Shown: positions 1 through 47,574 of the stretch, piece after piece
Layout of the letters: each line of letters begins with the position of its first letter
Position numbering within the stretch: the first letter of the stretch is position 1
Origin: Escherichia phage RobRod40
Length of the DNA: 47,574 nucleotides
Sequence record: OR896835.1
Direction: 5' to 3' (one strand)
Program-made: the position numbers and the translations under genes
The notes under the pieces: generated by a model
Database searches by the model: none
Told to the model about the DNA's origin: nothing
Seen by the model: only the letters and a program-made list of their open reading frames with translations

Positions 1-1572
1 ATGAGTGATTTAATCGTCTGGGATGAACTGACATACGCAGAAAAGATGGCTATCAAGGCCATCTCTGAGCATAGTTTCGAGGGGTTCTTGCGGTGCTTCT
101 TCCAGATAACTCAGGGTGAGAGATTTAAAATGAATTGGCATGCGAAGTACCTTTGCCGCGTCATAGATGAGATTCTTGAGGGTAAGAGAAAGGACACCAT
201 CATAAACGTAGCTCCCGGATCAGCCAAAACAGAACTATTTAGCATTCACTTCCCTGTATATAGCATGATTAAGATTAAGAAGGTCAGGAATCTTAGCTTG
301 TCATTCTCTGACTCATTGGTTAAGCGTAACTCTAAGCGCGTTCGTGACCTGATTAAGTCAAAGGAATTCCAGGAACTATGGCCATGCTCCTTCGGAACGT
401 GCAGGGATGACGAGATTCAGGTACTGGATGAGAATGGTAAAGTTAGGTTTGAATCTATATCTAAGGCGATGGCTGGACAGGTGACGGGAAGTAGGGGTGG
501 ATACATGACTGACGATTATAGTGGCTGCATAATGCTGGATGACCCACTAAAACCTGATGACGCGCTAAGTAATGTAAGAAGAGAGGCTGTCAATATGCTT
601 CTCAAGAACACAATTCGTTCACGTCGAGCTAGCTCAGTAAAGGGAAAGGAAACGCCAATACTTGCCGTGCAGCAAAGACTTCATGTTCTGGACACTAGCA
701 ACTTCATGGAGTCAGGGAAAATGGGCATCAAGTTCGACGTAGTGAAAGTTCCAGCCATAGTCACAGAGGATTACGCCGACACGCTTCCTGAGTGGATCAG
801 GCAACAATTTATTGATGATGTTCTTTCATCACCATTTGTAGAGCGTGATGGTGTTAAGTATTACAGCTACTTTCCGGAAAAGGAGTCAATAGAAGACTTG
901 ATGGCCATGCGGGATGCTGACCCGTATACATTCCTAAGTCAGTACGCTCAAGAACCTGTAGCACTAGGTGGCAACCTAATCAACGTAGATTGGTTCCAGA
1001 GAATTAGCGATACGTTCAGGAACCCAGTTAAGTACGATTATAGATTCATAACTTGCGATACTGCGATGACTACAAAGAGTTATAGTGACTTCTCCGTGCT
1101 TCAGTTGTGGGGATATAAGGATGCTAAGATTTACCTGATAGACCAGCGCAGGGGCAAATGGGAGGCACCAGAGTTGGAAGCTGAACTACTCGATTTTGAG
1201 AAGAAATCAAGGGCAACCAGTCAGTCAGATGGCATCCTTCGAAAAATTATCATCGAGAAGAAAGCTTCTGGTATCGGCCTGATTCAATCGGCAGGTAGGG
1301 TAATGCGAACGCCGATAGAGCCATACGTTCCGGATAACGATAAGCTGACTCGCGTAATGAGCGCATTGCCACAAATTAAAGCTGGTAACGTAGTTCTTCC
1401 AGAATCAGCACCATGGCTAAGCGGATTACTTACGGAGATTGCGGCCTTTACGGCAGACGACTCACATAAGCATGATGACCAAATTGACTGTCTAACAATG
1501 GCGGTAAACCTTGTTCTCAATATAGCAGATGATCCAAAATCAAGAATGCTTCGCCTTGCCGGAATAAAATAG
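1..1572 (+). CDS. terminase large subunit
   Basis: 523-aa ORF starting at window base 1; P-loop-like segment VAPGSAKT near N-terminus; sits directly upstream of portal and (circularly) downstream of terS-like gene and HNH at window end. Confidence 0.8.
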   Translation: MSDLIVWDELTYAEKMAIKAISEHSFEGFLRCFFQITQGERFKMNWHAKYLCRVIDEILEGKRKDTIINVAPGSAKTELFSIHFPVYSMIKIKKVRNLSLSFSDSLVKRNSKRVRDLIKSKEFQELWPCSFGTCRDDEIQVLDENGKVRFESISKAMAGQVTGSRGGYMTDDYSGCIMLDDPLKPDDALSNVRREAVNMLLKNTIRSRRASSVKGKETPILAVQQRLHVLDTSNFMESGKMGIKFDVVKVPAIVTEDYADTLPEWIRQQFIDDVLSSPFVERDGVKYYSYFPEKESIEDLMAMRDADPYTFLSQYAQEPVALGGNLINVDWFQRISDTFRNPVKYDYRFITCDTAMTTKSYSDFSVLQLWGYKDAKIYLIDQRRGKWEAPELEAELLDFEKKSRATSQSDGILRKIIIEKKASGIGLIQSAGRVMRTPIEPYVPDNDKLTRVMSALPQIKAGNVVLPESAPWLSGLLTEIAAFTADDSHKHDDQIDCLTMAVNLVLNIADDPKSRMLRLAGIK

Positions 1573-1612
1573 CACTTTATGCAAAGAATAAAGCTCACGG
1601 ATGAGCTAACAT
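1569..1612 (+). promoter_or_regulatory. conserved promoter-like module (variant ATAGCAC-ttt-ATGCAAAG, 22 bp, TAACAT)
   Basis: terL stop TAG embedded in motif; spacer holds palindrome GCTCAcggaTGAGC; precedes HNH paralog 1. Confidence 0.5.
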
Positions 1613-1635
1613 AATCAAAAAAAAGAGGGTGTATT

Positions 1636-2112
1636 ATGAATTGGGCTGAATTTTTTAGATACGAAGATGGAAATCTGGTAAGGGTTATCACAACCTCAAG
1701 TAGAGCTATTGAGGGCATGGTTGCTGGAAGCTTGCCTGGCAATGGCTATCTGCACATAAGAATAGGCGACAGGCGTGTAAAAAACCATCGCATAATTTGG
1801 GAGATGCACAATGGAAGGATACCAGAAGGGATGGAGATATATCATATCAATCACATAAAGACAGATAACAGGATCGAGAATTTAAGGCTCGTAAGTCACA
1901 AACAGAACCTATCAAACGCATCGCTTAGGTCCGACTCGTCAACTGGTACGAGTGGCGTTAGTTGGAACAGAAACAGGCAGAAGTGGCACGCTTATATAAA
2001 GTCTAACTACAAGAGGATGCACATAGGATTTTTTGATTCCTTTGATAACGCCGTAGCAGCAAGAAAGAAAAAGGAGATTGAACTGGGATTTCATGAGAAT
2101 CACGGAAAATAG
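1636..2112 (+). CDS. HNH homing endonuclease (paralog 1)
   Basis: MNW..F.Y.DG N-terminus, WEMHNG and HINHIKTDNRIENLR motifs; RBS AAGAGGG upstream; shares these motifs with three other ORFs in window. Confidence 0.85.
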   Translation: MNWAEFFRYEDGNLVRVITTSSRAIEGMVAGSLPGNGYLHIRIGDRRVKNHRIIWEMHNGRIPEGMEIYHINHIKTDNRIENLRLVSHKQNLSNASLRSDSSTGTSGVSWNRNRQKWHAYIKSNYKRMHIGFFDSFDNAVAARKKKEIELGFHENHGK

Positions 2113-2152
2113 CACTAATTGCTAAACATCAACACCAAGTATGGAGTATAGT
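2109..2152 (+). promoter_or_regulatory. conserved promoter-like module (ATAGCAC-taa-TTGCTAAA, 22 bp, TATAGT)
   Basis: Stop TAG of HNH embedded; followed by TACCTCACGAAAACGAG leader and RBS. Confidence 0.6.
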
Positions 2153-2183
2153 TACCTCACGAAAACGAGAGGAGAAAAGACAA

Positions 2184-2570
2184 ATGAAAAGCATTTCAAA
2201 AGCTGTATATCTTGGCAACACTAATGGGGAGTATTATGGTTTTACTGTAGGTAATACATATAGTGTTAAATATTTTGAAGCTATAAGTGAAAACTGTTTT
2301 TGGTGTTCAGATGATGATGGTGTTTACCGATATGTCAAAAACGGACCATTGCACAAGTTTAAACTAAGTGATGAGGATGGCTATTTTGTAACTGAGGCTG
2401 AATGCGAAGTCATGCCCCCTATAGACGATAAAAAACCCGAGCTTAGATATTACATCAACGGACATGAGGTTGACGTGATTGAGTTCGGAAATGTTGGCCG
2501 TACTGTATATGAGCTTGATCGGGATGGCATAAAGTGCGACACAATCAAGTTCGAAGTAAAATTCGAGTAA
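2184..2570 (+). CDS. hypothetical protein (accessory gene between HNH and portal)
   Basis: 128-aa ORF with RBS GAGAGGAG; own upstream promoter-like module and downstream terminator. Confidence 0.6.
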   Translation: MKSISKAVYLGNTNGEYYGFTVGNTYSVKYFEAISENCFWCSDDDGVYRYVKNGPLHKFKLSDEDGYFVTEAECEVMPPIDDKKPELRYYINGHEVDVIEFGNVGRTVYELDRDGIKCDTIKFEVKFE

Positions 2571-2592
2571 CCATAAAAGCTATGATAAACTA

Positions 2593-2616
2593 AGCCCCTA
2601 TATGGGGCTTTTTTAT
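2593..2616 (+). terminator. rho-independent terminator
   Basis: GC hairpin AGCCCC-tata-GGGGCT followed by T-run. Confidence 0.7.
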
Positions 2617-2627
2617 TGGAGAAAAAC

Positions 2628-3881
2628 ATGGTCAAGACAGACAGCTACGCCAATATCTTTCTCGGCGGTAGTGATGGTAGTGAGATTTACGGAAGTTTAC
2701 AGAATCAGGCACCAACAATTCTGGCCTCGCTTTACGCGGATAATGCTCTAGTGCGTCGAATTATCGACACAATCCCAGAGACGGCATTGGCGGCAGGATT
2801 CCATATTGATGGTATTGATGATGAGCCTGCATTCTGGTCGCGCTGGGATGATTTAGAAATGACGCAGAATATTAACGATGCATGGTCATGGGCTAGGTTG
2901 TTCGGCGGGGCTGCTATTGTCGCTATCGTTAAGGACAATAGAGCGCTAACAAGTCCGGTAAGAGAAGGAGCGGAACTTGAAACTGTTCGCGTTTACGACC
3001 GTACACAAGTAAAGGTTCAAACTCGCGAGGAGAATCCACGCAATGCACGTTTTGGTAAGCCACTTACCTATCGCATCACCACTAACGAAAGCGATATGTT
3101 TTACGATGTGCATTACAGCCGCATTCACGTCATCGATGGCGAGAGAATTCCTAACGTAATGCGTCGGCAAAATGATGGCTGGGGCCGCAGCGTTCTTTCC
3201 AGTGATATTCTTGACTCAATCAAGGATTACACCAATTGCGAACGACTCGCCACCCAGCTGCTGAGACGCAAGCAACAGGCGGTGTGGAAAGCCAAAGGTC
3301 TGGCTGAGCTGTGTGATGATAGCGAAGGATTTGGTGCCGCGCGCTTGCGACTTGCTCAGGTAGATAACAACAGTGGAGTTGGTCAGGCGATTGGTATTGA
3401 CGCGGAATCTGAAGAATATAGCGTTCTAAACTCTGATATTGGCGGGATTGATGCGTTTCTGGACAAGAAGCTCGATAGAATCGTTGCACTGAGCGGTATT
3501 CATGAAATAATCCTGAAGAACAAGAACGTTGGCGGTGTATCATCAAGCCAGAACACGGCTTTGGAGACATTCCACAAGCTAGTTGACCGCAAGCGTAATA
3601 GCGAGCTACTTCCTATTCTTGAGTTCTTAATCCCGTTCATTGTTAATGTGTCTGAATGGTCAGTGGAGTTTAACCCATTAGCTCAGGAGTCAAGCAAGGA
3701 TAAAGCGGAAATTCTGGAGAAGAACGTAAACAGCATCGCGGCACTAATTGCAGCTGGAGCTATGGATACTAACGAGGCTCGTGATACACTACGCACTATC
3801 GCGCCAGAGATTAAGATTGGTGATGGTGATATTGAGGCTCCGGAACAAGAACCCGCAGAGGAGGTTGTGATTAATGAGTAA
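2628..3881 (+). CDS. portal protein
   Basis: ~417-aa ORF after terL; ATG at 2628 preceded by GGAG (ORF-track start 2616 is TTG); size and position typical of siphovirus portal. Confidence 0.7.
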   Translation: MVKTDSYANIFLGGSDGSEIYGSLQNQAPTILASLYADNALVRRIIDTIPETALAAGFHIDGIDDEPAFWSRWDDLEMTQNINDAWSWARLFGGAAIVAIVKDNRALTSPVREGAELETVRVYDRTQVKVQTREENPRNARFGKPLTYRITTNESDMFYDVHYSRIHVIDGERIPNVMRRQNDGWGRSVLSSDILDSIKDYTNCERLATQLLRRKQQAVWKAKGLAELCDDSEGFGAARLRLAQVDNNSGVGQAIGIDAESEEYSVLNSDIGGIDAFLDKKLDRIVALSGIHEIILKNKNVGGVSSSQNTALETFHKLVDRKRNSELLPILEFLIPFIVNVSEWSVEFNPLAQESSKDKAEILEKNVNSIAALIAAGAMDTNEARDTLRTIAPEIKIGDGDIEAPEQEPAEEVVINE

Positions 3882-4962
3882 AATCCGCTATGACAGCGCA
3901 AAGTTTAAAGCAACAATCGACGAGAATGGATTCTTAGTCGACACACCAGTAGTTGCACGTCTCGGCGTGCAAGTCTACTACATGGAAGACGGGCGCACTG
4001 TTCGAGAGTTTCGCCCAGCAGAGGAGGTTTTCAAGGAGGAATCACTCGCAAGTTACCAGGGCAAGCCAATGACTATGGACCATGTTTTCGTTAACTCTGA
4101 GAACGCTAAAGAAGTAGTGGTGGGTTCCGTTAGTGGCAAAGCTGAGCCATTAGGTAGCTCCGTGGTTGCTCCTATCGTTGTTTACGACAATACAGCCATT
4201 CAGGAAGCTATGGCAGGTAACGCTAAGGAGTTATCGGTTGGATACTCTGCGATTCTTGACGAAACTCCAGGTTGGGGCGACCCTGTTACTGGTGAATACG
4301 TCCTTAAATCTGATGGTGATCAATTCGATGCGCCAGAAGGATGGCAGGAGTTCGACGCAATTCAGCGTGATATTAAAGTTAACCATCTCGCAATGGTGTA
4401 TCGCGGTCGCGCAGGTATTGCCAAATTGAATATGGACGGTGAGCAGGAAAACCCGTATACTACTGACGTTGATATCAATAAAGAGGATAAACAGGAAATG
4501 ACAATTAAGATTAAACTCGACGGCGCACAGGAATTTGAAGTTGCCCCGGAAATCGCTTCTCACATCGAAGCACTGAACGCAAAGGCCGATACCGCAATCG
4601 CTGAGCGTGATGCACTGAAAGCTAAAGTAGATGCTATGCCAGAGGAAATCGAAGCCGCTGTAGCCAAAGCAAAAGCTGATGCTGATGCTCTCGCCGCTCT
4701 GGTTGCTGTTGCTGCTGAGGCTGGCGTTAAGGCTGATGGTATGGATTCTAAAGGAATCAAAGTAGCTTACGTTAAAGAAGTCTCCGGTCTTGATGTTGCT
4801 GAGAAATCTGACGCGTACATCGACGCAGCGTTCGACATTGCCAAAGAATCTGATAAAATGGCTGAAGTACGTAAAGCGACTACCGCTTCCGACAAATCTG
4901 ACAGCGCCAATGAGCCTAAGAAATTAGACCCGCGTGCTCGTTTAGCTAAAATTAAGAAATAA
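3874..4962 (+). CDS. putative head morphogenesis / scaffolding protein (possible prohead protease domain)
   Basis: 362 aa; globular N-terminal half then Ala/Glu/Lys-rich predicted coiled coil (AKADTAIAERDALKAKVDAMPEEIEAAVAKAKADADALAALVAVAAEAG); start overlaps portal stop. Confidence 0.5.
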   Translation: MSKIRYDSAKFKATIDENGFLVDTPVVARLGVQVYYMEDGRTVREFRPAEEVFKEESLASYQGKPMTMDHVFVNSENAKEVVVGSVSGKAEPLGSSVVAPIVVYDNTAIQEAMAGNAKELSVGYSAILDETPGWGDPVTGEYVLKSDGDQFDAPEGWQEFDAIQRDIKVNHLAMVYRGRAGIAKLNMDGEQENPYTTDVDINKEDKQEMTIKIKLDGAQEFEVAPEIASHIEALNAKADTAIAERDALKAKVDAMPEEIEAAVAKAKADADALAALVAVAAEAGVKADGMDSKGIKVAYVKEVSGLDVAEKSDAYIDAAFDIAKESDKMAEVRKATTASDKSDSANEPKKLDPRARLAKIKK

Positions 4963-4974
4963 GGAGTTATAAAC

Positions 4975-5496
4975 ATGGCAATTCGTTCCGTAGCACTGGC
5001 TGGTATGGTTTCTGATACCTCTCTCTATAACATCGACGGCGCTTGTGTTGTTGGTGGCGCAGCAGCAATTCCTGTTGGCACTGTCGTTGGTGTTACATCC
5101 GCTCAGCCTGTAGATGGTCACAAGGTTGTTGGCCTTCCCGCCGTAACTGGTACGCCAGTCAAACCTTATGGTGTTGTTGTTAAATCTCATTACGAGACCC
5201 CAGATGGTACGGCTCGCGTAAATGAAGCAGTTAACGTAATGACTCATGGTCGCATCTGGGTACGCACCACTCTAGCAGCTGCGCCAGTTTTTGGTAGCAA
5301 GGTTTTCGTAAACGCAAGTGGTGTTGTTGTTGCTGAAGCGGCTGGCACTACTTGGGAGACTGGTTTTACATTTGCTGGTGGTTATGCGTCTGCTTATGCT
5401 GGCGGCGCTAACCCAATCAAGCAAGGTGAAAGCTACGATGGTGCAATCGTTGAGGTTCAGCTGATTCAATCCGCTGACTCAGCTGTCGCAGCTTAA
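4975..5496 (+). CDS. putative capsid decoration / structural protein
   Basis: 173 aa, Gly/Val/Ala-rich; strong RBS TAAGGAG; followed by rho-independent terminator; position between scaffold and capsid. Confidence 0.45.
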   Translation: MAIRSVALAGMVSDTSLYNIDGACVVGGAAAIPVGTVVGVTSAQPVDGHKVVGLPAVTGTPVKPYGVVVKSHYETPDGTARVNEAVNVMTHGRIWVRTTLAAAPVFGSKVFVNASGVVVAEAAGTTWETGFTFAGGYASAYAGGANPIKQGESYDGAIVEVQLIQSADSAVAA

Positions 5497-5502
5497 TTAC
5501 AC

Positions 5503-5523
5503 GGCCCTTCGGGGCCTTTTTTA
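5503..5523 (+). terminator. rho-independent terminator
   Basis: GGCCC-ttcg-GGGCC hairpin then TTTTTT. Confidence 0.75.
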
Positions 5524-5534
5524 ATGGAGGCTTT

Positions 5535-6080
5535 ATGATAAAAGTATTTTCTGGTGACTTCGAGTTCGCGCATGAGGCTGATGCATTTCTTAATGATGCA
5601 ATTTCCTCAGGATTCAAATATCTAGTTAGATCTCTGAGCACATCACAAATGATTCAGGCCTATAGTCGCAGCGACACAACGCCAGGGAAAGGGGTTATAA
5701 GAAAGGACGGGGTGAGAGTTTTGGGTGTAGCCCTGTCTGACGACCCTAGATGCGGAGAATTGGTTGATGAATTTTCGGTTTTTAAGTCAGCGGAGTATGA
5801 GGAGTATACCCATGAGATTGATGGTGTATGGGTTAACTATATCCACAATGACTTCTTAGATAAATTAAATGATGGCTGGAGGACGGTTACAGACAACAGC
5901 GTATCTCCTTTAAGCTACTACTATCAGGTGTTGACGTGGTCATGGGAGTACAGCTACTATTACACAAGATCATCATCAACTTATGGTATTTGCTTTTTGG
6001 CTAGATTTGCAAATCATGATTCAACTAAAAAGTCTGGTTGGGCTTTAGTCAAGTACGAAGAAGTTGACTCTCCAGAGTAA
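5535..6080 (+). CDS. hypothetical protein (terminator-flanked, moron-like)
   Basis: 181-aa ORF, RBS GGAGG; flanked on both sides by strong terminators; Tyr/Ser-rich C-terminus. Confidence 0.55.
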   Translation: MIKVFSGDFEFAHEADAFLNDAISSGFKYLVRSLSTSQMIQAYSRSDTTPGKGVIRKDGVRVLGVALSDDPRCGELVDEFSVFKSAEYEEYTHEIDGVWVNYIHNDFLDKLNDGWRTVTDNSVSPLSYYYQVLTWSWEYSYYYTRSSSTYGICFLARFANHDSTKKSGWALVKYEEVDSPE

Positions 6081-6085
6081 ATTAA

Positions 6086-6109
6086 AGCCTCCTTCGGGAG
6101 GTTTTTTTA
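6086..6109 (+). terminator. rho-independent terminator
   Basis: CCTCC-ttcg-GGAGG hairpin then TTTTTTT. Confidence 0.75.
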
Positions 6110-6161
6110 TGCCTGTAATCTGTTAGACTTATTAAGTATATTAACCAATCAGGAGATTAAG

Positions 6162-7595
6162 ATGGCTAGTGAATTAAGAGCAGTGACTGCTGGTACTGCC
6201 CATGCCCTAAAGCAAAAAATCACCGAATACATAGCTGAAGGTTGGCAGCCTTATGGCAGGATCCTTAATGCTGGGGCGACAAGTGTTGGCATTATAATGG
6301 CGAAAGGTACTGAGGCAAACATTACTGATGTTGATGTTATTACCGCAGATTCAAGGGCTTCCTTAGTTTCTAAGATTAACTCATCCATAGAAAATGGATT
6401 TGAGATGTTCGGCGAGCAGGAAGTGAACGCAAGTAGATTTATCGCATTCATGACTAAAGGGTCTCAAGGTTCATCTGGTGGCGGTGGTGAACCTGGACCA
6501 ATTGGACCAAAGGGTGATAAGGGAGATAAGGGTGACAAGGGAGACGTTGGTGAGCGCGGACCCGCTGGCGTAGCTGGTTCTGCTGGCGCTACAGGCCCGA
6601 CAGGCCCTCAGGGTTTAACTGGACCTGCTGGCGAAAAAGGTGATACTGGAGAGCAAGGCCCAATTGGCCCTACTGGTCCCACTGGCCCAAAGGGTGATAC
6701 TGGCGCAACTGGCCCCGCCGGACCGCAAGGCCCAAGAGGATTGCAAGGTGAACAGGGGGTTCCGGGCGAGGTTGGACCGGCTGGCTTGACATTCCAGGGC
6801 GCATGGGATTCTGCCTCCACATATGTGAAGGATGACACTGTAGTTTATGATGGATCTACTTGGTTTGCTCCAGATGCTGTAGCCTCAGGTTTGGTTCCAG
6901 GTGTTGCTCCTGAGTGGATCCTTTTAGCTGCACAAGGCGCAAGGGGAGAGGATGGTCCGCAGGGTCCGGTTGGCCCTCAGGGTTTACAGGGTGCCACTGG
7001 CCCGGCAGGTCCTACTGGCGCTACTGGCGCTACAGGTCCGCAAGGTCCCAGAGGTATACAAGGTCAAACCGGCCCGGCAGGTCCAGCAGGTCCTCAGGGT
7101 GAGGCTGGTCCTCAGGGTATTCAGGGACCACAGGGTATCGCTGGACCTCAGGGATTAACTGGCCCTCAGGGTCCAAAGGGTGATAAAGGTGATGCTCCTT
7201 ACACATTGTTTAACTCGCAGAACGTTACATCAACATACATTGAAATCCCCATTCCGCAAGTAACCAACACTGTACTTAGGGTTAGGCTTTCAGGTGCCAA
7301 CTTTGAATATAGCGTTTTAAGTAAAGGTGGCGCTAATAGATATGTTGACTTTTACACATTCATCCCGTCATTAACCAGCTCAACGGGTAACATCTATACC
7401 GGAGGAACCACCTTAACACCAACTGGTAGTCTTTTTTTGGGTAATTCCCCTGTGGCTCTCGGGTTAAGGGAGTTGACAATAACACTTAAGGAATGGGGTG
7501 ACAGGACACTAACTACAATAAAGGCGATACATCACGGCAGATCAGGTGACACAACAAGACCCTTGCAGATAACTATGTTTAGTAATAAGTATTAA
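6162..7595 (+). CDS. collagen-like repeat fibre protein
   Basis: Two long Gly-X-Y repeat tracts interrupted by a [13 protein letters not shown] tail-fibre-like segment; non-collagenous N- and C-terminal domains. Confidence 0.8.
6513..6548 (+). repeat. tandem 9-bp coding repeats (GGTGATAAG-like x4) in collagen-like gene
   Basis: ggtgataag ggagataag ggtgacaag ggagacgtt encoding [11 protein letters not shown]. Confidence 0.7.
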
Positions 7596-7609
7596 CAAAA
7601 AGCCCACCA

Positions 7610-7637
7610 TTGCGTGGGCTAAAAACTCGTGTATAAT
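7610..7637 (+). promoter_or_regulatory. candidate promoter for major capsid gene (TTGCGT-16-TGTATAAT)
   Basis: Perfect TATAAT at 7632-7637 with upstream TG; -35 region overlaps hairpin 7601-7620. Confidence 0.4.
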
Positions 7638-7675
7638 AAACCCGTAGACACCTAACTGAAAAGGAACAATAAAGA

Positions 7676-8620
7676 ATGGCCATTAAATTTGATGCAGAAC
7701 AAGCAAAAATCACCGCTCACCTCGAGCAAATGGGCGTAGATAAAGCTGATGCCGCCGGTATCTGGACCGTTAAGCAGCTGACCGCCACCCTGAATCGTGC
7801 TTACGAAAAAGAATATGCAGACAACTCCGTTGTTAACATCTTCCCTGTAACCAATGAAATCCCTGGTCACGCTAAGTATTTCGAATATCCAGAATTTGAT
7901 GGCGTTGGTATTGCTCAGATTATCGCGGATTACTCTGACGACCTGCCGCTGGTTGATGCTTTCATGACAGAGAAGCAAGGTAAAGTTTTCCGTTTCGGTA
8001 ACGCATTCCTGATTTCTACTGATGAAATTAAAGCAGGCGCTGCTACTGGTCAGTCTCTGTCAACTCGCAAACAGGCACTGGCTTTCGAAGCGCACGACAA
8101 CCTGCTGGATAAACTGGTTTGGTCTGGATCCACTCCGCACGGTATCGTGAGCGTATTCGACCAGCCGAACATCAACAACGTTGTTGCAACACCAGACTGG
8201 AGCGAGCCGCTGAACGCAATTAATGACGTTACTGCAATGATTGATGCGGTTGAGACTTCAACTCAGGGCTTCCATCACGTGACTGATATTCTACTTCCGG
8301 CATCTGCTCGCCGAGTAATGCAGGTTCTTGTTCCGAGTACTACCCTGAGCTACGGTGAGCTGTTCACCCGTAATAATCCGGGCCTGACTATTCGTTACAT
8401 GCAGTTCCTGGATAACTACGATGGCGCAGGTGGTAAGGCTGCTCTGGCGTTTGAAAAGAACCCGTTGAATATGTCTATCGAGATTCCAGAAGCTACAAAC
8501 GTACTTCCTGGTCAGCCGAAAGACTTGCACTTCAAGTACCCAGTAACTTCTAAAGCGACCGGTCTGATTGTTTATCGCCCTCTGACGATGGCAGTAATCA
8601 AAGGTATTACCTTCGCGTAA
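7676..8620 (+). CDS. major capsid protein
   Basis: 314 aa; own promoter with perfect TATAAT; strong terminator downstream; position in head module. Confidence 0.75.
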   Translation: MAIKFDAEQAKITAHLEQMGVDKADAAGIWTVKQLTATLNRAYEKEYADNSVVNIFPVTNEIPGHAKYFEYPEFDGVGIAQIIADYSDDLPLVDAFMTEKQGKVFRFGNAFLISTDEIKAGAATGQSLSTRKQALAFEAHDNLLDKLVWSGSTPHGIVSVFDQPNINNVVATPDWSEPLNAINDVTAMIDAVETSTQGFHHVTDILLPASARRVMQVLVPSTTLSYGELFTRNNPGLTIRYMQFLDNYDGAGGKAALAFEKNPLNMSIEIPEATNVLPGQPKDLHFKYPVTSKATGLIVYRPLTMAVIKGITFA

Positions 8621-8626
8621 TAAATC

Positions 8627-8649
8627 GCCCTCTTCGGAGGGCTTTTTTA
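8627..8649 (+). terminator. rho-independent terminator after major capsid gene
   Basis: GCCCTC-ttcg-GAGGGC hairpin then TTTTTT. Confidence 0.8.
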
Positions 8650-8653
8650 CGTC

Positions 8654-8682
8654 TGTACCAAATGGATTTGTTCGGTTATAAT
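8654..8682 (+). promoter_or_regulatory. candidate promoter with perfect -10 TATAAT (weak -35)
   Basis: TATAAT at 8677-8682 then AACAAAGGAG RBS; shares downstream layout with 46465-46494. Confidence 0.3.
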
Positions 8683-8712
8683 CACTCAATCAGATAAACA
8701 AAGGAGACAAAA

Positions 8713-8958
8713 ATGATTCGTTTAGAACACACTGGCGCTTGCCTTATCGTTTACAAGGGTGAGAAATATTTACCAGGCGACACTTTCGAGGTTGATGTAA
8801 TTTGCGACGGACTCAAGCGCTTAATCGCAGAGGGTAAGCTCACCATTGAGGGTGACACCAAAGCAACCAAGCAGATCGCGCAGGAAATTGTTAGCAAGAA
8901 GAAGCGCAAAGAACCGAAAACCATCTCCGAAGCTGAGACTGGTAACGAGTACAAATAA
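8713..8958 (+). CDS. hypothetical protein (Lys-rich C-terminus)
   Basis: 81-aa ORF, RBS AAGGAG; TATAAT promoter upstream; terminator-like hairpin downstream. Confidence 0.55.
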   Translation: MIRLEHTGACLIVYKGEKYLPGDTFEVDVICDGLKRLIAEGKLTIEGDTKATKQIAQEIVSKKKRKEPKTISEAETGNEYK

Positions 8959-8964
8959 CAAACA

Positions 8965-8986
8965 GGGCGCTTCAGCGTCCTTTATT
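8965..8986 (+). terminator. possible weak terminator
   Basis: GGGCGC-ttca-GCGTCC (one G-U) then TTTATT. Confidence 0.4.
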
Positions 8987-8999
8987 GTATGGAGCTAAT

Positions 9000-9401
9000 A
9001 TGAATGATGAAATTTTGGCGTTTATGCGATCTCTTGTTCCTGCGCTCAAGGAAGTGGATGATGAATCAATTAATGTGTGGGTCGATTTGGCACGCCTCTA
9101 CGTATGTGAGGATAAGTTTGGTAATGATGCAGATCGCGCTGTGGGCCTTTATGCACTACACCTGATGCTTTCTGATGGAGCGTTTAAGGGTGAGAATGAA
9201 GGCTTGGAAACATACAGCCGTAGAATGGCGAGTTATGCACTGAGCGGTGAATTCTCTATCACTTATGATAACCAGTCAGCAATTCAGGGCGACTTATCAT
9301 CTTCCTCCTGGGGCCGTATGTACAAAGCACTTCTCCGCAAGAAAGGTGGCGGCTTTGGATTGATTACTTCCGCTCGTGTCGGTGGGTGCGGTTGCCGATG
9401 A
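9000..9401 (+). CDS. putative head-tail connector/adaptor protein
   Basis: ATG at 9000 preceded by GGAG (track start 8985 is TTG); gene order between capsid and tail genes. Confidence 0.45.
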   Translation: MNDEILAFMRSLVPALKEVDDESINVWVDLARLYVCEDKFGNDADRAVGLYALHLMLSDGAFKGENEGLETYSRRMASYALSGEFSITYDNQSAIQGDLSSSSWGRMYKALLRKKGGGFGLITSARVGGCGCR

Positions 9402-9769
9402 ACTACAAAGAAATCGAATCAATCACTCGCGCTGGAATTAACTTCTTTAGTGATTCTAATGGCGTTTACGAGATGAGCACTGGCGCTGGATATGTTAAGA
9501 TCGTTAATGGTGTTGAAGTAGAAGTGCCAGCACAAACATTCCAGTTAAAGGGTTTGGTGCGGGAAATCAAGACGCGCGATATCGATGGTGAGTTTATCCA
9601 GTTTGGAGATAAACGCGGAATCTTCACGGCTCAGGTGGAAATCAAGCAGGGTTATCAGATTGAAGTTGATGGTGAAACTTTTGTTGTTGTTGACCCTCGA
9701 CCAGTTAAACCAACCGGCACAGTTGTTGGGTATAGACCGATTCTTCGCAGGGTGGCTACATATGGCTAG
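9398..9769 (+). CDS. putative head-tail joining protein
   Basis: ATGA start/stop overlap with upstream gene; position in head-tail connector block. Confidence 0.45.
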   Translation: MNYKEIESITRAGINFFSDSNGVYEMSTGAGYVKIVNGVEVEVPAQTFQLKGLVREIKTRDIDGEFIQFGDKRGIFTAQVEIKQGYQIEVDGETFVVVDPRPVKPTGTVVGYRPILRRVATYG

Positions 9770-10211
9770 TTTTATACCGAAGGCTAATGGTGGGGTTATT
9801 GAATTTAGCCGCTCCATTTCTGAATGGATAGATAAGGTTGAGTCTGGAGTTGAGGAAGTTGTTGCAGGAACCATTATCAACACAGCTAAGGGGCTGGTAG
9901 ATCAGTCACCAGTTGACACCGGAAGGTTCAAGGCCAACTGGCAAATAACAGCAAACTCCCCGGCTCAACAGTCAGTAATTGACTATGATAAGCTTGGGAC
10001 TGAGACAAAAAGAGCGCTCGCAAGACAGGCCAGGGCAGTAGCTAGATCGAAGGGAACAAAAGTTATTTACATAACAAACAGGCTTGATTACTCAATTCAC
10101 CTTGAGTATGGCGGCTCAGGCCAGGCTCCAAACGGCATCATTAGGATTGTTCAAATGAGGCTTGGTAGATACTTCCAGGAAGCTATAGAGGAGGCTAAGC
10201 GTGCACTATGA
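9762..10211 (+). CDS. putative neck / tail completion protein
   Basis: ATG at 9762 overlapping upstream stop; track ORF 9585..10211 has implausible N-terminal extension; position-based call. Confidence 0.4.
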   Translation: MASFIPKANGGVIEFSRSISEWIDKVESGVEEVVAGTIINTAKGLVDQSPVDTGRFKANWQITANSPAQQSVIDYDKLGTETKRALARQARAVARSKGTKVIYITNRLDYSIHLEYGGSGQAPNGIIRIVQMRLGRYFQEAIEEAKRAL

Positions 10212-10602
10212 ATTATCTATAGCAGCCAGAAAATATGTTAATGATTTGCTGGTGAGCAACTTCCCTGTCAGATATCCAGTATCCTGGGAAAATGTTTCTT
10301 TCACTCCTCCAGCAGATGGCTCTATCTGGCTAAAGTATGACTATATCGAGGTTGATACCGTAACCTACGGACTTAGCAGGAAGTGCAAATACTATGTAGG
10401 AATGGTGCAGGTTTCTGTTTTCTTTAGCCCTGGTACTGGCATTGACAAGCCGAGACAAATCGCTAATCAATTGGCAGAATCTATCGTTGATGGTACAATG
10501 CTTGACAGCGGGACCATTTATGAGTCTGGAGTTGTTAACCCGGTTATCAAATCCAAATCTGGGTGGTTTATCCCGGTTCATTTTTATGTTCGTCTAGACT
10601 AG
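10201..10602 (+). CDS. putative tail terminator-like protein
   Basis: GTG start preceded by GGAGG; overlaps upstream stop; position before major tail gene. Confidence 0.4.
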   Translation: MHYELSIAARKYVNDLLVSNFPVRYPVSWENVSFTPPADGSIWLKYDYIEVDTVTYGLSRKCKYYVGMVQVSVFFSPGTGIDKPRQIANQLAESIVDGTMLDSGTIYESGVVNPVIKSKSGWFIPVHFYVRLD

Positions 10603-10610
10603 GAACTAGC

Positions 10611-11096
10611 ATGAAAGATTTCTTAAATTCTCTTTACGATTATCGCGATGGAAAGATTTACAAGAAGGGCGGTGATAAACCATGTGGTTACGGTAAGACA
10701 AATGGCTACGTTCAAACATACGTTTCAAAGACTGGTAAGCGATATGTTCATAGATTGATCTGGGAAATGCATAATGGTGAAATTGCATATGGAATGCAGA
10801 TAGATCACATTAATGGTGTTAGGGATGATAATCGAATTGAGAATTTAAGATGCGTGACCGTAACTGATAACAGAAGAAATGCTGGAACCAGGTATCGCTC
10901 ACGTAGATTTCCTGGAGTTAATGGAGTAAACTACAACAAGCGCGATGATCTTTGGCATGCAATTATTTCTGACAAAGGAAGAGCAAGGAGTCTTGGTCAT
11001 TATAAGAGTTTTGTCTCAGCTTGCGAAGCAAGGATTGTCGCTGAAGTATTATTGGGATATCACGCTGGTCACGCAATGCGGGATAGCGTTTATTAA
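10611..11096 (+). CDS. HNH homing endonuclease (paralog 2)
   Basis: ATG at 10611 after AGGA; HRLIWEMHNG and IDHINGVRDDNRIENLR motifs; inserted between tail-completion and major tail genes. Confidence 0.85.
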   Translation: MKDFLNSLYDYRDGKIYKKGGDKPCGYGKTNGYVQTYVSKTGKRYVHRLIWEMHNGEIAYGMQIDHINGVRDDNRIENLRCVTVTDNRRNAGTRYRSRRFPGVNGVNYNKRDDLWHAIISDKGRARSLGHYKSFVSACEARIVAEVLLGYHAGHAMRDSVY

Positions 11097-11105
11097 TCTA
11101 ACTTA

Positions 11106-11780
11106 TTGAATTGGAGGTGTATTATTGCCCATCTCAGCAATGGCACGCAGGTCTTCGTAGAAGGCTCTCGCGGAGCTGCAATTGACGTAACTGCAATTTC
11201 TAACTCAGTTACCCCTGTTTTAACTGTATCTGACGCATCTGGATTGGTTGTTGGTGATTACCTTCTTTTCACCTCTTCTGCCTCCACGCTTCTGGCTGAT
11301 AAGCAAGTTCGCGTAACTGCAATCACTGGTACGTCAGTAACTGTTGAAGGTATTGATACCTCTAGCACTACAAAGTTCCCAGCCGGTTTAACTGGTGAGG
11401 TTGTTAAAATCACCTCTTGGTTCGAAGTTCCGTGTGTTCAGGACGTATCTACTGATGGCGGCGAACAGCAGTTCGTTAACTTCCAGTGTTTGTCCGATGA
11501 CCGTGAACAGCAGATTCCGACTTATAAATCTGCCGTAACGAATACCTTCACCTTTGCTCACGAGTACACCAACCCGGTCTATCCGGTCCTGCGTAACTAC
11601 GATGAGTCAGGTCAGGTTGTCGCGATTCGCCTGTTCGTACCTCGAGCTAGCGAAATGCGTTTGCAGTCCGGCACTATCGCTTTCAATGACACCCCCACCA
11701 TTGGTGTTAACGAAATCGAAACGGTATCCATCGCAGTATCCATTCGTGGCCGCCTGTCCTCTGTGGCAGCTGAAGTTTAA
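11106..11780 (+). CDS. major tail (tube) protein
   Basis: ~220 aa; strong terminator immediately downstream; position before chaperone and tape measure; start uncertain (no in-frame ATG/GTG near GGAGG at 11113-11117). Confidence 0.6.
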   Translation: MNWRCIIAHLSNGTQVFVEGSRGAAIDVTAISNSVTPVLTVSDASGLVVGDYLLFTSSASTLLADKQVRVTAITGTSVTVEGIDTSSTTKFPAGLTGEVVKITSWFEVPCVQDVSTDGGEQQFVNFQCLSDDREQQIPTYKSAVTNTFTFAHEYTNPVYPVLRNYDESGQVVAIRLFVPRASEMRLQSGTIAFNDTPTIGVNEIETVSIAVSIRGRLSSVAAEV

Positions 11781-11787
11781 AACATAA

Positions 11788-11809
11788 ACCCTCTTCGGAG
11801 GGTTTTTTA
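11788..11809 (+). terminator. rho-independent terminator after major tail gene
   Basis: ACCCTC-ttcg-GAGGGT hairpin then TTTTTT. Confidence 0.8.
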
Positions 11810-11813
11810 TTGC

Positions 11814-11857
11814 ATAGCACTTTTTGCTAAAGCACTTATTCAACTTTGATGTATAGT
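11814..11857 (+). promoter_or_regulatory. conserved promoter-like module (ATAGCAC-ttt-TTGCTAAA, 22 bp, TATAGT)
   Basis: Directly after major-tail terminator; followed by TACTTCATCGAAACGA leader; precedes lipoprotein gene. Confidence 0.6.
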
Positions 11858-11890
11858 TACTTCATCGAAACGAAATGAGAGATTAAAGAA

Positions 11891-12277
11891 ATGAAAGCAA
11901 TCATCGCAATTATGGCAACACTGCTACTTGCTGGCTGTAACAGCGATAAGGTTAAGACACTTAATGTTGATCTGGCTTCAAATGAATGCAAGAACATCGT
12001 ATACAACGCGACGGTTAACAATGAGGCATTTACTAGGCTTTCATTCAAATACCCAGAACTTAAAGATTCCGTTATGTACGTGGCCCACATTGAGTGCACT
12101 AAATCTGTTAACAATTTTACCCGTGGTGTTGTAATTGAACACACCACAACATTGGCAAAGGTATCAAAGCCTAGTGACGCTTCAATCGCGATGGTTTATA
12201 CTAAGATCTATAGTTTAGAGGCTCTCGCTAGTATGGTTGGCGAGAAACTAGCTTACTCACGCGTTGTTATGAAATAA
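11891..12277 (+). CDS. predicted lipoprotein inserted in tail module
   Basis: N-terminal signal peptide with lipobox LLAGC; own promoter-like module upstream. Confidence 0.65.
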   Translation: MKAIIAIMATLLLAGCNSDKVKTLNVDLASNECKNIVYNATVNNEAFTRLSFKYPELKDSVMYVAHIECTKSVNNFTRGVVIEHTTTLAKVSKPSDASIAMVYTKIYSLEALASMVGEKLAYSRVVMK

Positions 12278-12295
12278 AATAGAGGATAAAACGAG

Positions 12296-12610
12296 ATGGC
12301 AAAGTTCAAACTTTCACTGGCGGCACTGCCAGACTTCAAGCTCCCAGTAAAATTTAAGCTGGCTAACGACCAGGATGTAGAGGTTGTTTTTACAGTTAAG
12401 CACAAGAAGACCTCTGAGCTTCAGGAGCTACTACAGAAAGAAGACCTGAGCACTAAAGAATTGATTATGGCAATCGCCTCTGATTGGGATCTGGAAGAAG
12501 AATTTAATGAAGAAAACGTCATTGAGTTTGCTGATTTATTCCCGTCATCCACAGTTGCGCTAACAACTGCTTACATGCAAGCATTGGCTGGGCAGCGAGT
12601 AAAAAACTAA
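12296..12610 (+). CDS. tail assembly chaperone (gpG-like)
   Basis: 104-aa acidic protein immediately upstream of tape measure; ends with slippery A_AAA_AAC before stop. Confidence 0.7.
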   Translation: MAKFKLSLAALPDFKLPVKFKLANDQDVEVVFTVKHKKTSELQELLQKEDLSTKELIMAIASDWDLEEEFNEENVIEFADLFPSSTVALTTAYMQALAGQRVKN

Positions 12611-12930
12611 AACGAGCGGTGTATCTACAGTACCAGTCAGAGCCAACAGATGCCGAACTGGAAGCTATTGGGATGCGCCGCTCTGATTACGAAGACGAAG
12701 AACCTGAGGTTTTACACTTCGACGAAAACATGATGAAAGCGTGGGACATTTATTGTTCAATGGCTACACAATGGAGGGTTGGAGCTAACGGAGCTACGGG
12801 TCTCGATTACAACGTGCTAAATTTCCTCTTTAGAGTGTATAATGTCTCAGAAGAAGAATTGGTGCTCAGCGATTTACGCATCCTTGAAGCTAAGGCTCTA
12901 GAGATGATGGATAACCTGAGAAAAAAATAA
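12296..12930 (+). CDS. tail assembly chaperone frameshift fusion (gpGT-like), predicted -1 shift at 12601-12607
   Basis: Downstream ORF (track 12619..12930) is in the -1 frame relative to G-like ORF and remains open upstream through the slippery site; conserved lambda-like G/GT arrangement. Confidence 0.6.
12601..12607 (+). other. predicted -1 programmed ribosomal frameshift slippery heptamer A_AAA_AAC
   Basis: XXXYYYZ heptamer just before G-like stop; -1 frame continues into T-like ORF. Confidence 0.6.
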
Positions 12931-12953
12931 CCCGCTTCGGCGGGTTTTCTATT
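12931..12953 (+). terminator. terminator/attenuator between chaperone and tape measure
   Basis: CCCGC-ttcg-GCGGG hairpin then TTTTCTATT. Confidence 0.6.
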
Positions 12954-12965
12954 ATGGAGGCTTAG

Positions 12966-15737
12966 ATGGCAACAAATGAATTAGCCGGAATCACACTAGC
13001 CGTAGACGTATCGCAGGTAGATAGGGGAACGCAATCCCTACAGAAGTTTAGGCAGGCTAACCAACAGGCCGCTTCCGGTATTAGTGAATTCGTCAACGCT
13101 GAGCAGGTCGCTAAAAACCAGGCTAGAGACACCGCGCGAGCACTTGCTGAGCAACAGGCTTCACTAGCTAAGCTGCAAACAGCTATTGATCCAACTGCGG
13201 CAAAGTTCCGCAAGCTGCAAGAGGCTGCGGTAGGTCTCGATAAGGCATTCGCGGCTGGAGTGGTGCCTGATGAGGAATTTTTCCGATTAGGTGAGGCTCT
13301 TGAAACTCAAAACGCAAAACTTGCTCGTTCACGTGCTGCGCTAACTGAAGAGGGGAGGGCTGCGGCTCAGGCTGCAAAGGATAAGGCAAAGGCAAAGGCT
13401 GAAGCGGATAGATTTATTGCGTCACTGCAACGACAGGCTCAAGCGGCAACATTGACGCGTGAAGAGTACTTGAAGTTGCAGGCGGCCCAGCTTGGCGTAT
13501 CCGCACAGGCGACCCCATTAATCAACCAGATTGGAGCAGCAACCCAAAGGACTGTTGAAAATCTTGGCAAGCAAGCCGCAGCATTCCAGAGGTCAGGTTT
13601 AAGTGCGGGACAATACAAGAATGCGATTTCTCAGTTACCAGCACAGATTACTGATATTGGTACATCATTAGCTGGCGGCATTCCTATTTGGCTTATTGCA
13701 ATCCAGCAGGGTGGGCAGATTAAGGATTCATTTGGCGGCATTGCTAATACTGCGAGATTCCTTCTTTCTTATCTCAACCCTCTCACAGTAGCCGCTGGCG
13801 TTCTTGGTGCTGGCTTTGCTTACGCCGCGGTAAGTATTTACAAGAGCGAGGCAGCCATTAAGGCAGCAAGAAAGGCGGTTGAGGAAACTCTGGGTGTCAC
13901 AGATGAGGCGGCTCGACAGTTAAGCATTAGCATCGCCAAGATTTCAGAGGCATCAGGGAAGACCGCTGAAGATATCGCGAAGTCATTCGTATCAACACGT
14001 GACGGAGCGCAAGAAGCAATTCTGAAGCTGATTGATGTTGGTGTAAGTTATGATGATGCAAGGGAGCTAGTTGAGCGATATAAGGATGCCTCCAACTTTA
14101 CCCAAGTTAACGCGCAAATCGAGCAACACAGACTTGAAGCTGCAAAGATTCAGGATAGCTGGTTCGAGAACGCAAAGGCCGTTAGCTACTATAACGATGT
14201 TGCAGTCCAGGGCCTAGTTAACTCACCACTAACAAACGTGGCGGCAAGAAACAGCGCGGCAATTCAGGAGTTCGCAAGCCTTCTGGAAAAGGACGTTAAC
14301 CAAGCTCTTATAGATGGAAATAGACATGTAGCCGAGCAAGTTGATTTAATCGGTAAAGAATACTTGGCACTTGACCGCGTGGCTGGTGCGGAGAAATCCC
14401 TGGCAGACGCTAGAAAGCAAGCAGCGGCAATCGCCAGAAGCGGTAACGCTGAAGCTATCGCCCAGGCCAATAGAGTCATTCAGTTGCGTCAGCGAGAGGT
14501 TGATGAAGCCAAGAAGGCCGAAGCGGAGAGAAATAAGCCAGCAAAAACGAAAGCACCAAAGGAAGCCAGAGACCTTACCATCAATTATGAGTCAGGAGTC
14601 CTTGCTCTTGAGGCGCAGTTAAGGCTTCTTCAGGACGTAGGGAGTCAGACAAAGGCAATCAGCACTGAGCGGAGAAAGCTTCTTGAGGAAGAAGCTAAGT
14701 TTGCAATCCTTGAGGAGCGTCAAGCAGCTGGTACAATAGGAAGAGAACAGGCCAGGCTTCTTCTTGAAAAGGATAAAGTTCTTGAACTAGCAAGACAGAA
14801 GGCTGAACTAGGTGATCAGATTGTTTTGCAGGAGCGCGCTAATAAGCTGGCTGAGGATAACCGCAAAAAGATTCTTCAGATAAACAACGAAGCAAATAAC
14901 ATCGATTTGGGCGCTGGGTTATCATCTCGGGATCAACAAAGGTCAAGAGAGATTCAGGCTCTTCAGTCCAATCAGGAAAACGCTGGTGGTTCTCTTGATG
15001 ACTTAGATTTCCAGCAATTACTGGAAGCAAGAAGGCAGTACTACAAGGATGAGGATAATCTCAGAGCAAACTGGAAAGCAGGTGTGACCTCCACTCTCTC
15101 TGACTTGAGTGATGAGTATACCAACTTCAACAAAATCGCCGGGGATTTAACCGCTGCGGCATTCAATGGAATTACCGATCAGATTACAAACCTTGTAACC
15201 ACTGGTGAGACCAACTTCCGGGAGTTCACCGCAAACATCCTCAAAATGATTGCTAAGATTGCAACTCAATTACTTTTGGTTAAGGCTATTGAATCTACAA
15301 TCAAGAGCTTTGGTGGTAACACTGGCGCGGGTAGTGCCTTCGAGTCAATAAGGTCAGCAATTGGTTTCGCTGGTGGTGGTTACACTGGTGATGGTGGAAA
15401 GTACCAGCCAGCGGGTACGGTACACCGAGGTGAATTCGTATTCACAAAAGAAGCAACAAGCCGAATTGGTGTTAAGAACCTTTACGCACTGATGAAAGGT
15501 TACGCAAATGGCGGTGCTGTAGGTGGCCCATCTGGTTATGCTAATGGCGGTTTGGTTTCTGGTGGGTCAGATGTTAATGTTAGTGGTATCACCGTTAACG
15601 TTAATGGTGGCGTTGGTAGCGACCCAGAACAGGCCAAAGCATTGCAGAGTGGCGTTAAGGCAATCGTAGCTGAAGAGATTGCTCAGTCTTTCCAGCAGGG
15701 AGGCAAAGCGTATGCCTATTTGAGAGGTTTTAACTAA
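12966..15737 (+). CDS. tail tape measure protein
   Basis: 923 aa, Ala/Gln/Glu-rich coiled-coil-like with Gly-rich C-terminal region; RBS GGAGG; follows G/GT chaperone. Confidence 0.85.
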   Translation: MATNELAGITLAVDVSQVDRGTQSLQKFRQANQQAASGISEFVNAEQVAKNQARDTARALAEQQASLAKLQTAIDPTAAKFRKLQEAAVGLDKAFAAGVVPDEEFFRLGEALETQNAKLARSRAALTEEGRAAAQAAKDKAKAKAEADRFIASLQRQAQAATLTREEYLKLQAAQLGVSAQATPLINQIGAATQRTVENLGKQAAAFQRSGLSAGQYKNAISQLPAQITDIGTSLAGGIPIWLIAIQQGGQIKDSFGGIANTARFLLSYLNPLTVAAGVLGAGFAYAAVSIYKSEAAIKAARKAVEETLGVTDEAARQLSISIAKISEASGKTAEDIAKSFVSTRDGAQEAILKLIDVGVSYDDARELVERYKDASNFTQVNAQIEQHRLEAAKIQDSWFENAKAVSYYNDVAVQGLVNSPLTNVAARNSAAIQEFASLLEKDVNQALIDGNRHVAEQVDLIGKEYLALDRVAGAEKSLADARKQAAAIARSGNAEAIAQANRVIQLRQREVDEAKKAEAERNKPAKTKAPKEARDLTINYESGVLALEAQLRLLQDVGSQTKAISTERRKLLEEEAKFAILEERQAAGTIGREQARLLLEKDKVLELARQKAELGDQIVLQERANKLAEDNRKKILQINNEANNIDLGAGLSSRDQQRSREIQALQSNQENAGGSLDDLDFQQLLEARRQYYKDEDNLRANWKAGVTSTLSDLSDEYTNFNKIAGDLTAAAFNGITDQITNLVTTGETNFREFTANILKMIAKIATQLLLVKAIESTIKSFGGNTGAGSAFESIRSAIGFAGGGYTGDGGKYQPAGTVHRGEFVFTKEATSRIGVKNLYALMKGYANGGAVGGPSGYANGGLVSGGSDVNVSGITVNVNGGVGSDPEQAKALQSGVKAIVAEEIAQSFQQGGKAYAYLRGFN

Positions 15738-15767
15738 TTAATGGGGCTTCGGCCCCTAAGGATTTTT

Positions 15768-16118
15768 ATGGCTATTGATACATTTACCTGGTGCACTCAG
15801 ATACAGGGCGGCTCAGCATCTTTCAGTAACACGAACAACGTGCGAATTGTTAGCTTCGGCAATGGTTATTCCCAACGCGGAACAGGTGGTTATCGTAGTA
15901 ATACTCGAAGCTACCAGATGACCTACACCAACAAAGACTGGCGCGAGGTGATGGATTTTTGCTTCAATCACATCATTACCCCGTTCCTTTGGACTACGCC
16001 ACAAGGTGATACATCGATGTTTGTGATTCAGCAGGACAGCATTAGCGTTACACCACTCAGTAAGGAGATTCAGACTGTAAGCATGCAATTCGTGGAAGTA
16101 TTTAGCTCAATGCGTTAA
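15768..16118 (+). CDS. minor tail protein (gpM-like)
   Basis: ATG at 15768 after AAGGA; follows tape measure; strong terminator downstream. Confidence 0.6.
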   Translation: MAIDTFTWCTQIQGGSASFSNTNNVRIVSFGNGYSQRGTGGYRSNTRSYQMTYTNKDWREVMDFCFNHIITPFLWTTPQGDTSMFVIQQDSISVTPLSKEIQTVSMQFVEVFSSMR

Positions 16119-16122
16119 ACTA

Positions 16123-16147
16123 AGCCCCATTAGGGGCTTTTTTTTAT
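16123..16147 (+). terminator. rho-independent terminator
   Basis: AGCCCC-atta-GGGGCT then TTTTTTTT. Confidence 0.75.
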
Positions 16148-16158
16148 TGGAGAAAATC

Positions 16159-16914
16159 ATGTTAAGTCCAAAGTTTGAAAATCAGTTGCAAGGCCTTTTC
16201 CCAGGCGAGATTGTAACTTTAATCCAGGTTGATGGGACCTCGTTTGGCTCTAACGTTTATTCGTTCCATAATGAGAACATTTCATACACGCCGGAAGAAA
16301 TCATGCTGGCCCAAATGAATGGCGAGCCACTACCAGAGAAGACAATCAAATTTCGCGGTGAAGAGTATGGACCTCGCCCATTCGGAATCTCTGGCATCAA
16401 CATGACCTCTGACGGTAAGGCCAACAAGGTTACGTTAACAGTATCAAACGTAGACCAGCGCATTAGTGCCTTGATTCGCACATATAATGGACTTGTTAAA
16501 GCAAAAGTAACTATCTGGATTACTACTCGGGATAACATCAATGAAGACGGAACCATTGCTGACGGGGACTATCGCCGATTCATTTACTTCATTGAACGAC
16601 CAAAGCAGGTTGATTATAAAACTGCATCATTTGAGCTAAGTAGCCCAATGGATATGGATGGCATTTATATCCCGGCGCGACTTGTTCAGTCTGTTTGTTA
16701 CTGGGCATCTCGTGGCTGGTATCGTAGCGGAAATGGATGCGACTACGCTGGCAATCGTTATTTTGACAAAGACGACAACCCGGCCAGTGACCCTTCTCTA
16801 GATTTCTGTGCGGGTACTGTTAACAGTTGCAAGATTAGATTCGGCGAGAATAATCAGCTTTCATTTGGTGGATGCGCAGCAGCAAGCCTTCAGGCCAAAG
16901 CAAATCAGAGCTAA
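16159..16914 (+). CDS. minor tail protein (gpL-like)
   Basis: ATG at 16159 after GGAG; Cys-rich C-terminus; gene order M-L-K-I-J. Confidence 0.65.
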   Translation: MLSPKFENQLQGLFPGEIVTLIQVDGTSFGSNVYSFHNENISYTPEEIMLAQMNGEPLPEKTIKFRGEEYGPRPFGISGINMTSDGKANKVTLTVSNVDQRISALIRTYNGLVKAKVTIWITTRDNINEDGTIADGDYRRFIYFIERPKQVDYKTASFELSSPMDMDGIYIPARLVQSVCYWASRGWYRSGNGCDYAGNRYFDKDDNPASDPSLDFCAGTVNSCKIRFGENNQLSFGGCAAASLQAKANQS

Positions 16915-16923
16915 GGGGGATAT

Positions 16924-17682
16924 ATGTTAACAAAAAGATGCAAATTAGAAATATTCCAGCACGCAAAAGAAGTTTACCCGCAAGAATGTTGCGGAGTTGT
17001 CACGCAGAAGGGCAGGGCGCAGAAATACCACAGAATCACCAACGCCAGCAAAGACCCAGAAAATGAGTTTATCCTTGATTCAAATGAGTATGCAGATGTT
17101 CTCTTTGAATTGGCTCACAATGAATCTATTGTTTACGTAGTTCACTCCCACACAGGCGATGGAGCGACAACCAGACCTAGTCCGGCTGATATTTGTAGCT
17201 GCAATGAATGCGAGATCCCTTACGTTATTGTAAGTATCCCAGAGGGAGATATGAGAATACTTGAACCATCAAACATGCCACTGATTGGTCGACCATGGGG
17301 TCTTGGTGGCTTTGATTGCTGGGGGTTAGTGATGAGTTTCCACAAGAAATTCGGCGTCAAACTGAATGACTACCGAGTTAATTACCCGTGGTGGGAGAAA
17401 CGGTACAATGAAAATATCTATGACGACAACTGGATTAAGGAAGGATTTGAGCTGGTAAAAACTTCGGATATTCCCATTGGCTCAATGATTATGATGCAGG
17501 TGCAAAGTGAGGTGACAAACCACGCTGGAATCTACATTGGCAATAACAGGTTCATTCACCATCTCTATGGTAAAATGAGCTTAATTGATATCTATTCCGA
17601 TTACTGGCGAGAGCGCACTGTGCGAATTGTTCGCCACAAGGATTTACCAGAGGATTTAATTTATGACCCAGAAACTGATTGA
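16924..17682 (+). CDS. tail assembly protein (gpK-like; JAMM/MPN + NlpC/P60-like)
   Basis: JAMM motif HSHTGDGATTRPSPAD, then Cys/His-containing C-terminal domain; RBS AAGGGGGA. Confidence 0.8.
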   Translation: MLTKRCKLEIFQHAKEVYPQECCGVVTQKGRAQKYHRITNASKDPENEFILDSNEYADVLFELAHNESIVYVVHSHTGDGATTRPSPADICSCNECEIPYVIVSIPEGDMRILEPSNMPLIGRPWGLGGFDCWGLVMSFHKKFGVKLNDYRVNYPWWEKRYNENIYDDNWIKEGFELVKTSDIPIGSMIMMQVQSEVTNHAGIYIGNNRFIHHLYGKMSLIDIYSDYWRERTVRIVRHKDLPEDLIYDPETD

Positions 17683-18244
17683 TATTAAGTTGGGCCTATC
17701 TCTAGGTCGCAAGTTTGGCAAGATTCACCAAATGGCTGTAAATAGCGTGCCCGAGGCCATGAGGGCTCTTTGCTCACAGATTCCAGCATTCAAAGAATTT
17801 ATGAATAGCCATGTGGGGCAAAACACCAGGTATGCAGTTTTCGTTGACGGCAAAAATGTGAACGAGCATCGAATTACCGATTTTAACGCCGTTCAGGAGA
17901 TACGCATTTTACCAATTCCTCAGGGTCGCAAGTCTGGAGGGTTGTTTCAAACCCTACTTGGGGCAGCTTTAATTGGCGCTAGCTTCTTCCTCACTGGCGG
18001 CATTGCAACTGCCGTTTTGGGTGCTGGCATCTCGCTAGCTGCTGGCGGCGTTGCTCAACTACTATCGCCGCAAACAACTGGATTGAAGGCTCAAGACAAT
18101 AAGACAAGCAACCGAGCATCATACGCATTCGGCTCGGCAGTGAACACGGTGGCCGCAGGTTATCCGGTCTGTCTGCCTTATGGCTACCGAACGGTTGGCG
18201 GCTCGGTATTTAGTGCCGGCAGCTACGCCGAAGACAACGCTTAA
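17663..18244 (+). CDS. tail assembly protein (gpI-like)
   Basis: 193 aa with Gly/Ala-rich hydrophobic stretch; overlaps K-like gene end; terminator downstream. Confidence 0.6.
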   Translation: MTQKLIDIKLGLSLGRKFGKIHQMAVNSVPEAMRALCSQIPAFKEFMNSHVGQNTRYAVFVDGKNVNEHRITDFNAVQEIRILPIPQGRKSGGLFQTLLGAALIGASFFLTGGIATAVLGAGISLAAGGVAQLLSPQTTGLKAQDNKTSNRASYAFGSAVNTVAAGYPVCLPYGYRTVGGSVFSAGSYAEDNA

Positions 18245-18252
18245 ATATCATA

Positions 18253-18274
18253 CCCGCCTAGTGCGGGTTTTTTA
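18253..18274 (+). terminator. rho-independent terminator
   Basis: CCCGC-ctagt-GCGGG then TTTTTT. Confidence 0.7.
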
Positions 18275-18324
18275 TTTAGTGTAGAATGGCACAAATGATC
18301 AAAACAAACATGAGGCTTTGTGAT

Positions 18325-21300
18325 ATGGCTGAAGAGATTAAGATTTATGGTGCTAAAGGCGGTAGCCAGAAGCAGCATCAACCAGTTGAGCAGGAAGATA
18401 ACCTAATTTCGGTTAACAAGGTTAAGGTATTGCTTGCTGTTGCTGATGGTGAGGTTGACTCTAATTTCTCCATGAAGGATTTATACCTTGCTGATGTGCC
18501 TGTTCAGAACCAGGATAACAGCTATAACTATGAGGGTGTTAGAGCAGAATTTCGCGCTGGGACTCAGTATCAGGATTACATTGCTGGACTTGATGGTGCT
18601 AACTCAGAGATTCAGGCATCTCGTGAAATCACGAATGACACGCCTTACATTATTGCGGTTAATAACAGTCAGCTTTCGGCAATTCGGGTTAAACTTTTTT
18701 GGCCTAGATTGGTTAAGCAAGAAAGCAACGGCGACCTGAATGGTACAACTTGCGAGTACGCAATTGACTTGTCCGTTAATGGCGGAGTATATCAGGAATA
18801 CACTCGCGGAGTTGCAAACGGTAAGACAACTACTGGTTACGACCGCAGCATTCGTGTAAACCTTCCGGCTGAATTTGATAGTGCACTGGTTCGGATCCGA
18901 AAGATTACAGCGGATTCAACGAGTAGCACACTGGTTAATGGAATGCAGATTACAACCTATCAGGAAGTAATCGACGCTAAATTCCGATATCCGCTTACAG
19001 CACTTGTTTATGTTGAGTTCGGCTCTGACCTTTTCCCTAACGGGATCCCGACAATATCAATCAAGAAGAGATGGAAGCTGATTCAAGTTCCAACGAACTA
19101 TAATCCGGAGACAAGAACCTACAGCGGAACATGGAATGGCCTGTTCAAGATGGCATGGTCAAACAACCCTGCCTGGGTTCTTTATGACTTAGTCACAAAC
19201 CGACGTTATGGTCTTGACCAGCGAGAGCTAGGTGTAGAGATTGATAAGTGGGGATTGTATGAAGCCGCGCAATTCTGTGACCAGATGGTTCCAGATGGCA
19301 AGGGTGGCTTAGAGCCGAGATACCTTTGCGATATGGTTGTGCAAAACAAGGTTGAAGCTTACACGCTAATTCGCGATATCTGCTCAATCTTCCGCGGACT
19401 GACTTTCTATGATGGCGAAAAGATTGGTATCGTGGTTGATAAGCCTCGCAATCCATCATACATCTTTACGAATGATAACGTTGTAAATGGGTTATTTAGC
19501 CGCACATTTGCCAGTGATAAGAGTCTTTACACTACCGCAAACGTCCAGTTTGATGATGTAGAGAACAACTATCAACAAGATGTAGAGCCGGTATTTGAAT
19601 TAGAGGCAACTCGTCGTTTTGGATTTAACCCTGTAGATTTGACTGCGATTGGCTGCACTCGCAGAAGTGAAGCAAACAGGCGCGGCAGGTGGCTCCTAAA
19701 AACCAACCTGAGAAGCGAAACTATCAGCTTCACTACCGGGCTGGAAGGCATGATTCCGATGATTGGCGAGGTCATTGCAGTTAATGACGCGGCATGGTCT
19801 AGCAACTATCAGTTAAACCTTTCCGGTCGTATTGAATCAGTTCAGGGATTGCAGGTTTTTACCCCGTTTAAAGTTGACGCAGCGCCGGGTGACAGAATTC
19901 TTCTGAACAAGCCAGACGGAAGTCCAGAGGCAAGAACTATTGCCAGCGTTTCGGAAGATGGTAGAACAATCAACCTTAACACCGCTTTCAGTTTTGTTGC
20001 TCAGCCTGATACTGTGTTCGCAATCGATAAGGACAATCTGGCGCTTCAGCAATATGTTGTGACCGGGATTCAAAAAGCGGATTCAGACGGCTCGGACTCG
20101 TTCCAGTATACGATTACAGCAGTAGAGTATGACCCGAACAAGTATGACGAGATTGACTACGGCGTTAACATTGTTGATCGTCCGACTTCAATTGTAGAGC
20201 CTGATAGATTGTCGCCACCAGAAAACCTTACCGTATCAAGTTACAGTAAAATTGTTCAGGGCTTGTCAGTTGAGACGATGGTCATTGGATGGGATAAGGC
20301 TCCATACGCTAAAACCTACAATGTTCAGTGGAGAAAAGAGAATGGCAACTGGATTAACGTACCCAGAACAGCTAGCACAGAAGTTGATATTGAGGGTATT
20401 TACGCAGGAATCTATGACGTTAGGGTTCGCAGCGTATCAGATACTGAAAACGTTTCTGCATGGTCTGACATTGTAACAGTATCGCTAACTGGCAAGATTG
20501 GTCGCCCATCGGCACCTACGGTTATCACGGCATCAACAGATGAGGTATTTGGCATCCGTGTTAAGTGGGGTTTCCCTGAAGGCTCTGGTGACACTGCTTA
20601 CACTGAACTTCAACAGGTTCCTGATAATGGTGATGGTACTTACAATCCTGATAACGCAAGTTTGCTTACATTACTTCCGTATCCGGCTTATGAATACTGG
20701 CACACGCCGATTCAGCCGGGTAAGGTTATCTGGTATCGCGCAAGGATTATAGATAGGATTGGCAATACATCTGATTGGACGGATTTCGTCAGAGGAATGA
20801 GTACTGATGATGCTCAGAAGATCGCTGAATATATCAAGGTTGATATCGAGCAGTCTGAAGGCTTTAAATACCTACAGCAGAATGCAATTGAGAAAAACCA
20901 GGACATTCAGAATCAAGCTGAGGCAATTATCGAGAACGCATTGGCGAATGACTCAGATGTAAGGCTTCAGTCTGTTAAGAATGGGAAATTTACAGCTTCA
21001 ATAACCGAAAGTCTTCAGTTGATTGCCGATGAGCAGCAAGCCAGGGTAACTCAGATATCTCAGCTTGAAGCGGATTTTGACGGAAGGGTTAATTCTTTAA
21101 ACACTGAACTAAGAGAGGTAATAACAACTGGTGATAGCGCTCTATCAAGATCAATTGATGATTTAAGGGTTGAGATTGACGAGAACATATCATCACAAAT
21201 AACAAACATAAACACAGCTTTAGTAACAGAAGCAGAAGCAAGAGCAACGGCTGACACGGCTTTGTCTGCAAGGCTTGGTCAGAACGAGGCAGCGCTAAAC

Positions 21301-21780
21301 CAGAAGCTGGATGCTTTCTCTAATGCCACATCAACTGGCGTGCAGTACGGAATTAGTCTTGGCCTAAAATACAATGGACAGACTTATTCATCTGGTATGA
21401 GCATGGAGTTAGTTGGCACTGGTGGCAATGTTCGCAGTCAATTCATTTTTGATGCAAACAGATTCGCGATCAGTAACGGTATCGGCTCTGGTTCCGGTCA
21501 GTGGCAACTCCCCTTCGTTGTCGAGAACGGTAACGTAATCATCCAGAGTGCAGTAATCGGAGATGGCTCAATCAGCAACGCGAAGATTGGTAACTTTATT
21601 CAGTCGAATAACTATGTAGCAAACACTACCGGCTGGAGACTTGATAAAGGTGGCACATTCGAGAATAACGGGTTTACGCCTGGTGAAGGCAGAATGAAGC
21701 AGACCAACCAAACAATTTCGGTTGCTGATGGAAATGGCAGGCTTCGCGTTCAGATTGGTCGTTTAACTGGAGTTTACTAA
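18325..21780 (+). CDS. tail tip / host specificity protein (gpJ-like)
   Basis: ~1150 aa; N-terminus MAEEIKIYGAKGGSQK resembles the J-family start; start 18325 chosen for GAGG RBS (in-frame alternatives 18286, 18310). Confidence 0.8.
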   Translation: MAEEIKIYGAKGGSQKQHQPVEQEDNLISVNKVKVLLAVADGEVDSNFSMKDLYLADVPVQNQDNSYNYEGVRAEFRAGTQYQDYIAGLDGANSEIQASREITNDTPYIIAVNNSQLSAIRVKLFWPRLVKQESNGDLNGTTCEYAIDLSVNGGVYQEYTRGVANGKTTTGYDRSIRVNLPAEFDSALVRIRKITADSTSSTLVNGMQITTYQEVIDAKFRYPLTALVYVEFGSDLFPNGIPTISIKKRWKLIQVPTNYNPETRTYSGTWNGLFKMAWSNNPAWVLYDLVTNRRYGLDQRELGVEIDKWGLYEAAQFCDQMVPDGKGGLEPRYLCDMVVQNKVEAYTLIRDICSIFRGLTFYDGEKIGIVVDKPRNPSYIFTNDNVVNGLFSRTFASDKSLYTTANVQFDDVENNYQQDVEPVFELEATRRFGFNPVDLTAIGCTRRSEANRRGRWLLKTNLRSETISFTTGLEGMIPMIGEVIAVNDAAWSSNYQLNLSGRIESVQGLQVFTPFKVDAAPGDRILLNKPDGSPEARTIASVSEDGRTINLNTAFSFVAQPDTVFAIDKDNLALQQYVVTGIQKADSDGSDSFQYTITAVEYDPNKYDEIDYGVNIVDRPTSIVEPDRLSPPENLTVSSYSKIVQGLSVETMVIGWDKAPYAKTYNVQWRKENGNWINVPRTASTEVDIEGIYAGIYDVRVRSVSDTENVSAWSDIVTVSLTGKIGRPSAPTVITASTDEVFGIRVKWGFPEGSGDTAYTELQQVPDNGDGTYNPDNASLLTLLPYPAYEYWHTPIQPGKVIWYRARIIDRIGNTSDWTDFVRGMSTDDAQKIAEYIKVDIEQSEGFKYLQQNAIEKNQDIQNQAEAIIENALANDSDVRLQSVKNGKFTASITESLQLIADEQQARVTQISQLEADFDGRVNSLNTELREVITTGDSALSRSIDDLRVEIDENISSQITNINTALVTEAEARATADTALSARLGQNEAALNQKLDAFSNATSTGVQYGISLGLKYNGQTYSSGMSMELVGTGGNVRSQFIFDANRFAISNGIGSGSGQWQLPFVVENGNVIIQSAVIGDGSISNAKIGNFIQSNNYVANTTGWRLDKGGTFENNGFTPGEGRMKQTNQTISVADGNGRLRVQIGRLTGVY

Positions 21781-21827
21781 GTGATAGAATTGGCAAATGG
21801 ATTTGCCTATTTCAATTGGAGATAATT

Positions 21828-22136
21828 ATGGCTGAGTATGGAATTGCAACATATGATGCAAATGGTAATTACAATAACTATGGGATTAAACCTGTGACGG
21901 TTGTTGGCTGGAATTTTCTAGCGGCCGGACAGAACTCGGCCTCATTCAGTTATCAGGTTCCAGCAGGAATGCACGTTAACTATGTTGTAAGCCTTGATGA
22001 CGGGTCTGTAGGTGGTCCAGGAAGGGCCATAATAGCTAGCGGAAACACCATAACAGTAACGCCAACAAACTCTCCAGGGCCAAATGTGTACCCTTCATCT
22101 AACTGCTATATAATCGCATACCTGGAGAATAACTAA
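21828..22136 (+). CDS. hypothetical tail-associated protein
   Basis: ATG 21828 after GGAG; immediately downstream of J-like gene. Confidence 0.5.
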   Translation: MAEYGIATYDANGNYNNYGIKPVTVVGWNFLAAGQNSASFSYQVPAGMHVNYVVSLDDGSVGGPGRAIIASGNTITVTPTNSPGPNVYPSSNCYIIAYLENN

Positions 22137-22825
22137 TGTCATATGGTGCTTTTATAGATGTGAATGGGAATCCATTCATAACTCCACTATCAACTCCATT
22201 TGCATTGTATGCGAAGGGGACCATTCAATCTGTGAACGTCAGTAGTTCACAAGTTGCTGAAAGGTACGTCAATATCCCTACTGGCGTTCCAGTTATAGCT
22301 TTTTGCAAAACAACAAACACAGCACAGGGTACGGCTCTTTCGGCCTTCACATTTAGAGAGGGAGCTAACGTTGGAACTGTTTACATTAGGGGTACAAACC
22401 CAGCAAACCAATCATACACATTAACTTATTATATATTTGCTATCTTTGAGCAGAGTTTACCGGATTGGGGGATGGCGATTTGGGATGATTCCGGCAAGTT
22501 GATATTAACCAATGAAACAAAGGTTTTAAGTGACCTAGTGACCGTTGGAACCCCTGGTTATGCAGGTGGCGGTTTAAATATTGACTCAACGCTTAGCGGT
22601 AGTTACGCGGTTGTTCCTACGATACTTGGAAACTACCAGATACAAATCGGAACGCTGCCAACTGGGCAACCAATAATTGGCAACTCAACAGCGGGAACAT
22701 CATGCAGGTATAACGGATCTACAACAAGAATAAACGCAGCCGCGACAACTCAGGCGGGTCAGGTATTCAATACAACAAATAATGGTAATGTGATCACAGC
22801 AATTAACACAGCAGCATACGACTAA
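22136..22825 (+). CDS. hypothetical tail-associated protein
   Basis: 229-aa ORF, start overlaps upstream stop; terminator downstream. Confidence 0.5.
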   Translation: MSYGAFIDVNGNPFITPLSTPFALYAKGTIQSVNVSSSQVAERYVNIPTGVPVIAFCKTTNTAQGTALSAFTFREGANVGTVYIRGTNPANQSYTLTYYIFAIFEQSLPDWGMAIWDDSGKLILTNETKVLSDLVTVGTPGYAGGGLNIDSTLSGSYAVVPTILGNYQIQIGTLPTGQPIIGNSTAGTSCRYNGSTTRINAAATTQAGQVFNTTNNGNVITAINTAAYD

Positions 22826-22847
22826 GCCCCTTTCGGGGCTTTTATTT
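22825..22847 (+). terminator. rho-independent terminator (between convergent genes)
   Basis: AGCCCC-tttc-GGGGCT then TTTTATTTT. Confidence 0.7.
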
Positions 22848-23068
22848 TACATTGAGCAGTCGTGAGACTTGAAGTTCTTATCTGATACATAGTGGAATGA
22901 GAAGGGGTATCCAGCACGCAATAGCATCTCATTACCGCGCATCTGAGAGCCAAAAACATAAACCGAGTACTCTGCTCCGCCTGATTCATAAATCGCCGTA
23001 CATGTGCGCTCTGGCATCGTAGAGCAACCAATCAGGAGCAATGCCGCAATTGCTATAATCTTTTTCAT
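22847..23068 (-). CDS. small lipoprotein (candidate superinfection-exclusion protein)
   Basis: MKKIIAIAALLLIGC signal peptide with lipobox; GGAGG RBS 8 nt upstream of ATG at 23068; ~73 aa, adjacent to tail fibre genes. Confidence 0.5.
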   Translation of the reverse strand: MKKIIAIAALLLIGCSTMPERTCTAIYESGGAEYSVYVFGSQMRGNEMLLRAGYPFSFHYVSDKNFKSHDCSM

Positions 23069-23069
23069 A

Positions 23070-23174
23070 TTAGAATCCTCCAAAGTTACTAGCCAGCAGA
23101 AGAACCCAAACGAAGAAGCCAGTTACGGCAGTGCCAGCGACCAGGGCAATTGAGTTGTTGATTAAGTTAGTCAT
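23070..23174 (-). CDS. small predicted membrane peptide
   Basis: 34-aa ORF with hydrophobic segment ALVAGTAVTGFFVWVLLLA; AAGGAA RBS; alternative longer start at 23300 lacks RBS. Confidence 0.3.
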   Translation of the reverse strand: MTNLINNSIALVAGTAVTGFFVWVLLLASNFGGF

Positions 23175-23310
23175 CTTGCATTCCTTGTTAAGTTGCTTAG
23201 TTTCGATGTGGTAATAATACAGCCGTCTCTGCGGAATGTCTTTAGCTATTCGTGCTATTGCATACGCGTAACCGATGTAACTCGATGTATACAATCTCAT
23301 CCGCGGAAAA

Positions 23311-23340
23311 TGATATACGCCAAGTTACGCAAATTTACGC
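23311..23340. repeat. iteron-like direct repeats (3 x TACGC at 10-bp period)
   Basis: gatataCGC / aagtTACGC / atttTACGC spaced one helical turn apart in AT-rich intergenic region. Confidence 0.5.
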
Positions 23341-23344
23341 ATTG

Positions 23345-23405
23345 GTTACATTAAAATATCTATATATATCAACCTTTTACTATTATTATTATTATTATAT
23401 ATATT
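23345..23405. repeat. AT-rich module GTTACATTAAAA...(TAT)6(AT)n, copy 1
   Basis: Homologous to 41661-41728; contains (TAT)6 microsatellite at 23381-23398. Confidence 0.6.
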
Positions 23406-23520
23406 ACTGTGTATATCATGTAACTACTTCTATAGAGTGTTCCGGTTATAATTTTAATATCATGTGGATTTATACAGTATCCAACAACCAGCATACCAAT
23501 GCACCCTCAGCAATAAATGA

Positions 23521-23552
23521 TATACACGATATACACGCTAGTTACATTGAGA
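23521..23552. repeat. second iteron cluster (2 x GATATACACG + CTAGTTACATT)
   Basis: tatacacgatatacacgctagttacattgag repeats the core of the first module. Confidence 0.45.
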
Positions 23553-23653
23553 TATGGCTGGTCTGGAGTGCCAAAAAACGTAACTAGCGCCAATGTATAC
23601 ACGTAATTACAAAGATTAACGCGTAAACTTGATTCAACGATTGGCAAAACCAA

Positions 23654-23681
23654 TTGGACTGGCTACGGTTCCGAGTATAAA
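23654..23681 (+). promoter_or_regulatory. candidate sigma70-type promoter (TTGGAC-16-TATAAA)
   Basis: Upstream of 23721 early operon; followed by CCTCATCGAAAGCAAAC leader; overlapped by inverted repeat ATTGGcaaaaCCAAT. Confidence 0.4.
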
Positions 23682-23720
23682 GTTACCTCATCGAAAGCAA
23701 ACAACCAGAGAGATGCACAA

Positions 23721-23915
23721 ATGACCTACTACATTATCAAAGAGAAAAACAATGCACTGTTCGGTGACTGCTATTTTGGTGGCCCTGCCGGATACACCAC
23801 GGATAAGAACGAAGCAGACAGATTCGAGACCAAAGGAGAAGCCCGTGATGTACTGACCGGTTACTTCACTGAGGAAGATTTGAATTCTGTTAAAGTAGTT
23901 AAGGTCAAGGGGTGA
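23721..23915 (+). CDS. hypothetical protein (first gene of early operon)
   Basis: 64-aa ORF downstream of AT-rich intergenic region and sigma70-like promoter. Confidence 0.5.
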   Translation: MTYYIIKEKNNALFGDCYFGGPAGYTTDKNEADRFETKGEARDVLTGYFTEEDLNSVKVVKVKG

Positions 23916-23918
23916 GTT

Positions 23919-24884
23919 ATGAGCTTTAAAGTTTTTACGCGAGAGGAGCTAAGCAACGAGGCTTACCACGCTGAAACCGACCACATCTCAGGCTCCTCAC
24001 TTGTCGAGATTATCCAGGGATCCCCAGCTAAGTGGAAGTTTAAACAGCGCAACAATGATAGCAAGGCTCTGAAGTTTGGAACGCTGAGTCACACGTACAT
24101 CCTCGAAGGTGACATGTTTGACAAAGAATACCTTAGAGCGACAGACCTTGACTCTATTGAAGGGTTAATTACAAGCCAAGCTGGATTATCGGCAGCGCTT
24201 AAAAAAGTTGGTGTGGCTGACACGTCAGGGAAGGGCTATAGCGAGCTTGTAGAGATGATGTATCGCTCTGGTGAGGATTGGGATGTTAAATGGCTAATTG
24301 AGCAGCAGGAGAGCGCCCAAGCGCTTGTAGAGGGCAAGGAGCTAGTTAGCGCATCAGACTACGACAAGGTGGTGGCGATGCGTGAAGTTCTCTGCAACAT
24401 TCCGGCGTATAATGCAATCGTGAATAGCGAAACAGCACAAAAGGAGTTATCAATCTTTGGTGAGATTCTTGGTGTCGGCGTGAAGATTCGAATTGACCAC
24501 GTTGATGTTGTTGATGGTGTAGTTCGGGTGACAGATTACAAAACGACCGCAGACGCAAGCCCGGAAGGATTCGGTAAATCGGCATTCTCGCACGGATACC
24601 TTGCAAAAATGGCCCTTCAGAGAGATCTGTTTGTGAAGGCATTTAACGAGAAGCGCAAGGTTGTCGTGGGATTGCTAGCGCAGGAGAAGGTAGAGCCATA
24701 TCTCCCAATGCTTTACACCCTAACCGACGAGCAGCTAAGAATTGGCCGACTTCAGTATCTTGAAGCGCTGGCTACGTACAAGAAGTGCAAGGAGCTAGAT
24801 ATCTGGCCGGGGTACTCTAATGGCATCACAGAGCAAGAGCTATTAGTTCCTGAGTGGGCGTTGAAACAGTATAAAGAAATCTAA
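23919..24884 (+). CDS. putative PD-(D/E)XK recombination exonuclease
   Basis: Motifs IRIDHVD and VTDYKTT (D...D/E.K) and C-terminal Q..Y; sits immediately upstream of Erf-like gene. Confidence 0.55.
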   Translation: MSFKVFTREELSNEAYHAETDHISGSSLVEIIQGSPAKWKFKQRNNDSKALKFGTLSHTYILEGDMFDKEYLRATDLDSIEGLITSQAGLSAALKKVGVADTSGKGYSELVEMMYRSGEDWDVKWLIEQQESAQALVEGKELVSASDYDKVVAMREVLCNIPAYNAIVNSETAQKELSIFGEILGVGVKIRIDHVDVVDGVVRVTDYKTTADASPEGFGKSAFSHGYLAKMALQRDLFVKAFNEKRKVVVGLLAQEKVEPYLPMLYTLTDEQLRIGRLQYLEALATYKKCKELDIWPGYSNGITEQELLVPEWALKQYKEI

Positions 24885-24928
24885 ATAGCACGAATTGCTA
24901 AAGACAAGATCAAAAGGTGGGGTATGAT
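24885..24928 (+). promoter_or_regulatory. conserved promoter-like module (ATAGCAC-gaa-TTGCTAAA, 22 bp, TATGAT)
   Basis: Palindrome GGGGTAtgatTACCCC spans the -10-like hexamer; precedes erf. Confidence 0.6.
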
Positions 24929-24957
24929 TACCCCATCAACAACGAACGAGGTTAAAG

Positions 24958-25608
24958 ATGCAAATTTCAGAATCATGCAAATCAATTTTAAACGCGCTGC
25001 ACACTGCCAAATCGCTATTTGCGAAAGCTGAAAAGTCTAAGCATAACTCGCACCTTAAGAATAAATACGCCACCCTAGAAGACGTTTTGGCAGCTGTTGA
25101 GCCAGGACTTGATGAGTGCGGGCTGGTAATGTTCCAGAGCGTACTTGATGATGAACAAACTAACCGTATCAAGGTTGAGACAAAGCTGTTCCACGCGGAG
25201 TCAGGCGAGTGGGTCAGCTTCTTAATGATTGTCCCAATCAGCAAGCAAGACGCTCAAGGTTACGGATCCGCACTTACATACGCTCGACGTTATGGAATCA
25301 CGGCGGCATTAGGACTTAGTCAGGCAGATGATGATGGAAATCTGGCAGCGAAAGGCGTTAAAGATTTCAAACGAGAGCTTGAGAAGTGCAACACATTAGA
25401 TGAGCTTCGTAACGTTTGGAAGGATGCTAAGCAGTCACTGGATGCGGCGGGTTGGAAGGTTTTCGAACCACACATCATCGAGCGAAAAGCAGAAATAGAA
25501 GCAAACGCAGCAACTGGCTTTAACCCAGCAACACCAAAGAAAGTTGCAGAAAAAAGTAGTAATGACGAAAAGCCTGAAGTAGAATCACAACAAATCGACA
25601 CATTCTAA
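24958..25608 (+). CDS. erf: Erf-family single-strand annealing protein
   Basis: GSALTYARRYGITAALG motif; located between exonuclease and SSB. Confidence 0.65.
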   Translation: MQISESCKSILNALHTAKSLFAKAEKSKHNSHLKNKYATLEDVLAAVEPGLDECGLVMFQSVLDDEQTNRIKVETKLFHAESGEWVSFLMIVPISKQDAQGYGSALTYARRYGITAALGLSQADDDGNLAAKGVKDFKRELEKCNTLDELRNVWKDAKQSLDAAGWKVFEPHIIERKAEIEANAATGFNPATPKKVAEKSSNDEKPEVESQQIDTF

Positions 25609-25650
25609 ATTTAACGGGGCTGCGACCCCAACAAGCAGAGAGATAAAAAC

Positions 25651-26076
25651 ATGCACGTAATTACTGGTCAGATTCGCCGCGCCCCATTCACCAAAGAAGG
25701 TCAGAACGCAAATGGCAACTGGAAAATGTTCGCGGTTGATTTGAGTGAGCGGTATAAGGATAAGGATGGTCAGTCTCAATACACTAACTACCGCGCAGTT
25801 TTCTTTGCTAAGGAGTCCATGCTAGATTGGTATAACGAAGCATTTCAGGAAGGCAAGGTTGTTAGTGTTAGCGCTGAAAGTCTGTCTGTAGATGTTCGGG
25901 ATAAAGATGGCAAGACTTACGTAACAATCAACATGAATAACCCTCGGCTTGAGTTTAGTCAGCGTGGTGAAGGTACGCAACAGCAGCAAAAAACACAGCA
26001 TCAGCAGCAACTGCAACAAAGACAGCAGCAGCAACCACAACAGCAAAGTCAATTCAACGACGATATCCCCTTCTGA
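25651..26076 (+). CDS. ssb: single-stranded DNA-binding protein
   Basis: OB-fold-like N-terminal region, Gln-rich linker and C-terminal acidic tail ending DDIPF. Confidence 0.85.
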   Translation: MHVITGQIRRAPFTKEGQNANGNWKMFAVDLSERYKDKDGQSQYTNYRAVFFAKESMLDWYNEAFQEGKVVSVSAESLSVDVRDKDGKTYVTINMNNPRLEFSQRGEGTQQQQKTQHQQQLQQRQQQQPQQQSQFNDDIPF

Positions 26077-26085
26077 TAAAAGATA

Positions 26086-26109
26086 AAGCCCCTTTCGGGG
26101 CTTTTTTAT
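26086..26109. terminator. bidirectional terminator between ssb and minus-strand tailspike
   Basis: AAGCCCC-tttc-GGGGCTT flanked by A-run upstream and T-run downstream. Confidence 0.7.
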
Positions 26110-28442
26110 TAACCTATTTTAGTGTAAGTCCATCTGTAAGTAGCTGTACCCAGTGCAGTTATAAAAACAATCCTTGAGCTAACATCAATTGTTGTAAAGG
26201 ATGCCGTCTTAGTGACTATAATTGATGACGCGGTTCCATCAAAGAGAACATCAGCTATGACGCTATAGTTTGTTCCAGCATTCTGCACCCAGCAACAAAC
26301 CTTATAAAGACCTGCTGAGTTAGGAAGTTCAAAAAGACCAGCTTGAACGTTTGCCTGCGCCACCGTTGAACCTTTAGCCGTATAAACACCATCAGTCTTC
26401 AATCCTTCTGATGAGTAGGTCTGCTTATAACCACCAACAATAGAACCACCCATAGGTTCAGTAAACCAGTTCACATTACCCTGACTAACAACAGATATTA
26501 CAGGAGCGCCACCTTTGGCTGACTGGAACCTGCCGCTTAAAATGTCAATTCTAGATGCTGAGTCCTGGGCGTAGATAGTTACAGGGTATCCACCAGTTCC
26601 AGTGTAAACCAAGCCGTCATTATCAAGAGAATCTTCCGAAGAGTCAATAATGACGTGAGAAGTTCCAGAAGCCTTGATATATGAAACCACACCACTAGAA
26701 CCTGCGCCAGTTGTTCTAACTTCGTTCTTCCATCCTGTCAGGCCTGAAATTCTTCCATTTGAGTTATTAAACCTAATCAGGCAACAATCCTGAGAACCGT
26801 TGGTGTCAATAATGTTACCTTCAACGTCCATCCCTAGTATGTTTACACTATGACTGTTGATGAAGTTAATTCCAGCCCCACCATAAGAGCCAGATGTTGA
26901 TGATATATTGCTTCCATCCATTGCGCAGTTAATCATCGTAACGCTCATTACTGCACCAAATTCATAAGGTGAAATGCAACCTGATGCGTAACAAGTCTCA
27001 AGCAACATTGTCGTCCCAGTCGCCTTGATGAATCCCGTTCTGCAATTCCTGGCCCAAACATTCTGTAACTTAGTTTGGTATGTTCCAGTGGTATCCGTGT
27101 AACAACCCCACGCTCCATGTACCGTGCAATCTTTGATACATGAATTTTCCAGACCAGTTGCAGAACCAACATTAGAAACGAAGTTAAATGCTATCTTTTG
27201 ATCATTCCCTGATGCTACGGTAGGTGTGGTTCCTGGATTATAAAAAATGTAAAGACCTTCAATAAATATTTGATACATTCTTATGTTTTGTGCATCACCC
27301 TGAACCAAGGCAAACAGGTTGATGTTACCATCAACTGAGATAAATGTTTGCGCCCTGTTAATTTGGTCTGTTCCCTCGCCAATAATTCTTGTGCTGTTGC
27401 CAATCCTTACAGTCCTGTTAATAAACATAAATCCTTTTGGTATGTATACCGTTTTGCCAGTATTAACCGCCGCCTGAAGCGCAACTGCGTCAAGTGACTC
27501 GTTAAGGTTTGATGCAAACGGATAAACAACCCGTGCAGCCTCAATTGTAGAGAATTTAGATGATAGCGGAACTAAACTACCGTTGTTTGTGGCGCCGAAA
27601 TCCATAACGTTAACAAAATCACCAAGTTTTGATTCCACGCTTCTAACTACTGATGATACATTATTCAGCTTGAAGTTAATCATTGATGAGCCATTATCAT
27701 TCTCAAGATTTTTAAGAACCCTTCCGTTTGAAAGGAGTCTCCATCCAGTAGCATCATCTATACCACCAGTTCCTTCTGGAGTTGATCCTTGCGGGACAAC
27801 CTTAGGGAATGCTCCAGACCACACATAAACAGAAGAGTTTTCAATGTCTATGATTTGCTGAGAATCACCCTCGAGAGTAACTCCACCCTGGAAGCTGCCA
27901 ACTAAAGCACCTGAAACTGATGCCGCCGCACTCTGGGCGACGCTTGCAGAGTTGATTGCAGATAATGCGGAATTAGAAGCAGAATCTTTGTCACTTGAAA
28001 CCTGAGCGGCATCGTTTGAAACCTGCGCACCAATTGAAACCACTTCATTATGCTGCGTGTCAACCTGAGCAACCTTAGCACTAAATTCATTTGCATCAAA
28101 GTTGTTGAAAGCATCAACAGCATCTGCAACCTCAGTTTCACGTGACTGATAGTAACGAAGAGTTTCTGCAACATCCTGCGCCAGTCCCTGAACGCTAATT
28201 CCATCATGGGCAAGGATTGCGTAACCAGTACCAGCAGGAACAGTTTCACCATTAGGATTGTATACAGCTAATGATGTGTCGCTAGTGATTTCAGAGATAG
28301 TGTAAATCTGTACTGGCTCTGTTTTAAAAACCAATGTAGCACCAACGCGAATAAGCGTTAGCGGCATAGTCCATTGAGTACCAACACCAGTAACTTGCCC
28401 GTTAGCGGCTAAACTGGCAGTGCCAGTATCATAAATTGCCAT
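26109..28442 (-). CDS. tail fibre / tailspike with beta-helix-like central domain
   Basis: N-terminus MAIYDTGTASLAANGQVTGVGTQW typical of tail-fibre anchor; Gly/Asn/Thr-rich central domain; ATG at 28442 with GGAG RBS (track start 28472 is GTG). Confidence 0.65.
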   Translation of the reverse strand: MAIYDTGTASLAANGQVTGVGTQWTMPLTLIRVGATLVFKTEPVQIYTISEITSDTSLAVYNPNGETVPAGTGYAILAHDGISVQGLAQDVAETLRYYQSRETEVADAVDAFNNFDANEFSAKVAQVDTQHNEVVSIGAQVSNDAAQVSSDKDSASNSALSAINSASVAQSAAASVSGALVGSFQGGVTLEGDSQQIIDIENSSVYVWSGAFPKVVPQGSTPEGTGGIDDATGWRLLSNGRVLKNLENDNGSSMINFKLNNVSSVVRSVESKLGDFVNVMDFGATNNGSLVPLSSKFSTIEAARVVYPFASNLNESLDAVALQAAVNTGKTVYIPKGFMFINRTVRIGNSTRIIGEGTDQINRAQTFISVDGNINLFALVQGDAQNIRMYQIFIEGLYIFYNPGTTPTVASGNDQKIAFNFVSNVGSATGLENSCIKDCTVHGAWGCYTDTTGTYQTKLQNVWARNCRTGFIKATGTTMLLETCYASGCISPYEFGAVMSVTMINCAMDGSNISSTSGSYGGAGINFINSHSVNILGMDVEGNIIDTNGSQDCCLIRFNNSNGRISGLTGWKNEVRTTGAGSSGVVSYIKASGTSHVIIDSSEDSLDNDGLVYTGTGGYPVTIYAQDSASRIDILSGRFQSAKGGAPVISVVSQGNVNWFTEPMGGSIVGGYKQTYSSEGLKTDGVYTAKGSTVAQANVQAGLFELPNSAGLYKVCCWVQNAGTNYSVIADVLFDGTASSIIVTKTASFTTIDVSSRIVFITALGTATYRWTYTKIG

Positions 28443-28465
28443 TGTGTAAATTCTCCATTTGTAAA

Positions 28466-28483
28466 ATAGCACGAATTGCTAAA
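28466..28483 (+). promoter_or_regulatory. motif copy ATAGCAC-gaa-TTGCTAAA without canonical downstream hexamer
   Basis: Lies in leader/upstream region of minus-strand tailspike gene; an extended -10 TGcTACAAT is present on the minus strand at 28488-28496. Confidence 0.4.
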
Positions 28484-28507
28484 GTGGATTGTAGCATCTT
28501 TCGGGTA

Positions 28508-28530
28508 TAAAAAAACCTCCCGAAGGAGGT
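28508..28530 (-). terminator. rho-independent terminator (minus strand, after primase-like gene)
   Basis: CCTCC-cgaa-GGAGG hairpin with A-run on + strand (T-run on minus). Confidence 0.7.
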
Positions 28531-29453
28531 TAGTCTAGTAATTCACTTGCCTTGTATATTCGCTTTCTTATGCCTGACTTGAAAAAATTATCATCATTTG
28601 GTATTACAACATCAAGATTACGATCGTCAGCAACGGCAAGTAAATCAAAAGCGTGGCGAGTACAAGCGATGCGTAACTTGTAGTTTCTAAGCGCGTAAGC
28701 AACCATTTCCATGTTGTAGCAGGAGTGGCAAACAAGTACGCAGCGGTTGCCAGTAGCAAGATGAGCGCGAATACCATCAATCCAATTATCGACCAGATAA
28801 GCGTACTCATCATCCTTAAATGAACCAATAACAGAAACAGATTGGCGAGTATAATCTTTTGCAGCATAACTAACATTCCCCTCTTCATTGATAAACATTA
28901 CATTGCACATTTCTTCTGATATACCGTCACTATAAGCCATAAAGCACGGTACTGCGTGGATTAGTTCTCCTGACTTTGCCCTGCCAACATCAAAACCGAA
29001 CTCACTATAAATACCCTCGTATGTACTGAGCGGCGTTGATTCTACTCTTTCCGTCCTTTCCATTATCTCTAAGCATCTTTCGTGGTCAATCTGAGCGCCC
29101 ATTTTGTAGATCTGAGTTCTTGATGCTTGCTTGTTTGCTTTAACTATAACCTCAATTGGTGTTAAGTTCAGCCAGTCACCAAGCAAATTTACTGAATCGG
29201 CGAAGGACGATCCAGTGCACTTCATGACCCATCCTATACCGGAGTCACTTCCGCATTTCGAACAAACTGCCGCGCCATTTCCTTTTTCACTGCCTATTTC
29301 GTCGGTAAATCTGAATCTGTCAGTGCCAAAGCAGTATGGGCATGGTCCGTGCTTCTTACTTAGGTGCCTATCATTCCAACCAAGCTCCTTTGCATAAAAT
29401 GATTTCCACAATCCGGCCATCTTAGGTATAACTTCATTCTTATCGTAACTCAT
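28530..29453 (-). CDS. putative DNA primase (zinc-finger containing)
   Basis: CPYCFG...CSKCG zinc-binding motif near N-terminus; position in replication block. Confidence 0.5.
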   Translation of the reverse strand: MSYDKNEVIPKMAGLWKSFYAKELGWNDRHLSKKHGPCPYCFGTDRFRFTDEIGSEKGNGAAVCSKCGSDSGIGWVMKCTGSSFADSVNLLGDWLNLTPIEVIVKANKQASRTQIYKMGAQIDHERCLEIMERTERVESTPLSTYEGIYSEFGFDVGRAKSGELIHAVPCFMAYSDGISEEMCNVMFINEEGNVSYAAKDYTRQSVSVIGSFKDDEYAYLVDNWIDGIRAHLATGNRCVLVCHSCYNMEMVAYALRNYKLRIACTRHAFDLLAVADDRNLDVVIPNDDNFFKSGIRKRIYKASELLD

Positions 29454-29929
29454 TTGCTTAACCCGTGATTTTCGTGAAAGTTGTATTTTCTCTCTGCTTC
29501 AATTCTTACTTTATACGCCTGCTCTGGAGTATCGAAGTTCCCAAGGTGTAGCTGCTTACCGTCAACCTTGATGTGAGCCTTAAATTTTCCGTGATTTAGC
29601 TTTGCCACTCCACAATAACCAGTTGTTGATAAAACGCTAAGCTTGCAATTTCTTGAGTTACCTTGATTTGTTGTTACTCTTAGGTTTTCTATTCTGTTAT
29701 CTAATTTGTTATGGTTTATATGATCAATGTAGTCGCCATTTTGAAGTTCTCCATTAAACATCTCCCACACAACTCTATGTACATAAGTCCTAAAGCCATT
29801 AATAGACACTTTGTAATAGCCAGATGTAGATAGTGAGTTGCACTCATCGCCAACCTTAACACGTCTTGCAGTGCTAATCTTCCAATGCAATTTGCCATCT
29901 ACATAGTAAAAATAATCATGCCAGTTCAT
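29450..29929 (-). CDS. HNH homing endonuclease (paralog 3)
   Basis: MNWHDYFYYVDGKL, HRVVWEMFNG, IDHINHNKLDNRIENLR motifs; GGAGAG RBS. Confidence 0.85.
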   Translation of the reverse strand: MNWHDYFYYVDGKLHWKISTARRVKVGDECNSLSTSGYYKVSINGFRTYVHRVVWEMFNGELQNGDYIDHINHNKLDNRIENLRVTTNQGNSRNCKLSVLSTTGYCGVAKLNHGKFKAHIKVDGKQLHLGNFDTPEQAYKVRIEAERKYNFHENHGLSK

Positions 29930-29960
29930 TTTCTTCTCTCCAATAAAAAAGGATGTACCG

Positions 29961-30004
29961 ATTATGGCACATCCAATTACTTACTCTTTAGCTTTTCGTG
30001 CTGC
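29961..30004 (-). promoter_or_regulatory. conserved promoter-like module, variant (CAGCAC-gaa-AAGCTAAA, 22 bp, CATAAT) on minus strand
   Basis: Overlaps 3' end of regulator gene; palindrome GGATGTgccataatcgGTACATCC spans -10; precedes HNH paralog 3. Confidence 0.5.
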
Positions 30005-30454
30005 TTCGTTAGCGGCCTTAATCTTTCGCCATGATCGACACTCTGGCTTGGTGGCTAGTTCAGCTTCAGTAACCACACGCAGCATGTGACGCTTTTTGCA
30101 CCGAAGTGTCAGCGGTTTTCCGTTACCATCGAATTGCAGGTCTGGTCGGCAGAATGTTGCGCGAAAGCCTTCTCCATTTCGCTTGTAGTAGTTGTGCGAT
30201 AGCTGGGCACCACGCGCAGAAATCATACCGCGCTTAAACCATTCTTCTACAGCCTGCGGTGTTACCTTTAGCTGCTTTGCGATATTCGCCTTTGTGCCGA
30301 AGAAATCAAGAACTATCTCTAGTCGAGCACGTAATCCAGCCCTTACCTCATCTTTCAAAACGTAGTAGCCTGAAGGTCGTTTGCGTTGCTTCTTATCTTG
30401 TGTGCGGACCGTTCCGTTATTACCGTTAGTCGTTCGCTTGTCAACTGAATTCAT
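29981..30454 (-). CDS. putative HTH DNA-binding regulator
   Basis: Candidate helix-turn-helix TKANIAKQLKVTPQAVEEWFKRG; basic N- and C-termini; GAGGTG RBS; divergent from helicase operon. Confidence 0.5.
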   Translation of the reverse strand: MNSVDKRTTNGNNGTVRTQDKKQRKRPSGYYVLKDEVRAGLRARLEIVLDFFGTKANIAKQLKVTPQAVEEWFKRGMISARGAQLSHNYYKRNGEGFRATFCRPDLQFDGNGKPLTLRCKKRHMLRVVTEAELATKPECRSWRKIKAANEAARKAKE

Positions 30455-30466
30455 TTAATCACCTCA

Positions 30467-30510
30467 ATAGCATTTTTTGTTAAAAGTCATTCTGATTTGA
30501 TGTTAGTATT
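30467..30510 (+). promoter_or_regulatory. promoter-like module variant (ATAGCAT-ttt-TTGTTAAA) in divergent region
   Basis: Between minus-strand regulator and + strand helicase; -10-like TAGTAT offset by 1 bp from canonical 22-bp spacing. Confidence 0.4.
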
Positions 30511-30555
30511 GTACTCAATTAAACGCTACAAGACAATTTTTATAGGAATTTAGAT

Positions 30556-32550
30556 ATGTTGCCTATCGAGAAGCTGGTTGCCAACTTTGATAAAGAAAGA
30601 ATTAAACAGATTCAGAAAGATTACCAGTTTGGCGAGATAACCCCTTACGAGTTCCAGTGCGTTACATTTGATGCAATTGGAAAGGCTATTGGCAAGTATG
30701 AGGCACCATTTATCGCAGACCTTTCCGTATCGGCTGGTAAGACAATCATTCTCGCCATGATTGGAAAGCGCATGGAGCAATTAGGATTGCCTTATATGGT
30801 TCTTTCTCGCCAGTCAGAGATAATAAGCCAGAACTCAGAAGAACTTCGAAACTTCGGAATCCGCAACAGCGTCTATTGCGCTGGCCTTAACGTTAAATCA
30901 GTTTATTACCCAACCATAGTTGCCAGTGAGGGCACGGCAGCTAACGGCTTGTTTAAGGGGCTTGGTGACTATGTCCCTGCCGTTATCGCTATCGATGAAT
31001 GTCACATGCTTGATGCTATGGATATCGTGGAAGCCGAAGAGAATGAAGAAACATTTGAGCAAATGAGCACAAAAAAAGGAGAGGTGGTCTTTAAAGATGG
31101 CGTTAATACCGGACTTCTTGGCACGGGCCGCGCACAGTACACGCTGATAATTACCGAGATGAAACGCCGTTGTCGTGAGAAGTATGGTCGTGAGCTTCGT
31201 ATATTCGGCCTTACTGGTAGCCCTTATCGAAACAATGACCATATTGTCGTTAGCAATCCAAACATCCGTGGATTCTGGCGCAAAACAGTTATTCAGGTGC
31301 CAACAAATTACCTTGTTGATTTGGGGTTCGTGGTACCAACAGTTTACGGCGAGGTTGGTGATTTAGGTTATGACCTTAGTGAATTTGCGCCAGACGGTAG
31401 CGATGGTGTGAAAGACTTCAGTAAGAAAGAAATGGATGCGATGCAGGAAAAGATTCATCAAAACCAGTCCATGACGCAAAAGATTATGCAGTTCGCAGCA
31501 AAGTTTATGGAGTCTCGCAACGCTGCACTTGTGACATGCTCTGGAAAGCGCCACTGCGAGGAAGCGGCGGCAGCGCTTCCTGAGGGTGCAACCTGGGCTA
31601 TAGTAACTGACTCAACTGGTGAGAAAAAGCGTCGTGAGATTCTTTCTGACGCAGCTGAGGGTAAGTATAAATTCATATTTCAGATTGGCTGCCTAACAAC
31701 CGGAGTTAACGTCCCGCCGTGGGATACGTCAATAATTCTTCGCAAGGTTGGTAGCATCACGTTACTGATTCAGCTTTTGGGGCGAGGAATGCGAATCCTT
31801 AAGAAGAAGCATAAGGAAATGGGAATGGTTAAGGATGATCACGTGGTGCTGGACTTCGCTGGTACTCTTGATGACATGGCGGAATTGTACTTTGACCCAA
31901 TCATAGAGGAAGTGCAGGACCAGAAATTTAAGTCTTCACGCAAAGGCGGCGATGAGCCAAGAATATGTCCAGCCTGTAGTTACGAGAACTCTCCTTTTGC
32001 TCGTCGTTGCAATAACGTAATTGATGGGAAGCGTTGTGAGCATTTTTTTACATTTCGCTTATGTGAAGATATAGAGGACCCGCAGACAAAAGTTACTATT
32101 AAGAAAGGTTGTGGTGAGAAGAATGATATTGCCGCTAAAAACTGCCGGTGCTGCGGAGAAATGCTTATTGACCCTAACGCAAAGTTGTCTGGAAAGATGT
32201 ATAGACAAGGGGATTGGTTGAGAGTTTACGGATTCAGTATTGGGTTAACTAAAAACCAAACCGGAATCGTTGCTCGCTATGAAATCATGGCTCACAGCGG
32301 AGACAGGTTTGTTGCTTACGAAACTTTCTTTCCAGAGAGTGACCATCGAGTTTGCTCTGTGAAGTGGAAGGCGTTTTGCCAAACTCATATCGCTAACAAA
32401 ACAGAAGCATTTCGCATCGGAAGACTTCGAAACGCTAAGATGATTATGACCAATGCAAGCCAATTCCGCGAGCCTATGCGAGTGACGCACAGAAAAAACC
32501 AGAAAGGTCAGGATATTATCGCAAATAAATCTTTTACTATGGAGGATTGA
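30556..32550 (+). CDS. putative SF2 DNA helicase (DExH-type)
   Basis: Walker A-like SVSAGKT and Walker B DECH; C-terminal Cys clusters suggesting zinc ribbons. Confidence 0.65.
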   Translation: MLPIEKLVANFDKERIKQIQKDYQFGEITPYEFQCVTFDAIGKAIGKYEAPFIADLSVSAGKTIILAMIGKRMEQLGLPYMVLSRQSEIISQNSEELRNFGIRNSVYCAGLNVKSVYYPTIVASEGTAANGLFKGLGDYVPAVIAIDECHMLDAMDIVEAEENEETFEQMSTKKGEVVFKDGVNTGLLGTGRAQYTLIITEMKRRCREKYGRELRIFGLTGSPYRNNDHIVVSNPNIRGFWRKTVIQVPTNYLVDLGFVVPTVYGEVGDLGYDLSEFAPDGSDGVKDFSKKEMDAMQEKIHQNQSMTQKIMQFAAKFMESRNAALVTCSGKRHCEEAAAALPEGATWAIVTDSTGEKKRREILSDAAEGKYKFIFQIGCLTTGVNVPPWDTSIILRKVGSITLLIQLLGRGMRILKKKHKEMGMVKDDHVVLDFAGTLDDMAELYFDPIIEEVQDQKFKSSRKGGDEPRICPACSYENSPFARRCNNVIDGKRCEHFFTFRLCEDIEDPQTKVTIKKGCGEKNDIAAKNCRCCGEMLIDPNAKLSGKMYRQGDWLRVYGFSIGLTKNQTGIVARYEIMAHSGDRFVAYETFFPESDHRVCSVKWKAFCQTHIANKTEAFRIGRLRNAKMIMTNASQFREPMRVTHRKNQKGQDIIANKSFTMED

Positions 32551-32551
32551 T

Positions 32552-32971
32552 ATGAAAATTACAGATAAGGTTGATTACATTGAGTTTTACCCAGGTCCTG
32601 TTAAGTCATGCCCTAAAGAGGATGACGAACAAATCTTTTGCTCTGATTGGGTTAAGTATAACTACCCAGAGATGGTATTTTTCCACTGCGTGAATGAGGG
32701 TAAGAAAACCATTGGACAAGCAAGAAAGGACCAGGCTAAAGGATTGCTTAAAGGGGTTTCGGACTGCTTATTCCTGATACCTGAATCTCTACGAGGCAAA
32801 TACCCTTTTGGAGCCATAGAGCTAAAGAGGGCCGGGAAGACCCAAGCTAGCCCAGTCAGTGGCGAGCAGAAGTCCTTCCTTAAAAGCGTGAGAGAGTCAG
32901 GTGGTTTTGCCGCAGTGGCCTACGGTCGTGAAGGTTTTCTGGCAGCATTCAAAGAAATGATTTCAAAATAG
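32552..32971 (+). CDS. VRR-NUC domain nuclease
   Basis: FHCVNEG, GVSDCLFL, GAIELKRAGK and Q..FL...G pattern matching the VRR-NUC PD-(D/E)XK layout. Confidence 0.7.
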   Translation: MKITDKVDYIEFYPGPVKSCPKEDDEQIFCSDWVKYNYPEMVFFHCVNEGKKTIGQARKDQAKGLLKGVSDCLFLIPESLRGKYPFGAIELKRAGKTQASPVSGEQKSFLKSVRESGGFAAVAYGREGFLAAFKEMISK

Positions 32972-33011
32972 CACGAATTGCTAAATACGAATCGGTGAGG
33001 TGGTGTATTAT
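32968..33011 (+). promoter_or_regulatory. conserved promoter-like module (ATAGCAC-gaa-TTGCTAAA, 22 bp, TATTAT)
   Basis: Palindrome GAGGTGgtgtattatCACCTC spans -10; leader CATCGAAACGAAAC. Confidence 0.6.
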
Positions 33012-33047
33012 CACCTCATCGAAACGAAACACAGAGAGAGAAACAAA

Positions 33048-33251
33048 ATGGCTACTATCTACACCACTAAGAAATACATTTCACGTAAAACTGGTTACGA
33101 GTATAACCTTGTTCTTGATGACTCGCTCGGCATGCTTCTCGCTGACGCTGAAGATGCTGAATACTGCTTTGAAGTTAGCCCGACTTACAAAGATGATTTA
33201 GAAACTGTTAAAAACGAATTTGGCGAAAAATTTGATGAGGTATCAGAATAA
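33048..33251 (+). CDS. hypothetical protein
   Basis: ATG 33048 after RBS AGAGAGAG and promoter-like module; track ORF 33000 start lacks RBS. Confidence 0.5.
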   Translation: MATIYTTKKYISRKTGYEYNLVLDDSLGMLLADAEDAEYCFEVSPTYKDDLETVKNEFGEKFDEVSE

Positions 33252-33472
33252 TGGCAGTTTTTACATTTGAGCACCAATGGGAAGTATTTAAGTTAATGGC
33301 AGTTGAGGAGTTAAATAAAGCTGGGTATAACAAAAACCCGTGGGACTTAGCATTTTGCCTGGACATGAGTTTTGAGCAGGATTACCTGAACACAGATATC
33401 GAAACATGGCGCGACCGTATGGTTGCTGATATCGAAGAAATGAAGAAAGATTGCCCTGAGGATTTCTTATGA
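33251..33472 (+). CDS. hypothetical protein
   Basis: 73-aa ORF, TAATG stop/start overlap. Confidence 0.5.
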   Translation: MAVFTFEHQWEVFKLMAVEELNKAGYNKNPWDLAFCLDMSFEQDYLNTDIETWRDRMVADIEEMKKDCPEDFL

Positions 33473-33666
33473 TCAACGAAAGGCCTTTTGTTGTTACATT
33501 TAAGCCAAGAAACAAACCCAGAATGGATATTGACGAATACTTACTAAAAAACGGAAATAGCTATTTTGTTCTTGAGATTTCGGCCGACTCGGATAGGTAC
33601 ATTGTTCGCAACGATGCTGGCATGGTTGTTAGCGTTTCAAAATTGGATGTGGAGATTGTGAGATGA
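33469..33666 (+). CDS. hypothetical protein
   Basis: 65-aa ORF, ATGA overlap with upstream gene. Confidence 0.5.
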   Translation: MINERPFVVTFKPRNKPRMDIDEYLLKNGNSYFVLEISADSDRYIVRNDAGMVVSVSKLDVEIVR

Positions 33667-33863
33667 TTACAGCAACCTGTGTAAAAACAAATGGCTCATT
33701 CACGCTGTTCAATGAGTACGAATTCAAACTTGATCCGATTAATGACCAGGTTGAAATAGTTAGCGATGACGGATTTGCATGGAAGTTACATAATGAATTT
33801 GATGGGTACTACGGGTGTAATGATGCGAAAGGCAAACATGTTAGCTTTCTGGTTTATGAATAG
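33663..33863 (+). CDS. hypothetical protein
   Basis: 66-aa ORF, ATGA overlap; stop followed by promoter-like module. Confidence 0.5.
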   Translation: MITATCVKTNGSFTLFNEYEFKLDPINDQVEIVSDDGFAWKLHNEFDGYYGCNDAKGKHVSFLVYE

Positions 33864-33907
33864 ATAGCACTTTTTGTTAAAACTAAAATCCACGGATGGA
33901 TTATATT
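33864..33907 (+). promoter_or_regulatory. conserved promoter-like module (ATAGCAC-ttt-TTGTTAAA, 22 bp, TATATT)
   Basis: Spacer palindrome ATCCAcggATGGAT; leader CATCAACAACG. Confidence 0.6.
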
Positions 33908-33937
33908 AAACACATCAACAACGCAGAGGGTTAAAAA

Positions 33938-34135
33938 ATGAAGGCAATTGTCGTTTACAACGCGAAAGGTCGCAATTACTTTACTGTTGGGAATATTTAC
34001 GATGTTTCACCAGCTTACCCTAAAGATGAAGAACAGTTATTATTTGATGTTACTGACGATGAAGGCGATCGTGTCTCAATAATAATTAGCGAATCTGCTG
34101 ATTGCGCTCATGGTTTCGTTTGGGAGCTTTTATAA
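33938..34135 (+). CDS. hypothetical protein
   Basis: 65-aa ORF, RBS AGAGGG. Confidence 0.5.
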   Translation: MKAIVVYNAKGRNYFTVGNIYDVSPAYPKDEEQLLFDVTDDEGDRVSIIISESADCAHGFVWELL

Positions 34136-34260
34136 TGAAAATTGTAGACAAAGAGATTTTTGAAATTGCACAGGCTTACGCAAAACAGGCTGTTAGGGAT
34201 AGTGACAATTATTGCTGGATGTGCGCTAAAGAATACCTGAAAATGGCTTACGGCTTATGA
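34135..34260 (+). CDS. small hypothetical protein (41 aa, CWMC motif)
   Basis: Below track cutoff; TAATG overlap upstream and ATGA overlap downstream suggest translational coupling. Confidence 0.35.
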   Translation: MKIVDKEIFEIAQAYAKQAVRDSDNYCWMCAKEYLKMAYGL

Positions 34261-34505
34261 TAGTTGAAACCGGACGCGCCGCAGTATGGGCGCATTGTGG
34301 AGAGGCGGGATTGCAGGAAGATATTAAGCAGATTTCTCGCTTCTTTGATATAAAAGATATCAGCGTTGTGTTCAATGGTAAGTTCTCTTACATGGGTGAG
34401 AGACCAAGAAAATACGTAAGAGTTAAGCCTGGTGTCAGTATTGATGTTAACGAGTTCCTTAAATCTGAGGGATTCAAGTTTAAGATAACGAAGCCTAAGG
34501 ATTGA
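34257..34505 (+). CDS. hypothetical protein
   Basis: 82-aa ORF in tightly packed early operon. Confidence 0.5.
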   Translation: MIVETGRAAVWAHCGEAGLQEDIKQISRFFDIKDISVVFNGKFSYMGERPRKYVRVKPGVSIDVNEFLKSEGFKFKITKPKD

Positions 34506-34507
34506 GC

Positions 34508-34759
34508 ATGTTGGGTTTAGATTTTCAGCAAGAGCATTACGATTTAGTACATGGACAAAGTGGAGCTAAGTTTAGAGCGATACCTATTGCTGACTGGCTC
34601 CCTCCTGACTATGTGGATGTGAACGCAAAAACTAAAGACGGGAAGTGGGTGCAGATTTACTATTCCCCAGCGTGTGGAAACCTTTGCATGACTGACCTTG
34701 AGAGAAAATTAGCAATTAGTGCGGAAGTGATCGACTACTGGTTGAAAGAAGTTGAATGA
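34508..34759 (+). CDS. hypothetical protein
   Basis: ATG 34508 after AAGGA (track start 34502 is TTG). Confidence 0.5.
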   Translation: MLGLDFQQEHYDLVHGQSGAKFRAIPIADWLPPDYVDVNAKTKDGKWVQIYYSPACGNLCMTDLERKLAISAEVIDYWLKEVE

Positions 34760-34842
34760 CGAGCCTAATACTAGTAGCATCGTTACCACTGTTCAGCTTT
34801 ACTATCTTATATTTTATCGCAATGAATTAAGGAACTTATATA

Positions 34843-35973
34843 ATGGCAACTGCAAAAATCACCAACGAACAATTGCGCGAAGAGCTTGCAAATGGGATGA
34901 CCAACAAAGCAATCGCAGAGAAGTATGGAATGAACATTCGCAACGTTGAATTACGTCGTAGTAAATTGGCTAAGAGTGGAGAATTGCACGGAAACCCTGG
35001 CATCAAGAAGTTAGTTCCAGATGGGTATATGGTTAAGGGAACTTCAACAATGATTGATGCGGATGGTAACGAAAAGATTCGCTGGGTCAAAACTTCTATA
35101 GATAATGAGCGCCTTGAGATTTTGATGGATCAGGCTCGTGAGGCATTCTGTTCTGATTTACCAAAAGCAGATGCGGTAATCCACTCAGGCAATGAGATTA
35201 ACTCTGAATTAATGACTCTTTACCCGATTTTCGATATCCATATTGGTATGATGGCTCATCGTCATGAATCTGGTGAGAATTATGACACGAACGCGGCAGA
35301 GAAATTAATGGGATCATATTTTGACCATGCAATTTCTGTATCACCTGCGTCAGAGAAAGCCGTGGTTTTAGTTGGTGGTGACTTCCTTCACTCTGACGGA
35401 TTGGAGGCTGTAACCCCAGCGAGCGGGCACTGCCTTGATCAGGATAGTCGGTATGCTAAGTTAGTTTATGTTGCGATTCGCTCAATTCGTGGTGCAGTAG
35501 AGAAGATGCTTAAGAAGCATAAGAATGTAGAGATTCAGATTATAGAGGGAAATCATGACCAAAGTGGTATGATTTGGCTTCGCGCGGCAATGGCTGCATT
35601 TTATGAAAATGAGAGTCGGGTGTTTGTTGATACCAGTCCGGCAATCATGCACAAAACACGATTTGGCTCAACACTACTTGGTTACACGCACGGTCACACG
35701 ATGAAGAAGGCTGAGGGTCGACTCGCAGCAATGGCGACAGACTACCGCAAAGACTTTGGTGAATGTGAGTTTGTTTACTGCCATTCCGGGCATTTTCACC
35801 ACGCAACTGTCACGGAGTGCACGCTTGGCATTGATGAAGTTCACCCAGCGCTGGCTAGTAAGGATGCGTATGCGGCCCGTGGAGGTTGGCGCTCATATCG
35901 TCAAGCGGCTGCAATAATCTATCACAAGGAGTTTGGCGAGGTTGGTCGCCACATTTATCGCCCAGGTATGTAA
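34843..35973 (+). CDS. HTH domain + metallophosphoesterase fusion protein
   Basis: N-terminal HTH-like MTNKAIAEKYGMNIRNVELRRSKL; calcineurin-like motifs GDFLHSD, GNHD, GHTHGH. Confidence 0.6.
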   Translation: MATAKITNEQLREELANGMTNKAIAEKYGMNIRNVELRRSKLAKSGELHGNPGIKKLVPDGYMVKGTSTMIDADGNEKIRWVKTSIDNERLEILMDQAREAFCSDLPKADAVIHSGNEINSELMTLYPIFDIHIGMMAHRHESGENYDTNAAEKLMGSYFDHAISVSPASEKAVVLVGGDFLHSDGLEAVTPASGHCLDQDSRYAKLVYVAIRSIRGAVEKMLKKHKNVEIQIIEGNHDQSGMIWLRAAMAAFYENESRVFVDTSPAIMHKTRFGSTLLGYTHGHTMKKAEGRLAAMATDYRKDFGECEFVYCHSGHFHHATVTECTLGIDEVHPALASKDAYAARGGWRSYRQAAAIIYHKEFGEVGRHIYRPGM

Positions 35974-36017
35974 ATAGCACTTTTTGCCTAACCCATGCCG
36001 TAGAAATGCGGCATAAT
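35974..36017 (+). promoter_or_regulatory. conserved promoter-like module (ATAGCAC-ttt-TTGCCTAA, 22 bp, CATAAT)
   Basis: Spacer palindrome TGCCGtagaaatGCGGCA; leader CATCGAAACGAG. Confidence 0.6.
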
Positions 36018-36058
36018 CACCACATCGAAACGAGATAAACTAAACGAGGAAACACAAA

Positions 36059-36235
36059 ATGACTAAAATGATTTATTGCACCAAGAACAATTCAAAGACG
36101 CTGCCATTTACAGTTAACCAGCCGTACAACGCAGAGTACCAGGGCGACGGATATTACAAAATTTATGGCGACGATATGACGCACATCTTAGCGCCGATTG
36201 ATGGTTCGTTAGTTGAATTTATTATCGCCGAGTAG
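36059..36235 (+). CDS. small hypothetical protein (58 aa)
   Basis: Below track cutoff; preceded by promoter-like module and RBS AACGAGGA; followed by strong terminator. Confidence 0.4.
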   Translation: MTKMIYCTKNNSKTLPFTVNQPYNAEYQGDGYYKIYGDDMTHILAPIDGSLVEFIIAE

Positions 36236-36261
36236 AGTAACAAAAACATAGCTTTACAACC

Positions 36262-36288
36262 GGGGGGCCTTTTGGCTCCCCTTTTTTA
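36262..36288 (+). terminator. rho-independent terminator upstream of lysis cassette
   Basis: 8-bp stem GGGGGGCC/GGCTCCCC with tttt loop then TTTTTT. Confidence 0.75.
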
Positions 36289-36365
36289 TGCTTCTTTTCC
36301 AAGCAGGGCTAATGTATCATTCTTTTACTAACTTAAACATTGACAAATAGATAAAGGTGGGTCAC

Positions 36366-36581
36366 ATGAGGGAAGTAATCAACGCCGCTACGGCGTCAAC
36401 TGGCGGCGCTGCGGTAACTGGCGCGGCAACTGGTCAAATGACTATAGCAATAATCAGCCTTATCGCTCTAATCATTTTTGGAGCTTGGGGTGCTTACTGG
36501 AAGTATAAGGATAGCCAGGCAATTCGACGAGCGCTTGAATCAGGGGATTTAAAGACGGCAATCAAGATAAGGAGCAAGTAA
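36366..36581 (+). CDS. putative holin (pinholin-like)
   Basis: 71 aa with hydrophobic TMD MTIAIISLIALIIFGAWGAYW and charged C-terminus; immediately upstream of endolysin; RBS AGGTGG. Confidence 0.55.
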   Translation: MREVINAATASTGGAAVTGAATGQMTIAIISLIALIIFGAWGAYWKYKDSQAIRRALESGDLKTAIKIRSK

Positions 36582-37067
36582 ATGAAGCAGAAGCTAGTGG
36601 TTGGTGCTGCGACCGCTGCGGCAATATACATCGCAGCGCCGCTTATTGAGCTTGTTGAAGGCGTAGAGAATAAGCCATACATGGATATTGCTGGAATCCC
36701 TACAGTTTGCGCCGGCGTTACTGGCCCTGACGTGGTTTGGGGCAAGAATTACAGCAATAGAGAGTGCCGAAAACTTCTAGAGAAGCACATTCAGATTCAT
36801 GGCAAGTATGTTGAGGATGCAGTTACCTACCCAATAGAACCAGAGACAAGGGCGGCGTTAATCAGCTTTAGCTACAATGTTGGCGGCTCAGCGATGAGGA
36901 AATCTACTGCTGTTAAGTTAATTAACCAGGGTAAGATTGAGCAAGGCTGTAAGGCTTTGGGTCTCTGGAATAAAGCTACCATTAACGGCAAGAAGGTTGT
37001 GGTTAAGGGGTTGGTGAATCGCAGGAATGAGGAGATTAAGTTATGCTTAAGTGGATTGCAGCGTTAG
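36582..37067 (+). CDS. SAR-endolysin (GH24 lysozyme with N-terminal signal-anchor-release domain)
   Basis: Weakly hydrophobic Gly/Ala-rich N-terminal helix VVGAATAAAIYIAAPLI followed by catalytic E-x8-D-x5-T triad (EGVENKPYMDIAGIPT). Confidence 0.8.
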   Translation: MKQKLVVGAATAAAIYIAAPLIELVEGVENKPYMDIAGIPTVCAGVTGPDVVWGKNYSNRECRKLLEKHIQIHGKYVEDAVTYPIEPETRAALISFSYNVGGSAMRKSTAVKLINQGKIEQGCKALGLWNKATINGKKVVVKGLVNRRNEEIKLCLSGLQR

Positions 37068-37432
37068 TAATGTGCGTAGCTTTATCTGGATGCTCAGCAA
37101 CATCTGCTCTGACCGGATTAATTGGCAGTAAGCCAGAGATTAGCGCTCAAGCTGGTGCAGAAAACAATAAGGTTGGTGTTGGGTTAACGAACAAGGTTGA
37201 CTCAAGTAACTCAAGTGAAACCGCGGTTAAAGATTCTAATGTTGGGTCACTGGATAGCTCGAGCGGGAAAAAGACTGCTGAAAACTCGATTAAGGCCTCA
37301 ACAATCACTGCCGAAAAGATTGAGATTACCAACAACGACTCATCCGCACTTCCGTGGATTGGAACAGGAGCTATGGGGTTACTTGTTTTTATCCTCCTGA
37401 CTGCAATATTAAGACGTAAAAAAGCCTCCTGA
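37043..37432 (+). CDS. unimolecular spanin (lipoprotein with C-terminal TMD)
   Basis: Lipobox ALSGC at N-terminus and C-terminal TMD GAMGLLVFILLTAIL followed by RRKK; overlaps endolysin end. Confidence 0.7.
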   Translation: MLKWIAALVMCVALSGCSATSALTGLIGSKPEISAQAGAENNKVGVGLTNKVDSSNSSETAVKDSNVGSLDSSSGKKTAENSIKASTITAEKIEITNNDSSALPWIGTGAMGLLVFILLTAILRRKKAS

Positions 37433-37449
37433 TGGAGGCTATATTTTTA
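37417..37449. terminator. bidirectional terminator between spanin and convergent minus-strand operon
   Basis: AGCCTCC-tgat-GGAGGCT flanked by A-run and T-run. Confidence 0.7.
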
Positions 37450-37782
37450 GCTAAATAACTCGTCGTCAGCCATTGTTCCTACATTCATCATCTCTTTTAT
37501 GTACTTGCTCTCATACCCGCTAAATGCCTCGAAGTTGAAATAAAATGGCCTTTTCAAACTCCCCTTGCTAACAAACTCACCACACTTACCATCAATGTAC
37601 CCAGCAGTTAACATCTTTGCGCAGAACTCCTTTGAAGCAGCGCTGCAAAACTCCCTATGCGATAAACCCGATGCCTTGCTGAACCTCTCAGAGTCCTTAT
37701 GTTGGTATATGAACCGCGCCAAATGCTGGCGCGTAAAGTATGAATACGACTCACAGAAGCGGTATAAATCCAAAATGAACAC
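37447..37782 (-). CDS. hypothetical Cys-rich protein
   Basis: 111-aa ORF last in minus-strand operon; convergent bidirectional terminator. Confidence 0.45.
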   Translation of the reverse strand: MFILDLYRFCESYSYFTRQHLARFIYQHKDSERFSKASGLSHREFCSAASKEFCAKMLTAGYIDGKCGEFVSKGSLKRPFYFNFEAFSGYESKYIKEMMNVGTMADDELFS

Positions 37783-37785
37783 TTA

Positions 37786-39369
37786 TCACCCCAACAGTCG
37801 TGGATTAATGTAAACTTTATCACCAATCAGGCACGTATAGTTTTTCTCATCAAGCATTGGCAGTAAGTGATCTTTAATCTTTGTCATTACACCAGCCTGA
37901 GCCTCAAACGGCTTAACCTTTCGAGCCGCCTCATACAATGAACGAATACCAACTACACCTTTCCCGTTCTTGCCTTGCTTGATCAGTATATCAACCAGCT
38001 TGCTCATCTCAGCATGGTCGCCAGCGTGACCAGCAGCGTTAGCTGATGACAGATAAGTCTTACTCAGTTCCTGGAACATAATTACAGCCTCTTGCATGGT
38101 GTCGAGCTCGATCTCTCTGGACTTCTGTGGACTACCGCCATTTGGGCTGAACCAGTTGCGCACAGTGTGAAGAACAGCTGCAATCCTGATGGCCTGCTTA
38201 TCGAACTTACCCAACGCGCCACGTAACATTGTGTGTGAATACTTCCCGCCATCTGCAAGGTGAGGCTCCATCTCCTGACGCGCACGGTTTAGGTATTTCA
38301 TCGCTGAGTTGCTCACTGTCAGCTTAACATCTTGCTCATTCATTATTTCATGAACTAAAAGGAAGTAATCTGCCTTCAGCCCGCTATTAATTGGTTCGTA
38401 TGTTGAGTTGCCATTCTCATCAACGAATACGCGCTCACCAAGGAATGATTTTTCACGAACCAAAAGGAAGCGTTCAGATACACCGATACCGCGCGCACCA
38501 GCATTCATGATGGCGTTGATTGTTTCATCCTGCGCAATTACAGAGATGCAACCCATAGCAACGAAACTCATGTTATTTTCTGCGTTGGCACGCGCAATGG
38601 ATACGCTACCAGCGTCCCACGCTTTCAGTACAAGTTCGCTGTTCGTTTTCTTCGAGCCATCACCGTAAGTCATGCCAAGAAGTGAGTTGACGCTCGTTGC
38701 CTCATCCGAAATTACCGCAAAGTTGCCCTGGCGGTTGTTTATTCGCGCAAGACCTTCAGGCGTGGTATCTGATACTGGAAATACGATATCACACAGCTTC
38801 TCGAGTTTCTCCTCTAACTCCTCTTTCTCCTCAAAAAGAGAAGCCATCTCAGAGGGTGACTTTTCCTGCTTCATCTCTTTGGACAATGCAGATAGTTTGG
38901 CCATGATCTTTTTGCGCTCACGCTTTCGCACCTCATTCAGTCGCTCATTCTCAGAAATCATCGGAGCAAGGGCTAGTGAGTTGATGGCCGATTTACCCGT
39001 AGATGGTGGCTGACTGGTTACGACATATAGCGACGTTGGCTGCTGTGTGCCGTGATACTCGACAGTAAAGCGCCCAAGCATGGCAGCGGAAATACACCCC
39101 AGGAAGTGCATATAAGCTGAAGATTCGGGAAATTGAACAGAGCGAGCAATGTTAGCTGACAGTTTGCCAACAACATCAACATCATTACCGAGTGAGATTA
39201 CGGGATACTTGTCATTAGCAGCATCAATCTCTACTGGCGCTTTCCAGAATGATTGAGACTGTCGATAGCCATTGGCATTAATAGCCACTCGCAGAGGTGG
39301 AAGGTTGTCTGCGGCAGCAATTGCCATAACCTGCTCAACAGATAGTTTATCTTCGTTGAAATCAAACAT
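37786..39369 (-). CDS. P-loop containing protein (long paralog of 42539..43063)
   Basis: 527 aa; Walker A-like QPPSTGKS; N-terminal ~40 aa and C-terminal ~65 aa align with the 174-aa + strand protein; extended -10 promoter and GGAGAG RBS. Confidence 0.6.
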   Translation of the reverse strand: MFDFNEDKLSVEQVMAIAAADNLPPLRVAINANGYRQSQSFWKAPVEIDAANDKYPVISLGNDVDVVGKLSANIARSVQFPESSAYMHFLGCISAAMLGRFTVEYHGTQQPTSLYVVTSQPPSTGKSAINSLALAPMISENERLNEVRKRERKKIMAKLSALSKEMKQEKSPSEMASLFEEKEELEEKLEKLCDIVFPVSDTTPEGLARINNRQGNFAVISDEATSVNSLLGMTYGDGSKKTNSELVLKAWDAGSVSIARANAENNMSFVAMGCISVIAQDETINAIMNAGARGIGVSERFLLVREKSFLGERVFVDENGNSTYEPINSGLKADYFLLVHEIMNEQDVKLTVSNSAMKYLNRARQEMEPHLADGGKYSHTMLRGALGKFDKQAIRIAAVLHTVRNWFSPNGGSPQKSREIELDTMQEAVIMFQELSKTYLSSANAAGHAGDHAEMSKLVDILIKQGKNGKGVVGIRSLYEAARKVKPFEAQAGVMTKIKDHLLPMLDEKNYTCLIGDKVYINPRLLG

Positions 39370-39399
39370 TATTTCTCTCCGTGTTGTTTCTGAGCGGAC

Positions 39400-39443
39400 A
39401 TTATATCAACGACCGCTTTTAATTCATTATCAATTTGTGCTAT
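39400..39443 (-). promoter_or_regulatory. conserved promoter-like module on minus strand (ATAGCAC-aaa-TTGATAAT, 22 bp, TGaTATAAT)
   Basis: Extended -10 TGnTATAAT; precedes 527-aa P-loop gene. Confidence 0.6.
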
Positions 39444-39794
39444 TTAAATGTATTGCACCTCGAAATGGTAAGTCTGGCAAAGAGTGTAAAATCCAACATC
39501 CTCGCTACGGTAAAGCTGCCAAGCGTTGCCATCTTCATCGTAAATGTAACCCGCAGATTGACCAAGACCAGCATGAAGATTAACTTGATATCGCTTTCCT
39601 TCTTTGAAGTCTTTTTTAACTCCTGACTTGTGGTTAACCTTCGTACAGTAAATCGTCTTCGTCTTGATGTACCTACCGCGTTCTTCCAGGTTAACCCATT
39701 TACCATCTTTCTTGATTTGCTCTACACCGTCTTTAACACGAGCTTTGTATAATACGTTTTCGTTGCTAATGAAGTTTTTAGTTGTTGCTGTCAT
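39444..39794 (-). CDS. hypothetical protein
   Basis: 116-aa ORF with its own promoter-like module. Confidence 0.5.
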   Translation of the reverse strand: MTATTKNFISNENVLYKARVKDGVEQIKKDGKWVNLEERGRYIKTKTIYCTKVNHKSGVKKDFKEGKRYQVNLHAGLGQSAGYIYDEDGNAWQLYRSEDVGFYTLCQTYHFEVQYI

Positions 39795-39830
39795 TTTGAT
39801 TTCCTTTGCGTGCTTCGTTTCGATGAGATG

Positions 39831-39874
39831 AATATACAGGAAAAGCCCCGAAGGGCTTTAGCAATTAGTGCTAT
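39831..39874 (-). promoter_or_regulatory. conserved promoter-like module on minus strand (ATAGCAC-taa-TTGCTAAA, 22 bp, TATATT)
   Basis: Terminator hairpin sits inside the 22-bp spacer; leader CATCTCATCGAAACGAAG. Confidence 0.6.
39840..39858 (-). terminator. terminator-like hairpin embedded in a promoter-module spacer (minus strand)
   Basis: Minus-strand AGCCC-ttcg-GGGCT then TTTT, lying between the TTGCTAAA motif and the -10-like hexamer. Confidence 0.5.
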
Positions 39875-39875
39875 T

Positions 39876-40550
39876 TTAGCTGTTGGCGAGGTATACAGCA
39901 CGGGCGAACCCGCGCGGGGTTAGAGAGCGCAACTGCTTAGTCTTAGCAGACTTCCCGCCGAGGTACTTCCATCCCCAAAAGAAACCGATGTTAATCGGCC
40001 CGTGATTCTTCACTGGCTCAACGAATCCGTTGCCATGCCAGATGCAAGTTTTCTTGGTGTAGCCGTCGTATTTTGGCATTTTTTCGTGGTATGGCAGATC
40101 ATGAGCATTCATTAGCCCGCCGTACTCATACGGGTTGAAATAGAAATCAGGCTTACGCCACATGCTTGACAGCTTGCCTACCGGGTTTTCAACCATCCAT
40201 GGAGCCTGGAAGTAATTACCAACCTCTTCGACGAGCTTAGCATTATCCAGTGCATACGCCAGTTCATCTTCCCCGCGCTCATGCTGTGATCCTGACTGAG
40301 AGAACAGTGTGCAATCAGGAAATCCGATAACCATTTGCGCCGGAGGCAGGCCAAGTAATTCACACTTAGTGATGAAATCTTTGTCTATCCACATGTTGAT
40401 GTAGTGAATATTCTCATGCTGCATCTTGATTTGATATTCGCCATGATTACCAGAATCCGCGTTGAAACAGTAGACGGTGTGACCATTCTCAGCCCATGGC
40501 AGGCCAGCGATACCTGAACCATCAAACAGACAGTAAATTACCTTTTTCAT
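39876..40550 (-). CDS. putative compact DNA (cytosine-5) methyltransferase-like protein
   Basis: Motif I-like LFDGSGIAG, motif IV-like GFPDCTLFSQSG, motif VI-like ENPVG, C-terminal RSLTPRGFARA; unusually short at 224 aa. Confidence 0.4.
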   Translation of the reverse strand: MKKVIYCLFDGSGIAGLPWAENGHTVYCFNADSGNHGEYQIKMQHENIHYINMWIDKDFITKCELLGLPPAQMVIGFPDCTLFSQSGSQHERGEDELAYALDNAKLVEEVGNYFQAPWMVENPVGKLSSMWRKPDFYFNPYEYGGLMNAHDLPYHEKMPKYDGYTKKTCIWHGNGFVEPVKNHGPINIGFFWGWKYLGGKSAKTKQLRSLTPRGFARAVYLANS

Positions 40551-40699
40551 TTCTTCTTTGCCTTCTCAATTGCTTTTTGGATGATATTGAAGCTCTCAAT
40601 CAAATCTTCTTTAAAGTAGTCACCAACAGGCCAACCTTTGCAGCTGTATTTGGCTATGGTTTCTAGATCGTAATAGTTCAAGTCAGATGGTTTAAGCAT
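40547..40699 (-). CDS. small hypothetical protein (50 aa)
   Basis: Below track cutoff; TAATG and ATGA overlaps with neighbours. Confidence 0.35.
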   Translation of the reverse strand: MLKPSDLNYYDLETIAKYSCKGWPVGDYFKEDLIESFNIIQKAIEKAKKK

Positions 40700-40938
40700 T
40701 ACTTCACCTCGTCAAAAGTTGCGATGCCAGGGATAAACATACCAACCTTCCAACCAGCGATAGCAACCCACCCAGAATCGTGCTTGTGCGGTCGCTCGGC
40801 GCCATTAATCAACCACTCGTTCGGGATTACCTTCCCGTTAATAATTAGCGACTCAGCGTCGTATAAGGAGCCTTTTACGAATGGAGTAAGAGCCTTCTTG
40901 TCGGTGCTGGTGATGCAATTAGTGCAGCGAATTTTCAT
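40699..40938 (-). CDS. hypothetical protein
   Basis: 79-aa ORF in minus-strand operon. Confidence 0.5.
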   Translation of the reverse strand: MKIRCTNCITSTDKKALTPFVKGSLYDAESLIINGKVIPNEWLINGAERPHKHDSGWVAIAGWKVGMFIPGIATFDEVK

Positions 40939-40948
40939 ATCTCAATTC

Positions 40949-41128
40949 TCAAATAAATGGTAAACATTCGACGCAGCCAAGACCATCGCAGCACAGGAAT
41001 TCATCCTCTGACTGGAATTGCTTAGCCAAATCAATATCCAACCTTCCGCGCACTACAAGTTCGGTGTAATCTTCGTTAAGCCCAATCAGTGCGCATTCGT
41101 GACGTAACTCATCTTTGCTGTTCATCAT
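40949..41128 (-). CDS. small Cys-rich hypothetical protein (59 aa)
   Basis: C-terminal CCDGLGCVEC cluster; ATGA overlap with upstream small ORF. Confidence 0.35.
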   Translation of the reverse strand: MMNSKDELRHECALIGLNEDYTELVVRGRLDIDLAKQFQSEDEFLCCDGLGCVECLPFI

Positions 41129-41304
41129 TTTTGCAACTCCGCTTCGTAGTATTCGTATGAATTGAACTTATCGATTTCGTTCATCTTCTCGCAAACCTGC
41201 TCTGCCATCTGCTCACTTAGGCATACGCAGTGGACGGCTGTGTCGTAATCCGGATCACGCGGTTCAGAAATCACGACGTAGCAATACATTTTTACAGTGC
41301 TCAT
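41125..41304 (-). CDS. small hypothetical protein (59 aa)
   Basis: First ORF of minus-strand operon; RBS GGAGAAAA; ~40 bp downstream of promoter-like module. Confidence 0.35.
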   Translation of the reverse strand: MSTVKMYCYVVISEPRDPDYDTAVHCVCLSEQMAEQVCEKMNEIDKFNSYEYYEAELQK

Positions 41305-41345
41305 TTATTTTCTCCAGTTCTCTTCACTCATTTCGATGAGCTAAC

Positions 41346-41389
41346 TATATCCTCCCCGACTGATAATGTCTTTAACAAAAAGTGCTATT
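41346..41389 (-). promoter_or_regulatory. promoter-like module on minus strand (ATAGCAC-ttt-TTGTTAAA, ~22-23 bp, TATAGT-like)
   Basis: Leader TAGCTCATCGAAATGAG; adjacent to inverted-repeat operator array; precedes minus-strand operon. Confidence 0.5.
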
Positions 41390-41407
41390 CGTTGGATTTA
41401 CGTATTG

Positions 41408-41470
41408 TTGCAGATATTGCAATGATTCACATGATTATTGCACATAAAGCAATATTGCTTCAGATGCAAT
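41408..41470. promoter_or_regulatory. inverted-repeat operator-like array
   Basis: TTGCA-N5-TGCAA (41408-41422) and two abutting ATTGC-N7-GCAAT sites (41437-41453, 41454-41470) just upstream of minus-strand promoter module. Confidence 0.4.
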
Positions 41471-41630
41471 GATGTTTTTGATTGTTGCGAAAATTGAAAT
41501 GAAGTGGTGAGTGAGTGAATGAAAGATGGATGGACTACCATACAAGTTGATTTTTATTCTGGCTGAGCCATTTTCATGCTTACGCGTAAACGAAATAACT
41601 AGCTGTATGCCATTTGCGTCCGCGGGAAAT

Positions 41631-41660
41631 CGTATACGCATGATACGCAGCGATACGCAC
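41631..41660. repeat. iteron-like direct repeats (3 x ATACGC at ~10-bp period)
   Basis: cgtATACGCa / tgATACGCag / cgATACGCac. Confidence 0.5.
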
Positions 41661-41728
41661 TAGTTACATTAAAACATCCTTATATAACAACCATTTATCT
41701 ATATTATTATTATTATTATATATATATG
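41661..41728. repeat. AT-rich module CTAGTTACATTAAAAC...(TAT)6(AT)n, copy 2
   Basis: Homologous to 23345-23405; (TAT)6 at 41702-41719. Confidence 0.6.
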
Positions 41729-41947
41729 TATGCTATGTAAGCCATGTCATATGGTGAAGTTGATATATTTCTATGATTTATTCCTACACATGTAGGAATG
41801 AGACTACTTTGTAGGAATGAAAAGGCATATATAGGCATGAATCTCCAAAAAGTTGGCATACATGGCACACGCAGCCATTTACACCAGTCATGTCGAGCAC
41901 TATTCCCAAATAAACGTAGGCAATCGCCATTGATACACAAATTAACG

Positions 41948-41976
41948 TTGACTTACAGGTTAACCATCAATATAAT
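41948..41976 (+). promoter_or_regulatory. near-consensus sigma70-type promoter (TTGACT-17-TATAAT)
   Basis: Canonical hexamers and spacing upstream of 42015 operon; followed by ATCATCGAAACAACAAACGA leader. Confidence 0.6.
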
Positions 41977-42014
41977 GACAATCATCGAAACAACAAACGA
42001 AAAGAGGATATACA

Positions 42015-42539
42015 ATGAGCGTTAAAACATTGGGTGCAGTTATTCGATATATGATTGACCAGGCGATTGAGTCTGAAGATAAGTCATTCACAGTACGGCT
42101 TCGTGATATCGCAAGAGCGACAACGGGAATAAACCCAAAATCATTAAGTGATGATGAGATAGTTGAGTTCGAAAAGGTCAAGGGCCTTAAAAGTTCATAC
42201 ATTTATAATACAGCCTCCAGGGTTCAGCGATTGCAGGAACTAAACCTCAGGGCAAAATATGAGATGGTATTCGTCAATGAAGATGGCGAAATACAAAGTG
42301 GCTCTTCTGTTGTCGACGGGCTTGGTTACAGAGCAATGCGAATCTTCCTTGTTGAGGGTGCTGTGAAGCCAGTTTGCCGAGCAAGGGCCGACTCAGAGAA
42401 CGAGGCTATGGCGGTTGAAAGATTCAAGTCCAGGCTTCTTAAGCTTTCACCAAGCGTTGCCGGCCTGGAAGGTGATGAACTTAAGGGCGCTGTGGCAATG
42501 ATTAACGCCTATCAGGAAATGATTAAGGAGACCAAATAA
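42015..42539 (+). CDS. hypothetical protein (first gene of + operon beside iteron region)
   Basis: 174-aa ORF immediately downstream of near-consensus sigma70 promoter and AT-rich iteron module. Confidence 0.55.
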   Translation: MSVKTLGAVIRYMIDQAIESEDKSFTVRLRDIARATTGINPKSLSDDEIVEFEKVKGLKSSYIYNTASRVQRLQELNLRAKYEMVFVNEDGEIQSGSSVVDGLGYRAMRIFLVEGAVKPVCRARADSENEAMAVERFKSRLLKLSPSVAGLEGDELKGAVAMINAYQEMIKETK

Positions 42540-43063
42540 TGTTTGATTTTACCGAAGAGAGGCTGACAGATGAGCAGATTATGGGTATTGCGAAGCAGGA
42601 TGGGATTCCCCCGATACGGGTTGCAATCAATGCTAACGGGTATCGGCATGTTCAGCACCTCTGGGGTCAGCCTGATTCATCTGAAGTATACATAGATGAA
42701 GATCTTGGCGTTCTGATTAAGTTGCTCAGGAAAATGGCAAGGAACGGAAAGGGAGTATTGGGGGTGAGGTCTTTATACGAAACCGCGCGCAAGGTTAAGC
42801 CATTTGAGGGTCGCAATGGAATCATGGCGTGCATTAAGGATGAACTAATCCCCGCTCTAGAGGAAATGAATCTCGCTTGCCTCATTGGAGATAAGATTTA
42901 TGTCCACCCGGCTATCATTGATGAGTATTGGCAGCCTAACTTCAAAACTTACGAAGCTGAGCACGTTAGTAGACTACCATACCACTTACGGTACAGTGAG
43001 GAGGAGGTGGAGAGAACGATGGAGTTCTACCGGAAAGCTAAATCACTTCTGAACGGTGAATAG
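42539..43063 (+). CDS. short paralog of the 527-aa P-loop protein (lacks central domain)
   Basis: MFDFTEERLTDEQIMGIAKQDGIPPIRVAINANGYR and NGKGVLGVRSLYETARKVKPFEG segments match N- and C-terminal segments of 37786..39369. Confidence 0.6.
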   Translation: MFDFTEERLTDEQIMGIAKQDGIPPIRVAINANGYRHVQHLWGQPDSSEVYIDEDLGVLIKLLRKMARNGKGVLGVRSLYETARKVKPFEGRNGIMACIKDELIPALEEMNLACLIGDKIYVHPAIIDEYWQPNFKTYEAEHVSRLPYHLRYSEEEVERTMEFYRKAKSLLNGE

Positions 43064-43103
43064 CACGAATTGCCAAACCTTCCGCAAGGCCATTTGATAT
43101 AGT
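43060..43103 (+). promoter_or_regulatory. conserved promoter-like module (ATAGCAC-gaa-TTGCCAAA, 22 bp, TATAGT)
   Basis: Stop TAG embedded; spacer palindrome CCTTccgcAAGG. Confidence 0.55.
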
Positions 43104-43142
43104 ATCTCTTGTCGAGTGAACGCAAACAAATGAGGATTTAAC

Positions 43143-43886
43143 ATGAACAGATATGAGCCACGCATCTATCAGACACTATCAGGCTATTTTTCAGCCGCAA
43201 TGAGACGCCACTACAATGGAACGTACATCACCTACGAATCGCATAAGCAGGAAATTGAGTATCTACAGGCGCGTTTAAAGGCGTTAGAATCGAAGCAAAA
43301 AGACTCGATTTCAATCTCTTCAATTATTGCCGAGCACGTAGATGATGCGATTCGTAAATCCATTGGCGAGGCTGTTCACCAGGCAATTGATGAGATGTTC
43401 AAGGCTGAGTACAAATACAATGGCGATCCGTGCCATAGCGCAGTTGACTCAATCCTGGATGAGCTGGCTGTCGCCCCTGGTAAAACAGTTAAGGATGACA
43501 CCTATAGCGTCGCCGATGGATTGACGAAGAACGGTAAATTCACTTTCGGTAGTAATTTCGGTGAAGGAAAGGAGTTTACAATGCCAGTAGGCGAAACCGA
43601 ATCAGAGCATGGTCGCAAGGTGGCTGTTTGTTACTACGTTGCAGGCAATGCAAACGCATTCATCAAAGGCTGTGAGTATGAGTATGAAGTTGATGAATGT
43701 GAACCTGGGTGTGAGCCTCGAATCATTCATATCGTTCAAGATGCCTTCGTTTCTGATTTAAAATGTGAGCAACGATGGGATGCAAGAAAAGTCGGTGAAT
43801 TCAGGGATGCAAACGGCAAACTTGGTGACGCATACGTCATCGTTAAGCCTGGCGGCGGAGTTGTAGCTCAATTTTATATCAAATAG
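43143..43886 (+). CDS. hypothetical protein
   Basis: 247-aa ORF with promoter-like module upstream; Cys pairs near C-terminus. Confidence 0.55.
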   Translation: MNRYEPRIYQTLSGYFSAAMRRHYNGTYITYESHKQEIEYLQARLKALESKQKDSISISSIIAEHVDDAIRKSIGEAVHQAIDEMFKAEYKYNGDPCHSAVDSILDELAVAPGKTVKDDTYSVADGLTKNGKFTFGSNFGEGKEFTMPVGETESEHGRKVAVCYYVAGNANAFIKGCEYEYEVDECEPGCEPRIIHIVQDAFVSDLKCEQRWDARKVGEFRDANGKLGDAYVIVKPGGGVVAQFYIK

Positions 43887-43926
43887 CACGTTTTGTTAAA
43901 AGGGGATTCATCCTGACCGGTATAAT
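43883..43926 (+). promoter_or_regulatory. conserved promoter-like module (ATAGCAC-gtt-TTGTTAAA, 22 bp, TATAAT)
   Basis: Palindrome GGGGATT...AATCCCC spans -10; stop TAG embedded. Confidence 0.6.
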
Positions 43927-43998
43927 CCCCGCATCAACCACACTAATGGAAGTCAAGTGACGATATACGAACATAAATTTAGTAGCAGGGGTATTGAT

Positions 43999-44082
43999 AT
44001 GCTCCTGCATTATGTAGACGAAAAATACGCAAAGCTCATGCTTAAGACGCATGGCGGCACAATAACGAGGATTGAGATATGA
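43999..44082 (+). CDS. very small ORF (27 aa), speculative
   Basis: RBS AGGGG; ATGA overlap with next gene start. Confidence 0.2.
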   Translation: MLLHYVDEKYAKLMLKTHGGTITRIEI

Positions 44083-44327
44083 GCAAATACGACCGCAAGA
44101 TTATTGGCATTGATGGAACGGTAACAACAGTAGATGTTTATCGTGTTCTTGATGCGTTTGGCGTATCTGACCCAGCAACGCAGCACGCGATAAAAAAGAT
44201 GCTTTTTACTGGTCAGCGTGGTCACAAAGATTACCTTACTGATCTTAATGACTCGATTGATTCATTGCAGAAGGCTAAAGAGCTTTACGGGCAGAAGATT
44301 ATTTATGAGTCTGGCAACCAACTATAG
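44079..44327 (+). CDS. hypothetical protein
   Basis: 82-aa ORF. Confidence 0.5.
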   Translation: MSKYDRKIIGIDGTVTTVDVYRVLDAFGVSDPATQHAIKKMLFTGQRGHKDYLTDLNDSIDSLQKAKELYGQKIIYESGNQL

Positions 44328-44334
44328 ATGGTAA

Positions 44335-44378
44335 ACAGCACGAATTGCTAAACACGCTACGGCTGGTTTTTTTATAGT
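44335..44378 (+). promoter_or_regulatory. conserved promoter-like module (ACAGCAC-gaa-TTGCTAAA, 22 bp, TATAGT)
   Basis: Leader TAGTTCATACCAAACGAGAGG. Confidence 0.55.
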
Positions 44379-44407
44379 TAGTTCATACCAAACGAGAGGA
44401 AAGCAAG

Positions 44408-44638
44408 ATGATTACTATCAACCTGTCAGATAAGCAAGCCGCCATACTGAAACAACTACTAGCCAGCCAGACTATGCAGTGCTCTGCCGATGAGTACTAC
44501 GAGATGGTCAAAGAAGTTGGCACACAGATCAACAACCAGCAGTTTGACGTCAGTGACTTTGAGTTATCGCGTCAATATGAGGCGCTTAGCGTAAATGCTG
44601 CGTACATGGAGGGCTGGGATAAGGCGACTAAGAAATGA
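44408..44638 (+). CDS. hypothetical protein
   Basis: 76-aa ORF, RBS GAGAGGAAAG, promoter-like module upstream. Confidence 0.5.
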   Translation: MITINLSDKQAAILKQLLASQTMQCSADEYYEMVKEVGTQINNQQFDVSDFELSRQYEALSVNAAYMEGWDKATKK

Positions 44639-44781
44639 TTTACATCCACACGTACTACACTGGTAAGTTTAACAGCGTTAAGCATGTTCGTGTTTATGAA
44701 TCCATAATTGATGCACTCAAGCAGCAGGCAGTTCTTGGTGGTACAATTAAGTACTGTGAAGTAATCCAAGAATACAAATAG
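44635..44781 (+). CDS. small hypothetical protein (48 aa)
   Basis: ATGA overlap with upstream gene; stop TAG embedded in next promoter-like module. Confidence 0.35.
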   Translation: MIYIHTYYTGKFNSVKHVRVYESIIDALKQQAVLGGTIKYCEVIQEYK

Positions 44782-44821
44782 CACTAATTGTTAAAATAGC
44801 ATTGGGGTAATTTGTTATAGT
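44778..44821 (+). promoter_or_regulatory. conserved promoter-like module (ATAGCAC-taa-TTGTTAAA, 22 bp, TATAGT)
   Basis: Palindrome GGGGTAatttgttatagtTACCCC spans -10; leader CATCGAAGCGA. Confidence 0.6.
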
Positions 44822-44851
44822 TACCCCATCGAAGCGAATGAGGACAAACAG

Positions 44852-47574: not shown

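Follow-up and report, generated by a model that had tools for sequence, protein, structure and literature searches.

How the second of two overlapping tail genes of Escherichia phage RobRod40 is expressed is the question raised by a short stretch of its genome: the gene could be translated as a C-terminal extension of the first, after a programmed ribosomal frameshift, or as a protein of its own. Since 1993-2004, frameshifting of the G/GT type has belonged to the textbook knowledge on long-tailed phages. The frameshift in tail chaperone genes is widely conserved in these phages (PMC5009743). In phage lambda, where the -1 frameshift that produces G and G-T was described by Levin et al. (1993) and Xu, Hendrix and Duda (2004, 2013, 2014; summarised in PMC5009743), the tape measure protein is bound by G and by the G portion of G-T, and T brings in the tube protein (PMC5009743). 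All coordinates given here refer to the window, by which we mean the whole stretch of RobRod40 DNA that was analysed (sequence record OR896835.1, 47,574 nucleotides, one strand, 5′ to 3′).

Our analysis points to a G/GT-type -1 programmed frameshift at the heptamer A_AAA_AAC, which very probably yields both a G protein of 104 amino acids and a G-T fusion of 211. The sequences and their comparison show the layout of the locus, the protein families, a slip site conserved at the level of the nucleotides, the lack of a conserved start for T and a strong local structure; from these we infer that the shift takes place, how efficient it is and that the products act as in lambda.

The chaperone gene pair of RobRod40

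RobRod40 is an Rtp-like coliphage (Drexlerviridae, Braunvirinae). Phages AugustePiccard and Rtp share 91% nucleotide identity with its region 11800-13100, to which 80 phage records can be aligned at 80-95% identity. The tail genes are arranged in the order tube protein, an ORF with the TAC_4 family signature, an ORF in the -1 frame with that of DUF1799, and the tape measure protein, which would be the client of the chaperone (Table 1).

Table 1. Features in and around the tail assembly chaperone genes of RobRod40
Feature	Position in the window	Strand	Remarks
Major tail (tube) protein gene	11106..11780	+	Pfam Phage_tail_3, E 4.5e-68; phrog_584
Shine-Dalgarno sequence AGAGGA of the chaperone gene	12281..12286	+	9 nt before ATG 12296; anti-SD duplex -5.8 kcal/mol
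G-like tail assembly chaperone (ORF1), 104 aa, 11.8 kDa	12296..12610	+	Zero frame; TAA at 12608-12610
Slippery heptamer A_AAA_AAC	12601..12607	+	Register X_XXY_YYZ; abuts the zero-frame stop
T-like segment, 107 aa	12607..12930	+	-1 frame after the predicted slip; DUF1799; phrog_17368 columns 107-210
Predicted RNA stem-loop, 70 nt	12614..12683	+	6 nt 3′ of the heptamer; 13-bp lower stem plus upper stems
Terminator-like hairpin	12929..12946	+	AACCCGC-UUCG-GCGGGUU, then UUCUAUU
Tape measure protein gene, 923 aa	12966..15737	+	Pfam TMP_2 and Tape_meas_lam_C; phrog_24

ORF1 matches the Pfam family Phage_TAC_4 (PF08748) over the full profile (positions 1-124 of 124; E 2.4e-34, 118.6 bits against a gathering cut-off of 21.1) as well as phrog_569 and phrog_17368, and its homologues are rtp35 of Rtp and gp40 of T1. 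As the original prediction had stated, this G-like ORF ends in GTA (12599-12601), AAA (12602-12604), AAC (12605-12607) and TAA, and we confirm the coordinates that it gave for A_AAA_AAC; the heptamer is the sole canonical X_XXY_YYZ motif in the 76-nt overlap of the two ORFs. Also as predicted, the T-like ORF reads through the site in the -1 frame: that frame opens at 12535, directly after a TGA at 12532-12534, and continues to the TAA at 12928-12930. Its product matches DUF1799 (PF08809), again over the full profile (positions 1-80 of 80; E 3e-16, 59.9 bits against a gathering cut-off of 26), and is homologous to Rtp rtp36 and T1 gp39. The ORF finder starts this ORF2 at GTG 12619 and assigns it 103 residues.

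The predicted G-T fusion would have a mass of 24.3 kDa, with ...GQRVKN joined to LKRAVYLQYQ at the junction. PHROG 17368 has 213 columns, of which ORF1 aligns to 1-107 and the -1 product to 107-210; because the two ORFs match successive columns of one family, this family is one of fused products. In other searches, the fusion found no match in PDB sequences at E <= 1 and none among the NCBIfam models, the lambda G and T families were not among the Pfam matches (E <= 0.1), and a large protein database queried with the fusion returned a single match, a DUF1799 protein of 123 amino acids.

Conservation of the slip site among relatives

A tblastn search of phage records with the predicted 211-residue fusion gave matches in 1154 records; in 872 of them the matches extend over 80% or more of the query, nearly always split into two pieces that lie in two frames. 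We collected 82 loci, in which the identity of ORF1 ranges from 97% down to about 24%. At 81 of these 82, the stop codon of ORF1 is in the same position and immediately preceded by the slip motif, and a -1 ORF of 103-107 amino acids is open through the junction. The peptide L(K/R)RAVYL is conserved and begins exactly at the slip position, before any start codon.

Only one record, that of Enterobacter phage N5822 (our locus L020, MW032452.1), matched the fusion query in a single piece. We considered it as a naturally fused gene and rejected it: its ORF1 is truncated at 89 amino acids, and the homology to the chaperones changes frame more than once. The record is 78 kb long and labelled 'circular', against about 50 kb for its relatives, and the locus is likely to contain an assembly or sequence error.

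The nucleotides of the slip site are more constrained than the encoded amino acids would lead one to expect. No synonymous position of the heptamer varies in the 46 distinct gene pairs that carry A_AAA_AAC; as these pairs are phylogenetically related, they do not count as independent events. The codon that precedes AAA is GTA, GCA or ACA, with A as its third base in 46/46, whereas only 26% of the Val, Ala and Thr codons elsewhere in these genes end in A. Likewise, the slip-site Lys is AAA in 46/46 (70% elsewhere in these genes) and the slip-site Asn is AAC in 46/46 (60% elsewhere), whereas the Arg codon just 5′ of the slip codons uses all four CGN forms. The first codon encodes three different amino acids, which implies that it changed repeatedly while its A was kept. 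This pattern of codon use indicates that the slip site is conserved through selection on the nucleotides, not on the protein. At the same place in a distant Ralstonia phage the sequence reads CGG GGA AAC TGA, that is, G_GGA_AAC abutting the stop.

Some relatives deviate at the slip site. In Webervirus (Klebsiella phages, our loci L073-L100) the layout of G and a -1 T is kept without a canonical heptamer, and the site reads GCA AAA GTT TAA, with only A_AAA; a clade that resembles Rogue1 and AHS24 (L036-L046) also keeps the layout, again without a canonical heptamer, and has GCA AAG GTC TAA, with only A_AAG. Both groups may rely on slippage of a single tRNA-Lys in the P site. Two further sequences, L003 (MN840485.1, 2183-2192) and L064 (IMGVR_UViG_2974632794, about 1107-1115), read GTAAAAACTAA, with five A instead of six; their ORF1 is extended to 117-122 amino acids, and the -1 relationship is broken. 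A homopolymer sequencing error is the likeliest explanation for the five-A sites, and the A run of the slip site is evidently indel-prone.

Among the relatives found, we also noted records with unexpected hosts: 'Pseudomonas phage PsgS01F' (PP134917.1) matches the chaperone region at about 91% nucleotide identity and has the same length as E. coli phage PCEc3 (44679 bp), and 'Campylobacter phage A127' (MG065667.1) gives a tblastn match of about 60% identity to the chaperone region. The host labels or the sample purity of such Pseudomonas and Campylobacter records look doubtful.

Alternatives to a ribosomal frameshift

T could instead be a separate protein of 103 residues that starts at GTG 12619, where ribosomes might initiate de novo or, having terminated at the UAA of ORF1, reinitiate; in that case the heptamer would be incidental. 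All Rtp-clade sequences do carry an in-frame GTG 8 nt past the stop, in relatives of the IME253 type this GTG is closely preceded by GAGGG (-6.3 kcal/mol), the annotators of PQ659294.1 noted an 'independent RBS', and most database records have two separate CDSs. However, GTG 12619 is the Val codon of LKRAVYL, and the corresponding codon is GTT, GTC or GTA in all non-Rtp clades; there, the first ATG, GTG or TTG in the T frame lies 50-149 nt beyond the stop, and initiation at that codon would truncate conserved residues. It is because of this distance to the first in-frame start that the annotators of T1 and of Klebsiella phage N141 called only truncated versions of ORF2. Conservation of the protein, moreover, reaches upstream of the GTG, up to the slip site. 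Nor is the Rtp-clade start well equipped: the best anti-SD pairing of the 20 nt upstream of GTG 12619 amounts to -2.2 kcal/mol, at a distance of 1 nt; the average 20-mer of these genes pairs more strongly (ORF1 and the tape measure gene have -5.8 and -9.3 kcal/mol, respectively), and the GTG is base-paired within the predicted stem-loop described below. The original prediction had named independent translation of T from this GTG as the outcome that would speak against a fusion. With no start for the downstream ORF near the junction in any non-Rtp clade, and with a GTG that lacks a usable Shine-Dalgarno sequence in the Rtp clade, that scenario is disfavoured, and we regard separate initiation as an improbable explanation for the locus. 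Reinitiation at GTG 12619 may give some free T in the Rtp clade; it cannot be the conserved mode of T expression.

Two other explanations concern the heptamer itself. It might be a chance occurrence between two independent adjacent genes with no recoding at all, and in favour of this, the window has 12 copies of AAAAAAC, no more than the 14.4 +/- 3.5 expected; we therefore dropped motif enrichment as an argument, since the bare motif alone is not beyond chance. What is beyond chance is the frame of the heptamer, its place abutting the stop and its conservation in relatives. Frame, place and synonymous invariance persist where the G proteins are only 47-97% identical to that of the window, and the Ralstonia phage has a different canonical heptamer at the same position, so that two independent adjacent genes with an accidental motif strike us as scarcely credible. 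Alternatively, the shift could occur in transcription, if RNA polymerase added an A to the run of six and thereby brought ..GTA AAA AAA CTA.. into one frame. The slip site does contain a homopolymer of six A, and the two database relatives with A5 show that the run is prone to indels, at least in sequencing. Productive transcriptional slippage, however, generally needs longer runs (see the general discussion in PMC5009743). The homologous sites of other clades, G_GGA_AAC, GCA_AAG_GTC and GCA_AAA_GTT, contain runs of only 3-4 identical bases, which fits re-pairing of tRNAs and not stuttering of a polymerase, and the final C of the heptamer, which is under selection (AAC in 46/46), matters when tRNAs re-pair but would have no role in polymerase slippage. 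We consider this route very unlikely. The G-T fusion that was originally predicted is supported by the gene identities, the gene order and the comparative data.

A predicted stem-loop 3′ of the slip site

Downstream of the heptamer, we found a predicted RNA stem-loop (12614-12683) that the original prediction had missed. Its lower stem pairs GAGCGGUGUAUCU (12614-12626) with GGAUGCGCCGCUC (12671-12683), and when every position was scanned, it proved to be the most stable local structure of the gene pair. The segment 12601-12720 folds with a minimum free energy of -39.5 kcal/mol (z -5.0), a stability reached by 0 of 200 dinucleotide shuffles. Upon synonymous recoding in the T frame, the observed -34.3 compares with -17.2 +/- 3.7 (z -4.6), and since none of 1000 recoded sequences was as stable, the amino acid sequence does not explain the structure. 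Stimulatory elements on the 3′ side are usually located 5-9 nt from the heptamer (PMC5009743), a range that includes the 6-nt spacer seen here. On the 5′ side, we did not find an SD-like stimulator 10-14 nt upstream; the best anti-SD pairing in 12576-12600 is -3.8 kcal/mol.

The arms of the stem-loop hardly vary within the Rtp clade. Among 11 sequences there is a single arm change, A12615G, and it keeps the pair (A-U to G-U); variation is found in the apical and internal loops, in the spacer and in the flanking codons. In an alignment of nine sequences, 1 of 51 arm positions varies, against 13% of the sites in the rest of ORF2. We found no covariation in the Rtp-clade stem-loop (no pair is changed on both sides), and a search of more divergent members of the clade yielded no further variation in the arms.

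The stem-loop is confined to the Rtp clade. In the nearest outgroup, Sd1, 5 of the 13 lower-stem pairs are broken, and neither Sd1, which keeps A_AAA_AAC, nor the Rogue1-like relatives have a comparable structure. Both nevertheless keep the two-frame layout, which implies that a structure is not obligatory. Hairpins at an equal distance from the slip site are a compact one, GGGCGGUU...AACCGCCC, in T1-like and TLS-like phages and another, CGGGCUG...CAGCCUG, in Webervirus; compared with synonymous recoding, the T1/TLS and Webervirus hairpins score z -1.5 to -3.3. In Rogue1-like phages there is no nearby 3′ hairpin. A covariation analysis of the T1/TLS hairpin found 83.7% of cells paired and one double change, no better than shuffles, and we do not count its pairing as evolutionary support. 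The 5′ arm lies on the R-A-V codons in Rtp, T1/TLS and Webervirus alike, but its 3′ partner differs between the three.

The position and stability of the RobRod40 stem-loop suggest that it may pause ribosomes over the heptamer and thereby raise the efficiency of frameshifting, a role for which we judge the chances to be evenly balanced. In addition or instead, the modelled structure may serve to mask GTG 12619. Across the lineages, the slip sites range over A_AAA_AAC, A_AAA_G, A_AAG and G_GGA_AAC. We put forward, tentatively and at somewhat less than even chances, a wider proposal: that the stem-loop is a genuine stimulator, and that in Drexlerviridae the slip site and the 3′ structure turn over by lineage, retuning the ratio of G to GT. 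The candidate stimulatory stem-loop and its apparent lineage-specific replacement are the sole elements of this locus that we have not found annotated or described.

Other features of the tail module

The original prediction had also pointed to a GC hairpin at 12931-12944 and had judged it too far away to stimulate frameshifting. Both points hold: the hairpin, CCCGC-TTCG-GCGGG, is present (the stem was scored as 12929-12946, followed by TTCTATTATG), and we rejected it as a stimulator on account of its distance from the slip site (about 320 nt) and its resemblance to an intrinsic terminator. It occupies the 35-nt gap between the stop of T and the start of the tape measure gene, is invariant in the clade, and has terminators annotated in its place in the relatives MK373793 and KY398841. 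It is one of three G+C hairpins with UUCG tetraloops at or beside tail-gene boundaries, the others being located after the tube gene (11786-11805) and just past the tape measure stop (15742-15758). Those at 11786-11805 and 12929-12946 score as terminators on both strands. The probable role of all three is to set expression ratios in the tail operon, as partial terminators or as ends that stabilise the mRNA.

Between the tube and chaperone genes lies an ORF of 128 amino acids (11891-12277, + strand) with a lipoprotein signal (MKAIIAIMATLLLAGC) and weak matches to LPAM_1 and to a Cor-like PHROG. It sits at the site of rtp34 in Rtp, an ORF of equal length (387 nt), and in many relatives (e.g. OzMSK and 2725-N35) the slot is filled by a shorter ORF of 249 nt; this replacement is the reason that most megablast matches have a coverage of 71%. 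The position is a variable, moron-like slot, and the ORF is possibly one for superinfection exclusion. Further upstream, an HNH endonuclease gene (10563-11096, + strand; Pfam HNH_3, E 5.8e-21; phrog_99) lies between the major tail protein gene and a tail terminator-like gene (10201-10602). The Rtp counterparts of these two neighbours, rtp32 and rtp33, are adjacent (15 nt apart). The HNH gene resembles a mobile homing endonuclease that has inserted into the tail module.

A model for expression of the G-like and T-like proteins

Most ribosomes would translate ORF1 to its UAA and release the 104-residue G. A small fraction, perhaps a few per cent, would slip back by one nucleotide on the heptamer, either through a tandem slip of tRNA-Lys and tRNA-Asn in the P and A sites or, alternatively, through a P-site slip while the adjacent stop is slowly decoded. 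The slipped ribosomes would resume at CUA 12607 in the -1 frame and complete the 211-residue G-T; the adjacent UAA and the 3′ stem-loop may both aid slipping. A_AAA_AAC is a known shift heptamer that is much less shift-prone in E. coli than A_AAA_AAG (PMC5009743). By itself it is only moderately slippery in E. coli, and this low shiftiness suits a low ratio of G-T to G. By analogy with lambda, many G and few G-T molecules would coat the tape measure protein, the T domain would then recruit the tail tube protein, and neither form of the chaperone would end up in the virion.

Database annotation

In Rtp-like and T1-like records, including the RefSeq entry of Rtp, the two ORFs are mostly annotated as two separate "tail length tape measure" or hypothetical proteins, and records for T1 and Klebsiella relatives contain a truncated version of the second ORF. 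The RobRod40 window should carry a joined CDS (12296..12607, 12607..12930). The practical value of our analysis lies mainly in such correct annotation, and biologically there is nothing new in principle.

Comparison with known systems

Like lambda G/G-T, the RobRod40 locus consists of two overlapping ORFs, the second in the -1 frame, located between the major tail and tape measure genes; a canonical X_XXY_YYZ heptamer lies near the end of G, and a short major product and a minor fusion product are predicted here. The differences are in the details: the heptamer is A_AAA_AAC and abuts the stop, whereas that of lambda is G_GGA_AAG; the Pfam families are Phage_TAC_4 and DUF1799; and a strong 3′ stem-loop is predicted in RobRod40. 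Relative to the layout of the type described by Xu et al. (2004), RobRod40 has the small lipoprotein-like ORF (11891-12277) interposed.

Outside the phage tail genes, the site resembles that of E. coli dnaX in having an A-rich Lys heptamer, read by E. coli ribosomes, with a stem-loop a few nucleotides downstream. The dnaX signal combines A_AAA_AAG with a 3′ stem-loop and a 5′ SD-like element. In RobRod40, unlike dnaX, the heptamer ends in AAC, a codon less slippery than AAG in E. coli, and the locus has no upstream SD-like element; the expected efficiency is accordingly low, a few per cent rather than the 50% of dnaX. The frameshift site of IS1 is the same A6C motif, and it works in E. coli at low efficiency. 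There, likewise, a -1 frameshift fuses two ORFs, insA and insB' (PMC5009743). Unlike RobRod40, IS1 is a transposable element that encodes unrelated proteins, and its zero-frame stop is not adjacent to the site.

The closest comparisons are with other phages of the family. The annotation of the close relative vB_ecoS_OzMSK (PQ659294.1) already joins the homologous pair into one frameshifted CDS, named 'tape measure chaperone'; tape measure chaperones with a conserved frameshift are mentioned for the T1-like phage Stevie (PMC4319613); and a frameshift was hypothesised for Rogue1 in a paper that noted the missing canonical site (PMC3496638). The frameshift is, for these reasons, already known. 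T1 gp40/gp39, Rtp rtp35/rtp36 and the OzMSK pair are direct homologues of the RobRod40 genes and have the same heptamer at the same position (in T1, GCA AAA AAC TAA). The 12614-12683 stem-loop, in contrast, is a feature of the Rtp clade alone, its place being taken by the compact hairpin in T1-like and TLS-like phages. If the stem-loop is indeed stimulatory and has been replaced in the sister clades, these phages would provide a natural series for the tuning of frameshift efficiency.

Follow-up and report, generated by a model that had tools for sequence, protein, structure and literature searches.

Two copies of a conserved repeat and AT-tract module in the intergenic regions of phage RobRod40 are candidate replication origins of the T1 family

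What is the role of the repeats and AT-rich tracts in the two large intergenic regions of Escherichia phage RobRod40? T1 belongs to the seven classic T phages, and the Drexlerviridae are common laboratory and industrial contaminants as well as candidates for phage therapy. According to the papers on SU57 and TLS, neither an origin nor iterons were found in T1-like phages (PMC7718038, PMC11447400), and no origin or transcript maps of the T1 family were found in the accessible literature, outside which the Rtp and T1 genome papers lie. The window, i.e. the whole stretch of 47,574 nucleotides analysed here (OR896835.1), is a complete Rtp-like Drexlerviridae genome. The two regions, IGR1 (23175-23720) and IGR2 (41305-42014), represent 2.6% of it; IGR1 is located upstream of the recE-erf-ssb operon and IGR2 between two divergent early gene clusters. 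The original prediction described both as non-coding dividers of divergent units, which is true in the window, where divergent transcription units flank each of them; only the bounds had to be moved to the spans given here.

A coding reading of IGR1 was rejected. The 76-aa and 111-aa open reading frames that overlap the region are not conserved genes, the 111-aa frame across the repeats being unannotated in the relatives, and the long frames annotated in JulesPiccard and EC3a in the right half of IGR1 are interrupted by stop codons in the window. A search of Rfam with 23000-23900 gave no match up to E = 1.

Both regions contain one copy of a module of some 190 bp, in the plus orientation. The first copy, in IGR1, spans 23255-23444 as a full conserved unit (nhmmer envelope), and the second, in IGR2, was recovered at 41573-41761 by nhmmer (E 2.7e-41) and by blastn with the first copy; the distance between them is 18.3 kb. 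In a blastn comparison of IGR1 with IGR2, positions 23259-23404 align to 41577-41725 with 79.3% identity over 150 nt (E 1.7e-25; E 7e-20 for the same IGR1 match against the whole window), and blastn of the whole window detected no third copy. This alignment bears out the earlier proposal that one composite module is present in both regions, with its elements no more than a few bases away from the positions predicted for them. The shared unit is longer than was proposed, starting at a palindrome of the TTACGCGTAA type and extending over about 190 bp, and one IGR1 motif that had been given as CTAGTTACATT actually reads TTGGTTACATT.

The IGR1 copy starts with the near-palindrome ATACGCGTAA (23262-23271), which consists of two inverted WTACGC half-sites, and the IGR2 copy with the perfect palindrome TTACGCGTAA (41580-41589). 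Three of the four matches to TTACGCGTAA in the window, at up to one mismatch, fall within IGR1 or IGR2. The palindrome is followed on the plus strand by four phased cores of the type WTACRY, which in IGR1 occupy 23315-23351 (ATACGC at 23315, TTACGC at 23325 and 23335, TTACAT at 23346; 10, 10 and 11 bp from start to start) and in IGR2 41634-41669 (ATACGC at 41634, 41643 and 41653, TTACAT at 41664; 9, 10 and 11 bp). Tandem Repeats Finder reports the IGR1 cores as 2.6 copies with period 10. In the window the pattern TACGC-N4-7-TACGC-N4-7-TACGC was found at exactly two places, the two modules, and it appeared in none of 100 shuffles; 17 of the 108 genome copies of WTACRC are found inside IGR1 and IGR2 (p 4e-9).

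Between the repeats and the AT tract of IGR1 lies TATCAACCTTTTA (23367-23379, plus strand), an exact match to the IHF consensus WATCAANNNNTTR. Its position is kept in most copies, the IGR2 version having one mismatch; the window holds only four exact matches to WATCAANNNNTTR, approximately the number expected by chance, and the site is a weakly indicated candidate. The AT-rich tract itself, TATATATATC…(TAT)6(AT)n at 23358-23404 (with (TAT)6(AT)n at 23381-23404; period 3 and 7.3 copies according to Tandem Repeats Finder), is a candidate DNA-unwinding element. Its IGR2 counterpart, where the IHF-like site TAACAACCATTTA (one mismatch) precedes (TAT)6(AT)n at 41702-41727, spans 41685-41732. Both modules also have a TGTAT…TGTAA block, and the right-hand conserved block TGTATATCATGTAACTAC of IGR1 (23410-23427, plus strand) is kept in all 18 aligned copies (see below). 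Its core, GTATAKCRTGT, is also found just to the right of the AT tract in both regions of T1 and in IGR2 of TLS. IGR1 contains in addition a second, partial repeat cluster lacking an AT tract, GATATACAC twice plus CTAGTTACATT (23519-23548, plus strand; period 9 with 100% match), which matches the repeat part of the module weakly (nhmmer E 0.24). Further to the right the inverted sites GTAACTAG, ATACACGTAA and TAACGCGTAA face the module (23580-23626, minus strand; a weak nhmmer match at 23631-23587, E 0.27).

For the comparison among Rtp-like phages 18 module copies were aligned, 11 from IGR1 and seven from IGR2, the IGR2 copy being found in all six other Rtp-like IGR2 loci checked. The 18 copies agree in their cores and vary in their spacers. 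The TAC-CGT of the palindrome is invariant and the ATT tract starts at offset 127-130; the distance from the palindrome to the first core is 53 +/- 2 bp in 15 copies. Likewise, 15 of the 18 have the four cores at 9-10, 10 and 11 bp, and the other three retain the first three cores. The length of (TAT)n is identical in 17 of the 18, with one additional unit in the remaining copy, and among the 60 matches listed of 125 phage records nearly all cover the query without an indel. Since its length is almost invariant, (TAT)n does not behave as the slippage-prone tract it was originally taken for. In the 11 phages compared, conservation at this locus is highest in the IGR1 module (identity 0.89-0.98, versus 0.70-0.83 for recE), identity falling to 0.82 over the variable spacers that separate the cores, and most of the 125 phage records that match the module do so at 93-97% identity. 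The IGR2 module, with an identity of 0.54-0.81, is less conserved than the IGR1 copy. The pattern in IGR1 reads as purifying selection. The left flank of IGR1, with cor and receptor-related genes, has an identity of only 0.3-0.6, and the high conservation of the module at this mosaic junction could partly be derived from recombination.

Duplex stability was scanned in 40-bp windows over the whole genomes of RobRod40, Rtp, JulesPiccard, MSK, T1, TLS and Klebsiella phage GH-K3. In RobRod40 the least stable window starts at 41692, in the AT tract of IGR2 (z 5.0), and the second least stable at 23361, in that of IGR1 (z 4.7). The same holds in all seven genomes: the two least stable windows are the two module AT tracts (z 4.0-5.4), and the third-ranked site has a z of 3.1-3.8.

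The seven genomes represent four lineages (Rtp-like, T1, TLS and GH-K3). The original prediction had made conservation in related phages one of its touchstones, and the module pair is present in all four, each time with a lineage-specific repeat word that is common to both regions. The word is WTACRC in the Rtp-like phages. In T1 it is TGTAACA, all six copies of which fall inside IGR1 and IGR2 (p 2.5e-10), in TLS TGTTCAC, with four of eight copies there, and in GH-K3 GGTAAGAT, with eight of eight (p 9e-14). In GH-K3 the word occurs in both orientations about AT cores that are nearly identical over some 90 nt. Counts of 5-mers such as GTTAC showed an enrichment too weak for use. A profile of the Rtp-like modules had its best match within the T1 genome in IGR2 (E 5e-4) and within the TLS genome in IGR1 (E 7e-4), and module-related sequence was absent from the plasmids and E. 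coli genomes searched. The TLS IGR1 module is positioned between two co-directional genes and the GH-K3 IGR1 module directly 3' of a regulator-primase operon. The module thus appears to accompany replication and recombination genes and not divergent promoters, which we take as an argument for an origin. Since three of the lineages infect E. coli and their words nevertheless differ, the comparison points to a reader of the repeats that is encoded by the phage and not by the host.

The two copies are homologous, fixed in geometry, strongly conserved and extremely unstable as duplexes, and the pair recurs in four lineages. Conservation, low duplex stability and lineage-specific repeat words together favour paired origins, and we put at about even the chance that both modules act in cis as replication-origin elements which combine iterons with an unwinding element. 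They combine at least three helically phased direct repeats with an adjacent low-stability AT segment and with repeats that are specific for the replicon, and on these sequence grounds they are the best candidates for replication origins in the T1 family. An oriC-like, DnaA-dependent origin is the only origin type to be excluded, as neither DnaA boxes (TTWTNCACA) nor GATC occur in IGR1 or IGR2. Cumulative GC skew tracks the direction of transcription only and gave no origin signal. Classic phage origins are often, although not obligatorily, found in or beside the initiator gene, and the reading is weakened by the 5-14 kb that, in the window, lie between the modules and the genes of the primase, the helicase and the HTH protein. 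The proposal of an origin is accordingly backed by phased repeats, low-stability tracts and a pair in every lineage, and falls short of proof.

From this arrangement we infer protein binding, melting and replication initiation at the modules. A phage-encoded, lineage-specific DNA-binding protein would bind to the palindrome as well as to the four WTACRY cores with their helical phasing. The resulting complex would melt the adjoining (TAT)6(AT)n tract, possibly aided by an IHF-type bend, and the phage helicase and primase would be loaded at the melted tract, with elongation by the host polymerase. The IGR1 copy (23255-23444) would probably be the main origin, and the IGR2 copy (41573-41761) is proposed to be a second origin or an auxiliary site beside, but distinct from, the packaging start.

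RobRod40 encodes a DUF3987 helicase, an SNF2-type helicase, a zinc-ribbon primase and a Cro-like helix-turn-helix (HTH) protein, and the protein that binds the modules may be either the Cro-like HTH protein or the DUF3987 helicase, by its C-terminal domain. The leading candidate is the helicase (37786-39369, minus strand), for whose family 5'-3' helicase activity has been demonstrated. Its C-terminal 75 or so residues align to the part of a paralogue that is predicted to be a winged helix, and judging from the paralogue's model this domain resembles the winged helix of ORC/Cdc6. In the helicase mini-paralogue (42539-43063) nothing is left but the N-terminal segment and the predicted winged helix. 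The alternative candidate is the Cro-like protein, whose gene (29981-30454, minus strand) lies between those of the primase and the SNF2-type helicase. It matches Pfam P22_Cro with an E of 3.8e-6, below the curated cut-off, and PHROG 2856 ("transcriptional regulator"), and in GH-K3 a homologue of its gene is found with the primase gene immediately upstream of the IGR1 module; it may bind the repeats. Sequence searches of solved structures with the helicase and the HTH protein gave no matches. The primase is an unlikely reader, being only 57% identical to that of Rtp although the modules are 96% identical. When T1, TLS and GH-K3 are compared, TerS, the helicase, the HTH protein and the primase all fall at about 41-73% identity, which gives no means of choosing among the candidate readers.

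The proposed layout has parallels in known replicons. In the lambda ori, pSC101 and R6K gamma, phased repeats for a replicon-specific initiator are located beside a melting AT-rich region, in the plasmids with an intervening IHF site, and repeat specificity varies among related iteron replicons as it does between the T1-family lineages. The lambda iterons are, however, about 19 bp long and inside gene O, whereas the cores described here are about 6 bp, have a period of 10-11 bp and are intergenic; moreover, the modules differ from lambda and the iteron plasmids in being present in two copies per genome, in lacking DnaA boxes and in the weak support for their IHF-like site. Satellite phage P4 needs two separated repeat regions, ori and crr, which its primase-helicase recognizes through a C-terminal DNA-binding domain; a literature search for the P4 iteron sequence gave nothing usable. 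In the origins of staphylococcal pathogenicity islands, short repeats flank an AT-rich core and the specificity of the helicase-type Rep protein co-varies with the repeats. RobRod40 would resemble these systems if its leading candidate, a helicase with a putative C-terminal winged helix, is the reader, except that in RobRod40, unlike P4, primase and helicase are separate proteins.

A further parallel is Bacillus phage SPP1, which replicates with G38P, the G39P loader and the DnaB-type G40P, and in which each origin has repeats with an AT-rich segment beside them. Being virulent, this siphovirus packages by the pac-type headful mode and has two distant origins, similar to the two modules described here, although it shares no sequence or protein homology with RobRod40, and its oriL is within the initiator gene whereas both RobRod40 modules are intergenic. 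Its oriL and oriR are 32.1 kb apart (PMC3561973), compared with the 18.3 kb between the modules, and one phage-encoded origin-binding protein binds both (PMC3485210). Origin function has been demonstrated in SPP1, whereas we infer it for RobRod40. The modules are not to be confused with the 21-nt direct repeat aaATAGCACnnnTTGnTAAAA, the one family of repeats described so far for intergenic Drexlerviridae DNA (PMC11447400). This is a different element with copies at the left edges of the regions, whereas the modules occur twice per genome; the TLS paper does not mention them and reports having found no iteron-like repeats (PMC11447400).

Which other functions could account for such a module? 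The sites could be operator arrays, through which the Cro-like HTH protein or another phage protein times or silences divergent early and middle promoters, the AT tract being a promoter-rich or bendable spacer. We consider such a regulatory role, which the original prediction also named, unlikely, although it has several points in its favour. Promoters edge both regions, which separate divergent units in the window: promoters with the 21-nt element are present at the left edges of IGR1 (minus strand, 23235-23259) and IGR2 (minus strand, 41365-41389), while positions 41948-41976 hold a near-consensus sigma-70 promoter and 23676-23696 a -10 element plus conserved leader. The palindrome TTACGCGTAA suits a dimeric HTH protein, a Cro-like one is encoded in the genome, and a palindromic operator with repeated half-sites between divergent units also fits a transcriptional regulator; lineage-specific words fit any phage-encoded DNA-binding protein. 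The rightward promoters, however, are 230-300 bp away from the module. The leftward promoter element abuts the IGR1 module but is about 190 bp from that of IGR2, so that the position of the module relative to the promoters is not conserved, and IGR1 of TLS retains the module without a divergent promoter pair. Promoter-like matches within the modules are weak (9/12) and no more frequent than in shuffles. A sigma-70 promoter was not recognized in the module AT tracts, whose -35-like hexamer is not shared by the IGR1 and IGR2 copies. Operators would, furthermore, leave the stability minima at a fixed distance from the repeats in seven genomes, and the near-invariant (ATT)n length, unexplained.

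A link with packaging had also been suggested, and a pac end is indeed located in IGR2, though in a separate conserved island. The module could be an accessory part of the pac recognition region, such as a binding site of the terminase small subunit or a bending site, comparable to SPP1 pacR or to the repeats with IHF flanks in P1 pac. In that case IGR1 would hold a pac that is secondary or vestigial; we regard this as improbable. The candidate pac site is an island found only in IGR2, outside the shared module (41380-41560, plus strand), with TTGCA, TGCAATGAT and GATTGTTGC repeats, GTGAGTGAGTG and GGACTA|CCATAC. The PhageTerm terminus of MSK at 36,862 (PMC8421802) aligns to about 41538 in the window, which leaves some 40 nt between this end and the left edge of the IGR2 module, and the starts of the T1 record (annotated terminal repeat 1-2800) and of the TLS record, whose position 1 is the assigned pac, fall in the island region (packaging ends from PMC7718038, PMC11447400 and PMC8421802). 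In three lineages the mapped end thus precedes the IGR2 module, on its left, by about 40 to about 200 nt, a pac-like cluster followed by the module is also found in GH-K3, and ATATA repeats have earlier been proposed as a T1 pac feature, as cited in the MSK paper (PMC8421802). The shared module, however, is best conserved in IGR1, which is not a known packaging start and lacks the TTGCA/GTGAGTGAGTG island that surrounds the mapped end, and a single significant terminus is reported for MSK (PMC8421802). The mapped ends of T1, TLS and MSK are in the island and not in the modules, no end being reported for IGR1. The island is the most conserved part of IGR2 (identity 0.81-0.93, versus 0.54-0.81 for the IGR2 module), which suggests that island and module are two separate elements. 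It is very improbable that the modules are linkers conserved for recombination where mosaic segments join, or a duplicated remnant that has no function today. Mosaic junctions of phages often bear conserved linker sequences, and IGR1 is at a sharp mosaic boundary, where the left flank has an identity of 0.3-0.6 and the module and the recE side are conserved. A neutral remnant would, however, lose the indel-free geometry and core-specific conservation seen in 18 copies and would not be re-created with other repeat words in T1, TLS and GH-K3; moreover, the coincidence with an extreme minimum of duplex stability in every genome would be unexplained.

Returning to the paired origins, a more speculative extension, to which we attach a low probability, is that the modules form one bipartite system. 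The same helicase or winged-helix protein would then bridge IGR1 and the pac-adjacent IGR2, in the manner of ori and crr in P4 or of plasmid handcuffing, with the mini-paralogue (42539-43063) as a tuning competitor. Initiation of replication would thereby be coupled to the packaging start, and the terminal repeat of the first-packaged chromosome would carry a copy of the module.

The analysis provides two short, precise and testable origin candidates per genome, with defined cores and an unwinding tract, as well as a rule to find such pairs in other genera: they are the two 40-bp windows of lowest duplex stability, with a repeat word specific for the lineage at their flanks. If confirmed, the modules would define the cis elements required by T1-type replicons and separate the origin from the adjoining packaging site in the early intergenic region, and they would aid the engineering and rebooting of T1-family phages.

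With its 47,574 bp the window represents one entire Rtp-like coliphage genome (Drexlerviridae, Braunvirinae). It is collinear in gene order with JulesPiccard and Rtp; the gene for the large terminase subunit stands at position 1, that for the small subunit at 46495-47001. There are two large non-coding regions: IGR1 (23175-23720), between a leftward small membrane-protein gene adjoining cor and the rightward recE-erf-ssb operon, and IGR2 (41305-42014), which separates two sets of small early genes that are transcribed divergently. In relatives, ORFs of 116-143 aa have been annotated that prolong the small gene preceding recE backwards over the right half of IGR1 (JulesPiccard 2275-2622, CEB_EC3a 1722-2153; window counterpart 23481-23720). 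Since the matching reading frame of the window holds two stop codons, this extension is probably over-annotated non-coding DNA. The closest full-length IGR1 relative in the phage collection, MG065688.1, was deposited as 'Campylobacter phage A110b', a host label that is probably wrong because the sequence is that of an Rtp-like coliphage; several other 'Campylobacter' records are found among the RecE matches.

All the elements listed in the original prediction are present in the window, and the two regions align as anticipated (23259-23404 with 41577-41725; 79% over 150 nt, blastn E 1.7e-25). A whole-window search gave no third module copy, and the triple TACGC pattern occurs at these two sites only (0 in 100 shuffles). 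The module was, however, drawn too short: its real extent is ~190 bp (23255-23444 and 41573-41761). Eighteen copies from Rtp-like and Rogue1-like phages (11 of IGR1, 7 of IGR2) were aligned, and both paralogues share the following conserved blocks, in this order: a TTACGCGTAA-type palindrome made of two inverted WTACGC half-sites, GTGTA, CCGCGG, three TACGC cores with a fourth core TTACA, ATATC-TATATA-(T/A)CAACC(T/A)TTTA (an exact IHF-consensus match in IGR1), an invariant (ATT)4-5 run that leads into (AT)n, and TGTATATCATGTAAC. The repeat cores are kept while the intervening bases vary, and the geometry is nearly fixed, with core-to-core distances of 9-10, 10 and 11 bp, a palindrome-to-first-core distance of 53 +/- 2 bp (15/18 copies) and an ATT run that starts at offset 127-130 in every one of the 18 copies. 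The (TAT)6 tract had been expected to be slippage-prone, but only the copy of IME542 carries an extra ATT unit, and of the 60 listed matches (125 phage records matched in all) nearly every one covers the query free of indels; the microsatellite is thus held at a fixed length, unlike a slippage-prone tract. Just to the right of the IGR2 module, an 11-pair hairpin TTCCTACA/TGTAGGAA (41777-41820) overlaps two direct GTAGGAATGA repeats, in a segment poorly conserved among relatives.

Identity of the IGR1 module in 11 phages was 0.89-0.98, falling to 0.82 over variable spacers; recE reached 0.70-0.83 and the mosaic flank on the left of IGR1 0.3-0.6. The IGR2 copy is less conserved (0.54-0.81), and the top-conserved IGR2 segment (41380-41560; 0.81-0.93) is separate from it. 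In nearest-neighbour duplex-stability profiles of whole genomes (40-bp windows), the two module AT tracts are the two least stable sites of RobRod40 (z 5.0 and 4.7) as well as of Rtp, JulesPiccard, MSK, T1 and TLS (z 4.0-5.4), with the third-ranked site of these six genomes at z 3.1-3.8. The outcome was the same in an independent test genome, Klebsiella phage GH-K3 (Webervirus; RecE 47% identical), with z 5.1 and 5.1 vs 3.8.

The module pair was found in each lineage examined (Rtp-like, T1, TLS and GH-K3). T1, TLS and GH-K3 have an AT-rich core with flanking short repeats in both equivalent places, namely ahead of recE and within the early region of divergent transcription, and the two copies within one genome are alike. 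The Rtp-like module profile found its best match in IGR2 of T1 (E 5e-4) and in IGR1 of TLS (E 7e-4), each with collinear block order. The repeat word depends on the lineage and is largely restricted to the two regions: WTACRC in the window (17 of 108 genomic occurrences, p 4e-9), TGTAACA in T1 (6 of 6, p 2.5e-10), TGTTCAC in TLS (4 of 8, p 2.1e-5) and GGTAAGAT in GH-K3 (8 of 8, p 9e-14). Since three lineages infecting E. coli use different words, each common to both copies of a genome, the protein recognising the repeats (the reader) is most simply phage-encoded.

The window's replication genes, the source of candidate readers, comprise a zinc-ribbon primase (28530-29453, minus strand), a Cro-like HTH protein (29981-30454, minus strand), an SNF2-type helicase (30556-32550) and a DUF3987 helicase (37786-39369, minus strand). 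A 174-aa mini-paralogue of the latter is encoded at 42539-43063 (plus strand). This protein has retained the first ~45 aa and the C-terminal domain of the helicase but not the ATPase core, and its structure model contains a winged helix. Over their first ~58 nt the two genes are also 79% complementary, as an inverted DNA repeat. The mini-paralogue is found in the window, in JulesPiccard and in MSK, is vestigial in Rtp (a 19-aa remnant) and absent from T1 and TLS, and is thus an accessory protein. The primase is an unlikely reader, because between the window and Rtp it is 57% identical whereas the modules are 96% identical; the proteins neighbouring it are 94-97% identical, a sign that the primase gene was replaced in mosaic fashion. 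Its immediate neighbour is an HNH endonuclease gene (29450-29929).

Several other features of the window were observed. Many genes are preceded by an element, ATAGCACnnnTTGnTAAA, oriented with transcription (e.g. 2104-2128, 24880-24904, 28461-28485, 32963-32987 and 43880-43908; on the minus strand 23235-23259, 39851-39875 and 41365-41389), after which come a -10 hexamer and then a conserved leader, (T)CATCGAAAC. This element is identical with the 21-nt direct repeat reported for TLS without assigned function (PMC11447400). GATC is strongly depleted (72 sites vs 170 +/- 11 in shuffles), and a DNA methyltransferase gene is found at 39876-40550. A 477-aa ORF (6162-7595, plus strand) encodes long collagen-like Gly-X-Y repeats, with 9-nt and 18-nt periodic direct repeats in its DNA (GGTCCxCAGGGT pattern); at the equivalent position JulesPiccard has no large ORF, only small ones.

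A packaging-related site had also been considered for the module, and packaging ends do fall in IGR2. The T1 record starts within IGR2 (terminal repeat annotated at 1-2800), T1 pac having been located in this untranslated region (PMC7718038); position 1 of the TLS record is the pac site that restriction mapping had assigned; and the PhageTerm terminus of MSK at 36,862 (PMC8421802) aligns to GGACTA|CCATAC, at ~41538 of the window. All three ends lie, on the left side of the module at a distance of ~40 to 200 nt, within a conserved island specific to IGR2 (41380-41560), which contains TTGCA/TGCAATGAT/GATTGTTGC repeats, GTGAGTGAGTG (41507-41517) and GGACTA|CCATAC (41532-41543) and is a candidate pac site of the family. 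Similar GCAAT/TTGCA clusters are seen at this position in T1 and GH-K3. Two neighbouring elements thus occupy IGR2, the pac-like island and the module. The MSK paper states that ATATA repeats are discussed with respect to pac in the T1/Rtp genome papers (PMC8421802), and the IGR2 copy might still contribute to pac function. However, the better-conserved copy is that of IGR1, away from pac, which counts against a packaging role of the shared module. A packaging accessory is improbable.

That the modules form a regulator-operator array is unlikely, though less so. The module is independent of divergent promoters, as IGR1 of TLS is flanked by co-directional genes and that of GH-K3 comes immediately after the regulator-primase operon. 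A recombination linker or remnant is very improbable.

The SU57 paper reported that an origin was not found (PMC7718038), and iteron-like repeats were stated to be absent from the whole TLS genome, the sole repeat described there being the 21-nt promoter-associated element (PMC11447400), which differs from the module. Although this type of element is well known, and earlier T1/Rtp genome papers may mention it, its recognition throughout this family as a pair, one copy of which adjoins pac, appears to be new.

Taken together, the phased repeats with conserved cores, their fixed spacing from the most meltable DNA of the genome, an apparent purifying selection exceeding that on adjacent genes, the lineage-specific words common to both copies and the association with replication and recombination genes match an iteron-type origin. 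In SPP1, which is likewise a siphovirus, virulent and of pac type, a distance of 32.1 kb separates the two origins (PMC3561973). The two modules may well be iteron-type replication origins of these phages.

Follow-up and report, generated by a model that had tools for sequence, protein, structure and literature searches.

The question raised by this locus is what a short repeat, found elsewhere in the genome in front of genes and in the direction of their transcription, does when it lies in the opposite direction to both flanking genes and next to a promoter. The window, i.e. the whole stretch of 47,574 nucleotides that was analysed, is a T1-like phage genome of the family Drexlerviridae. The 1.5 kb around the locus match 113 phage records, nearly all from Escherichia siphophages of the Drexlerviridae (including AugustePiccard, DTL, CEB_EC3a, SU57 and Rtp). 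The local order on the minus strand is Cro-like 'transcriptional regulator', HNH endonuclease, primase and tail fibre/tailspike (Table 1), the third of these genes being annotated as DNA primase in the relatives. Comparison of the 1.5 kb with the phage records also indicates that the tail-fibre genes are mosaic, as identity falls inside the gene. The tail-fibre gene starts at the ATG 28442..28440, a position kept in relatives; the GTG at 28472, given as its start in the list of open reading frames, was rejected.

The gap between the primase and tail-fibre genes (28443-28529) spans 87 bp. Read on the minus strand, it carries the primase TAA (within a terminator stem), AACCTCC-TTCG-GGAGGTT, seven T, ATACCCGAAAGA, TGCTACAAT, CCAC, TTTAGCAATTCGTGCTAT, TTTACAAAT, GGAG and AATTTACACA, followed by the ATG. 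Three elements make up this gap: a terminator, a promoter with an extended -10 and a backward repeat that is operator-like.

Table 1. Features of the primase/tail-fibre junction and of the operon that precedes it (positions in the window)
Feature	Position	Strand	Evidence or remark
Tail fibre/tailspike gene, 777 aa (MAIYD...)	26109..28442	-	Pfam Tail_spike_N, E 9.8e-13
Shine-Dalgarno GGAG of the tail-fibre gene	28453..28456	-	Sequence; RBS annotation in SU57
Perfect copy of the Drexlerviridae direct repeat, ATAGCACGAATTGCTAAA, marbox-like	28466-28483	+	0 mismatches
Predicted tail-fibre transcription start	28480..28481	-	Standard sigma-70 geometry, 7-8 nt past the -10 hexamer
Extended -10 TGCTACAAT of the predicted tail-fibre promoter (hexamer 28493..28488)	28488..28496	-	Sequence and conservation
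TATAAA, sole -10-like hexamer of the + strand past the repeat, judged non-functional	28506..28511	+	By-product of the terminator T tract
Intrinsic terminator, AACCTCC-TTCG-GGAGGTT and T run	28509..28531	-	Terminator scan
DNA primase gene, last of the regulator-HNH-primase operon	28530..29453	-	Pfam Zn_Ribbon_Prim, E 6.7e-10; list of open reading frames
HNH endonuclease gene	29450..29929	-	
Cro-like 'transcriptional regulator' gene	29981..30454	-	

The hairpin that ends the primase operon has a stem of 7 pairs (28531..28514), a loop of 4 and a T tail, and the stop codon of the primase gene (28532..28530) sits within the stem. It is the sole terminator-like site detected in the region by the terminator scan. 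The CEB_EC3a and SU57 records annotate a terminator here, and a hairpin is found at this place in every relative compared, with stem sequences that differ. An earlier note on this DNA, made from its sequence, had reported both this terminator and, further along the minus strand, an extended -10 without any -35; the two elements are borne out. Indeed, the + strand at 28488-28496 reads ATTGTAGCA, i.e. TGCTACAAT on the minus strand, in which TGn directly precedes TAnnnT. The -35 position, 17 nt upstream of the -10, is occupied by GTTTTT, which provides no usable -35.

TGNTANAAT occurs 14 times in the window against 10.0 +/- 3.1 expected, an excess that is not significant in this window alone; the significance of the extended -10 therefore comes from its conservation in relatives and not from this count. 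Relatives were gathered in three independent ways, i.e. by primase homology (9 loci), by the region of the tail-fibre start codon (14 T1-like loci, chosen independently of the extended -10) and from whole-genome records (T1, AugustePiccard and TLS). TGNTANANT is present at the same place in all 14 loci picked only via the tail-fibre start. In each of them, TG-N-TA-N-A-N-T falls between the terminator hairpin and the RBS, and the hairpin stems, the bases that separate the hairpin from the TG and the leaders vary from one locus to another. T1 carries TGATAAAAT as extended -10. One lineage (L008/L009/L014/L026/L027) keeps TGATACAAT but is devoid of the repeat copy, and therefore the tail-fibre promoter exists independently of the repeat. 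TLS has neither the extended -10 nor the repeat at this place and carries TTGCAT-17-CATAAT instead. Furthermore, of the 101 GenBank phage records that match the 121-nt spacer, 84 do so with at least 90% identity, whereas for the 1.5 kb that include the flanking genes the identity is only 80-90% in 99 of the 113 matching records, so that the spacer is better conserved than the genes around it. Judging from its sequence, TGCTACAAT without -35 is a conserved tail-fibre promoter, whose predicted leader would be about 38 nt long. A second extended -10 that could be read from the end of the repeat itself (TGCTATTTT, 28471..28463) was rejected: its leader would be only about 13 nt long, and its hexamer is lost in two relatives, L013 (TAAACA) and L021 (TATCAA).

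The repeat belongs to a family that is already documented. The re-annotation of TLS in 2024 described 21 copies of a 21-nt sequence, aaATAGCACnnnTTGnTAAAA, co-oriented with transcription and located about 76 nt before start codons, reported its presence in T1, Rtp and Rogue1, and proposed a stoperator, an enhancer site or a UP element as candidate functions (PMC11447400). The same sequence, with the same GAA/TTT/TAA subtypes, is found in the window, and the intergenic, co-oriented placement described in TLS (PMC11447400) is that of 17 of the 18 good copies of the window. At a threshold of 3 mismatches or fewer, the motif occurs 13 times in the window against 0.04 expected. The 17 co-oriented copies are located about 70-76 nt before start codons and 19-21 nt upstream of a TAtaaT -10 (exactly 20 nt in 14 of them). 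The suggestion made in the earlier note that the motif serves elsewhere as an upstream promoter element is thus upheld.

The spacing is even clearer when the window, T1 and AugustePiccard are taken together. Their 63 copies (2 mismatches or fewer) include 47 in which the 18-mer lies exactly 20 nt from TAtaaT, most of the others being at 19 or 21 nt, and all copies with a good -10 but one (T1 38953, 23 nt) fall within 19-21 nt. In the profile of 48 repeat promoters from these three genomes, the repeat occupies -50 to -33 in forward orientation, centred at -41.5. There is no information at -35, while the -10 has an A at -11 in 48/48 and a T at -7 in 47/48, and an A at +1 opens a leader whose beginning is conserved (CATCGAAACGA). 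The TTGCTA of the repeat cannot be a -35 because it lies 22 nt from the -10. Two repeat promoters are located in the structural gene block. A literature search for transcription starts or transcriptomes of Drexlerviridae returned nothing relevant beyond the TLS paper, and likewise neither binding nor expression data turned up for any T1-like phage.

The copy located between the primase and tail-fibre genes departs from this scheme. As previously noted, it lies on the + strand and reads ATAGCACGAATTGCTAAA; it is identical at 18/18 positions to the core of aaATAGCACnnnTTGnTAAAA, with aaa in front. Like the TLS copies, the other 17 are co-oriented with transcription and stand about 76 nt before a start codon. 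This one does not: it runs against both flanking genes and stops 24 nt short of the tail-fibre ATG. Relative to the tail-fibre promoter, it is backward and spans about -2 to +16, its centre being near +7 of the predicted start. It had been placed in the 5' UTR of the tailspike mRNA: the predicted minus-strand leader does begin within the + strand copy, but the copy also covers the predicted start point itself. This location, which the earlier reading missed, is an operator position.

The arrangement is shared by relatives. In at least seven divergent lineages, T1 included, the backward repeat is located 4 nt (5 nt in T1-type phages) past the -10 hexamer. These lineages differ in their terminator stems, in the 4-5-nt linker and in their leaders, while order and spacing are the same. 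Within the repeat, the bases that vary are the three central N of the family consensus; beyond these, there is one G>T, in the RE2 half of a single phage, and some variation of the two outermost bases. Since the extended -10 and the repeat are both kept at a fixed spacing across diverged lineages, we conclude that selection acts on both of them as DNA and maintains them as one unit. The backward copy is absent from this promoter in TLS and in one other lineage and is therefore dispensable. A pattern scan of viral contigs gave 70 hits; about half of them come from an unrelated, apparently marine, metagenomic virus family, in which the pattern belongs to a conserved coding region and was dismissed as a coincidence.

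The sequence of the repeat provided a lead about its function. It fits AYnGCACnnWnnRYYAAAY, which we take to be the 20-bp MarA/SoxS/Rob marbox consensus of Martin. The published consensus of the E. coli marboxes is GCAHWWWWTGYYAAA (PMC6900184). In the contacts made by MarA and RamA, CGTG and TTT lie seven bases apart, and micF carries CACT-7N-AAA centred near -41 (PMC8811837). The repeat reads GCAC(G/T)(A/T)(A/T)TTG(C/T)TAAA, i.e. CACG-AATTGCT-AAA, which is CACG-7N-AAA as in the MarA/RamA contacts. A scan of the window with GCAHWWWWTGYYAAA detects 17 sites against 1.7 expected, 16 of which are the repeats, and none of 100 shuffles reaches this number. Eight other copies match at 15/15 positions and the tail-fibre copy at 14/15, with one mismatch. 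Furthermore, at the positions left free in the search pattern, the 48 promoters obey the W, W and Y degeneracy of the consensus. Their conservation is asymmetric, with an invariant GCAC block, a TAAA block, a W-rich centre and unmirrored flanks, as would be expected for a site bound by a monomer carrying two helix-turn-helix motifs.

The geometry is also that of known sites. A class II marbox is a forward marbox that overlaps the -35 and is centred at -36 to -55 (PMC12052159, PMC6900184). The other copies of the repeat are forward, located 20 nt from the -10 and centred at -41.5; the tail-fibre copy does not have such a layout on the + strand, where the nearest -10-like hexamer is 22 nt off and lacks the final T. 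In E. coli MG1655, 20 nt separate ACAGCACTGAATGTCAAA from TAGAAT at micF (whose -10 ends at -8 of the annotated RNA), ATCGCATAAACCACTACA from TATCAT at nfo and ACGACACGTTTCATTAAG from TATAGT at inaA, while at fumC the fumA terminator is immediately followed by a perfect 18-mer. The phage repeat promoters match in sequence, orientation, position and spacing, and therefore have the layout of class II marbox promoters. On these grounds of sequence and geometry, the repeat of the family may be a class II marbox. All four host promoters resemble those of the phage in consensus, asymmetry, forward orientation, centre near -41 and absence of a -35; micF, nfo and inaA also share the 20 nt to the -10, and fumC the succession of a terminator and, directly after it, a marbox. 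However, host marboxes are degenerate and serve a stress regulon, whereas the phage sites are near-perfect and near-identical and would drive almost the whole phage genome. Because E. coli marboxes are degenerate, a match to the consensus is no proof of binding.

The six-frame translation of the phage yielded no homologue of MarA, SoxS or Rob (profile and phmmer searches, best E-value 0.4), which is a moderate negative. A search of the literature for a link between marboxes and T1-like phages found none, and we know of no report of T1 resistance in rob, marA or soxS mutants. We infer from the sequence that a protein binds the repeat, that it represses the tail-fibre promoter and that the binder is host Rob, MarA or SoxS; a non-homologous phage protein is another possible binder. 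Use of the backward copy as a class I marbox by a promoter located about 55-62 nt downstream was also considered. The only candidate, TGGAGA-18-TATGAT, lies in codons 3-5 and was rejected because its transcript would be devoid of the start codon.

The reading that we prefer, with a probability of roughly 0.45, is that the backward copy serves as an operator: bound there, the activator of the other promoters would repress the tail-fibre gene or set the timing of its transcription. A strong intrinsic terminator would end the regulator-HNH-primase operon and, about 20 nt past it, the extended -10 TGCTACAAT would start the tail-fibre mRNA near 28480, at a start point covered by the perfect 18-nt repeat lying backward across it. 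This repeat would be a marbox-type protein site, with which a monomer of MarA, SoxS or Rob would make contact through its two helix-turn-helix motifs, at the GCAC and AAA blocks that lie 7 bases apart. At about 17 other promoters, the forward repeat at -50 to -33 would replace the -35 and support class II activation with the geometry of micF. When bound at the tail-fibre promoter instead, this factor would obstruct either RNA polymerase itself or its escape from the promoter. The activator of most phage promoters would thus hold down or delay the tail-fibre gene, perhaps to limit the dosage of a protein present in few copies in the virion, or perhaps as a timer whose release would follow the titration of the factor by replicating phage DNA.

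Precedents for such repression are known. According to a published search rule, a marbox centred between -35 and +25, in either orientation, is a candidate repressive site, and the marbox located in the spacer of pbpG mediates direct repression by SoxS in vitro and repression by MarA or SoxS in vivo (PMC12052159). The centre of the tail-fibre copy, near +7 if the start point is as predicted, falls within this range. The promoters of purA, hdeA and rob are also repressed through a marbox overlapping the core promoter. The operator reading is based on the location of the site inside the RNA polymerase footprint and on the ability of MarA-type regulators to repress from sites that overlap a core promoter. 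As at pbpG, a site placed within this footprint would make a repressor of an activator; however, the pbpG marbox lies in the -35/-10 spacer, whereas the phage copy straddles the start point, immediately after the -10, and its promoter has the extended -10 as sole element. There is no obvious reason for an activator of the other promoters to repress the tail-fibre gene, and this argues against an operator. More broadly, T1-like phages might wire nearly all their promoters to host MarA/SoxS/Rob through near-perfect class II marboxes, and the tail-fibre promoter in the opposite way through a backward marbox, so that host stress or the titration of the regulator would determine how strongly and when phage genes are expressed, as well as the tail-fibre ratio. 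This wider proposal is more tentative, and we hold it to be rather doubtful.

The core of the repeat is also a 5-bp palindrome, TAGCA-N5-TGCTA, to which a dimeric helix-turn-helix protein of the phage could bind, and this weighs against a host factor. The same operator logic would then apply with the Cro-like regulator as binder, acting as a dimer; such a phage-encoded factor is a serious alternative as regards the identity of the protein, if an unlikely one in our estimate. The two 5-bp half-sites are one helical turn apart, and the regulator has one helix-turn-helix (weak match to P22_Cro and weak PDB sequence match to 1rzs, Cro). Moreover, its gene has a promoter with canonical -35 and -10, whose -10 overlaps that of the divergent, repeat-dependent helicase promoter, a layout that would give autoregulation; in TLS, one of the only three canonical promoters drives the regulator gene. 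However, the conservation of the repeat does not follow the palindrome: ATAGCAC is invariant whereas the second half, TTG[C/T]TAAA, is variable, and the flanks are A-rich on both sides and unmirrored, both in the 48 promoters and in the TLS consensus. In T1, repeat promoters stand before the earliest gene blocks at both genome ends, which fits poorly with dependence on a newly made phage protein. The single-sequence AlphaFold model of the regulator (pLDDT 41) is too poor for a fold search.

The copy could also be a working + strand promoter that competes with the overlapping tail-fibre promoter and whose short antisense transcript runs through the terminator to the 3' end of the primase gene. 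Antisense transcription from here, raised in the earlier note, appears improbable and is disfavoured. It is true that the copy is perfect and points rightward, that TATAAA follows it, that its distance to the T tract of the terminator is constant in four divergent lineages and that overlapping back-to-back promoters exist in this phage (helicase/regulator). However, the spacing is 22 nt instead of the usual 19-21 nt (20 nt in three E. coli class II promoters), and the hexamer lacks the final T present in 47 of the 48 real promoters. This hexamer is CATAAA or AATAAA in relatives, T1 having no candidate hexamer, and no lineage compared has a valid + strand -10 at 19-21 nt from the repeat. Likewise, the lineage devoid of the repeat has the same distance between terminator and promoter. 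Finally, according to the list of open reading frames and the terminator scan, neither a + strand ORF nor a terminator follows.

Alternatively, the motif could act as RNA: a hairpin, AGCA-AUUCG-UGCU, at the very 5' end of the tail-fibre mRNA would stabilise the message or tune its translation. In E. coli, 5' stem-loops can protect mRNAs from decay. The predicted start lies at the foot of the palindrome and the isolated 23-nt piece gives -3.8 kcal/mol (z = -2.2), but the stem UAGCA/UGCUA has only 4-5 pairs and is missing from the minimum-energy fold of the leader, whose z-score is -0.64. No compensatory change is found among relatives, and one G>T breaks a pair without compensation; there is also no match to an Rfam family. 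Furthermore, about 17 other copies of the sequence are conserved although the local promoter does not transcribe them, and selection therefore acts on DNA. The folding of the palindromic core as a leader hairpin, which had been envisaged from the sequence, thus failed to find support, and an RNA role is very improbable. Equally improbable is the view of the copy as an element without regulatory role, either the relic of a former rightward promoter or a conserved linker aiding the recombination of tail-fibre modules, for although the tail-fibre genes are mosaic and two lineages do without the copy with no apparent harm, its informative positions are kept, bar one G>T, at a fixed distance from the -10 in at least seven lineages whose surrounding bases diverged freely.

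If the backward copy is an operator for the activator of the other promoters, it has counterparts in other phages. The regulators CI of lambda at OR and p4 of phi29 have a dual function, activating some promoters and repressing others from one type of site. As with these regulators, the position of the site relative to the promoter would decide the sign of control; however, they are phage-encoded dimers or multimers, whereas the phage repeat best matches the site of a host monomeric regulator. The stoperators of mycobacteriophage L5, a comparison raised by the authors of the TLS paper (PMC11447400), are also many short asymmetric intergenic sites, mostly in one orientation relative to transcription. 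They nevertheless block elongation and are not phased with a -10, unlike the repeats, which are strictly phased with the -10.

Hence, part of the picture is already known, i.e. the repeat family (PMC11447400) and a kind of control to which this arrangement belongs. The TLS paper gave only co-oriented intergenic copies, without the fixed 20-nt distance to the -10, the match to the marbox or a backward copy (PMC11447400), TLS itself being devoid of the backward tail-fibre copy. Two things are new, namely the presence of a backward copy at the tail-fibre promoter and the evidence that the repeat of the family may be a class II marbox. T1 is a classic phage that has neither its own polymerase nor its own sigma factor and has very few canonical promoters. 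If the repeat is a marbox, the promoters of the family become readable as about 17 class II promoters and one operator, a published but unexplained repeat gains a testable function, and host regulators of antibiotic and stress responses are directly linked to phage gene expression. Stress inputs would then be bile salts, oxidants and antibiotics, acting via Rob, SoxS or MarA, with relevance to phage-antibiotic combinations and to Rob-activating gut conditions. The operator model predicts that mutating the operator changes the dosage or timing of the tail fibre. Should the repeat turn out to be something other than a marbox, what remains is a well-conserved but otherwise ordinary junction of terminator, promoter and operator.

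Two other places deserve mention. In T1, a backward repeat at 15069-15086 can be read as part of the capsid promoter, an uncertain assignment as a terminator hairpin follows it. Within the window, about 2 kb away from the tail-fibre promoter, the helicase and regulator promoters may provide a second example of antagonistic wiring. The -10 of the helicase repeat promoter, TAGTAT, is at 30504-30509 (+), the canonical promoter of the regulator, TTGTCT-17-TACAAT, has its -10 at 30513..30508 (-), and the helicase repeat sits in the leader of the regulator.

The repeat-bearing promoters of the window, which number 17 (13 on the + strand and four on the - strand; see table), share a single architecture in which the 18-nt repeat occupies positions -50 to -33 and no -35 element is present. 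The repeat is followed, in order, by TAtaaT, an A at +1, the conserved leader start CATCGAAACGA, an RBS and the ATG. These 17 promoters agree with the geometry of class II marboxes and appear to represent the principal type of promoter in the phage.

Coordinates of promoters, repeat copies and related matches
Feature	Position	Strand	Location
Repeat-bearing promoters (n = 13)	2109, 11814, 24885, 30467, 32968, 33864, 35974, 43060, 43883, 44335, 44778, 45521, 46998	+	window
Repeat-bearing promoters (n = 4)	23241, 39426, 39857, 41371	-	window
Inverted repeats bracketing the -10 (examples)	32986-33020, 44796-44830		window
Inverted repeats bracketing the -10 (examples)	1468-1500, 3553-3585		T1 (L028)
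Regulator promoter TTGTCT-17-TACAAT	-10 at 30513..30508	-	window, within 30455-30555
Helicase repeat promoter	-10 TAGTAT at 30504-30509	+	window, within 30455-30555
Degenerate repeat GCAGCACGAAAAGCTAAA	29987-30004	-	window region 29945-30004, 3' end of regulator gene
Further late-region repeat copies	15069-15086, 18833-18850	-	T1 (L028)
Further late-region repeat copies	8362-8379, 25021-25038	+	T1 (L028)
Intragenic marbox-like match GCACTAATTGCTAAT	34708-34722	-	window

When the repeat-bearing promoters of the window, T1 and AugustePiccard (L029) are pooled, the -10 hexamer is flanked by perfect inverted repeats of 5-9 bp in 18 of 48, versus 20% (maximum 35%) in a control with permuted partners. 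The arms vary from promoter to promoter (GGGGTA/TACCCC, AAGGCC/GGCCTT, TGAGGTG/CACCTCA).

At the locus of the Cro-like regulator, the -10 elements of the regulator promoter and of the divergent helicase repeat promoter overlap, and the helicase repeat (30467-30484) is included in the 5' UTR of the regulator; the two promoters are likely a mutually exclusive divergent pair. At the other end of the gene, a CATAAT (29966..29961, - strand) is found 20 nt after the degenerate repeat and falls within the hairpin loop of a terminator (GGATGT...ACATCC plus T6). The same layout, a promoter -10 inside a terminator, is found in T1 (L028 35930-35995).

The intragenic marbox-like match of the window lacks a -10 at 20 nt; this match is in line with the 1.7 expected by chance. 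The pattern of an extended -10 and a backward repeat also matches about 35 IMG/VR metagenome contigs (loci L035-L037, L041-L044, L046, L049-L052 and others) of an unrelated, apparently marine, virus family. In these contigs the match falls within conserved coding sequence, with variation at third codon positions; it is a coincidence and represents a different element.

In T1, the hypothetical gene ST25 (L028 34791-34934) is annotated with a start ATG that lies inside the tail-fibre extended -10 (TGATAAAAT), and the ORF covers the repeat and the leader; ST25 is probably not a gene. The four further late-region copies of T1 are either backward or devoid of a -10 at 20 nt. One of them, which precedes the major capsid gene, is flanked by TTGACG and TATTAT but has a terminator hairpin after it, and the copy DR7 of the related phage TLS occupies the same place.

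Upstream of the major capsid gene of the window (7676..8620), a hairpin GCCCAC...GTGGGC is found in 7600-7640. A TATAAT lacking both -35 and repeat lies 12 nt past it. This region resembles the tail-fibre layout, in which a -10-only promoter comes after a terminator. In the fumA-fumC spacer of E. coli MG1655, the fumC marbox ATGGCACGAAAGACCAAA begins within 4 nt after the fumA terminator, and this succession of terminator and marbox is likewise found at several phage junctions, for example at 11790-11831 of the window.

Follow-up and report, generated by a model that had tools for sequence, protein, structure and literature searches.

A complete gene for an HTH-metallophosphoesterase

The window, a 47,574-nt stretch of DNA (OR896835.1), comes from Escherichia phage RobRod40, a T1-like member of the Drexlerviridae. 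On its plus strand, positions 34843..35973 hold a complete ORF that starts with ATG, carries a Shine-Dalgarno sequence (AGGA) 9 nt upstream of the start codon and encodes a 376-aa HTH-metallophosphoesterase homologous to ST16 of coliphage T1. The ORF is genuine, and its product is 100% identical to the protein deposited for RobRod40 as a 'DNA repair exonuclease'. The product matches the family profile of the same name, phrog_704, with E=2.1e-150 and 502 bits, residues 4-376 aligning to profile positions 2-388 of 390; it is a member of this family and shows no difference in kind from T1 ST16, whose gene occupies the matching slot in T1, with the Dam region on one side and the lysis cassette on the other. 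The family extends over 2,015 phage records and 4,672 clusters at 50% identity. The name 'DNA repair exonuclease' is a label from similarity, and the labels deposited for phrog_704 relatives conflict (hypothetical, phosphoesterase, phosphatase, DNA binding protein, transcriptional regulator, oxidoreductase, wHTH protein). A literature search found no biochemical or genetic characterisation of any phrog_704-type member.

An intact binuclear active site in a divergent phosphoesterase core

The AF2 model of the protein (pLDDT 94.1) shows three helices at the N-terminus, then a disordered linker, and a core with the alpha/beta sandwich fold of the superfamily. Sub-threshold Pfam matches, the model and structure matches place the calcineurin-like metallophosphoesterase catalytic core at residues 120-376 (35200..35970), and the model shows a beta-hairpin (residues 62-86) and a helix (88-103) ahead of it (35026..35151), a segment that contains the family-invariant residues G75 and W81. 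All five superfamily motifs (D-x-H, G-D, G-N-H-[DE], H and G-H-x-H) are present and in order. Motif I (D131-I-H133, 35233..35241) supplies metal ligands, both invariant in the family; motif II (G-G179-D180-F-L-H183-S-D185, 35374..35397) has a histidine three residues after the aspartate, H183, that is 97% conserved; motif III is G236-N237-H238-D239 (35548..35559); motif IV (T-H283-G284-H, 35686..35697) contains the invariant H283; and motif V (G316-H317-F-H319-H320, 35788..35802) contains the invariant H319 together with H317, which is at least 95% conserved. Across 148 relatives of 31-58% identity, every metal ligand is either invariant or conserved in at least 95%. A further family-specific conserved loop, V-T191-P-x-S-G-H-x-L198-D199-x-D201-x-R203 (35410..35451), is a candidate substrate-binding element.

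The strings GDFLHSD and GNHD, on which an earlier note on this DNA had based its assignment of the core, are found at residues 179-185 (35377-35397) and 236-239, respectively. The third string that it gave, GHTHGH, is absent from the protein; the actual sequence is LGYTHGHT, with THGH at residues 282-285. Motif I (DIH) and motif V (GHFHH) had been overlooked.

The RobRod40 protein does not reach the Pfam gathering scores for Metallophos (18.7 bits vs 27) or Metallophos_2 (14.1 vs 21.5), and only 30 of 122 relatives match PF00149 at E<0.01. Judged by sequence, the phrog_704 relatives are a divergent metallophosphoesterase clade that escapes the present Pfam models. Because the single-sequence matches to Pfam, PDB and NCBIfam were all sub-threshold, family-level profiles were needed.

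An N-terminal helix-turn-helix on a flexible linker

Residues 8-45 (34864..34977) form a helix-turn-helix of the LuxR/NarL/sigma-region-4 type, as indicated by Pfam matches of relatives, a profile of N-termini, the model and Foldseek. For the RobRod40 protein alone the Pfam GerE match is sub-threshold (E=0.05, 13.6 bits vs a cut-off of 23.5). Among the 122 relatives scanned, HTH families were matched repeatedly (HTH_1 in 24, HTH_8 in 22, HTH_50 in 14, Sigma70_r4_2 in 11, with best E 1.5e-9, and GerE in 5), and a profile built from 32 N-termini matched solved LuxR/NarL/FixJ/GerE domains with E values from 3e-6 to 6e-4 (RhlR 2.8e-6, DesR 4.5e-6, NarL 1.1e-4, GerE 1.5e-4, and also FixJ and DosR). 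The best Foldseek matches of the N-terminal model were DosR, LiaR-DNA, VpsT, NarL and GerE; the HTH core could be overlaid on DosR, LiaR and NarL, with 28-34% identity to DosR and LiaR. By profile and fold, the HTH is therefore homologous, family-wide, to DNA-binding LuxR/NarL domains, and we infer that the RobRod40 HTH binds DNA. In the model its three helices span residues 8-16, 21-28 and 32-45, and N-I-R-N-V-E-L-R-R-S-K-L-A-K is likely the recognition helix. The fourth (dimerisation) helix of the LuxR/GerE four-helix bundle is absent from the predicted structure.

The claim of the earlier note that an N-terminal HTH is fused to a calcineurin-like phosphoesterase core is thus borne out by family profiles, by fold and by the five metal-binding motifs. 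A non-HTH N-terminus had been proposed as grounds for discarding the claim; because the N-terminus is an HTH, that refutation fails and the claim stands. The domain search that had been suggested reveals the HTH through family profiles and fold, whereas the RobRod40 protein by itself stays below the Pfam thresholds.

The HTH is followed by a flexible linker (residues 46-61, 34978..35025), where the model pLDDT drops to about 50-65. Many relatives have in their linker a semi-conserved motif, G-[YWF]-SP-[ED]-HDM-x-H-x-VP-[DE]-G-[FY], which is degenerate in RobRod40 (SGELHGNPGIKKLVPDGY). Comparison of RobRod40 with ESCO41 gave 52% identity in the HTH module and 96% after the linker, with a mosaic breakpoint at the linker end (nt ~190). 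On this alignment, the HTH module is exchanged separately from the core, with the switch falling precisely at the domain boundary.

Similarity to nucleases and the preferred reading

Mre11/SbcD, PolD-DP1 and PdeM ('Nuclease MPE') are metallophosphoesterases that cleave DNA phosphodiester bonds. The phrog_704 family profile matched Thermotoga maritima Mre11/SbcD with E=0.24, residues 89-363 matched phrog_284 ('exonuclease') with E=1e-11, and the sole NCBIfam match was to the PdeM endonuclease family TIGR04123 (E=0.0014, 18 bits vs a trusted cut-off of 150). Sequence similarity to characterised nucleases is below significance, and these nuclease links are weak.

The protein joins this domain architecture to an intact, conserved active site and a nuclease-like structural neighbourhood, has no obligate partner and is widely distributed among phages. 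We give an even chance to the reading that it is a DNA-tethered, stand-alone Mre11/PdeM-like nuclease for phage DNA or nucleotide metabolism. The small LuxR/sigma-region-4-type HTH would hold the protein on duplex DNA, with a specificity that varies with phage lineage, and the intact binuclear metallophosphoesterase, tethered by a flexible linker of ~15 residues, would cut phosphodiester bonds in nearby DNA in the manner of Mre11/SbcD, PolD-DP1 and PdeM. Unlike these enzymes, it would do so with neither a Rad50/SbcC partner nor a capping domain, a difference from Mre11 that weighs against the reading. Its role may be to process DNA ends or intermediates in replication and recombination, or else to break down host DNA and so feed nucleotide salvage; we infer both that the substrate is DNA and that the role lies in DNA/nucleotide metabolism.

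Genomic context and alternative activities of the core

In annotated T1-like relatives the gene comes after a helicase, a Dam methyltransferase and small ORFs, and directly before the lysis genes; in ESCO41 the upstream group additionally includes a VRR-NUC gene. In RobRod40 the ORF at 30556-32550 occupies the position of the JulesPiccard helicase, and the ORF starting at 32552 gave a weak match to an endonuclease PHROG. Other phages place the gene beside a HAD_PNKP 3'-phosphatase and a dNMP-kinase-like gene (KLPN1 and K1ind2), near MazG and an HD phosphohydrolase (a Rhizobium phage), near ribonucleotide reductase and DHFR (a Roseobacter phage), or in the slot of lambda Q/NinI (Pseudomonas phage PAE2). 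In PAE2 and JL1 the gene is followed by ~190-aa ORFs, which show no relationship to the KLPN1/K1ind2 kinase. Related IMG/VR loci were sought with a 10-sequence alignment, and clustering of 75 such neighbourhoods gave lineage synteny only and no conserved partner gene: each neighbour family occurred in at most 14 of the 75 loci, and the recurrent ones were lysis-, tail- or nucleotide-metabolism-like, with no large ATPase among them. No Rad50/SbcC or polymerase partner gene lay nearby in the clustered loci, and no Rad50/SbcC-type gene is annotated next to the HTH-phosphoesterase gene in JulesPiccard, KLPN1, ESCO41 or T1. The contigs encoding two distant representatives were too short to be informative.

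The DNA- and nucleotide-metabolism neighbours support a DNA-tethered nuclease, yet they fit a nucleotide-hydrolysing enzyme equally well. In the latter case the core would be a nucleotide or cyclic-nucleotide phosphohydrolase that remodels pools or destroys a signalling nucleotide, perhaps a messenger of host defence, and the HTH would serve localisation or autoregulation. The dNMP-kinase-like, HAD phosphatase, MazG, HD hydrolase and RNR neighbours seen in other phages argue for such an activity, as does the precedent of a calcineurin-like enzyme that acts on dNTP pools together with a HAD partner (bioRxiv 10.64898/2026.01.15.699771). We nonetheless consider it unlikely. DNA nucleases account for the top structural links and for the weak sequence links, among them the GDFLH shared with Nuclease MPE; a flexibly tethered DNA-binding module is hard to explain in an enzyme for soluble metabolites; RobRod40 lacks the HAD and kinase genes entirely; and none of the PADLOC defence models matched, which means that the protein bears no resemblance to known components of defence systems.

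The end-healing enzyme Pnkp of bacteria works with a phosphoesterase domain of the calcineurin type, and the gene order phosphoesterase, HAD_PNKP phosphatase, P-loop kinase recurs in KLPN1 (Drexlerviridae) and K1ind2 (Guernseyvirinae), with a further eight IMG/VR loci having HAD at +1 and the kinase at +2. The protein could on these grounds be a 2',3'-cyclic phosphodiesterase or 3'-phosphatase that teams up with a split Pnkp, made of the HAD 3'-phosphatase and the P-loop kinase, to mend RNA or DNA ends broken, for instance, by a host anticodon nuclease. This is quite improbable in our view, since no ligase was seen beside the trio in KLPN1 or K1ind2, the kinase matches dNMP kinases (phrog_139) and not polynucleotide kinases, and the HTH suggests that the target is duplex DNA, not tRNA. 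Both the HAD and the kinase gene are, moreover, located elsewhere in the T1 and ESCO41 genomes and missing from that of RobRod40.

A promoter-upstream element and its candidate readers

A 21-nt direct repeat of phage TLS (aaATAGCACnnnTTGnTAAAA) has been published, with its function as a stoperator, enhancer or UP element left open, in a paper that does not discuss the HTH-phosphoesterase (PMC11447400); literature searches found no other description of the motif. The element ATAGCAC-N3-TTGCTAAA of RobRod40 is the same repeat, with the same consensus, the same co-orientation and a position about 74-76 nt before start codons. In addition to what was described for TLS, it lies exactly 22 nt 5' of a near-consensus -10 hexamer, which matches TATAAT at 5/6 positions or better in 14 of 18 RobRod40 copies. 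The element is centred near -42, which rules it out as an ordinary -35 and suggests that a factor binds there. It had been described as palindromic in the earlier note; a partial dyad, TAGCA-N5-TGCTA, is indeed there, but the element always points the same way as the gene 3' of it and behaves like a directional promoter element.

Among the genomes compared, the motif is restricted to Drexlerviridae; it occurs 19 times in RobRod40, 23 times in T1, 16 times in KLPN1 and 19 times in ESCO41, and protein and motif were both present in all four Drexlerviridae genomes examined. Its consensus is identical between RobRod40 and ESCO41 and across four subfamilies, and motif promoters head early, middle and late operons alike. 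One copy (ATAGCACTTTTTGCCTAA, 35974..35991, plus strand) begins immediately 3' of the stop codon of the HTH-phosphoesterase gene and thus lies outside the protein; with a CATAAT -10 hexamer 22 nt 3' of it, this copy drives a 58-aa DUF7244 ORF at 36059-36235. The HTH-phosphoesterase gene itself appears to be the last of a unit that starts at the motif promoter at 33864. A scan for canonical sigma-70 promoters around the gene returned 5 sites compared to 5.2 expected in shuffled sequence, and no dedicated promoter can therefore be assigned to it.

The earlier note had proposed the protein as a candidate regulator that reads this motif. The HTH would then make it a transcription factor of the phage that is specific for these promoters, and the phosphoesterase would be an accessory activity. 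Several observations are in keeping with this: HTHs of the LuxR/sigma-region-4 class normally recognise promoter DNA, the binding partner of the repeat was left open (PMC11447400), the fixed 22-nt geometry and the centre near -42 suggest a bound factor, and one motif copy abuts the stop codon of the gene. The placement of its gene, immediately 5' of the lysis or late genes in a number of unrelated phages and in the Q/NinI slot of PAE2, would suit a regulator too. The core of the Drexlerviridae recognition helix, [NH]-I-R-x-V-E, is kept in the four subfamilies, although identity over the entire HTH module is only 49-62%, and it differs in motif-less phages. This pattern is only compatible with the protein as reader and is no evidence for it; covariation of HTH and motif within the Drexlerviridae does not discriminate, because both are conserved.

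We regard this regulator as very unlikely. The family, in 2,015 phage records, many of them motif-free, extends well beyond the motif: K1ind2, JL1, PAE2 and pYD21-A all encode the HTH-phosphoesterase and have zero motif copies. K1ind2, JL1 and PAE2 retain a clearly alignable HTH (the N-terminus of pYD21-A aligns poorly). The HTH is the least conserved part of the protein between RobRod40 and ESCO41 and is swapped while the motif stays constant. The gene is itself downstream of motif promoters, which head operons of all stages, and this would create a bootstrapping problem for an obligatory activator made by the phage. The invariant catalytic residues show selection on the enzyme and, together with the nuclease-like core, argue for an enzyme rather than a dedicated transcription factor. 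Finally, a Cro-like regulator with an HTH (29981-30454, minus strand), whose gene is divergent from the motif copy at 30467 and which is found in 824 records of enterobacterial phages with genomes of about 44-53 kb, matches the phyletic range of the motif better than the HTH-phosphoesterase does. The description 'DNA-binding phosphatase or nuclease' remains a fair one for the architecture, while its extension to a regulator that reads a genome-wide motif is unsupported.

A combined version, in which the sigma-region-4-like HTH replaces -35 recognition at the Drexlerviridae element and couples the nuclease or phosphoesterase to promoters while the HTHs of other lineages read other elements, seems to us highly improbable. 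Word enrichment in the motif-less phages yielded no transferable pairing of reader and motif: JL1 has its own promoter-proximal repeat (ATTGGTTGC), the enriched word of K1ind2 is intragenic, and de novo enrichment in PAE2 and pYD21-A gave nothing striking. For T1 biology, the published repeat can now be seen as a fixed-geometry promoter element with two named candidate readers.

A further reading is a NinI-like Ser/Thr/Tyr protein phosphatase acting on DNA-associated host proteins: the protein shares its superfamily with the lambda phosphatase, and in lambdoid PAE2 the gene ends a nin-like region directly before the lysis genes. We consider this extremely unlikely, given that the PPP signatures GDxHG, GDxVDRG and GNHE are absent from the RobRod40 protein (which has DIHIG, GDFLHSD and GNHD) and that Vibrio phage pYD21-A has a separate NinI-like phosphatase besides its HTH-phosphoesterase.

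Comparison with known systems

A DNA-tethered nuclease of this kind would differ from its closest counterparts in several respects. The LuxR, FixJ, NarL and GerE proteins carry their HTH at the C-terminus, with a receiver or ligand-binding domain, whereas the HTH here is N-terminal and fused to an enzyme. Mre11/SbcD and the proofreading exonuclease PolD DP1 are only 12-17% identical to the RobRod40 core and have no counterpart of its N-terminal HTH, linker and beta-hairpin. Mre11/SbcD has a C-terminal capping domain, which is absent from the RobRod40 protein because the chain ends at residue 376 within the last beta-strands of the core. PdeM/Nuclease MPE of Pseudomonas putida (PDB 6nvo), a DNA nuclease, is likewise a small stand-alone metallophosphoesterase, and its motif II (GDFLH) and motif III region (RGNHD) align with the RobRod40 core; neither the RobRod40 gene nor its JulesPiccard counterpart is adjoined by the ligase or Lhr helicase gene that is an operon trait of TIGR04123.

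The HTH-phosphoesterase, encoded in ~2,000 deposited phage genomes including that of the classic phage T1, is among the most widespread phage proteins without a functional study. An intact, nuclease-like metallophosphoesterase on a tether from a LuxR-type HTH, and the absence of a Rad50-type partner, together provide a concrete model and a more accurate annotation for it. If the protein is indeed a DNA-tethered, stand-alone nuclease of the Mre11/PdeM type, it would represent a new architectural solution for targeting such nucleases.

An HTH-metallophosphoesterase family widespread in phages

The ORF at 34843-35973 (+) of Escherichia phage RobRod40 (ATG start, AGGA Shine-Dalgarno 9 nt upstream) encodes a 376-aa HTH-metallophosphoesterase (HTH-phosphoesterase) that is 100% identical to the deposited RobRod40 protein 'DNA repair exonuclease' and has 97% identity to bas03_0050 ('hypothetical protein') of JulesPiccard (Drexlerviridae, Braunvirinae). 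It is a member of the catalogued family phrog_704, which covers it end to end (PHROG, E=2.1e-150) and is already present in T1, where the homologue is ST16. Homologues occur in 2,015 of 50,697 deposited phage records (Escherichia 559, Klebsiella 468, Salmonella 373, Vibrio 254, with Rhodobacter, Ruegeria, Rhizobium, Pseudomonas and others as further hosts), under mutually conflicting annotations. The copies of this gene in two records attributed to Campylobacter and Pseudomonas hosts (MG065688.1, phage A110b; PP134917.1, phage PsgS01F) have ~89% nucleotide identity to a coliphage; these records are probably contaminant T1-like coliphages or carry mis-assigned hosts. An exhaustive HMMER search returned 4,672 clusters (50% identity) at E<=1e-3 and 1,059 at E<=1e-30. 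No experimental study of the HTH-phosphoesterase was found in the literature.

An AlphaFold2 model built on a 122-sequence alignment (mean pLDDT 94.1) showed helices at residues 8-16, 21-28 and 32-45, a low-confidence linker (~46-60), a beta-hairpin plus helix (62-103) and an alpha/beta core (120-376). The N-terminal HTH proposed in an earlier note from the sequence alone was borne out, strongly so at the family level. Pfam GerE was sub-threshold on the RobRod40 protein alone (E=0.05), and a per-sequence Pfam scan of 122 relatives matched HTH_1 in 24, HTH_8 in 22, HTH_50 in 14, Sigma70_r4_2 in 11 (best E=1.5e-9) and GerE in 5. A profile of 32 family N-termini matched the DNA-binding domains of RhlR (2.8e-6) and DesR (4.5e-6), as well as VpsT, NarL, GerE, FixJ and DosR. 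A separate model of residues 1-62 reproduced the three HTH helices, and its top Foldseek matches were all LuxR/NarL-type (DosR, LiaR-DNA complex, VpsT, EsrB, VraR, EvgA, NarL, GerE, TraR) at <=34% identity and probability 0.9-0.99, with weak E-values, as expected for 45 residues.

Past the linker the RobRod40 and ESCO41 proteins share 96% identity, against 52% over the first 50 columns of their alignment. Their DNA match starts at nt ~190, the HTH/core domain boundary, a mosaic breakpoint located by comparing 34843-35030 of the window with 43251-43440 of ESCO41; the HTH module is exchangeable. The linker (window equivalent 34978-35025) carries G-[YWF]-SP-[ED]-HDM-x-H-x-VP-[DE]-G-[FY] in many distant relatives, within a region that is otherwise disordered. 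This linear motif, degenerate in RobRod40, may be a docking or interaction motif.

An intact phosphoesterase core closest to DNA nucleases

The calcineurin-like core described in the earlier note is present and intact, with GDFLHSD and GNHD found as quoted; its third string, 'GHTHGH', was a mis-transcription of GYTHGH, and it had missed motif I (D131-I-H133) and motif V (G316-H-F-H319-H). Conservation was read from alignments of 148 and 122 representatives just 31-58% identical to the query. D131, H133, D180, H283 and H319 are invariant in both; in the 122-member alignment G179, N237, H238 and G316 are also invariant. Conservation of H317 is 95% or higher, and the family-specific positions that reach at least 90% are G75, W81, E142, H183, T191, D199, D201, R203, R259 and D341. 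Since the chain stops at the end of the core, the protein has no capping domain.

No protein of solved structure is closely related to the family in sequence. Foldseek with the core returned GpdQ, DP1, Rv0805 and Mre11 together, without resolving them, at E~1e-7 and 10-14% identity, and the marginal sequence matches were confined to T. maritima Mre11/SbcD (E=0.24) and Nuclease MPE (6nvo), with which motif II (GDFLH) and the GNHD region line up in a single-sequence alignment. The sole NCBIfam match was the PdeM endonuclease model, far under its cut-off, and residues 89-363 matched phrog_284 'exonuclease' (E=1e-11). On these matches, the core is a distinct clade to which DNA nucleases are closest, by a modest margin.

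Genomic neighbourhood and candidate functions

The HTH-phosphoesterase gene is the last of a rightward block in RobRod40. This region includes an ORF at the position of the JulesPiccard DNA helicase (30556-32550) and an ORF matching phrog_824 and, weakly, an endonuclease PHROG (32552-32971), followed by several small ORFs. Downstream, ORFs at 36357, 36582 and 37043 occupy the positions of the JulesPiccard holin, endolysin and spanin. A 58-aa DUF7244 ORF (36059-36235, +; Pfam E=5e-29, phrog_4788) separates the HTH-phosphoesterase gene from the holin, a position conserved in T1-like phages, and has its own motif promoter and terminator, the latter a terminator-like hairpin at 36262-36281. The layout in T1, ESCO41 and KLPN1 is as in RobRod40, usually with Dam upstream, and the lambdoid Pseudomonas phage PAE2 has the gene at the end of its nin-like region, ahead of the lysis genes. 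When the ORFs flanking 75 IMG/VR homologues were clustered, every neighbour family was limited to 14 loci or fewer, and none of the ORFs was a Rad50/SbcC-like partner; the HTH-phosphoesterase acts alone or with host factors.

Alongside the architecture, the integrity and conservation of the active site, the structural neighbourhood, the absence of a partner and the genomic contexts established here, we give an even chance to the HTH-phosphoesterase being a DNA-tethered, stand-alone phosphodiester-cleaving enzyme in phage DNA or nucleotide metabolism. In this, the likeliest mechanism, the HTH would tether the enzyme to duplex DNA through the flexible linker, and the binuclear metal centre would hydrolyse DNA phosphodiester bonds in the manner of Mre11/SbcD, DP1 or PdeM, as a stand-alone protein. 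Its role may be in processing ends or intermediates, or in host-DNA breakdown feeding salvage.

The foremost alternative is that the protein hydrolyses nucleotides or cyclic nucleotides. Nucleotide-metabolism genes are among the neighbours, including MazG and an HD phosphohydrolase in a Rhizobium phage and ribonucleotide reductase and DHFR in a Roseobacter phage, and there is precedent for a calcineurin-like enzyme and HAD pair acting on dNTPs; we regard this function as unlikely. KLPN1 (Webervirus) and K1ind2 (Guernseyvirinae) both have, directly after the gene, a PNKP-type HAD 3'-phosphatase (Pfam HAD_PNKP, E=7.7e-18) and a P-loop kinase (dNMP-kinase PHROG phrog_139, E=3.8e-48), an arrangement that could suggest an end-healing enzyme with a split Pnkp. 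This conserved pair adjoins the gene in Webervirus and Kagunavirus (KLPN1, 41254-42323; K1ind2, 11381-12420 (-)) and lies elsewhere in ESCO41 (3989-5273) and T1 (4948-6534, where an HNH endonuclease gene comes between the two); RobRod40 lacks it. We consider end healing less likely than nucleotide hydrolysis, and quite doubtful.

The Drexlerviridae promoter element and its candidate readers

The repeat ATAGCAC-N3-TTGCTAAA has 20 matches (<=3 mismatches) in RobRod40 against 1.95 expected, a count reached in 0 of 100 shuffles. In phage TLS it was published as a 21-nt direct repeat, aaATAGCACnnnTTGnTAAAA, noted also in T1, Rtp and Rogue1, with stoperator, enhancer or UP element as candidate roles (PMC11447400). 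The window holds 18 clear copies of ATAGCAC-N3-TTGNTAAA (for example 2109-2126, 11814-11831, 24885-24902, 32968-32985, 33864-33881, 35974-35991, 39857-39874 (-), 43883-43900 and 45521-45538), every one co-oriented with the downstream gene. TTGNTA lies exactly 22 nt from a -10 hexamer (TATAAT, at least 5/6) in 14 of these, a spacing that excludes TTGNTA as a canonical -35. The conserved leader CATCGAAACGA, an SD and the start codon follow the -10, and the median distance between motif start and start codon is 74 nt. This fixed placement relative to the -10, leader and start codon marks the repeat as a predicted non-canonical upstream promoter element; both it and its partial dyad (TAGCA-N5-TGCTA) are centred near -42. 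The TLS paper looked for promoters as TTGACA-N15-19-TATAAT, a pattern that would miss the 22-nt geometry, and reported hardly any (PMC11447400).

Small G+C-rich hairpins often fall within the 22-nt spacer between motif and -10 (for example 35996-36015, ATGCCG-TAGAAATG-CGGCAT; 39840-39856 (-); 1590-1605; 33885-33900). Equivalent hairpins in the T1 record, such as the one immediately downstream of ST16, bear rho-independent terminator annotations, so that a terminator and the promoter following it appear to be interleaved. Independently of the promoter motif, the 8-mers CCCTGAGG/CCTCAGGG (9 observed, 0.8 expected) and ACTGGCGC/GCGCCAGT (12 observed, 1.8 expected) are over-represented genome-wide. 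In Dhillonvirus JL1 a different promoter-proximal repeat, ATTGGTTGC, occurs in 15 copies in 23 kb (for example 2528-2540, 4072-4096, 16339-16381, 16746-16784 and 19799-19829). It bears no sequence relationship to the Drexlerviridae element, and its copies frequently come in pairs and overlie -35- or -10-like hexamers.

The HTH-phosphoesterase had been put forward as a candidate regulator and one candidate reader of this element; the HTH-core architecture stands, and the interpretation as a regulator or reader is partly supported, with the balance against a dedicated reader. K1ind2, JL1, PAE2 and pYD21-A encode the protein with zero motif copies, and an alignable HTH is clearly kept in the first three (the pYD21-A N-terminus aligns poorly). 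RobRod40, T1, KLPN1 and ESCO41 share one and the same motif consensus, whereas their HTH modules are only 49-62% identical and recombine independently; a recognition-helix core, [NH]-I-R-x-V-E, is retained in all four. Operons of every temporal class also have the element ahead of them, the block with the HTH-phosphoesterase gene among them. Finally, another HTH protein, a Cro-like regulator (29981-30454, -; phrog_2856 E=3e-83, Pfam P22_Cro sub-threshold), occurs in 824 phage records, each an enterobacterial genome of ~44-53 kb; this range coincides with that of the motif and makes the regulator the better phyletic candidate. Its gene is divergent from the motif copy at 30467-30484, in the intergenic region 30455-30555. 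The N-terminal DKRTxNGNNGTxRxxDKKxRKR of this regulator is highly conserved in T1, KLPN1, ESCO41 and RobRod40. On balance, while none of this is decisive, it is very unlikely that the HTH-phosphoesterase is a dedicated reader.

Comparison with known systems

A protein phosphatase, also less likely than a nucleotide hydrolase, is the most improbable of the functions weighed for this core. We found no description in the literature of a stand-alone, nuclease-like phosphoesterase with a LuxR-type HTH as its tethered module. The HTH-phosphoesterase is widespread and mis-annotated, with a likely activity of a familiar type, and its HTH module differs from those of NarL and GerE, in which a fourth helix mediates dimerisation, in being built without that helix.

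What the first reader, a model, noticed from the sequence alone, without database searches (positions are those of the whole stretch)
36366..37432. Compact lysis cassette: pinholin-like holin, SAR-endolysin, unimolecular spanin
The three overlapping genes have a single-TMD small holin, a GH24 lysozyme with catalytic E-x8-D-x5-T and a signal-anchor-release-type N-terminal helix, and a single-gene spanin with both a lipobox (ALSGC) and a C-terminal TMD. The single-gene spanin is the T1 gp11-type architecture. A strong terminator at 36262-36288 directly upstream implies regulated read-through or a dedicated late promoter; TTGACA at 36339-36344 lacks a clear -10.
Basis: partly seen in the sequence, partly recalled or inferred. 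Interest (0 to 1): 0.4.

Follow-up and report, generated by a model that had tools for sequence, protein, structure and literature searches.

The report
Known T1/Rtp-type phage lysis cassette
This is the ordinary three-gene host-lysis module (holin, membrane-tethered lysozyme, single-protein spanin) of an Rtp/T1-like coliphage; it is already annotated in hundreds of phage genomes and described in the literature.

Summary
Window 36366-37432 carries three same-strand genes. The holin is 71 aa and 100% identical to phage Rtp gp63. The GH24 lysozyme is 161 aa, with catalytic E26-x8-D35-x5-T41 and a weakly hydrophobic, Cys-free N-terminal anchor. The unimolecular spanin is 129 aa, with lipobox LSGC17 and a C-terminal TMD. 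They are homologous, in the same order, to T1 gp13, gp12 and gp11 (59%, 46% and 42% identity). The region is 94.5% identical in DNA to phage Rtp.

The literature already describes this T1-family cassette as pinholin + SAR endolysin + u-spanin. The Rtp spanin is listed in SpaninDB as a 129-aa u-spanin.

Corrections:
- Holin and endolysin abut and do not overlap. Only endolysin and spanin overlap, by 25 nt.
- TTGACA lies at 36340-36345.
- "Single TMD" is disputed. The Gly/Ala/Thr-rich N-terminus is about as hydrophobic as TMD1 of EssD, the DLP12 homologue of the S21 pinholin.
- "Pinholin" rests on context only; there is no sequence similarity to S21.

The upstream terminator is real. A terminator sits at that position in all 14 Drexlerviridae cassettes examined, with unrelated stems. 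A second, bidirectional terminator follows the spanin. How the cassette is transcribed remains unknown.

Verdict: already known, low interest.

The parts
36262..36287 (+). Intrinsic terminator ending the upstream (DNA-metabolism/SH3) transcription unit: stem 36262-36281, T6 tail 36282-36287
   Evidence: dG -18.1, z -3.3; listed first among the terminator-like sites in 28000-47574. It is 96% conserved among 7 Rtp-likes, against 69% for the spacer just upstream. A hairpin plus T-tract lies at the same position in all 14 Drexlerviridae cassettes, with at least 6 unrelated stems.
36289..36365 (+). Conserved non-coding leader or candidate promoter region. It holds a -10-like TATCAT (36315-36320), TTGACA (36340-36345) and the SD AGGTGGG (36355-36361).
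   Evidence: 93% conserved among 7 Rtp-likes, against 69-81% at codon position 3. No consensus sigma-70 promoter on the + strand. A 5/6 -10-like hexamer lies 30-34 nt after the terminator stem in 5 of 6 lineages. BPROM promoter annotated at the equivalent site in SU57. Function is inferred, not shown.
36366..36581 (+). Holin, T1 gp13 family, 71 aa. Gly/Ala/Thr-rich uncharged N-terminus at residues 4-22 (nt 36375-36431), strong TMD at residues 25-45 (nt 36438-36500), basic cytoplasmic C-tail.
   Evidence: PHROG 2877 holin 1.2e-37. 59% identical to T1 gp13 and 100% identical to Rtp gp63. Hydropathy; family alignment. Present in 739 phage records.
36582..37067 (+). GH24 (T4-lysozyme-type) endolysin with an N-terminal signal-anchor-release-type segment at residues 5-22 (nt 36594-36647). 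Catalytic residues E26 (36657-36659), D35 (36684-36686), T41 (36702-36704).
   Evidence: PF00959 1.2e-34. Best solved relatives are RrrD 4zpu (2e-26) and 3hde (8e-26), with the alignment starting inside the anchor. 46% identical to T1 gp12. Anchor dG +4.1 kcal/mol, KD 1.82, no Cys. Triad invariant.
37043..37432 (+). Unimolecular spanin, T1 gp11 family, 129 aa. Lipoprotein signal at residues 1-16, lipobox LSGC with Cys17 (37091-37093), Ser18 at +2, periplasmic domain without Cys, C-terminal TMD at residues 105-123 (nt 37355-37411), RRKK tail. Overlaps the endolysin by 25 nt.
   Evidence: PHROG 1804 9.7e-50. 42% identical to T1 gp11 over 125 aa. Features; G16-C17-S18 invariant. Rtp orthologue listed as a 129-aa USP with 0 periplasmic Cys in SpaninDB.
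37423..37440 (.). Bidirectional terminator overlapping the spanin stop codon, shared with the convergent minus-strand gene 37447-37782
   Evidence: dG -14.1 on + and -13.4 on -, z -4.2 and -5.1. Equivalent terminators are annotated or found in SU57, EC3a, T1, Sin4, Sushi and ZerotoHero.
36059..36235 (+). Neighbouring gene, not inside the terminator-bracketed cassette: 58-aa DUF7244 protein (T1 gp14 homologue), a standalone SH3-like protein recently proposed as an auxiliary lysis factor
   Evidence: PF23896 5.4e-29, PHROG 4788, PMC13164509. No hydrophobic segment is visible in the sequence, and the terminator separates it from the holin.

Best explanation
This is the lysis cassette of an Rtp-like (Drexlerviridae, Braunvirinae) coliphage, orthologous to phage T1 genes 13-12-11. 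The steps below are inferred by homology, not shown for this sequence.

1. Transcription. The cassette is a separate unit bracketed by two intrinsic terminators. It is transcribed either from a weak promoter in the 78-nt conserved gap (-10-like TATCAT at 36315-36320, poor -35) or by read-through of the upstream terminator.

2. Holin. It accumulates in the inner membrane through TMD 25-45, with its basic C-tail in the cytoplasm.

3. Endolysin. It is exported by Sec but stays tethered and inactive through its weakly hydrophobic, uncleaved N-terminal anchor (residues 5-22). The catalytic Glu26 lies only 4 residues from the membrane.

4. Spanin. It is exported and lipidated on Cys17. Ser at +2 sends it to the outer membrane, while its C-terminal TMD stays in the inner membrane, so it spans the periplasm through the murein mesh.

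5. Lysis. When the holin triggers and the membrane depolarises, the anchor leaves the bilayer. The lysozyme then refolds, as R21 does, and degrades the murein. This frees the spanin to fuse or disrupt the inner and outer membranes.

Whether the holin makes small 'pinholes' is the least secure step.
For: DNA is 94.5% identical to phage Rtp across 36200-37500, and 88 phage records match. The proteins are homologous to T1 gp13/12/11 in the same order. Family models hit strongly. The endolysin is closest to RrrD (4zpu) and 3hde/3hdf, with the alignment extending into the anchor. The catalytic triad and four Cys are invariant, and there is no Cys in the anchor. The anchor is Gly/Ala-rich with dG +4.1 kcal/mol, preceded by K2 and K4. 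The only A-x-A-like site at its end is followed by Pro20 (read directly from the sequence). The spanin's lipobox, Ser+2, Cys-free periplasmic domain and C-terminal TMD are all conserved. T1 gp11 complements a lambda Rz/Rz1 defect, and members of its family sit in pinholin/SAR-endolysin cassettes (PMC6139136). The Rtp spanin is in SpaninDB. Terminators bracket the cassette in 14 of 14 relatives.
Against: Nothing here is experimental for this phage. No SignalP or TMHMM could be run, and a single-sequence AlphaFold model of the endolysin was unusable (pLDDT 38.5). The holin has no similarity to the S21-type pinholin. Its TMD number is annotated inconsistently: 'single TMD' in the T1 RefSeq record and in Sin4, against 'class II, two TMDs' in PMC4559738 and PMC11447400. 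No + strand consensus promoter was found between terminator and holin.
Confidence: 0.88

Rival explanations
1. The holin is a canonical large-hole holin rather than a pinholin. It would still activate the SAR endolysin by depolarising the membrane, but could also release cytoplasmic proteins.
For: No sequence similarity to the S21-type pinholin EssD (E=1.1). From my own knowledge, SAR endolysins are also found with non-pinholin holins, for example P1 Lyz with LydA (paper listed). u-spanins work with either holin type (PMC6139136). A cytoplasmic SH3-like protein proposed to bind murein (PMC13164509) could reach the periplasm only through large holes.
Against: The Young-lab literature consistently classes T1-family holins as pinholins. 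The protein is only 71 aa. Its conserved F38-G39-x-x-G42-A43 segment resembles small-residue helix-packing motifs, although I did not test that comparison. The uncharged Gly/Ala/Thr-rich N-terminus has about the same hydrophobicity as the weakly hydrophobic TMD1 of the S21-like pinholin EssD (dG +6.7 against +6.5).
Confidence: 0.3
2. The endolysin N-terminus is an ordinary cleavable Sec signal peptide, or the enzyme is cytoplasmic. Lysis timing would then not depend on signal-anchor release.
For: Small residues (A12-A13-A14, A18-A19) occur inside the hydrophobic stretch, and no signal-peptide predictor could be run here.
Against: Cleavage after A19 is disfavoured by Pro20 at +1. Cleavage at A12-A14 would leave a signal of only 12-14 residues. 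Catalytic Glu26 follows the hydrophobic stretch by 4 residues. The stretch aligns with the N-terminal anchor of 3hde/RrrD, which, from my own knowledge of the R21 work (Sun et al. 2009), refolds into the active enzyme. An uncharged 17-20-residue N-terminus after 1-2 basic residues is conserved in all 9 family members aligned. A cytoplasmic enzyme is unlikely given KD 1.82 over residues 5-23 after K2 and K4.
Confidence: 0.06
3. Regulation alternative: the cassette has no promoter of its own and is expressed only by read-through or antitermination of the terminator at 36262-36287, from the upstream DNA-metabolism operon.
For: No + strand promoter reaches the consensus threshold in the 78-nt gap. 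The best candidate has a 2/6 -35. All upstream genes from 30556 are on the same strand.
Against: The gap is 93% conserved, more than synonymous sites. A 5/6 -10-like hexamer recurs 30-34 nt after the stem in 5 of 6 divergent lineages, which suggests an activator-dependent or -10-driven promoter. The hairpin is strong (-18 kcal/mol with a T6 tail).
Confidence: 0.35

Closest known systems
Phage Rtp genes rtp63-rtp64-rtp65 (Rtpvirus, Braunvirinae; AM156909 / NC_007603)
   Same: Same three genes, order, spacing and flanking terminators. DNA 94.5% identical. Holin 71/71, endolysin 154/161 and spanin 120/129 residues identical.
   Different: A few conservative substitutions. The upstream DUF7244 gene is only 44/58 identical to Rtp's but 56/58 to SU57's, which looks mosaic. 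The original Rtp record starts rtp65 nine codons late, at Met10, dropping the first nine residues of the signal peptide.
Phage T1 lysis cassette gp13 (holin), gp12 (endolysin), gp11 (prototype unimolecular spanin)
   Same: Orthologous proteins in the same order (59%, 46% and 42% identity). A terminator lies upstream of the holin and another after the spanin. Lipobox LSGC is identical.
   Different: In T1 the genes overlap by 1 nt each. Here holin and endolysin abut, and endolysin and spanin overlap by 25 nt. The terminator stem and leader sequences are unrelated, and TTGACA is absent from the T1 leader.
Phage 21 / DLP12 pinholin-SAR endolysin system (S21 68/EssD, R21/RrrD)
   Same: The endolysin is homologous to RrrD (4zpu), and to 3hde/3hdf, which I take to be R21 (E about 1e-26). 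It has the same catalytic triad, four conserved Cys and a Cys-free N-terminal anchor. The holin is the same size (71 aa), with a comparably weak first hydrophobic segment.
   Different: The holin is not detectably related in sequence and has only about 2 residues between the two hydrophobic segments, where EssD has an 8-10 residue charged loop. No conserved dual-start antiholin. Phage 21 uses a two-component Rz/Rz1 spanin (rzpD/rzoD), not a u-spanin.

Membership tests
T1 gp11-type unimolecular spanin | N-terminal lipoprotein signal with lipobox and lipidated Cys; residue at +2 not Asp (outer-membrane sorting) | tested here: met
   MLKWIAALVMCVA-LSGC17-S18. G16, C17 and S18 are invariant in 10 homologues.
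T1 gp11-type unimolecular spanin | C-terminal transmembrane domain followed by basic residues | tested here: met
   Residues 105-123, dG -1.5 kcal/mol, KD 2.18, then RRKK.
T1 gp11-type unimolecular spanin | At least 40% identity over at least 40% of length to a family member (criterion of Kongari et al. 2018) | tested here: met
   42% identity over 125 of 129 aa to T1 gp11; PHROG 1804 1e-49; Rtp orthologue in SpaninDB.
T1 gp11-type unimolecular spanin | No periplasmic cysteine; last gene of the lysis cassette | tested here: met
   Cys only at 11 (signal peptide) and 17 (lipidated). The gene follows the endolysin and is followed by a terminator.
T1 gp11-type unimolecular spanin | Outer-membrane disruption, shown by complementation of lambda Rz/Rz1 | not testable with these tools
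   Shown only for T1 gp11 (PMC6139136).
SAR endolysin (R21 type, GH24) | T4-lysozyme-type catalytic domain with E-x8-D/C-x5-T | tested here: met
   PF00959 1.2e-34. E26, D35 and T41 are invariant and align with the matching Glu, Asp and Thr of 3hde/RrrD.
SAR endolysin (R21 type, GH24) | N-terminal weakly hydrophobic, Gly/Ala/Ser/Thr-rich TMD after basic residues | tested here: met
   K2, K4, then LVVGAATAAAIYIAAPLI. dG +4.1, KD 1.82, 47% G/A/S/T; RrrD gives dG +0.8.
SAR endolysin (R21 type, GH24) | The anchor is not cleaved by signal peptidase | tested here: inconclusive
   Only a manual -3/-1 rule check was possible: Pro20 at +1 of the A18-A19 site, and catalytic E26 is 4 residues downstream. 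No SignalP available.
SAR endolysin (R21 type, GH24) | pmf-dependent release from the membrane and activation | not testable with these tools
   Needs fractionation and energy-poison experiments.
SAR endolysin (P1 Lyz disulfide-caging type) | Cysteine inside the SAR domain for disulfide isomerisation | tested here: not met
   Cys only at 43, 62, 123 and 155, so regulation, if SAR, is of the R21 refolding type.
Pinholin (S21 68 type, class II) | Sequence homology to S21/EssD | tested here: not met
   BLASTP E=1.1 against EssD. No Pfam or NCBIfam holin family hit.
Pinholin (S21 68 type, class II) | Two TMDs, the first a weakly hydrophobic releasable (SAR-like) helix | tested here: inconclusive
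   Segment 4-22 has dG +6.7, KD 0.91 and 79% G/A/S/T; EssD TMD1 has +6.5, 0.59 and 63%. It is below standard TMD thresholds, and only T22-G23-Q24 separates it from TMD 25-45. Annotations disagree.
Pinholin (S21 68 type, class II) | Nanometre-scale holes; cannot release a cytoplasmic endolysin | not testable with these tools
   Needs lambda S complementation or a structural assay.
Pinholin (S21 68 type, class II) | Dual-start antiholin | tested here: inconclusive
   An in-frame GTG at 36357 (ATG in SU57 and EC3a) lies inside the SD of the main ATG and has no SD of its own. There is no in-frame upstream start in T1.
T1 gp13 holin family (PHROG 2877) | Sequence homology and position ahead of the endolysin | tested here: met
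   PHROG 1.2e-37 over the full length; 59% identity to T1 gp13; 739 phage records.

The most novel reading that the evidence does not exclude
The T1/Rtp-type holin may be a distinct kind of depolarising holin. In this reading it is a single-pass, N-out/C-in protein. Its invariant Gly-rich periplasmic tail (G13-G14 ... T22-G23) would act as a built-in, SAR-like timing element. The universally positioned terminator and the conserved leader (including ATTGACA 20-30 nt before the start codon) would form a dedicated late-expression switch that sets lysis timing in a phage family without its own RNA polymerase.
Probability: 0.15. Interest if true: 0.35.

Novelty: already known. Interest (0 to 1): 0.08.

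Why it matters
It matters little beyond correct annotation. The cassette is a textbook example of the 'pinholin - SAR endolysin - u-spanin' lysis route, and close orthologues are already annotated and catalogued. The useful by-products are modest. The lysis cassette is insulated by terminators in every Drexlerviridae lineage examined. The recently proposed 'SH3 lysis accessory' gene lies outside that insulated unit and has no export signal. The topology of this very common holin family is still annotated inconsistently and appears never to have been tested.

Tried and rejected
- Single-sequence AlphaFold2 model of the endolysin, to see whether the N-terminal helix packs onto the body: pLDDT 38.5, unusable. 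I ran no further search on building an alignment, because the answer would not change the verdict.
- Rfam scan of 35900-37600: only chance-level hits.
- PADLOC on the flanking small proteins and the holin: nothing.
- RNA structure in the leader that would sequester the start codon (CAUUGAC pairing with GUCACAUG): MFE z = -2.5. The G36361A change in relatives breaks the terminal pair without compensation, and the pairing is not conserved in other lineages. Rejected as unsupported.
- TTGACA as a -35: the -10 would overlap the start codon (TCACAT or CACATG, 2-3 of 6). Rejected for holin expression.
- Minus-strand promoter-like site TTGTCA-16-AAGAAT at 36346-36319: no more than chance frequency in the region. 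Not pursued.
- Dual-start antiholin from GTG 36357: judged to be part of the SD.
- Search for the leader motif elsewhere in the window: unique.
- Papers not held in the library: Kongari et al. 2018 J Virol (PMC6206483), Wietzorrek et al. 2006 (PMC1367250), Young 2014 (PMC4012431). A search for a Drexlerviridae transcriptome found nothing relevant.

Full report
**What is there**

Window 36366-37432 holds three + strand ORFs. The first runs 36366-36581 (71 aa), the second 36582-37067 (161 aa) and the third 37043-37432 (129 aa). Each has a Shine-Dalgarno sequence upstream. These are AGGTGGG 4 nt before the first ATG, GGAG 7 nt before the second and GAGGAG 8 nt before the third.

Holin and endolysin abut: the stop TAA at 36579-36581 is followed directly by ATG at 36582. 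Endolysin and spanin overlap by 25 nt.

Family models hit strongly. The holin matches PHROG 2877 "holin" at 1.2e-37. The endolysin matches Pfam Phage_lysozyme at 1.2e-34 and PHROG 7 "endolysin" at 2e-48. The spanin matches PHROG 1804 "Rz-like spanin" at 9.7e-50. Among seven close relatives, codon position 3 is the least conserved position in all three frames. These are real genes in these frames.

**Where it comes from**

The stretch 36200-37500 is 94.5% identical to Escherichia phage Rtp. It matches 88 phage records, nearly all Drexlerviridae/Braunvirinae coliphages. In those records the genes are annotated holin / endolysin (or SAR endolysin) / Rz-like, unimolecular or u-spanin.

The holin is 71/71 identical to Rtp gp63. 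The endolysin is 154/161 and the spanin 120/129 identical to their Rtp counterparts. The three proteins are homologous, in the same order, to phage T1 gp13, gp12 and gp11, at 59%, 46% and 42% identity. The holin family occurs in 739 phage records and the spanin family in 1170. The right half of the window is only about 85-88% identical over about two-thirds of its length to its best relatives. The phage may therefore be a distinct species, but the cassette itself is not new.

**Endolysin**

The motif E26-x8-D35-x5-T41 is present and invariant in nine family members. The closest solved structures are RrrD of prophage DLP12 (4zpu, 1.9e-26) and the 3hde/3hdf lysozyme (8e-26 and 9.6e-25). I identify 3hde/3hdf from memory as R21 of phage 21. 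The alignment begins at query residue 8, inside the N-terminal hydrophobic segment.

That segment follows K2 and K4 and reads LVVGAATAAAIYIAAPLI. Its summed Hessa dG is +4.1 kcal/mol and its Kyte-Doolittle mean is 1.82, with 47% Gly/Ala/Ser/Thr. It is weaker than the RrrD anchor, which scores +0.8. It contains no Cys. If the enzyme is a SAR endolysin, its regulation would be of the R21 refolding type, not the P1 Lyz disulfide-caging type.

The only A-x-A-like site at the end of the stretch is followed by Pro20. The catalytic Glu lies four residues beyond the stretch. Both points argue against a cleaved signal peptide. This is a manual check, because no signal-peptide predictor was available. 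PMC6139136 describes the R21 mechanism: Sec export, tethering that depends on the proton-motive force, then release and refolding.

**Spanin**

The N-terminus MLKWIAALVMCVALSGC17-S18 is a lipoprotein signal with lipobox LSGC, the same as in T1 gp11. Ser at +2 predicts outer-membrane sorting. Residues 105-123 form a strong TMD (dG -1.5) followed by RRKK. The mature periplasmic part has no Cys.

G16-C17-S18 and a KP(D/E)(I/V)(S/T)AQxGxENxK motif are conserved across Drexlerviridae. They are also conserved in Autographiviridae homologues from Drulisvirus and Phimunavirus.

PMC6139136 defines u-spanins by exactly these features. It reports that T1 gene 11 complements lambda Rz/Rz1, and it groups families at 40% identity over 40% of length or more. 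The Rtp protein is in its tables as a 129-aa u-spanin with an 86-residue periplasmic domain. That domain is scored at about 6% helix and 30% strand, with no periplasmic Cys.

**Holin**

One strong TMD at residues 25-45 is certain (dG -1.5, KD 2.28). The C-tail carries eight basic residues, so it is cytoplasmic by the positive-inside rule.

The N-terminal segment 4-22 (VINAATASTGGAAVTGAAT) is uncharged and 79% Gly/Ala/Ser/Thr. Its dG is +6.7 and its KD 0.91, below normal TMD thresholds. It is nonetheless essentially as hydrophobic as TMD1 of EssD, the S21-like pinholin, which scores dG +6.5 and KD 0.59. From my own knowledge, that TMD1 is an experimentally established releasable helix.

The segment also carries some of the family's few invariant residues. 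G13, G14, T22 and G23 are invariant, as is F38-G39-x-x-G42-A43 in the TMD.

Annotations disagree on TMD number. T1 RefSeq and Sin4 say one TMD. PMC4559738 and PMC11447400 say class II pinholin with two TMDs.

There is no detectable similarity to EssD/S21 (E = 1.1). "Pinholin" is therefore a functional analogy drawn from the SAR-endolysin partnership. It is not a family membership, and hole size is untested.

**Regulation**

The terminator is real. An 8-bp stem at 36262-36281 with 7 GC pairs is followed by T6. Its dG is -18.1 kcal/mol, and none of 200 shuffles folded as well. It heads the scan's list of terminator-like sites in 28000-47574.

I examined 14 Drexlerviridae cassettes, covering Braunvirinae, Tunavirinae, Tempevirinae and Webervirus. 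All have a hairpin plus T-tract 67-85 nt before the holin ATG, with at least six unrelated stem sequences. The upstream gene varies: DUF7244/SH3, exonuclease or dNMP kinase.

A second, bidirectional terminator overlaps the spanin stop at 37423-37440. Equivalent terminators were found or annotated in T1, ZerotoHero, Sin4, Sushi, SU57 and EC3a. The cassette is thus an insulated unit at the end of a rightward DNA-metabolism operon.

The gap 36289-36365 is 93% conserved among seven Rtp-likes, against 69-81% at synonymous positions. No + strand site reaches the sigma-70 consensus threshold. The best candidate is TTCTTT-17-TATCAT, with the -10 at 36315-36320. The same site is annotated by BPROM in SU57.

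A 5/6 -10-like hexamer recurs 30-34 nt after the stem in five of six lineages. It has no usable -10. ATTGAC(A/T) recurs at a similar place in four of six lineages and remains unexplained. I found no transcript mapping for this phage family in the held literature.

**Comparison and verdict**

The finding is correct, and it was already known. [quoted passage not shown] The same description is repeated in PMC6139136, PMC11447400 and PMC13164509. The Rtp orthologue of the spanin is catalogued.

The mechanism is inferred by homology throughout. Membership is met for the T1 gp11 u-spanin family and the T1 gp13 holin family. It is met on sequence features for the R21-type SAR endolysin. It is not met, or is inconclusive, for the S21-type pinholin family.

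Interest is low. The only open points are the holin's topology and hole size, and how the terminator-insulated cassette is switched on.

Noticed in passing
window 36059-36235 (+): 58-aa DUF7244 protein (PF23896 5e-29; T1 gp14 homologue). [quoted passage not shown] Here, and in all relatives that carry it, the strong terminator separates it from the holin. It has no signal peptide or TMD, so with a pinholin it would have no obvious route to the murein. This weakens that proposal. It is 56/58 identical to SU57's copy but only 44/58 to Rtp's, unlike the adjacent holin, which suggests mosaicism.
   Followed up: partly
window 36289-36365; loci L003, L009, L010, L015, L016: The non-coding gap between terminator and holin is more conserved (93%) than synonymous sites (69-81%). 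A 5/6 -10-like hexamer recurs 30-34 nt after the terminator stem in 5 of 6 Drexlerviridae lineages. ATTGAC(A/T) recurs 20-30 nt before the holin ATG in 4 of 6. The function is unknown; it could be a late promoter or a leader element.
   Followed up: partly
window 36357-36368: An in-frame GTG three codons upstream of the holin ATG (giving M-G-H-M...). SU57 and EC3a have an in-frame ATG at the same place (M-E-D-H-M...). It looks like a dual-start motif but lies inside the Shine-Dalgarno sequence, has no SD of its own and is absent from T1.
   Followed up: partly
L002 3371-3733 (AM156909 rtp65); L007 513-782 (KX130960 holin): Start-site errors in public records. The original Rtp record starts the spanin at Met10, nine codons late, which drops the first nine residues of the signal peptide. 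IME253 annotates an 89-aa N-terminally extended holin.
   Followed up: no
L008 (Klebsiella phage VLCpiA1k, Drulisvirus) 1601-2841; L011 (Pectobacterium phage Zenivior_B1) 1547-1936: Homologues of this u-spanin (40-54% identity, including the GCSATSALTGL(I/V)GSKP motif) occur in Autographiviridae podophages. In VLCpiA1k the gene order is different (spanin-holin-endolysin), and its holin differs in length and sequence (83 aa). This points to exchange of the spanin gene between siphophage and podophage lineages.
   Followed up: no
search hits: About 21 records named 'Campylobacter phage' (for example MG065688.1 A110b) and one named 'Pseudomonas phage PsgS01F' carry this coliphage cassette at about 87-88% DNA identity. 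These are probably misattributed hosts or contaminating T1-like phages.
   Followed up: no
window 37447-37782 (-): A convergent 111-aa ORF (PHROG 2794, unknown function; T1 gp10 homologue) shares the bidirectional terminator with the spanin. It has no TMD and no Pfam or PADLOC hit.
   Followed up: partly
window 46107-46184 (+): A single tRNA-Arg (anticodon TCT), as annotated in related phages.
   Followed up: no

Follow-up and report, generated by a model that had tools for sequence, protein, structure and literature searches.

Escherichia phage RobRod40 belongs to the T1-like siphoviruses (Drexlerviridae), and the window analysed here is the whole 47,574-nt stretch of its sequence. We looked at a minus-strand locus of this window in which a 224-aa open reading frame (ORF) is preceded by four small ORFs and followed by a hairpin. 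The genes and features of the locus, including the motifs that we recognised in the 224-aa protein, are listed below in the direction of reading.

41125-41304, minus strand: small ORF, 59 aa
40949-41128, minus strand: small ORF, 59 aa, PHROG 9053, ending in CCDGLGCVEC
40699-40938, minus strand: small ORF, 79 aa
40547-40699, minus strand: small ORF, 50 aa
39876-40550, minus strand: predicted gene of a compact Dcm-like DNA cytosine-C5 methyltransferase (224-aa ORF, ATG start)
40512-40526, minus strand: motif I, FDGSG, residues 9-13, putative SAM-binding loop (from conservation, coordinates checked)
40308-40322, minus strand: motif IV, FPDCT, residues 77-81, with the predicted nucleophile C80 (from conservation and alignment to C82 of K42/Bas06 Dcm)
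40179-40190, minus strand: motif VI, ENPV, residues 121-124, with E121 as the counterpart of the ENV glutamate
40047-40061, minus strand: motif VIII-like YTKKT, residues 164-168, with K166/K167 replacing the QxRxR arginines
39933-40046, minus strand: reduced variable (target-recognition) region, residues 169-206, with a presumed role in DNA recognition
39903-39932, minus strand: motif IX, LRSLTPRGFA, residues 207-216
39843-39858, minus strand: hairpin AAGCCC-UUCG-GGGCUU, 18 nt past the methyltransferase stop, with a moderately U-rich tail

An earlier note, made from the letters alone, had described motifs like those of C5-methyltransferases in the canonical order, with a candidate catalytic Cys. 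This description was confirmed: FDGSG, FPDCT, ENPV, YTKKT and LRSLTPRGFA follow one another at verified coordinates, and the candidate Cys is C80, invariant in both alignments of relatives. In the first of these, with 39 relatives of 57-95% identity, D10-G11-S12-G13, F77, P78, C80, T81, N122, P123, L207, R208, S209 and T211 were invariant, and E121 and V124 were at least 90% conserved. Among 89 relatives of 29-54% identity, C80, E121, P123, Y164, K166 and T168 were still invariant. Judged by this conservation, the motif strings are more than a product of chance. Motif VI keeps its Glu and Asn but has Pro for Val throughout the family (ENP versus ENV). The QxRxR of motif VIII was not found; instead, YTKKT stands 43 aa past motif VI, with Lys for Arg. 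A large target-recognition domain (TRD) was not found between motifs VIII and IX either, where about 40 aa are left, and within these W192, W194, G198, G199, T204 and K205 are conserved in the 39 close relatives. In the catalytic core, the motifs are spaced as in E. coli Dcm, whereas the variable region is much shorter.

Motif I to motif IV: 71 aa in RobRod40, 84 aa in E. coli Dcm
Motif IV to motif VI: 41 aa in RobRod40, 47 aa in E. coli Dcm
Motif VI to motif VIII: 43 aa in RobRod40, 50 aa in E. coli Dcm
Motif VIII to motif IX (variable region): 40 aa in RobRod40, 122 aa in E. coli Dcm

In essence, the remark that the protein has no obvious TRD was correct: a catalytic domain makes up the protein, and its variable region is vestigial.

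Scanning Pfam and NCBIfam with the protein yielded no relevant match, which is why it looked odd, and these libraries alone therefore cannot place it. In the Pfam search, which the earlier note had proposed as a check, the RobRod40 protein itself did not match PF00145 at the gathering threshold, nor even at E<=10; the same profile was reached by only 7 of its 39 close relatives (best E 3.1e-6), as well as by 1 of the 89 divergent ones. When the protein sequence and two profiles of the family were run against PDB sequences with phmmer and hmmsearch, nothing significant was returned, the sole related match being DNMT2 (E=0.22), whose weak HMM alignment spans motifs I to IV. Likewise, when hhalign was run with the family profiles on E. 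coli Dcm as a single sequence, the probability remained below 2%; this match, although not significant, brought the right motifs together, FP(P)C facing FPCQ, ENP facing ENV and RSLTPRGFARA facing RRLTPRECARL. Because the profile and hhalign searches were not significant, the family was assigned by fold and orthology. An AlphaFold2 model of the protein was obtained with a pLDDT of 86.9 and a pTM of 0.87. Its one disordered segment covers residues 86-90, just past the catalytic Cys, and a mobile catalytic loop occupies the position after the catalytic Cys in classical C5-methyltransferases. The top 50 Foldseek matches of the model in the PDB were all DNA C5-methyltransferases (DNMT3A/3B, DNMT1 and M.HaeIII), with a probability of 1.00 and E-values down to 2e-8, and M.HhaI was matched as well. 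The model thus has the fold of a C5-methyltransferase catalytic domain and the RobRod40 protein is clearly a C5-methyltransferase at the structural level.

We also looked at how widely the protein is distributed. It matched PHROG 757, 'DNA methyltransferase', with E=5e-78 over residues 1-223, and gp68 of Shigella phage Sd1 is 96.9% identical to it. At least 1,900 homologous clusters at E<=0.001 were found among 1,981 candidates by a word-indexed search, the NCBI name of the homologous clusters being 'DNA cytosine methyltransferase', and an exhaustive profile search gave 1,821 representatives at 50% identity, 767 of them with E<=1e-10. By tblastn, the gene was present in 1,492 of 50,697 phage records; its carriers are phages of Escherichia, Klebsiella, Salmonella, Shigella and other hosts, among them Drexlerviridae, large myoviruses and others. 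The median length was 226 aa in the close clusters and 230 aa in the divergent representatives. Since nearly all members of PHROG 757 measure 200-260 aa, the 224 aa of this single-domain protein are normal, and truncation or decay into a pseudogene was ruled out as the cause of its shortness. The statement that the protein is far shorter than typical enzymes is correct with respect to classical ones (472 aa for E. coli Dcm) but not within its own family, and 'unusually small' had to be dropped, as it is an ordinary member with a near-identical annotated counterpart in a family carried by about 1,500 sequenced phages. These results indicate that the RobRod40 methyltransferase belongs, as an ordinary and previously annotated member, to a known family of compact phage enzymes that has been characterised in part.

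Then, the surroundings of the gene were studied. The methyltransferase region is most similar to that of phages CJ19, Sd1, ESCO41 and many Rogunavirinae. Downstream of the methyltransferase lie a 116-aa gene (PHROG 2684) and then a DUF3987 helicase gene, an arrangement found in 41-42 of 82 related loci. Upstream, the successive junctions from 41304 towards the methyltransferase are an ATGA overlap, a 10-nt gap, a TAATG overlap and an ATGA overlap, a packing that fits co-transcription together with translational coupling, as read from the sequence. The 50-, 79-, 59- and 59-aa ORFs correspond to PHROGs 4548, 4448, 9053 and 26486, all of unknown function, and two of the small ORFs have 5 Cys in 59 residues (including those of CCDGLGCVEC) and 4 in 59. 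The earlier picture of a minus-strand operon of the methyltransferase and four tiny ORFs, two of them Cys-rich, was therefore confirmed: the four precede the methyltransferase on the same strand, their junctions fit co-transcription, and two are moderately rich in Cys. A consensus scan of 39300-42100 found no terminator after the methyltransferase, the hairpin at 39843-39858 falling below its criteria, and it gave fewer promoter-like sites than shuffled sequence. On folding, this hairpin had a dG of -13.2 kcal/mol and a z of -2.46, and it is possibly a weak terminator. As the scan was without a terminator and folding gave only this weak hairpin, the boundaries of the transcription unit are putative. 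On its upstream side, an AT-rich divergent intergenic region of about 700 bp (41305-42014) separates the minus-strand methyltransferase unit from plus-strand genes; an (ATA)n run is found close to 41700-41725, and the best sigma-70-like site of the region lies at 41948-41976 on the plus strand with 11 of 12 matches.

The small ORFs had been proposed to include a separate specificity partner of the methyltransferase. Among 82 loci carrying the methyltransferase, the four small ORFs occur in 3, 5, 1 and 0. Conversely, three of them are retained in Rogunavirus AHP24 (88-95% identity), whose locus has no methyltransferase homologue and carries an unrelated 303-bp gene in the methyltransferase slot, and in many related phages, including AHP24, AHS24 and C119, the match to the query is confined to its small-ORF segment. 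With no co-occurrence of the small ORFs and the methyltransferase, and with the Dcm of phage K42, described below, working alone, there is no support for a separate specificity partner; the Cys-rich small ORFs were ruled out as such a partner on these two grounds. The methyltransferase gene is a mobile cassette in a variable early-gene region, and the small ORFs are just its neighbours. As for what they encode, the 59-aa ORF of PHROG 9053 at 40949-41128 (minus strand) is 88% conserved in AHP24, and in phage UDF157lw a 'Fer2_BFD domain-containing protein' annotation is found among the features under the small-ORF-segment match. This annotation hints that the product of the ORF ending in CCDGLGCVEC is a small metal-binding protein with a Cys cluster and has no relation to the methyltransferase.

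Several other features of the window were observed. A homing-type endonuclease gene (HNH_3, E=3.7e-18) lies at 29450-29929 on the minus strand, between a primase-like gene and a Cro-like regulator, and an annotated HNH endonuclease adjoins the methyltransferase homologue in phages JLBYU07 and vB_EcoM_50EP. Across the divergent intergenic region, a 174-aa ORF (42539-43063, plus strand; PHROG 7327, E=2.4e-76) resembles a 'mini-paralogue' of the DUF3987 helicase (527 aa; 37786-39369, minus strand): it shares the first approximately 48 aa (MFDF...RVAINANGYR) and the last approximately 65 aa of the helicase without any of the ATPase core, on the opposite strand, and the same pair is present in AHP24 and CJ19. 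Next to it, a 247-aa ORF (43143-43886, plus strand) has no PHROG match (E<=1e-5) and no Pfam match (E<=1e-3), which is unusual at such a size in a well-sampled phage group.

Two orthologues of the methyltransferase come with experimental data. In the Drexlerviridae phage K42, which is 95.4% identical to BASEL phage Bas06 KarlJaspers, a 711-bp dcm gene is disrupted in all four mutants escaping retron Ec86, and Dcm is encoded by 34 of 35 Ec86-sensitive phages (Wang et al., bioRxiv 10.1101/2023.08.16.553469, published as Cell Rep 2024;43:114857). When K42 Dcm was produced alone from a plasmid, it was toxic only in the presence of Ec86; it raised 5mC in the msDNA of Ec86 as measured by LC-MS, and a C82A/E128A/K175A/K176A mutant was inactive, single mutants not being reported (bioRxiv 10.1101/2023.08.16.553469). 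We found that the Dcm of Bas06 and the RobRod40 methyltransferase are 43% identical over their full length (E=5e-65), and that C80, E121, K166 and K167 align to, and are identical with, C82, E128, K175 and K176 of K42/Bas06. The second orthologue, gp52 of Pantoea phage vB_PagS_AAS23 (235 aa), is 46% identical to the RobRod40 methyltransferase (E=1e-71). This protein, too, had no domain at BLAST level and was assigned by HHpred (99.7%) to the Shigella C5-methyltransferase 3ME5, and AAS23 virion DNA was reported to be Dcm-methylated from restriction digests including EcoRII (PMC8004638), a methylation that a host enzyme may also have made. More generally, Drexlerviridae abundantly encode C5-cytosine methyltransferases, and no simple correlation was seen between these genes and resistance to restriction (BASEL paper). 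In RobRod40, a second methyltransferase of the Dam type was sought across the sequence and none was found; the (D/N/S)PP(Y/F/W/H) motif is absent from all ORFs of at least 80 aa. In AAS23, a Dam adenine methyltransferase gene follows that of a VRR-NUC nuclease; it is absent from RobRod40 at 32552-34843, where the VRR-NUC gene (32552-32971) is followed only by small ORFs of 52-85 aa.

With a probability of about 0.85, we consider that the RobRod40 gene encodes a stand-alone (orphan) SAM-dependent, compact Dcm-like C5-methyltransferase, most likely acting on CCWGG. The ORF, the motif conservation, the fold and the orthology were shown here by computation; the activity, specificity and anti-restriction role of this protein and the roles of its residues are inferred. 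The enzyme, probably expressed last in the small-ORF transcription unit, would bind SAM through FDGSG. C80 of FPDCT would attack C6 of a flipped-out cytosine and E121 of ENPV would protonate N3, while K166/K167 would take the place of the motif VIII arginines, and the variable region of about 40 aa, together with motif IX, would contact the DNA. Phage DNA, and host DNA as well, would be methylated, most likely at the Dcm-type site CCWGG, and this would protect it against restriction enzymes blocked by this methylation without making targets for McrBC. As a side effect, the phage would become detectable by retron Ec86 (Eco1), which senses msDNA methylation. Anti-restriction DNA modification, as the earlier note had proposed, is the standard reading for this compact phage Dcm-like family and is the probable role here. 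The 47,574-nt sequence contains 78 CCWGG sites, a count reached in only 1 of 100 dinucleotide shuffles (expectation, 62.8 +/- 7.1), so that the site is mildly over-represented and not avoided; this is compatible with protection and is not evidence for it.

The enzyme could also be an active C5-methyltransferase with a specificity other or looser than CCWGG, a possibility that we consider unlikely; given its variable region of only about 40 aa and an Asp in motif IV, the clade of this protein might read a shorter or different site or prefer hairpin or single-stranded DNA. For the site of the family members, the evidence is indirect; identity to the studied orthologues is 43-46% and the variable regions differ; and the closest folds, DNMT3A/B, have short TRDs and a 2-bp site. 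MG1655, the background in which an msDNA motif was mutated, is presumably dcm+. For K42 Dcm, CCWGG was taken over as the site from the host Dcm, and the mutation of this msDNA motif was its only test (bioRxiv 10.1101/2023.08.16.553469). Against a different site, mutating the CCTGG of msDNA abolished the defence against K42, and the AAS23 virion DNA was reported as Dcm-methylated on digests including EcoRII. In addition, a relaxed specificity would produce R-5mC sites, which are cut by McrBC in E. coli K-12, and according to the host list of the tblastn records many phages carrying the family are propagated on this host.

A further doubt concerns motif IV itself. The residue before C80 is Asp (FPDCT), at the place where the canonical Pro-Cys has Pro, while the Cys is invariant. 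Among the 120 closest clusters, 93 have FPDC, 15 FPSC and 10 FPPC; FPPC, the family consensus, is found in 93 of 150 divergent representatives and in both experimentally supported orthologues, and in the family as a whole this position can be D, S, P, E, V, Q or T. A search of the literature on the FPDC clade, Webervirus and Sd1 returned no direct methylome or activity data. The Asp in place of Pro, the variability of its position and the lack of published activity for the FPDC clade could be taken to mean that the fold has been catalytically impaired or repurposed, leaving a DNA- or SAM-binding protein such as a decoy or a regulator; we find this highly improbable, since C80, E121, K166, DGSG and motif IX show little or no variation within the FPDC clade, as expected of a working active site, the FPDC, FPSC and FPPC forms occur mixed among proteins of 55-95% identity, and mutants of the EcoRII methyltransferase with Pro changed to Ala or Ser in the Pro-Cys motif reportedly keep a reduced activity. 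Because the remainder of the active site does not vary in this clade, the RobRod40 methyltransferase was judged, on its sequence, to be active. The earlier suggestion of a methyltransferase-derived protein with a new function was accordingly abandoned, all catalytic residues being conserved and an orthologue making 5mC. It is a more tentative idea, and one that we rate as doubtful, that the FPDC subclade, with Asp for the near-universal Pro and a variable region of only about 40 aa, has a mode of recognition or a target undescribed for C5-methyltransferases (a non-CCWGG site, DNMT3-like dimerisation, or hairpin or single-stranded DNA such as msDNA). If this were true, its members would be among the smallest sequence-specific DNA C5-methyltransferases and would make a useful minimal scaffold.

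As a discovery, the gene carries little weight, being annotated in near-identical phages and belonging to a family of published function. A phage that carries it is nevertheless predicted to modify cytosines, with consequences for restriction mapping, sequencing and host range, and to be sensitive to Ec86/Eco1, a retron native to E. coli BL21. The questions that it raises are those of the whole family, namely how an enzyme of about 225 aa with a variable region of 40 aa reads its site and which sites are those of the motif IV variants.

Finally, the RobRod40 protein was compared with known systems. With the classical C5-methyltransferases (PF00145: Dcm, M.HhaI, M.HaeIII) and DNMT3A/3B, it shares the fold, the catalytic Cys and the ENV-type Glu and, with the classical enzymes, the motif order I-IV-VI-VIII-IX-X with near-identical core spacing. 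It differs from the classical enzymes in being about half their size and below Pfam thresholds, and in having ENP for ENV, YxKK for QxRxR and Asp for Pro before the Cys. AAS23 gp52 is, like the RobRod40 methyltransferase, syntenic with a DUF3987 helicase gene, but its motif IV is FPPCT and AAS23 also encodes Dam, whereas RobRod40 does not. The Dcm of K42/Bas06 belongs to the same family and length class (236 versus 224 aa), has the same catalytic C, E and KK, and its gene, also in a member of the Drexlerviridae, sits in the same slot, upstream of that for the DUF3987 helicase. It differs from the RobRod40 protein by FPPCT instead of FPDCT and by indels, which lie in the variable region and in the loop that follows motif IV. 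Other small genes precede it, and activity was shown for K42 Dcm only. The nearest counterpart is Sd1 gp68 (MF158042 / NC_047847), which GenBank calls 'putative cytosine DNA methylase' and RefSeq 'DNA methyltransferase', both predictive annotations only. While Sd1 is without homologues of the two 59-aa ORFs of RobRod40, the neighbourhood of its gene is otherwise the same, with small ORFs of 153 bp and 240 bp upstream and a gene of the 116-aa type and the helicase gene downstream.
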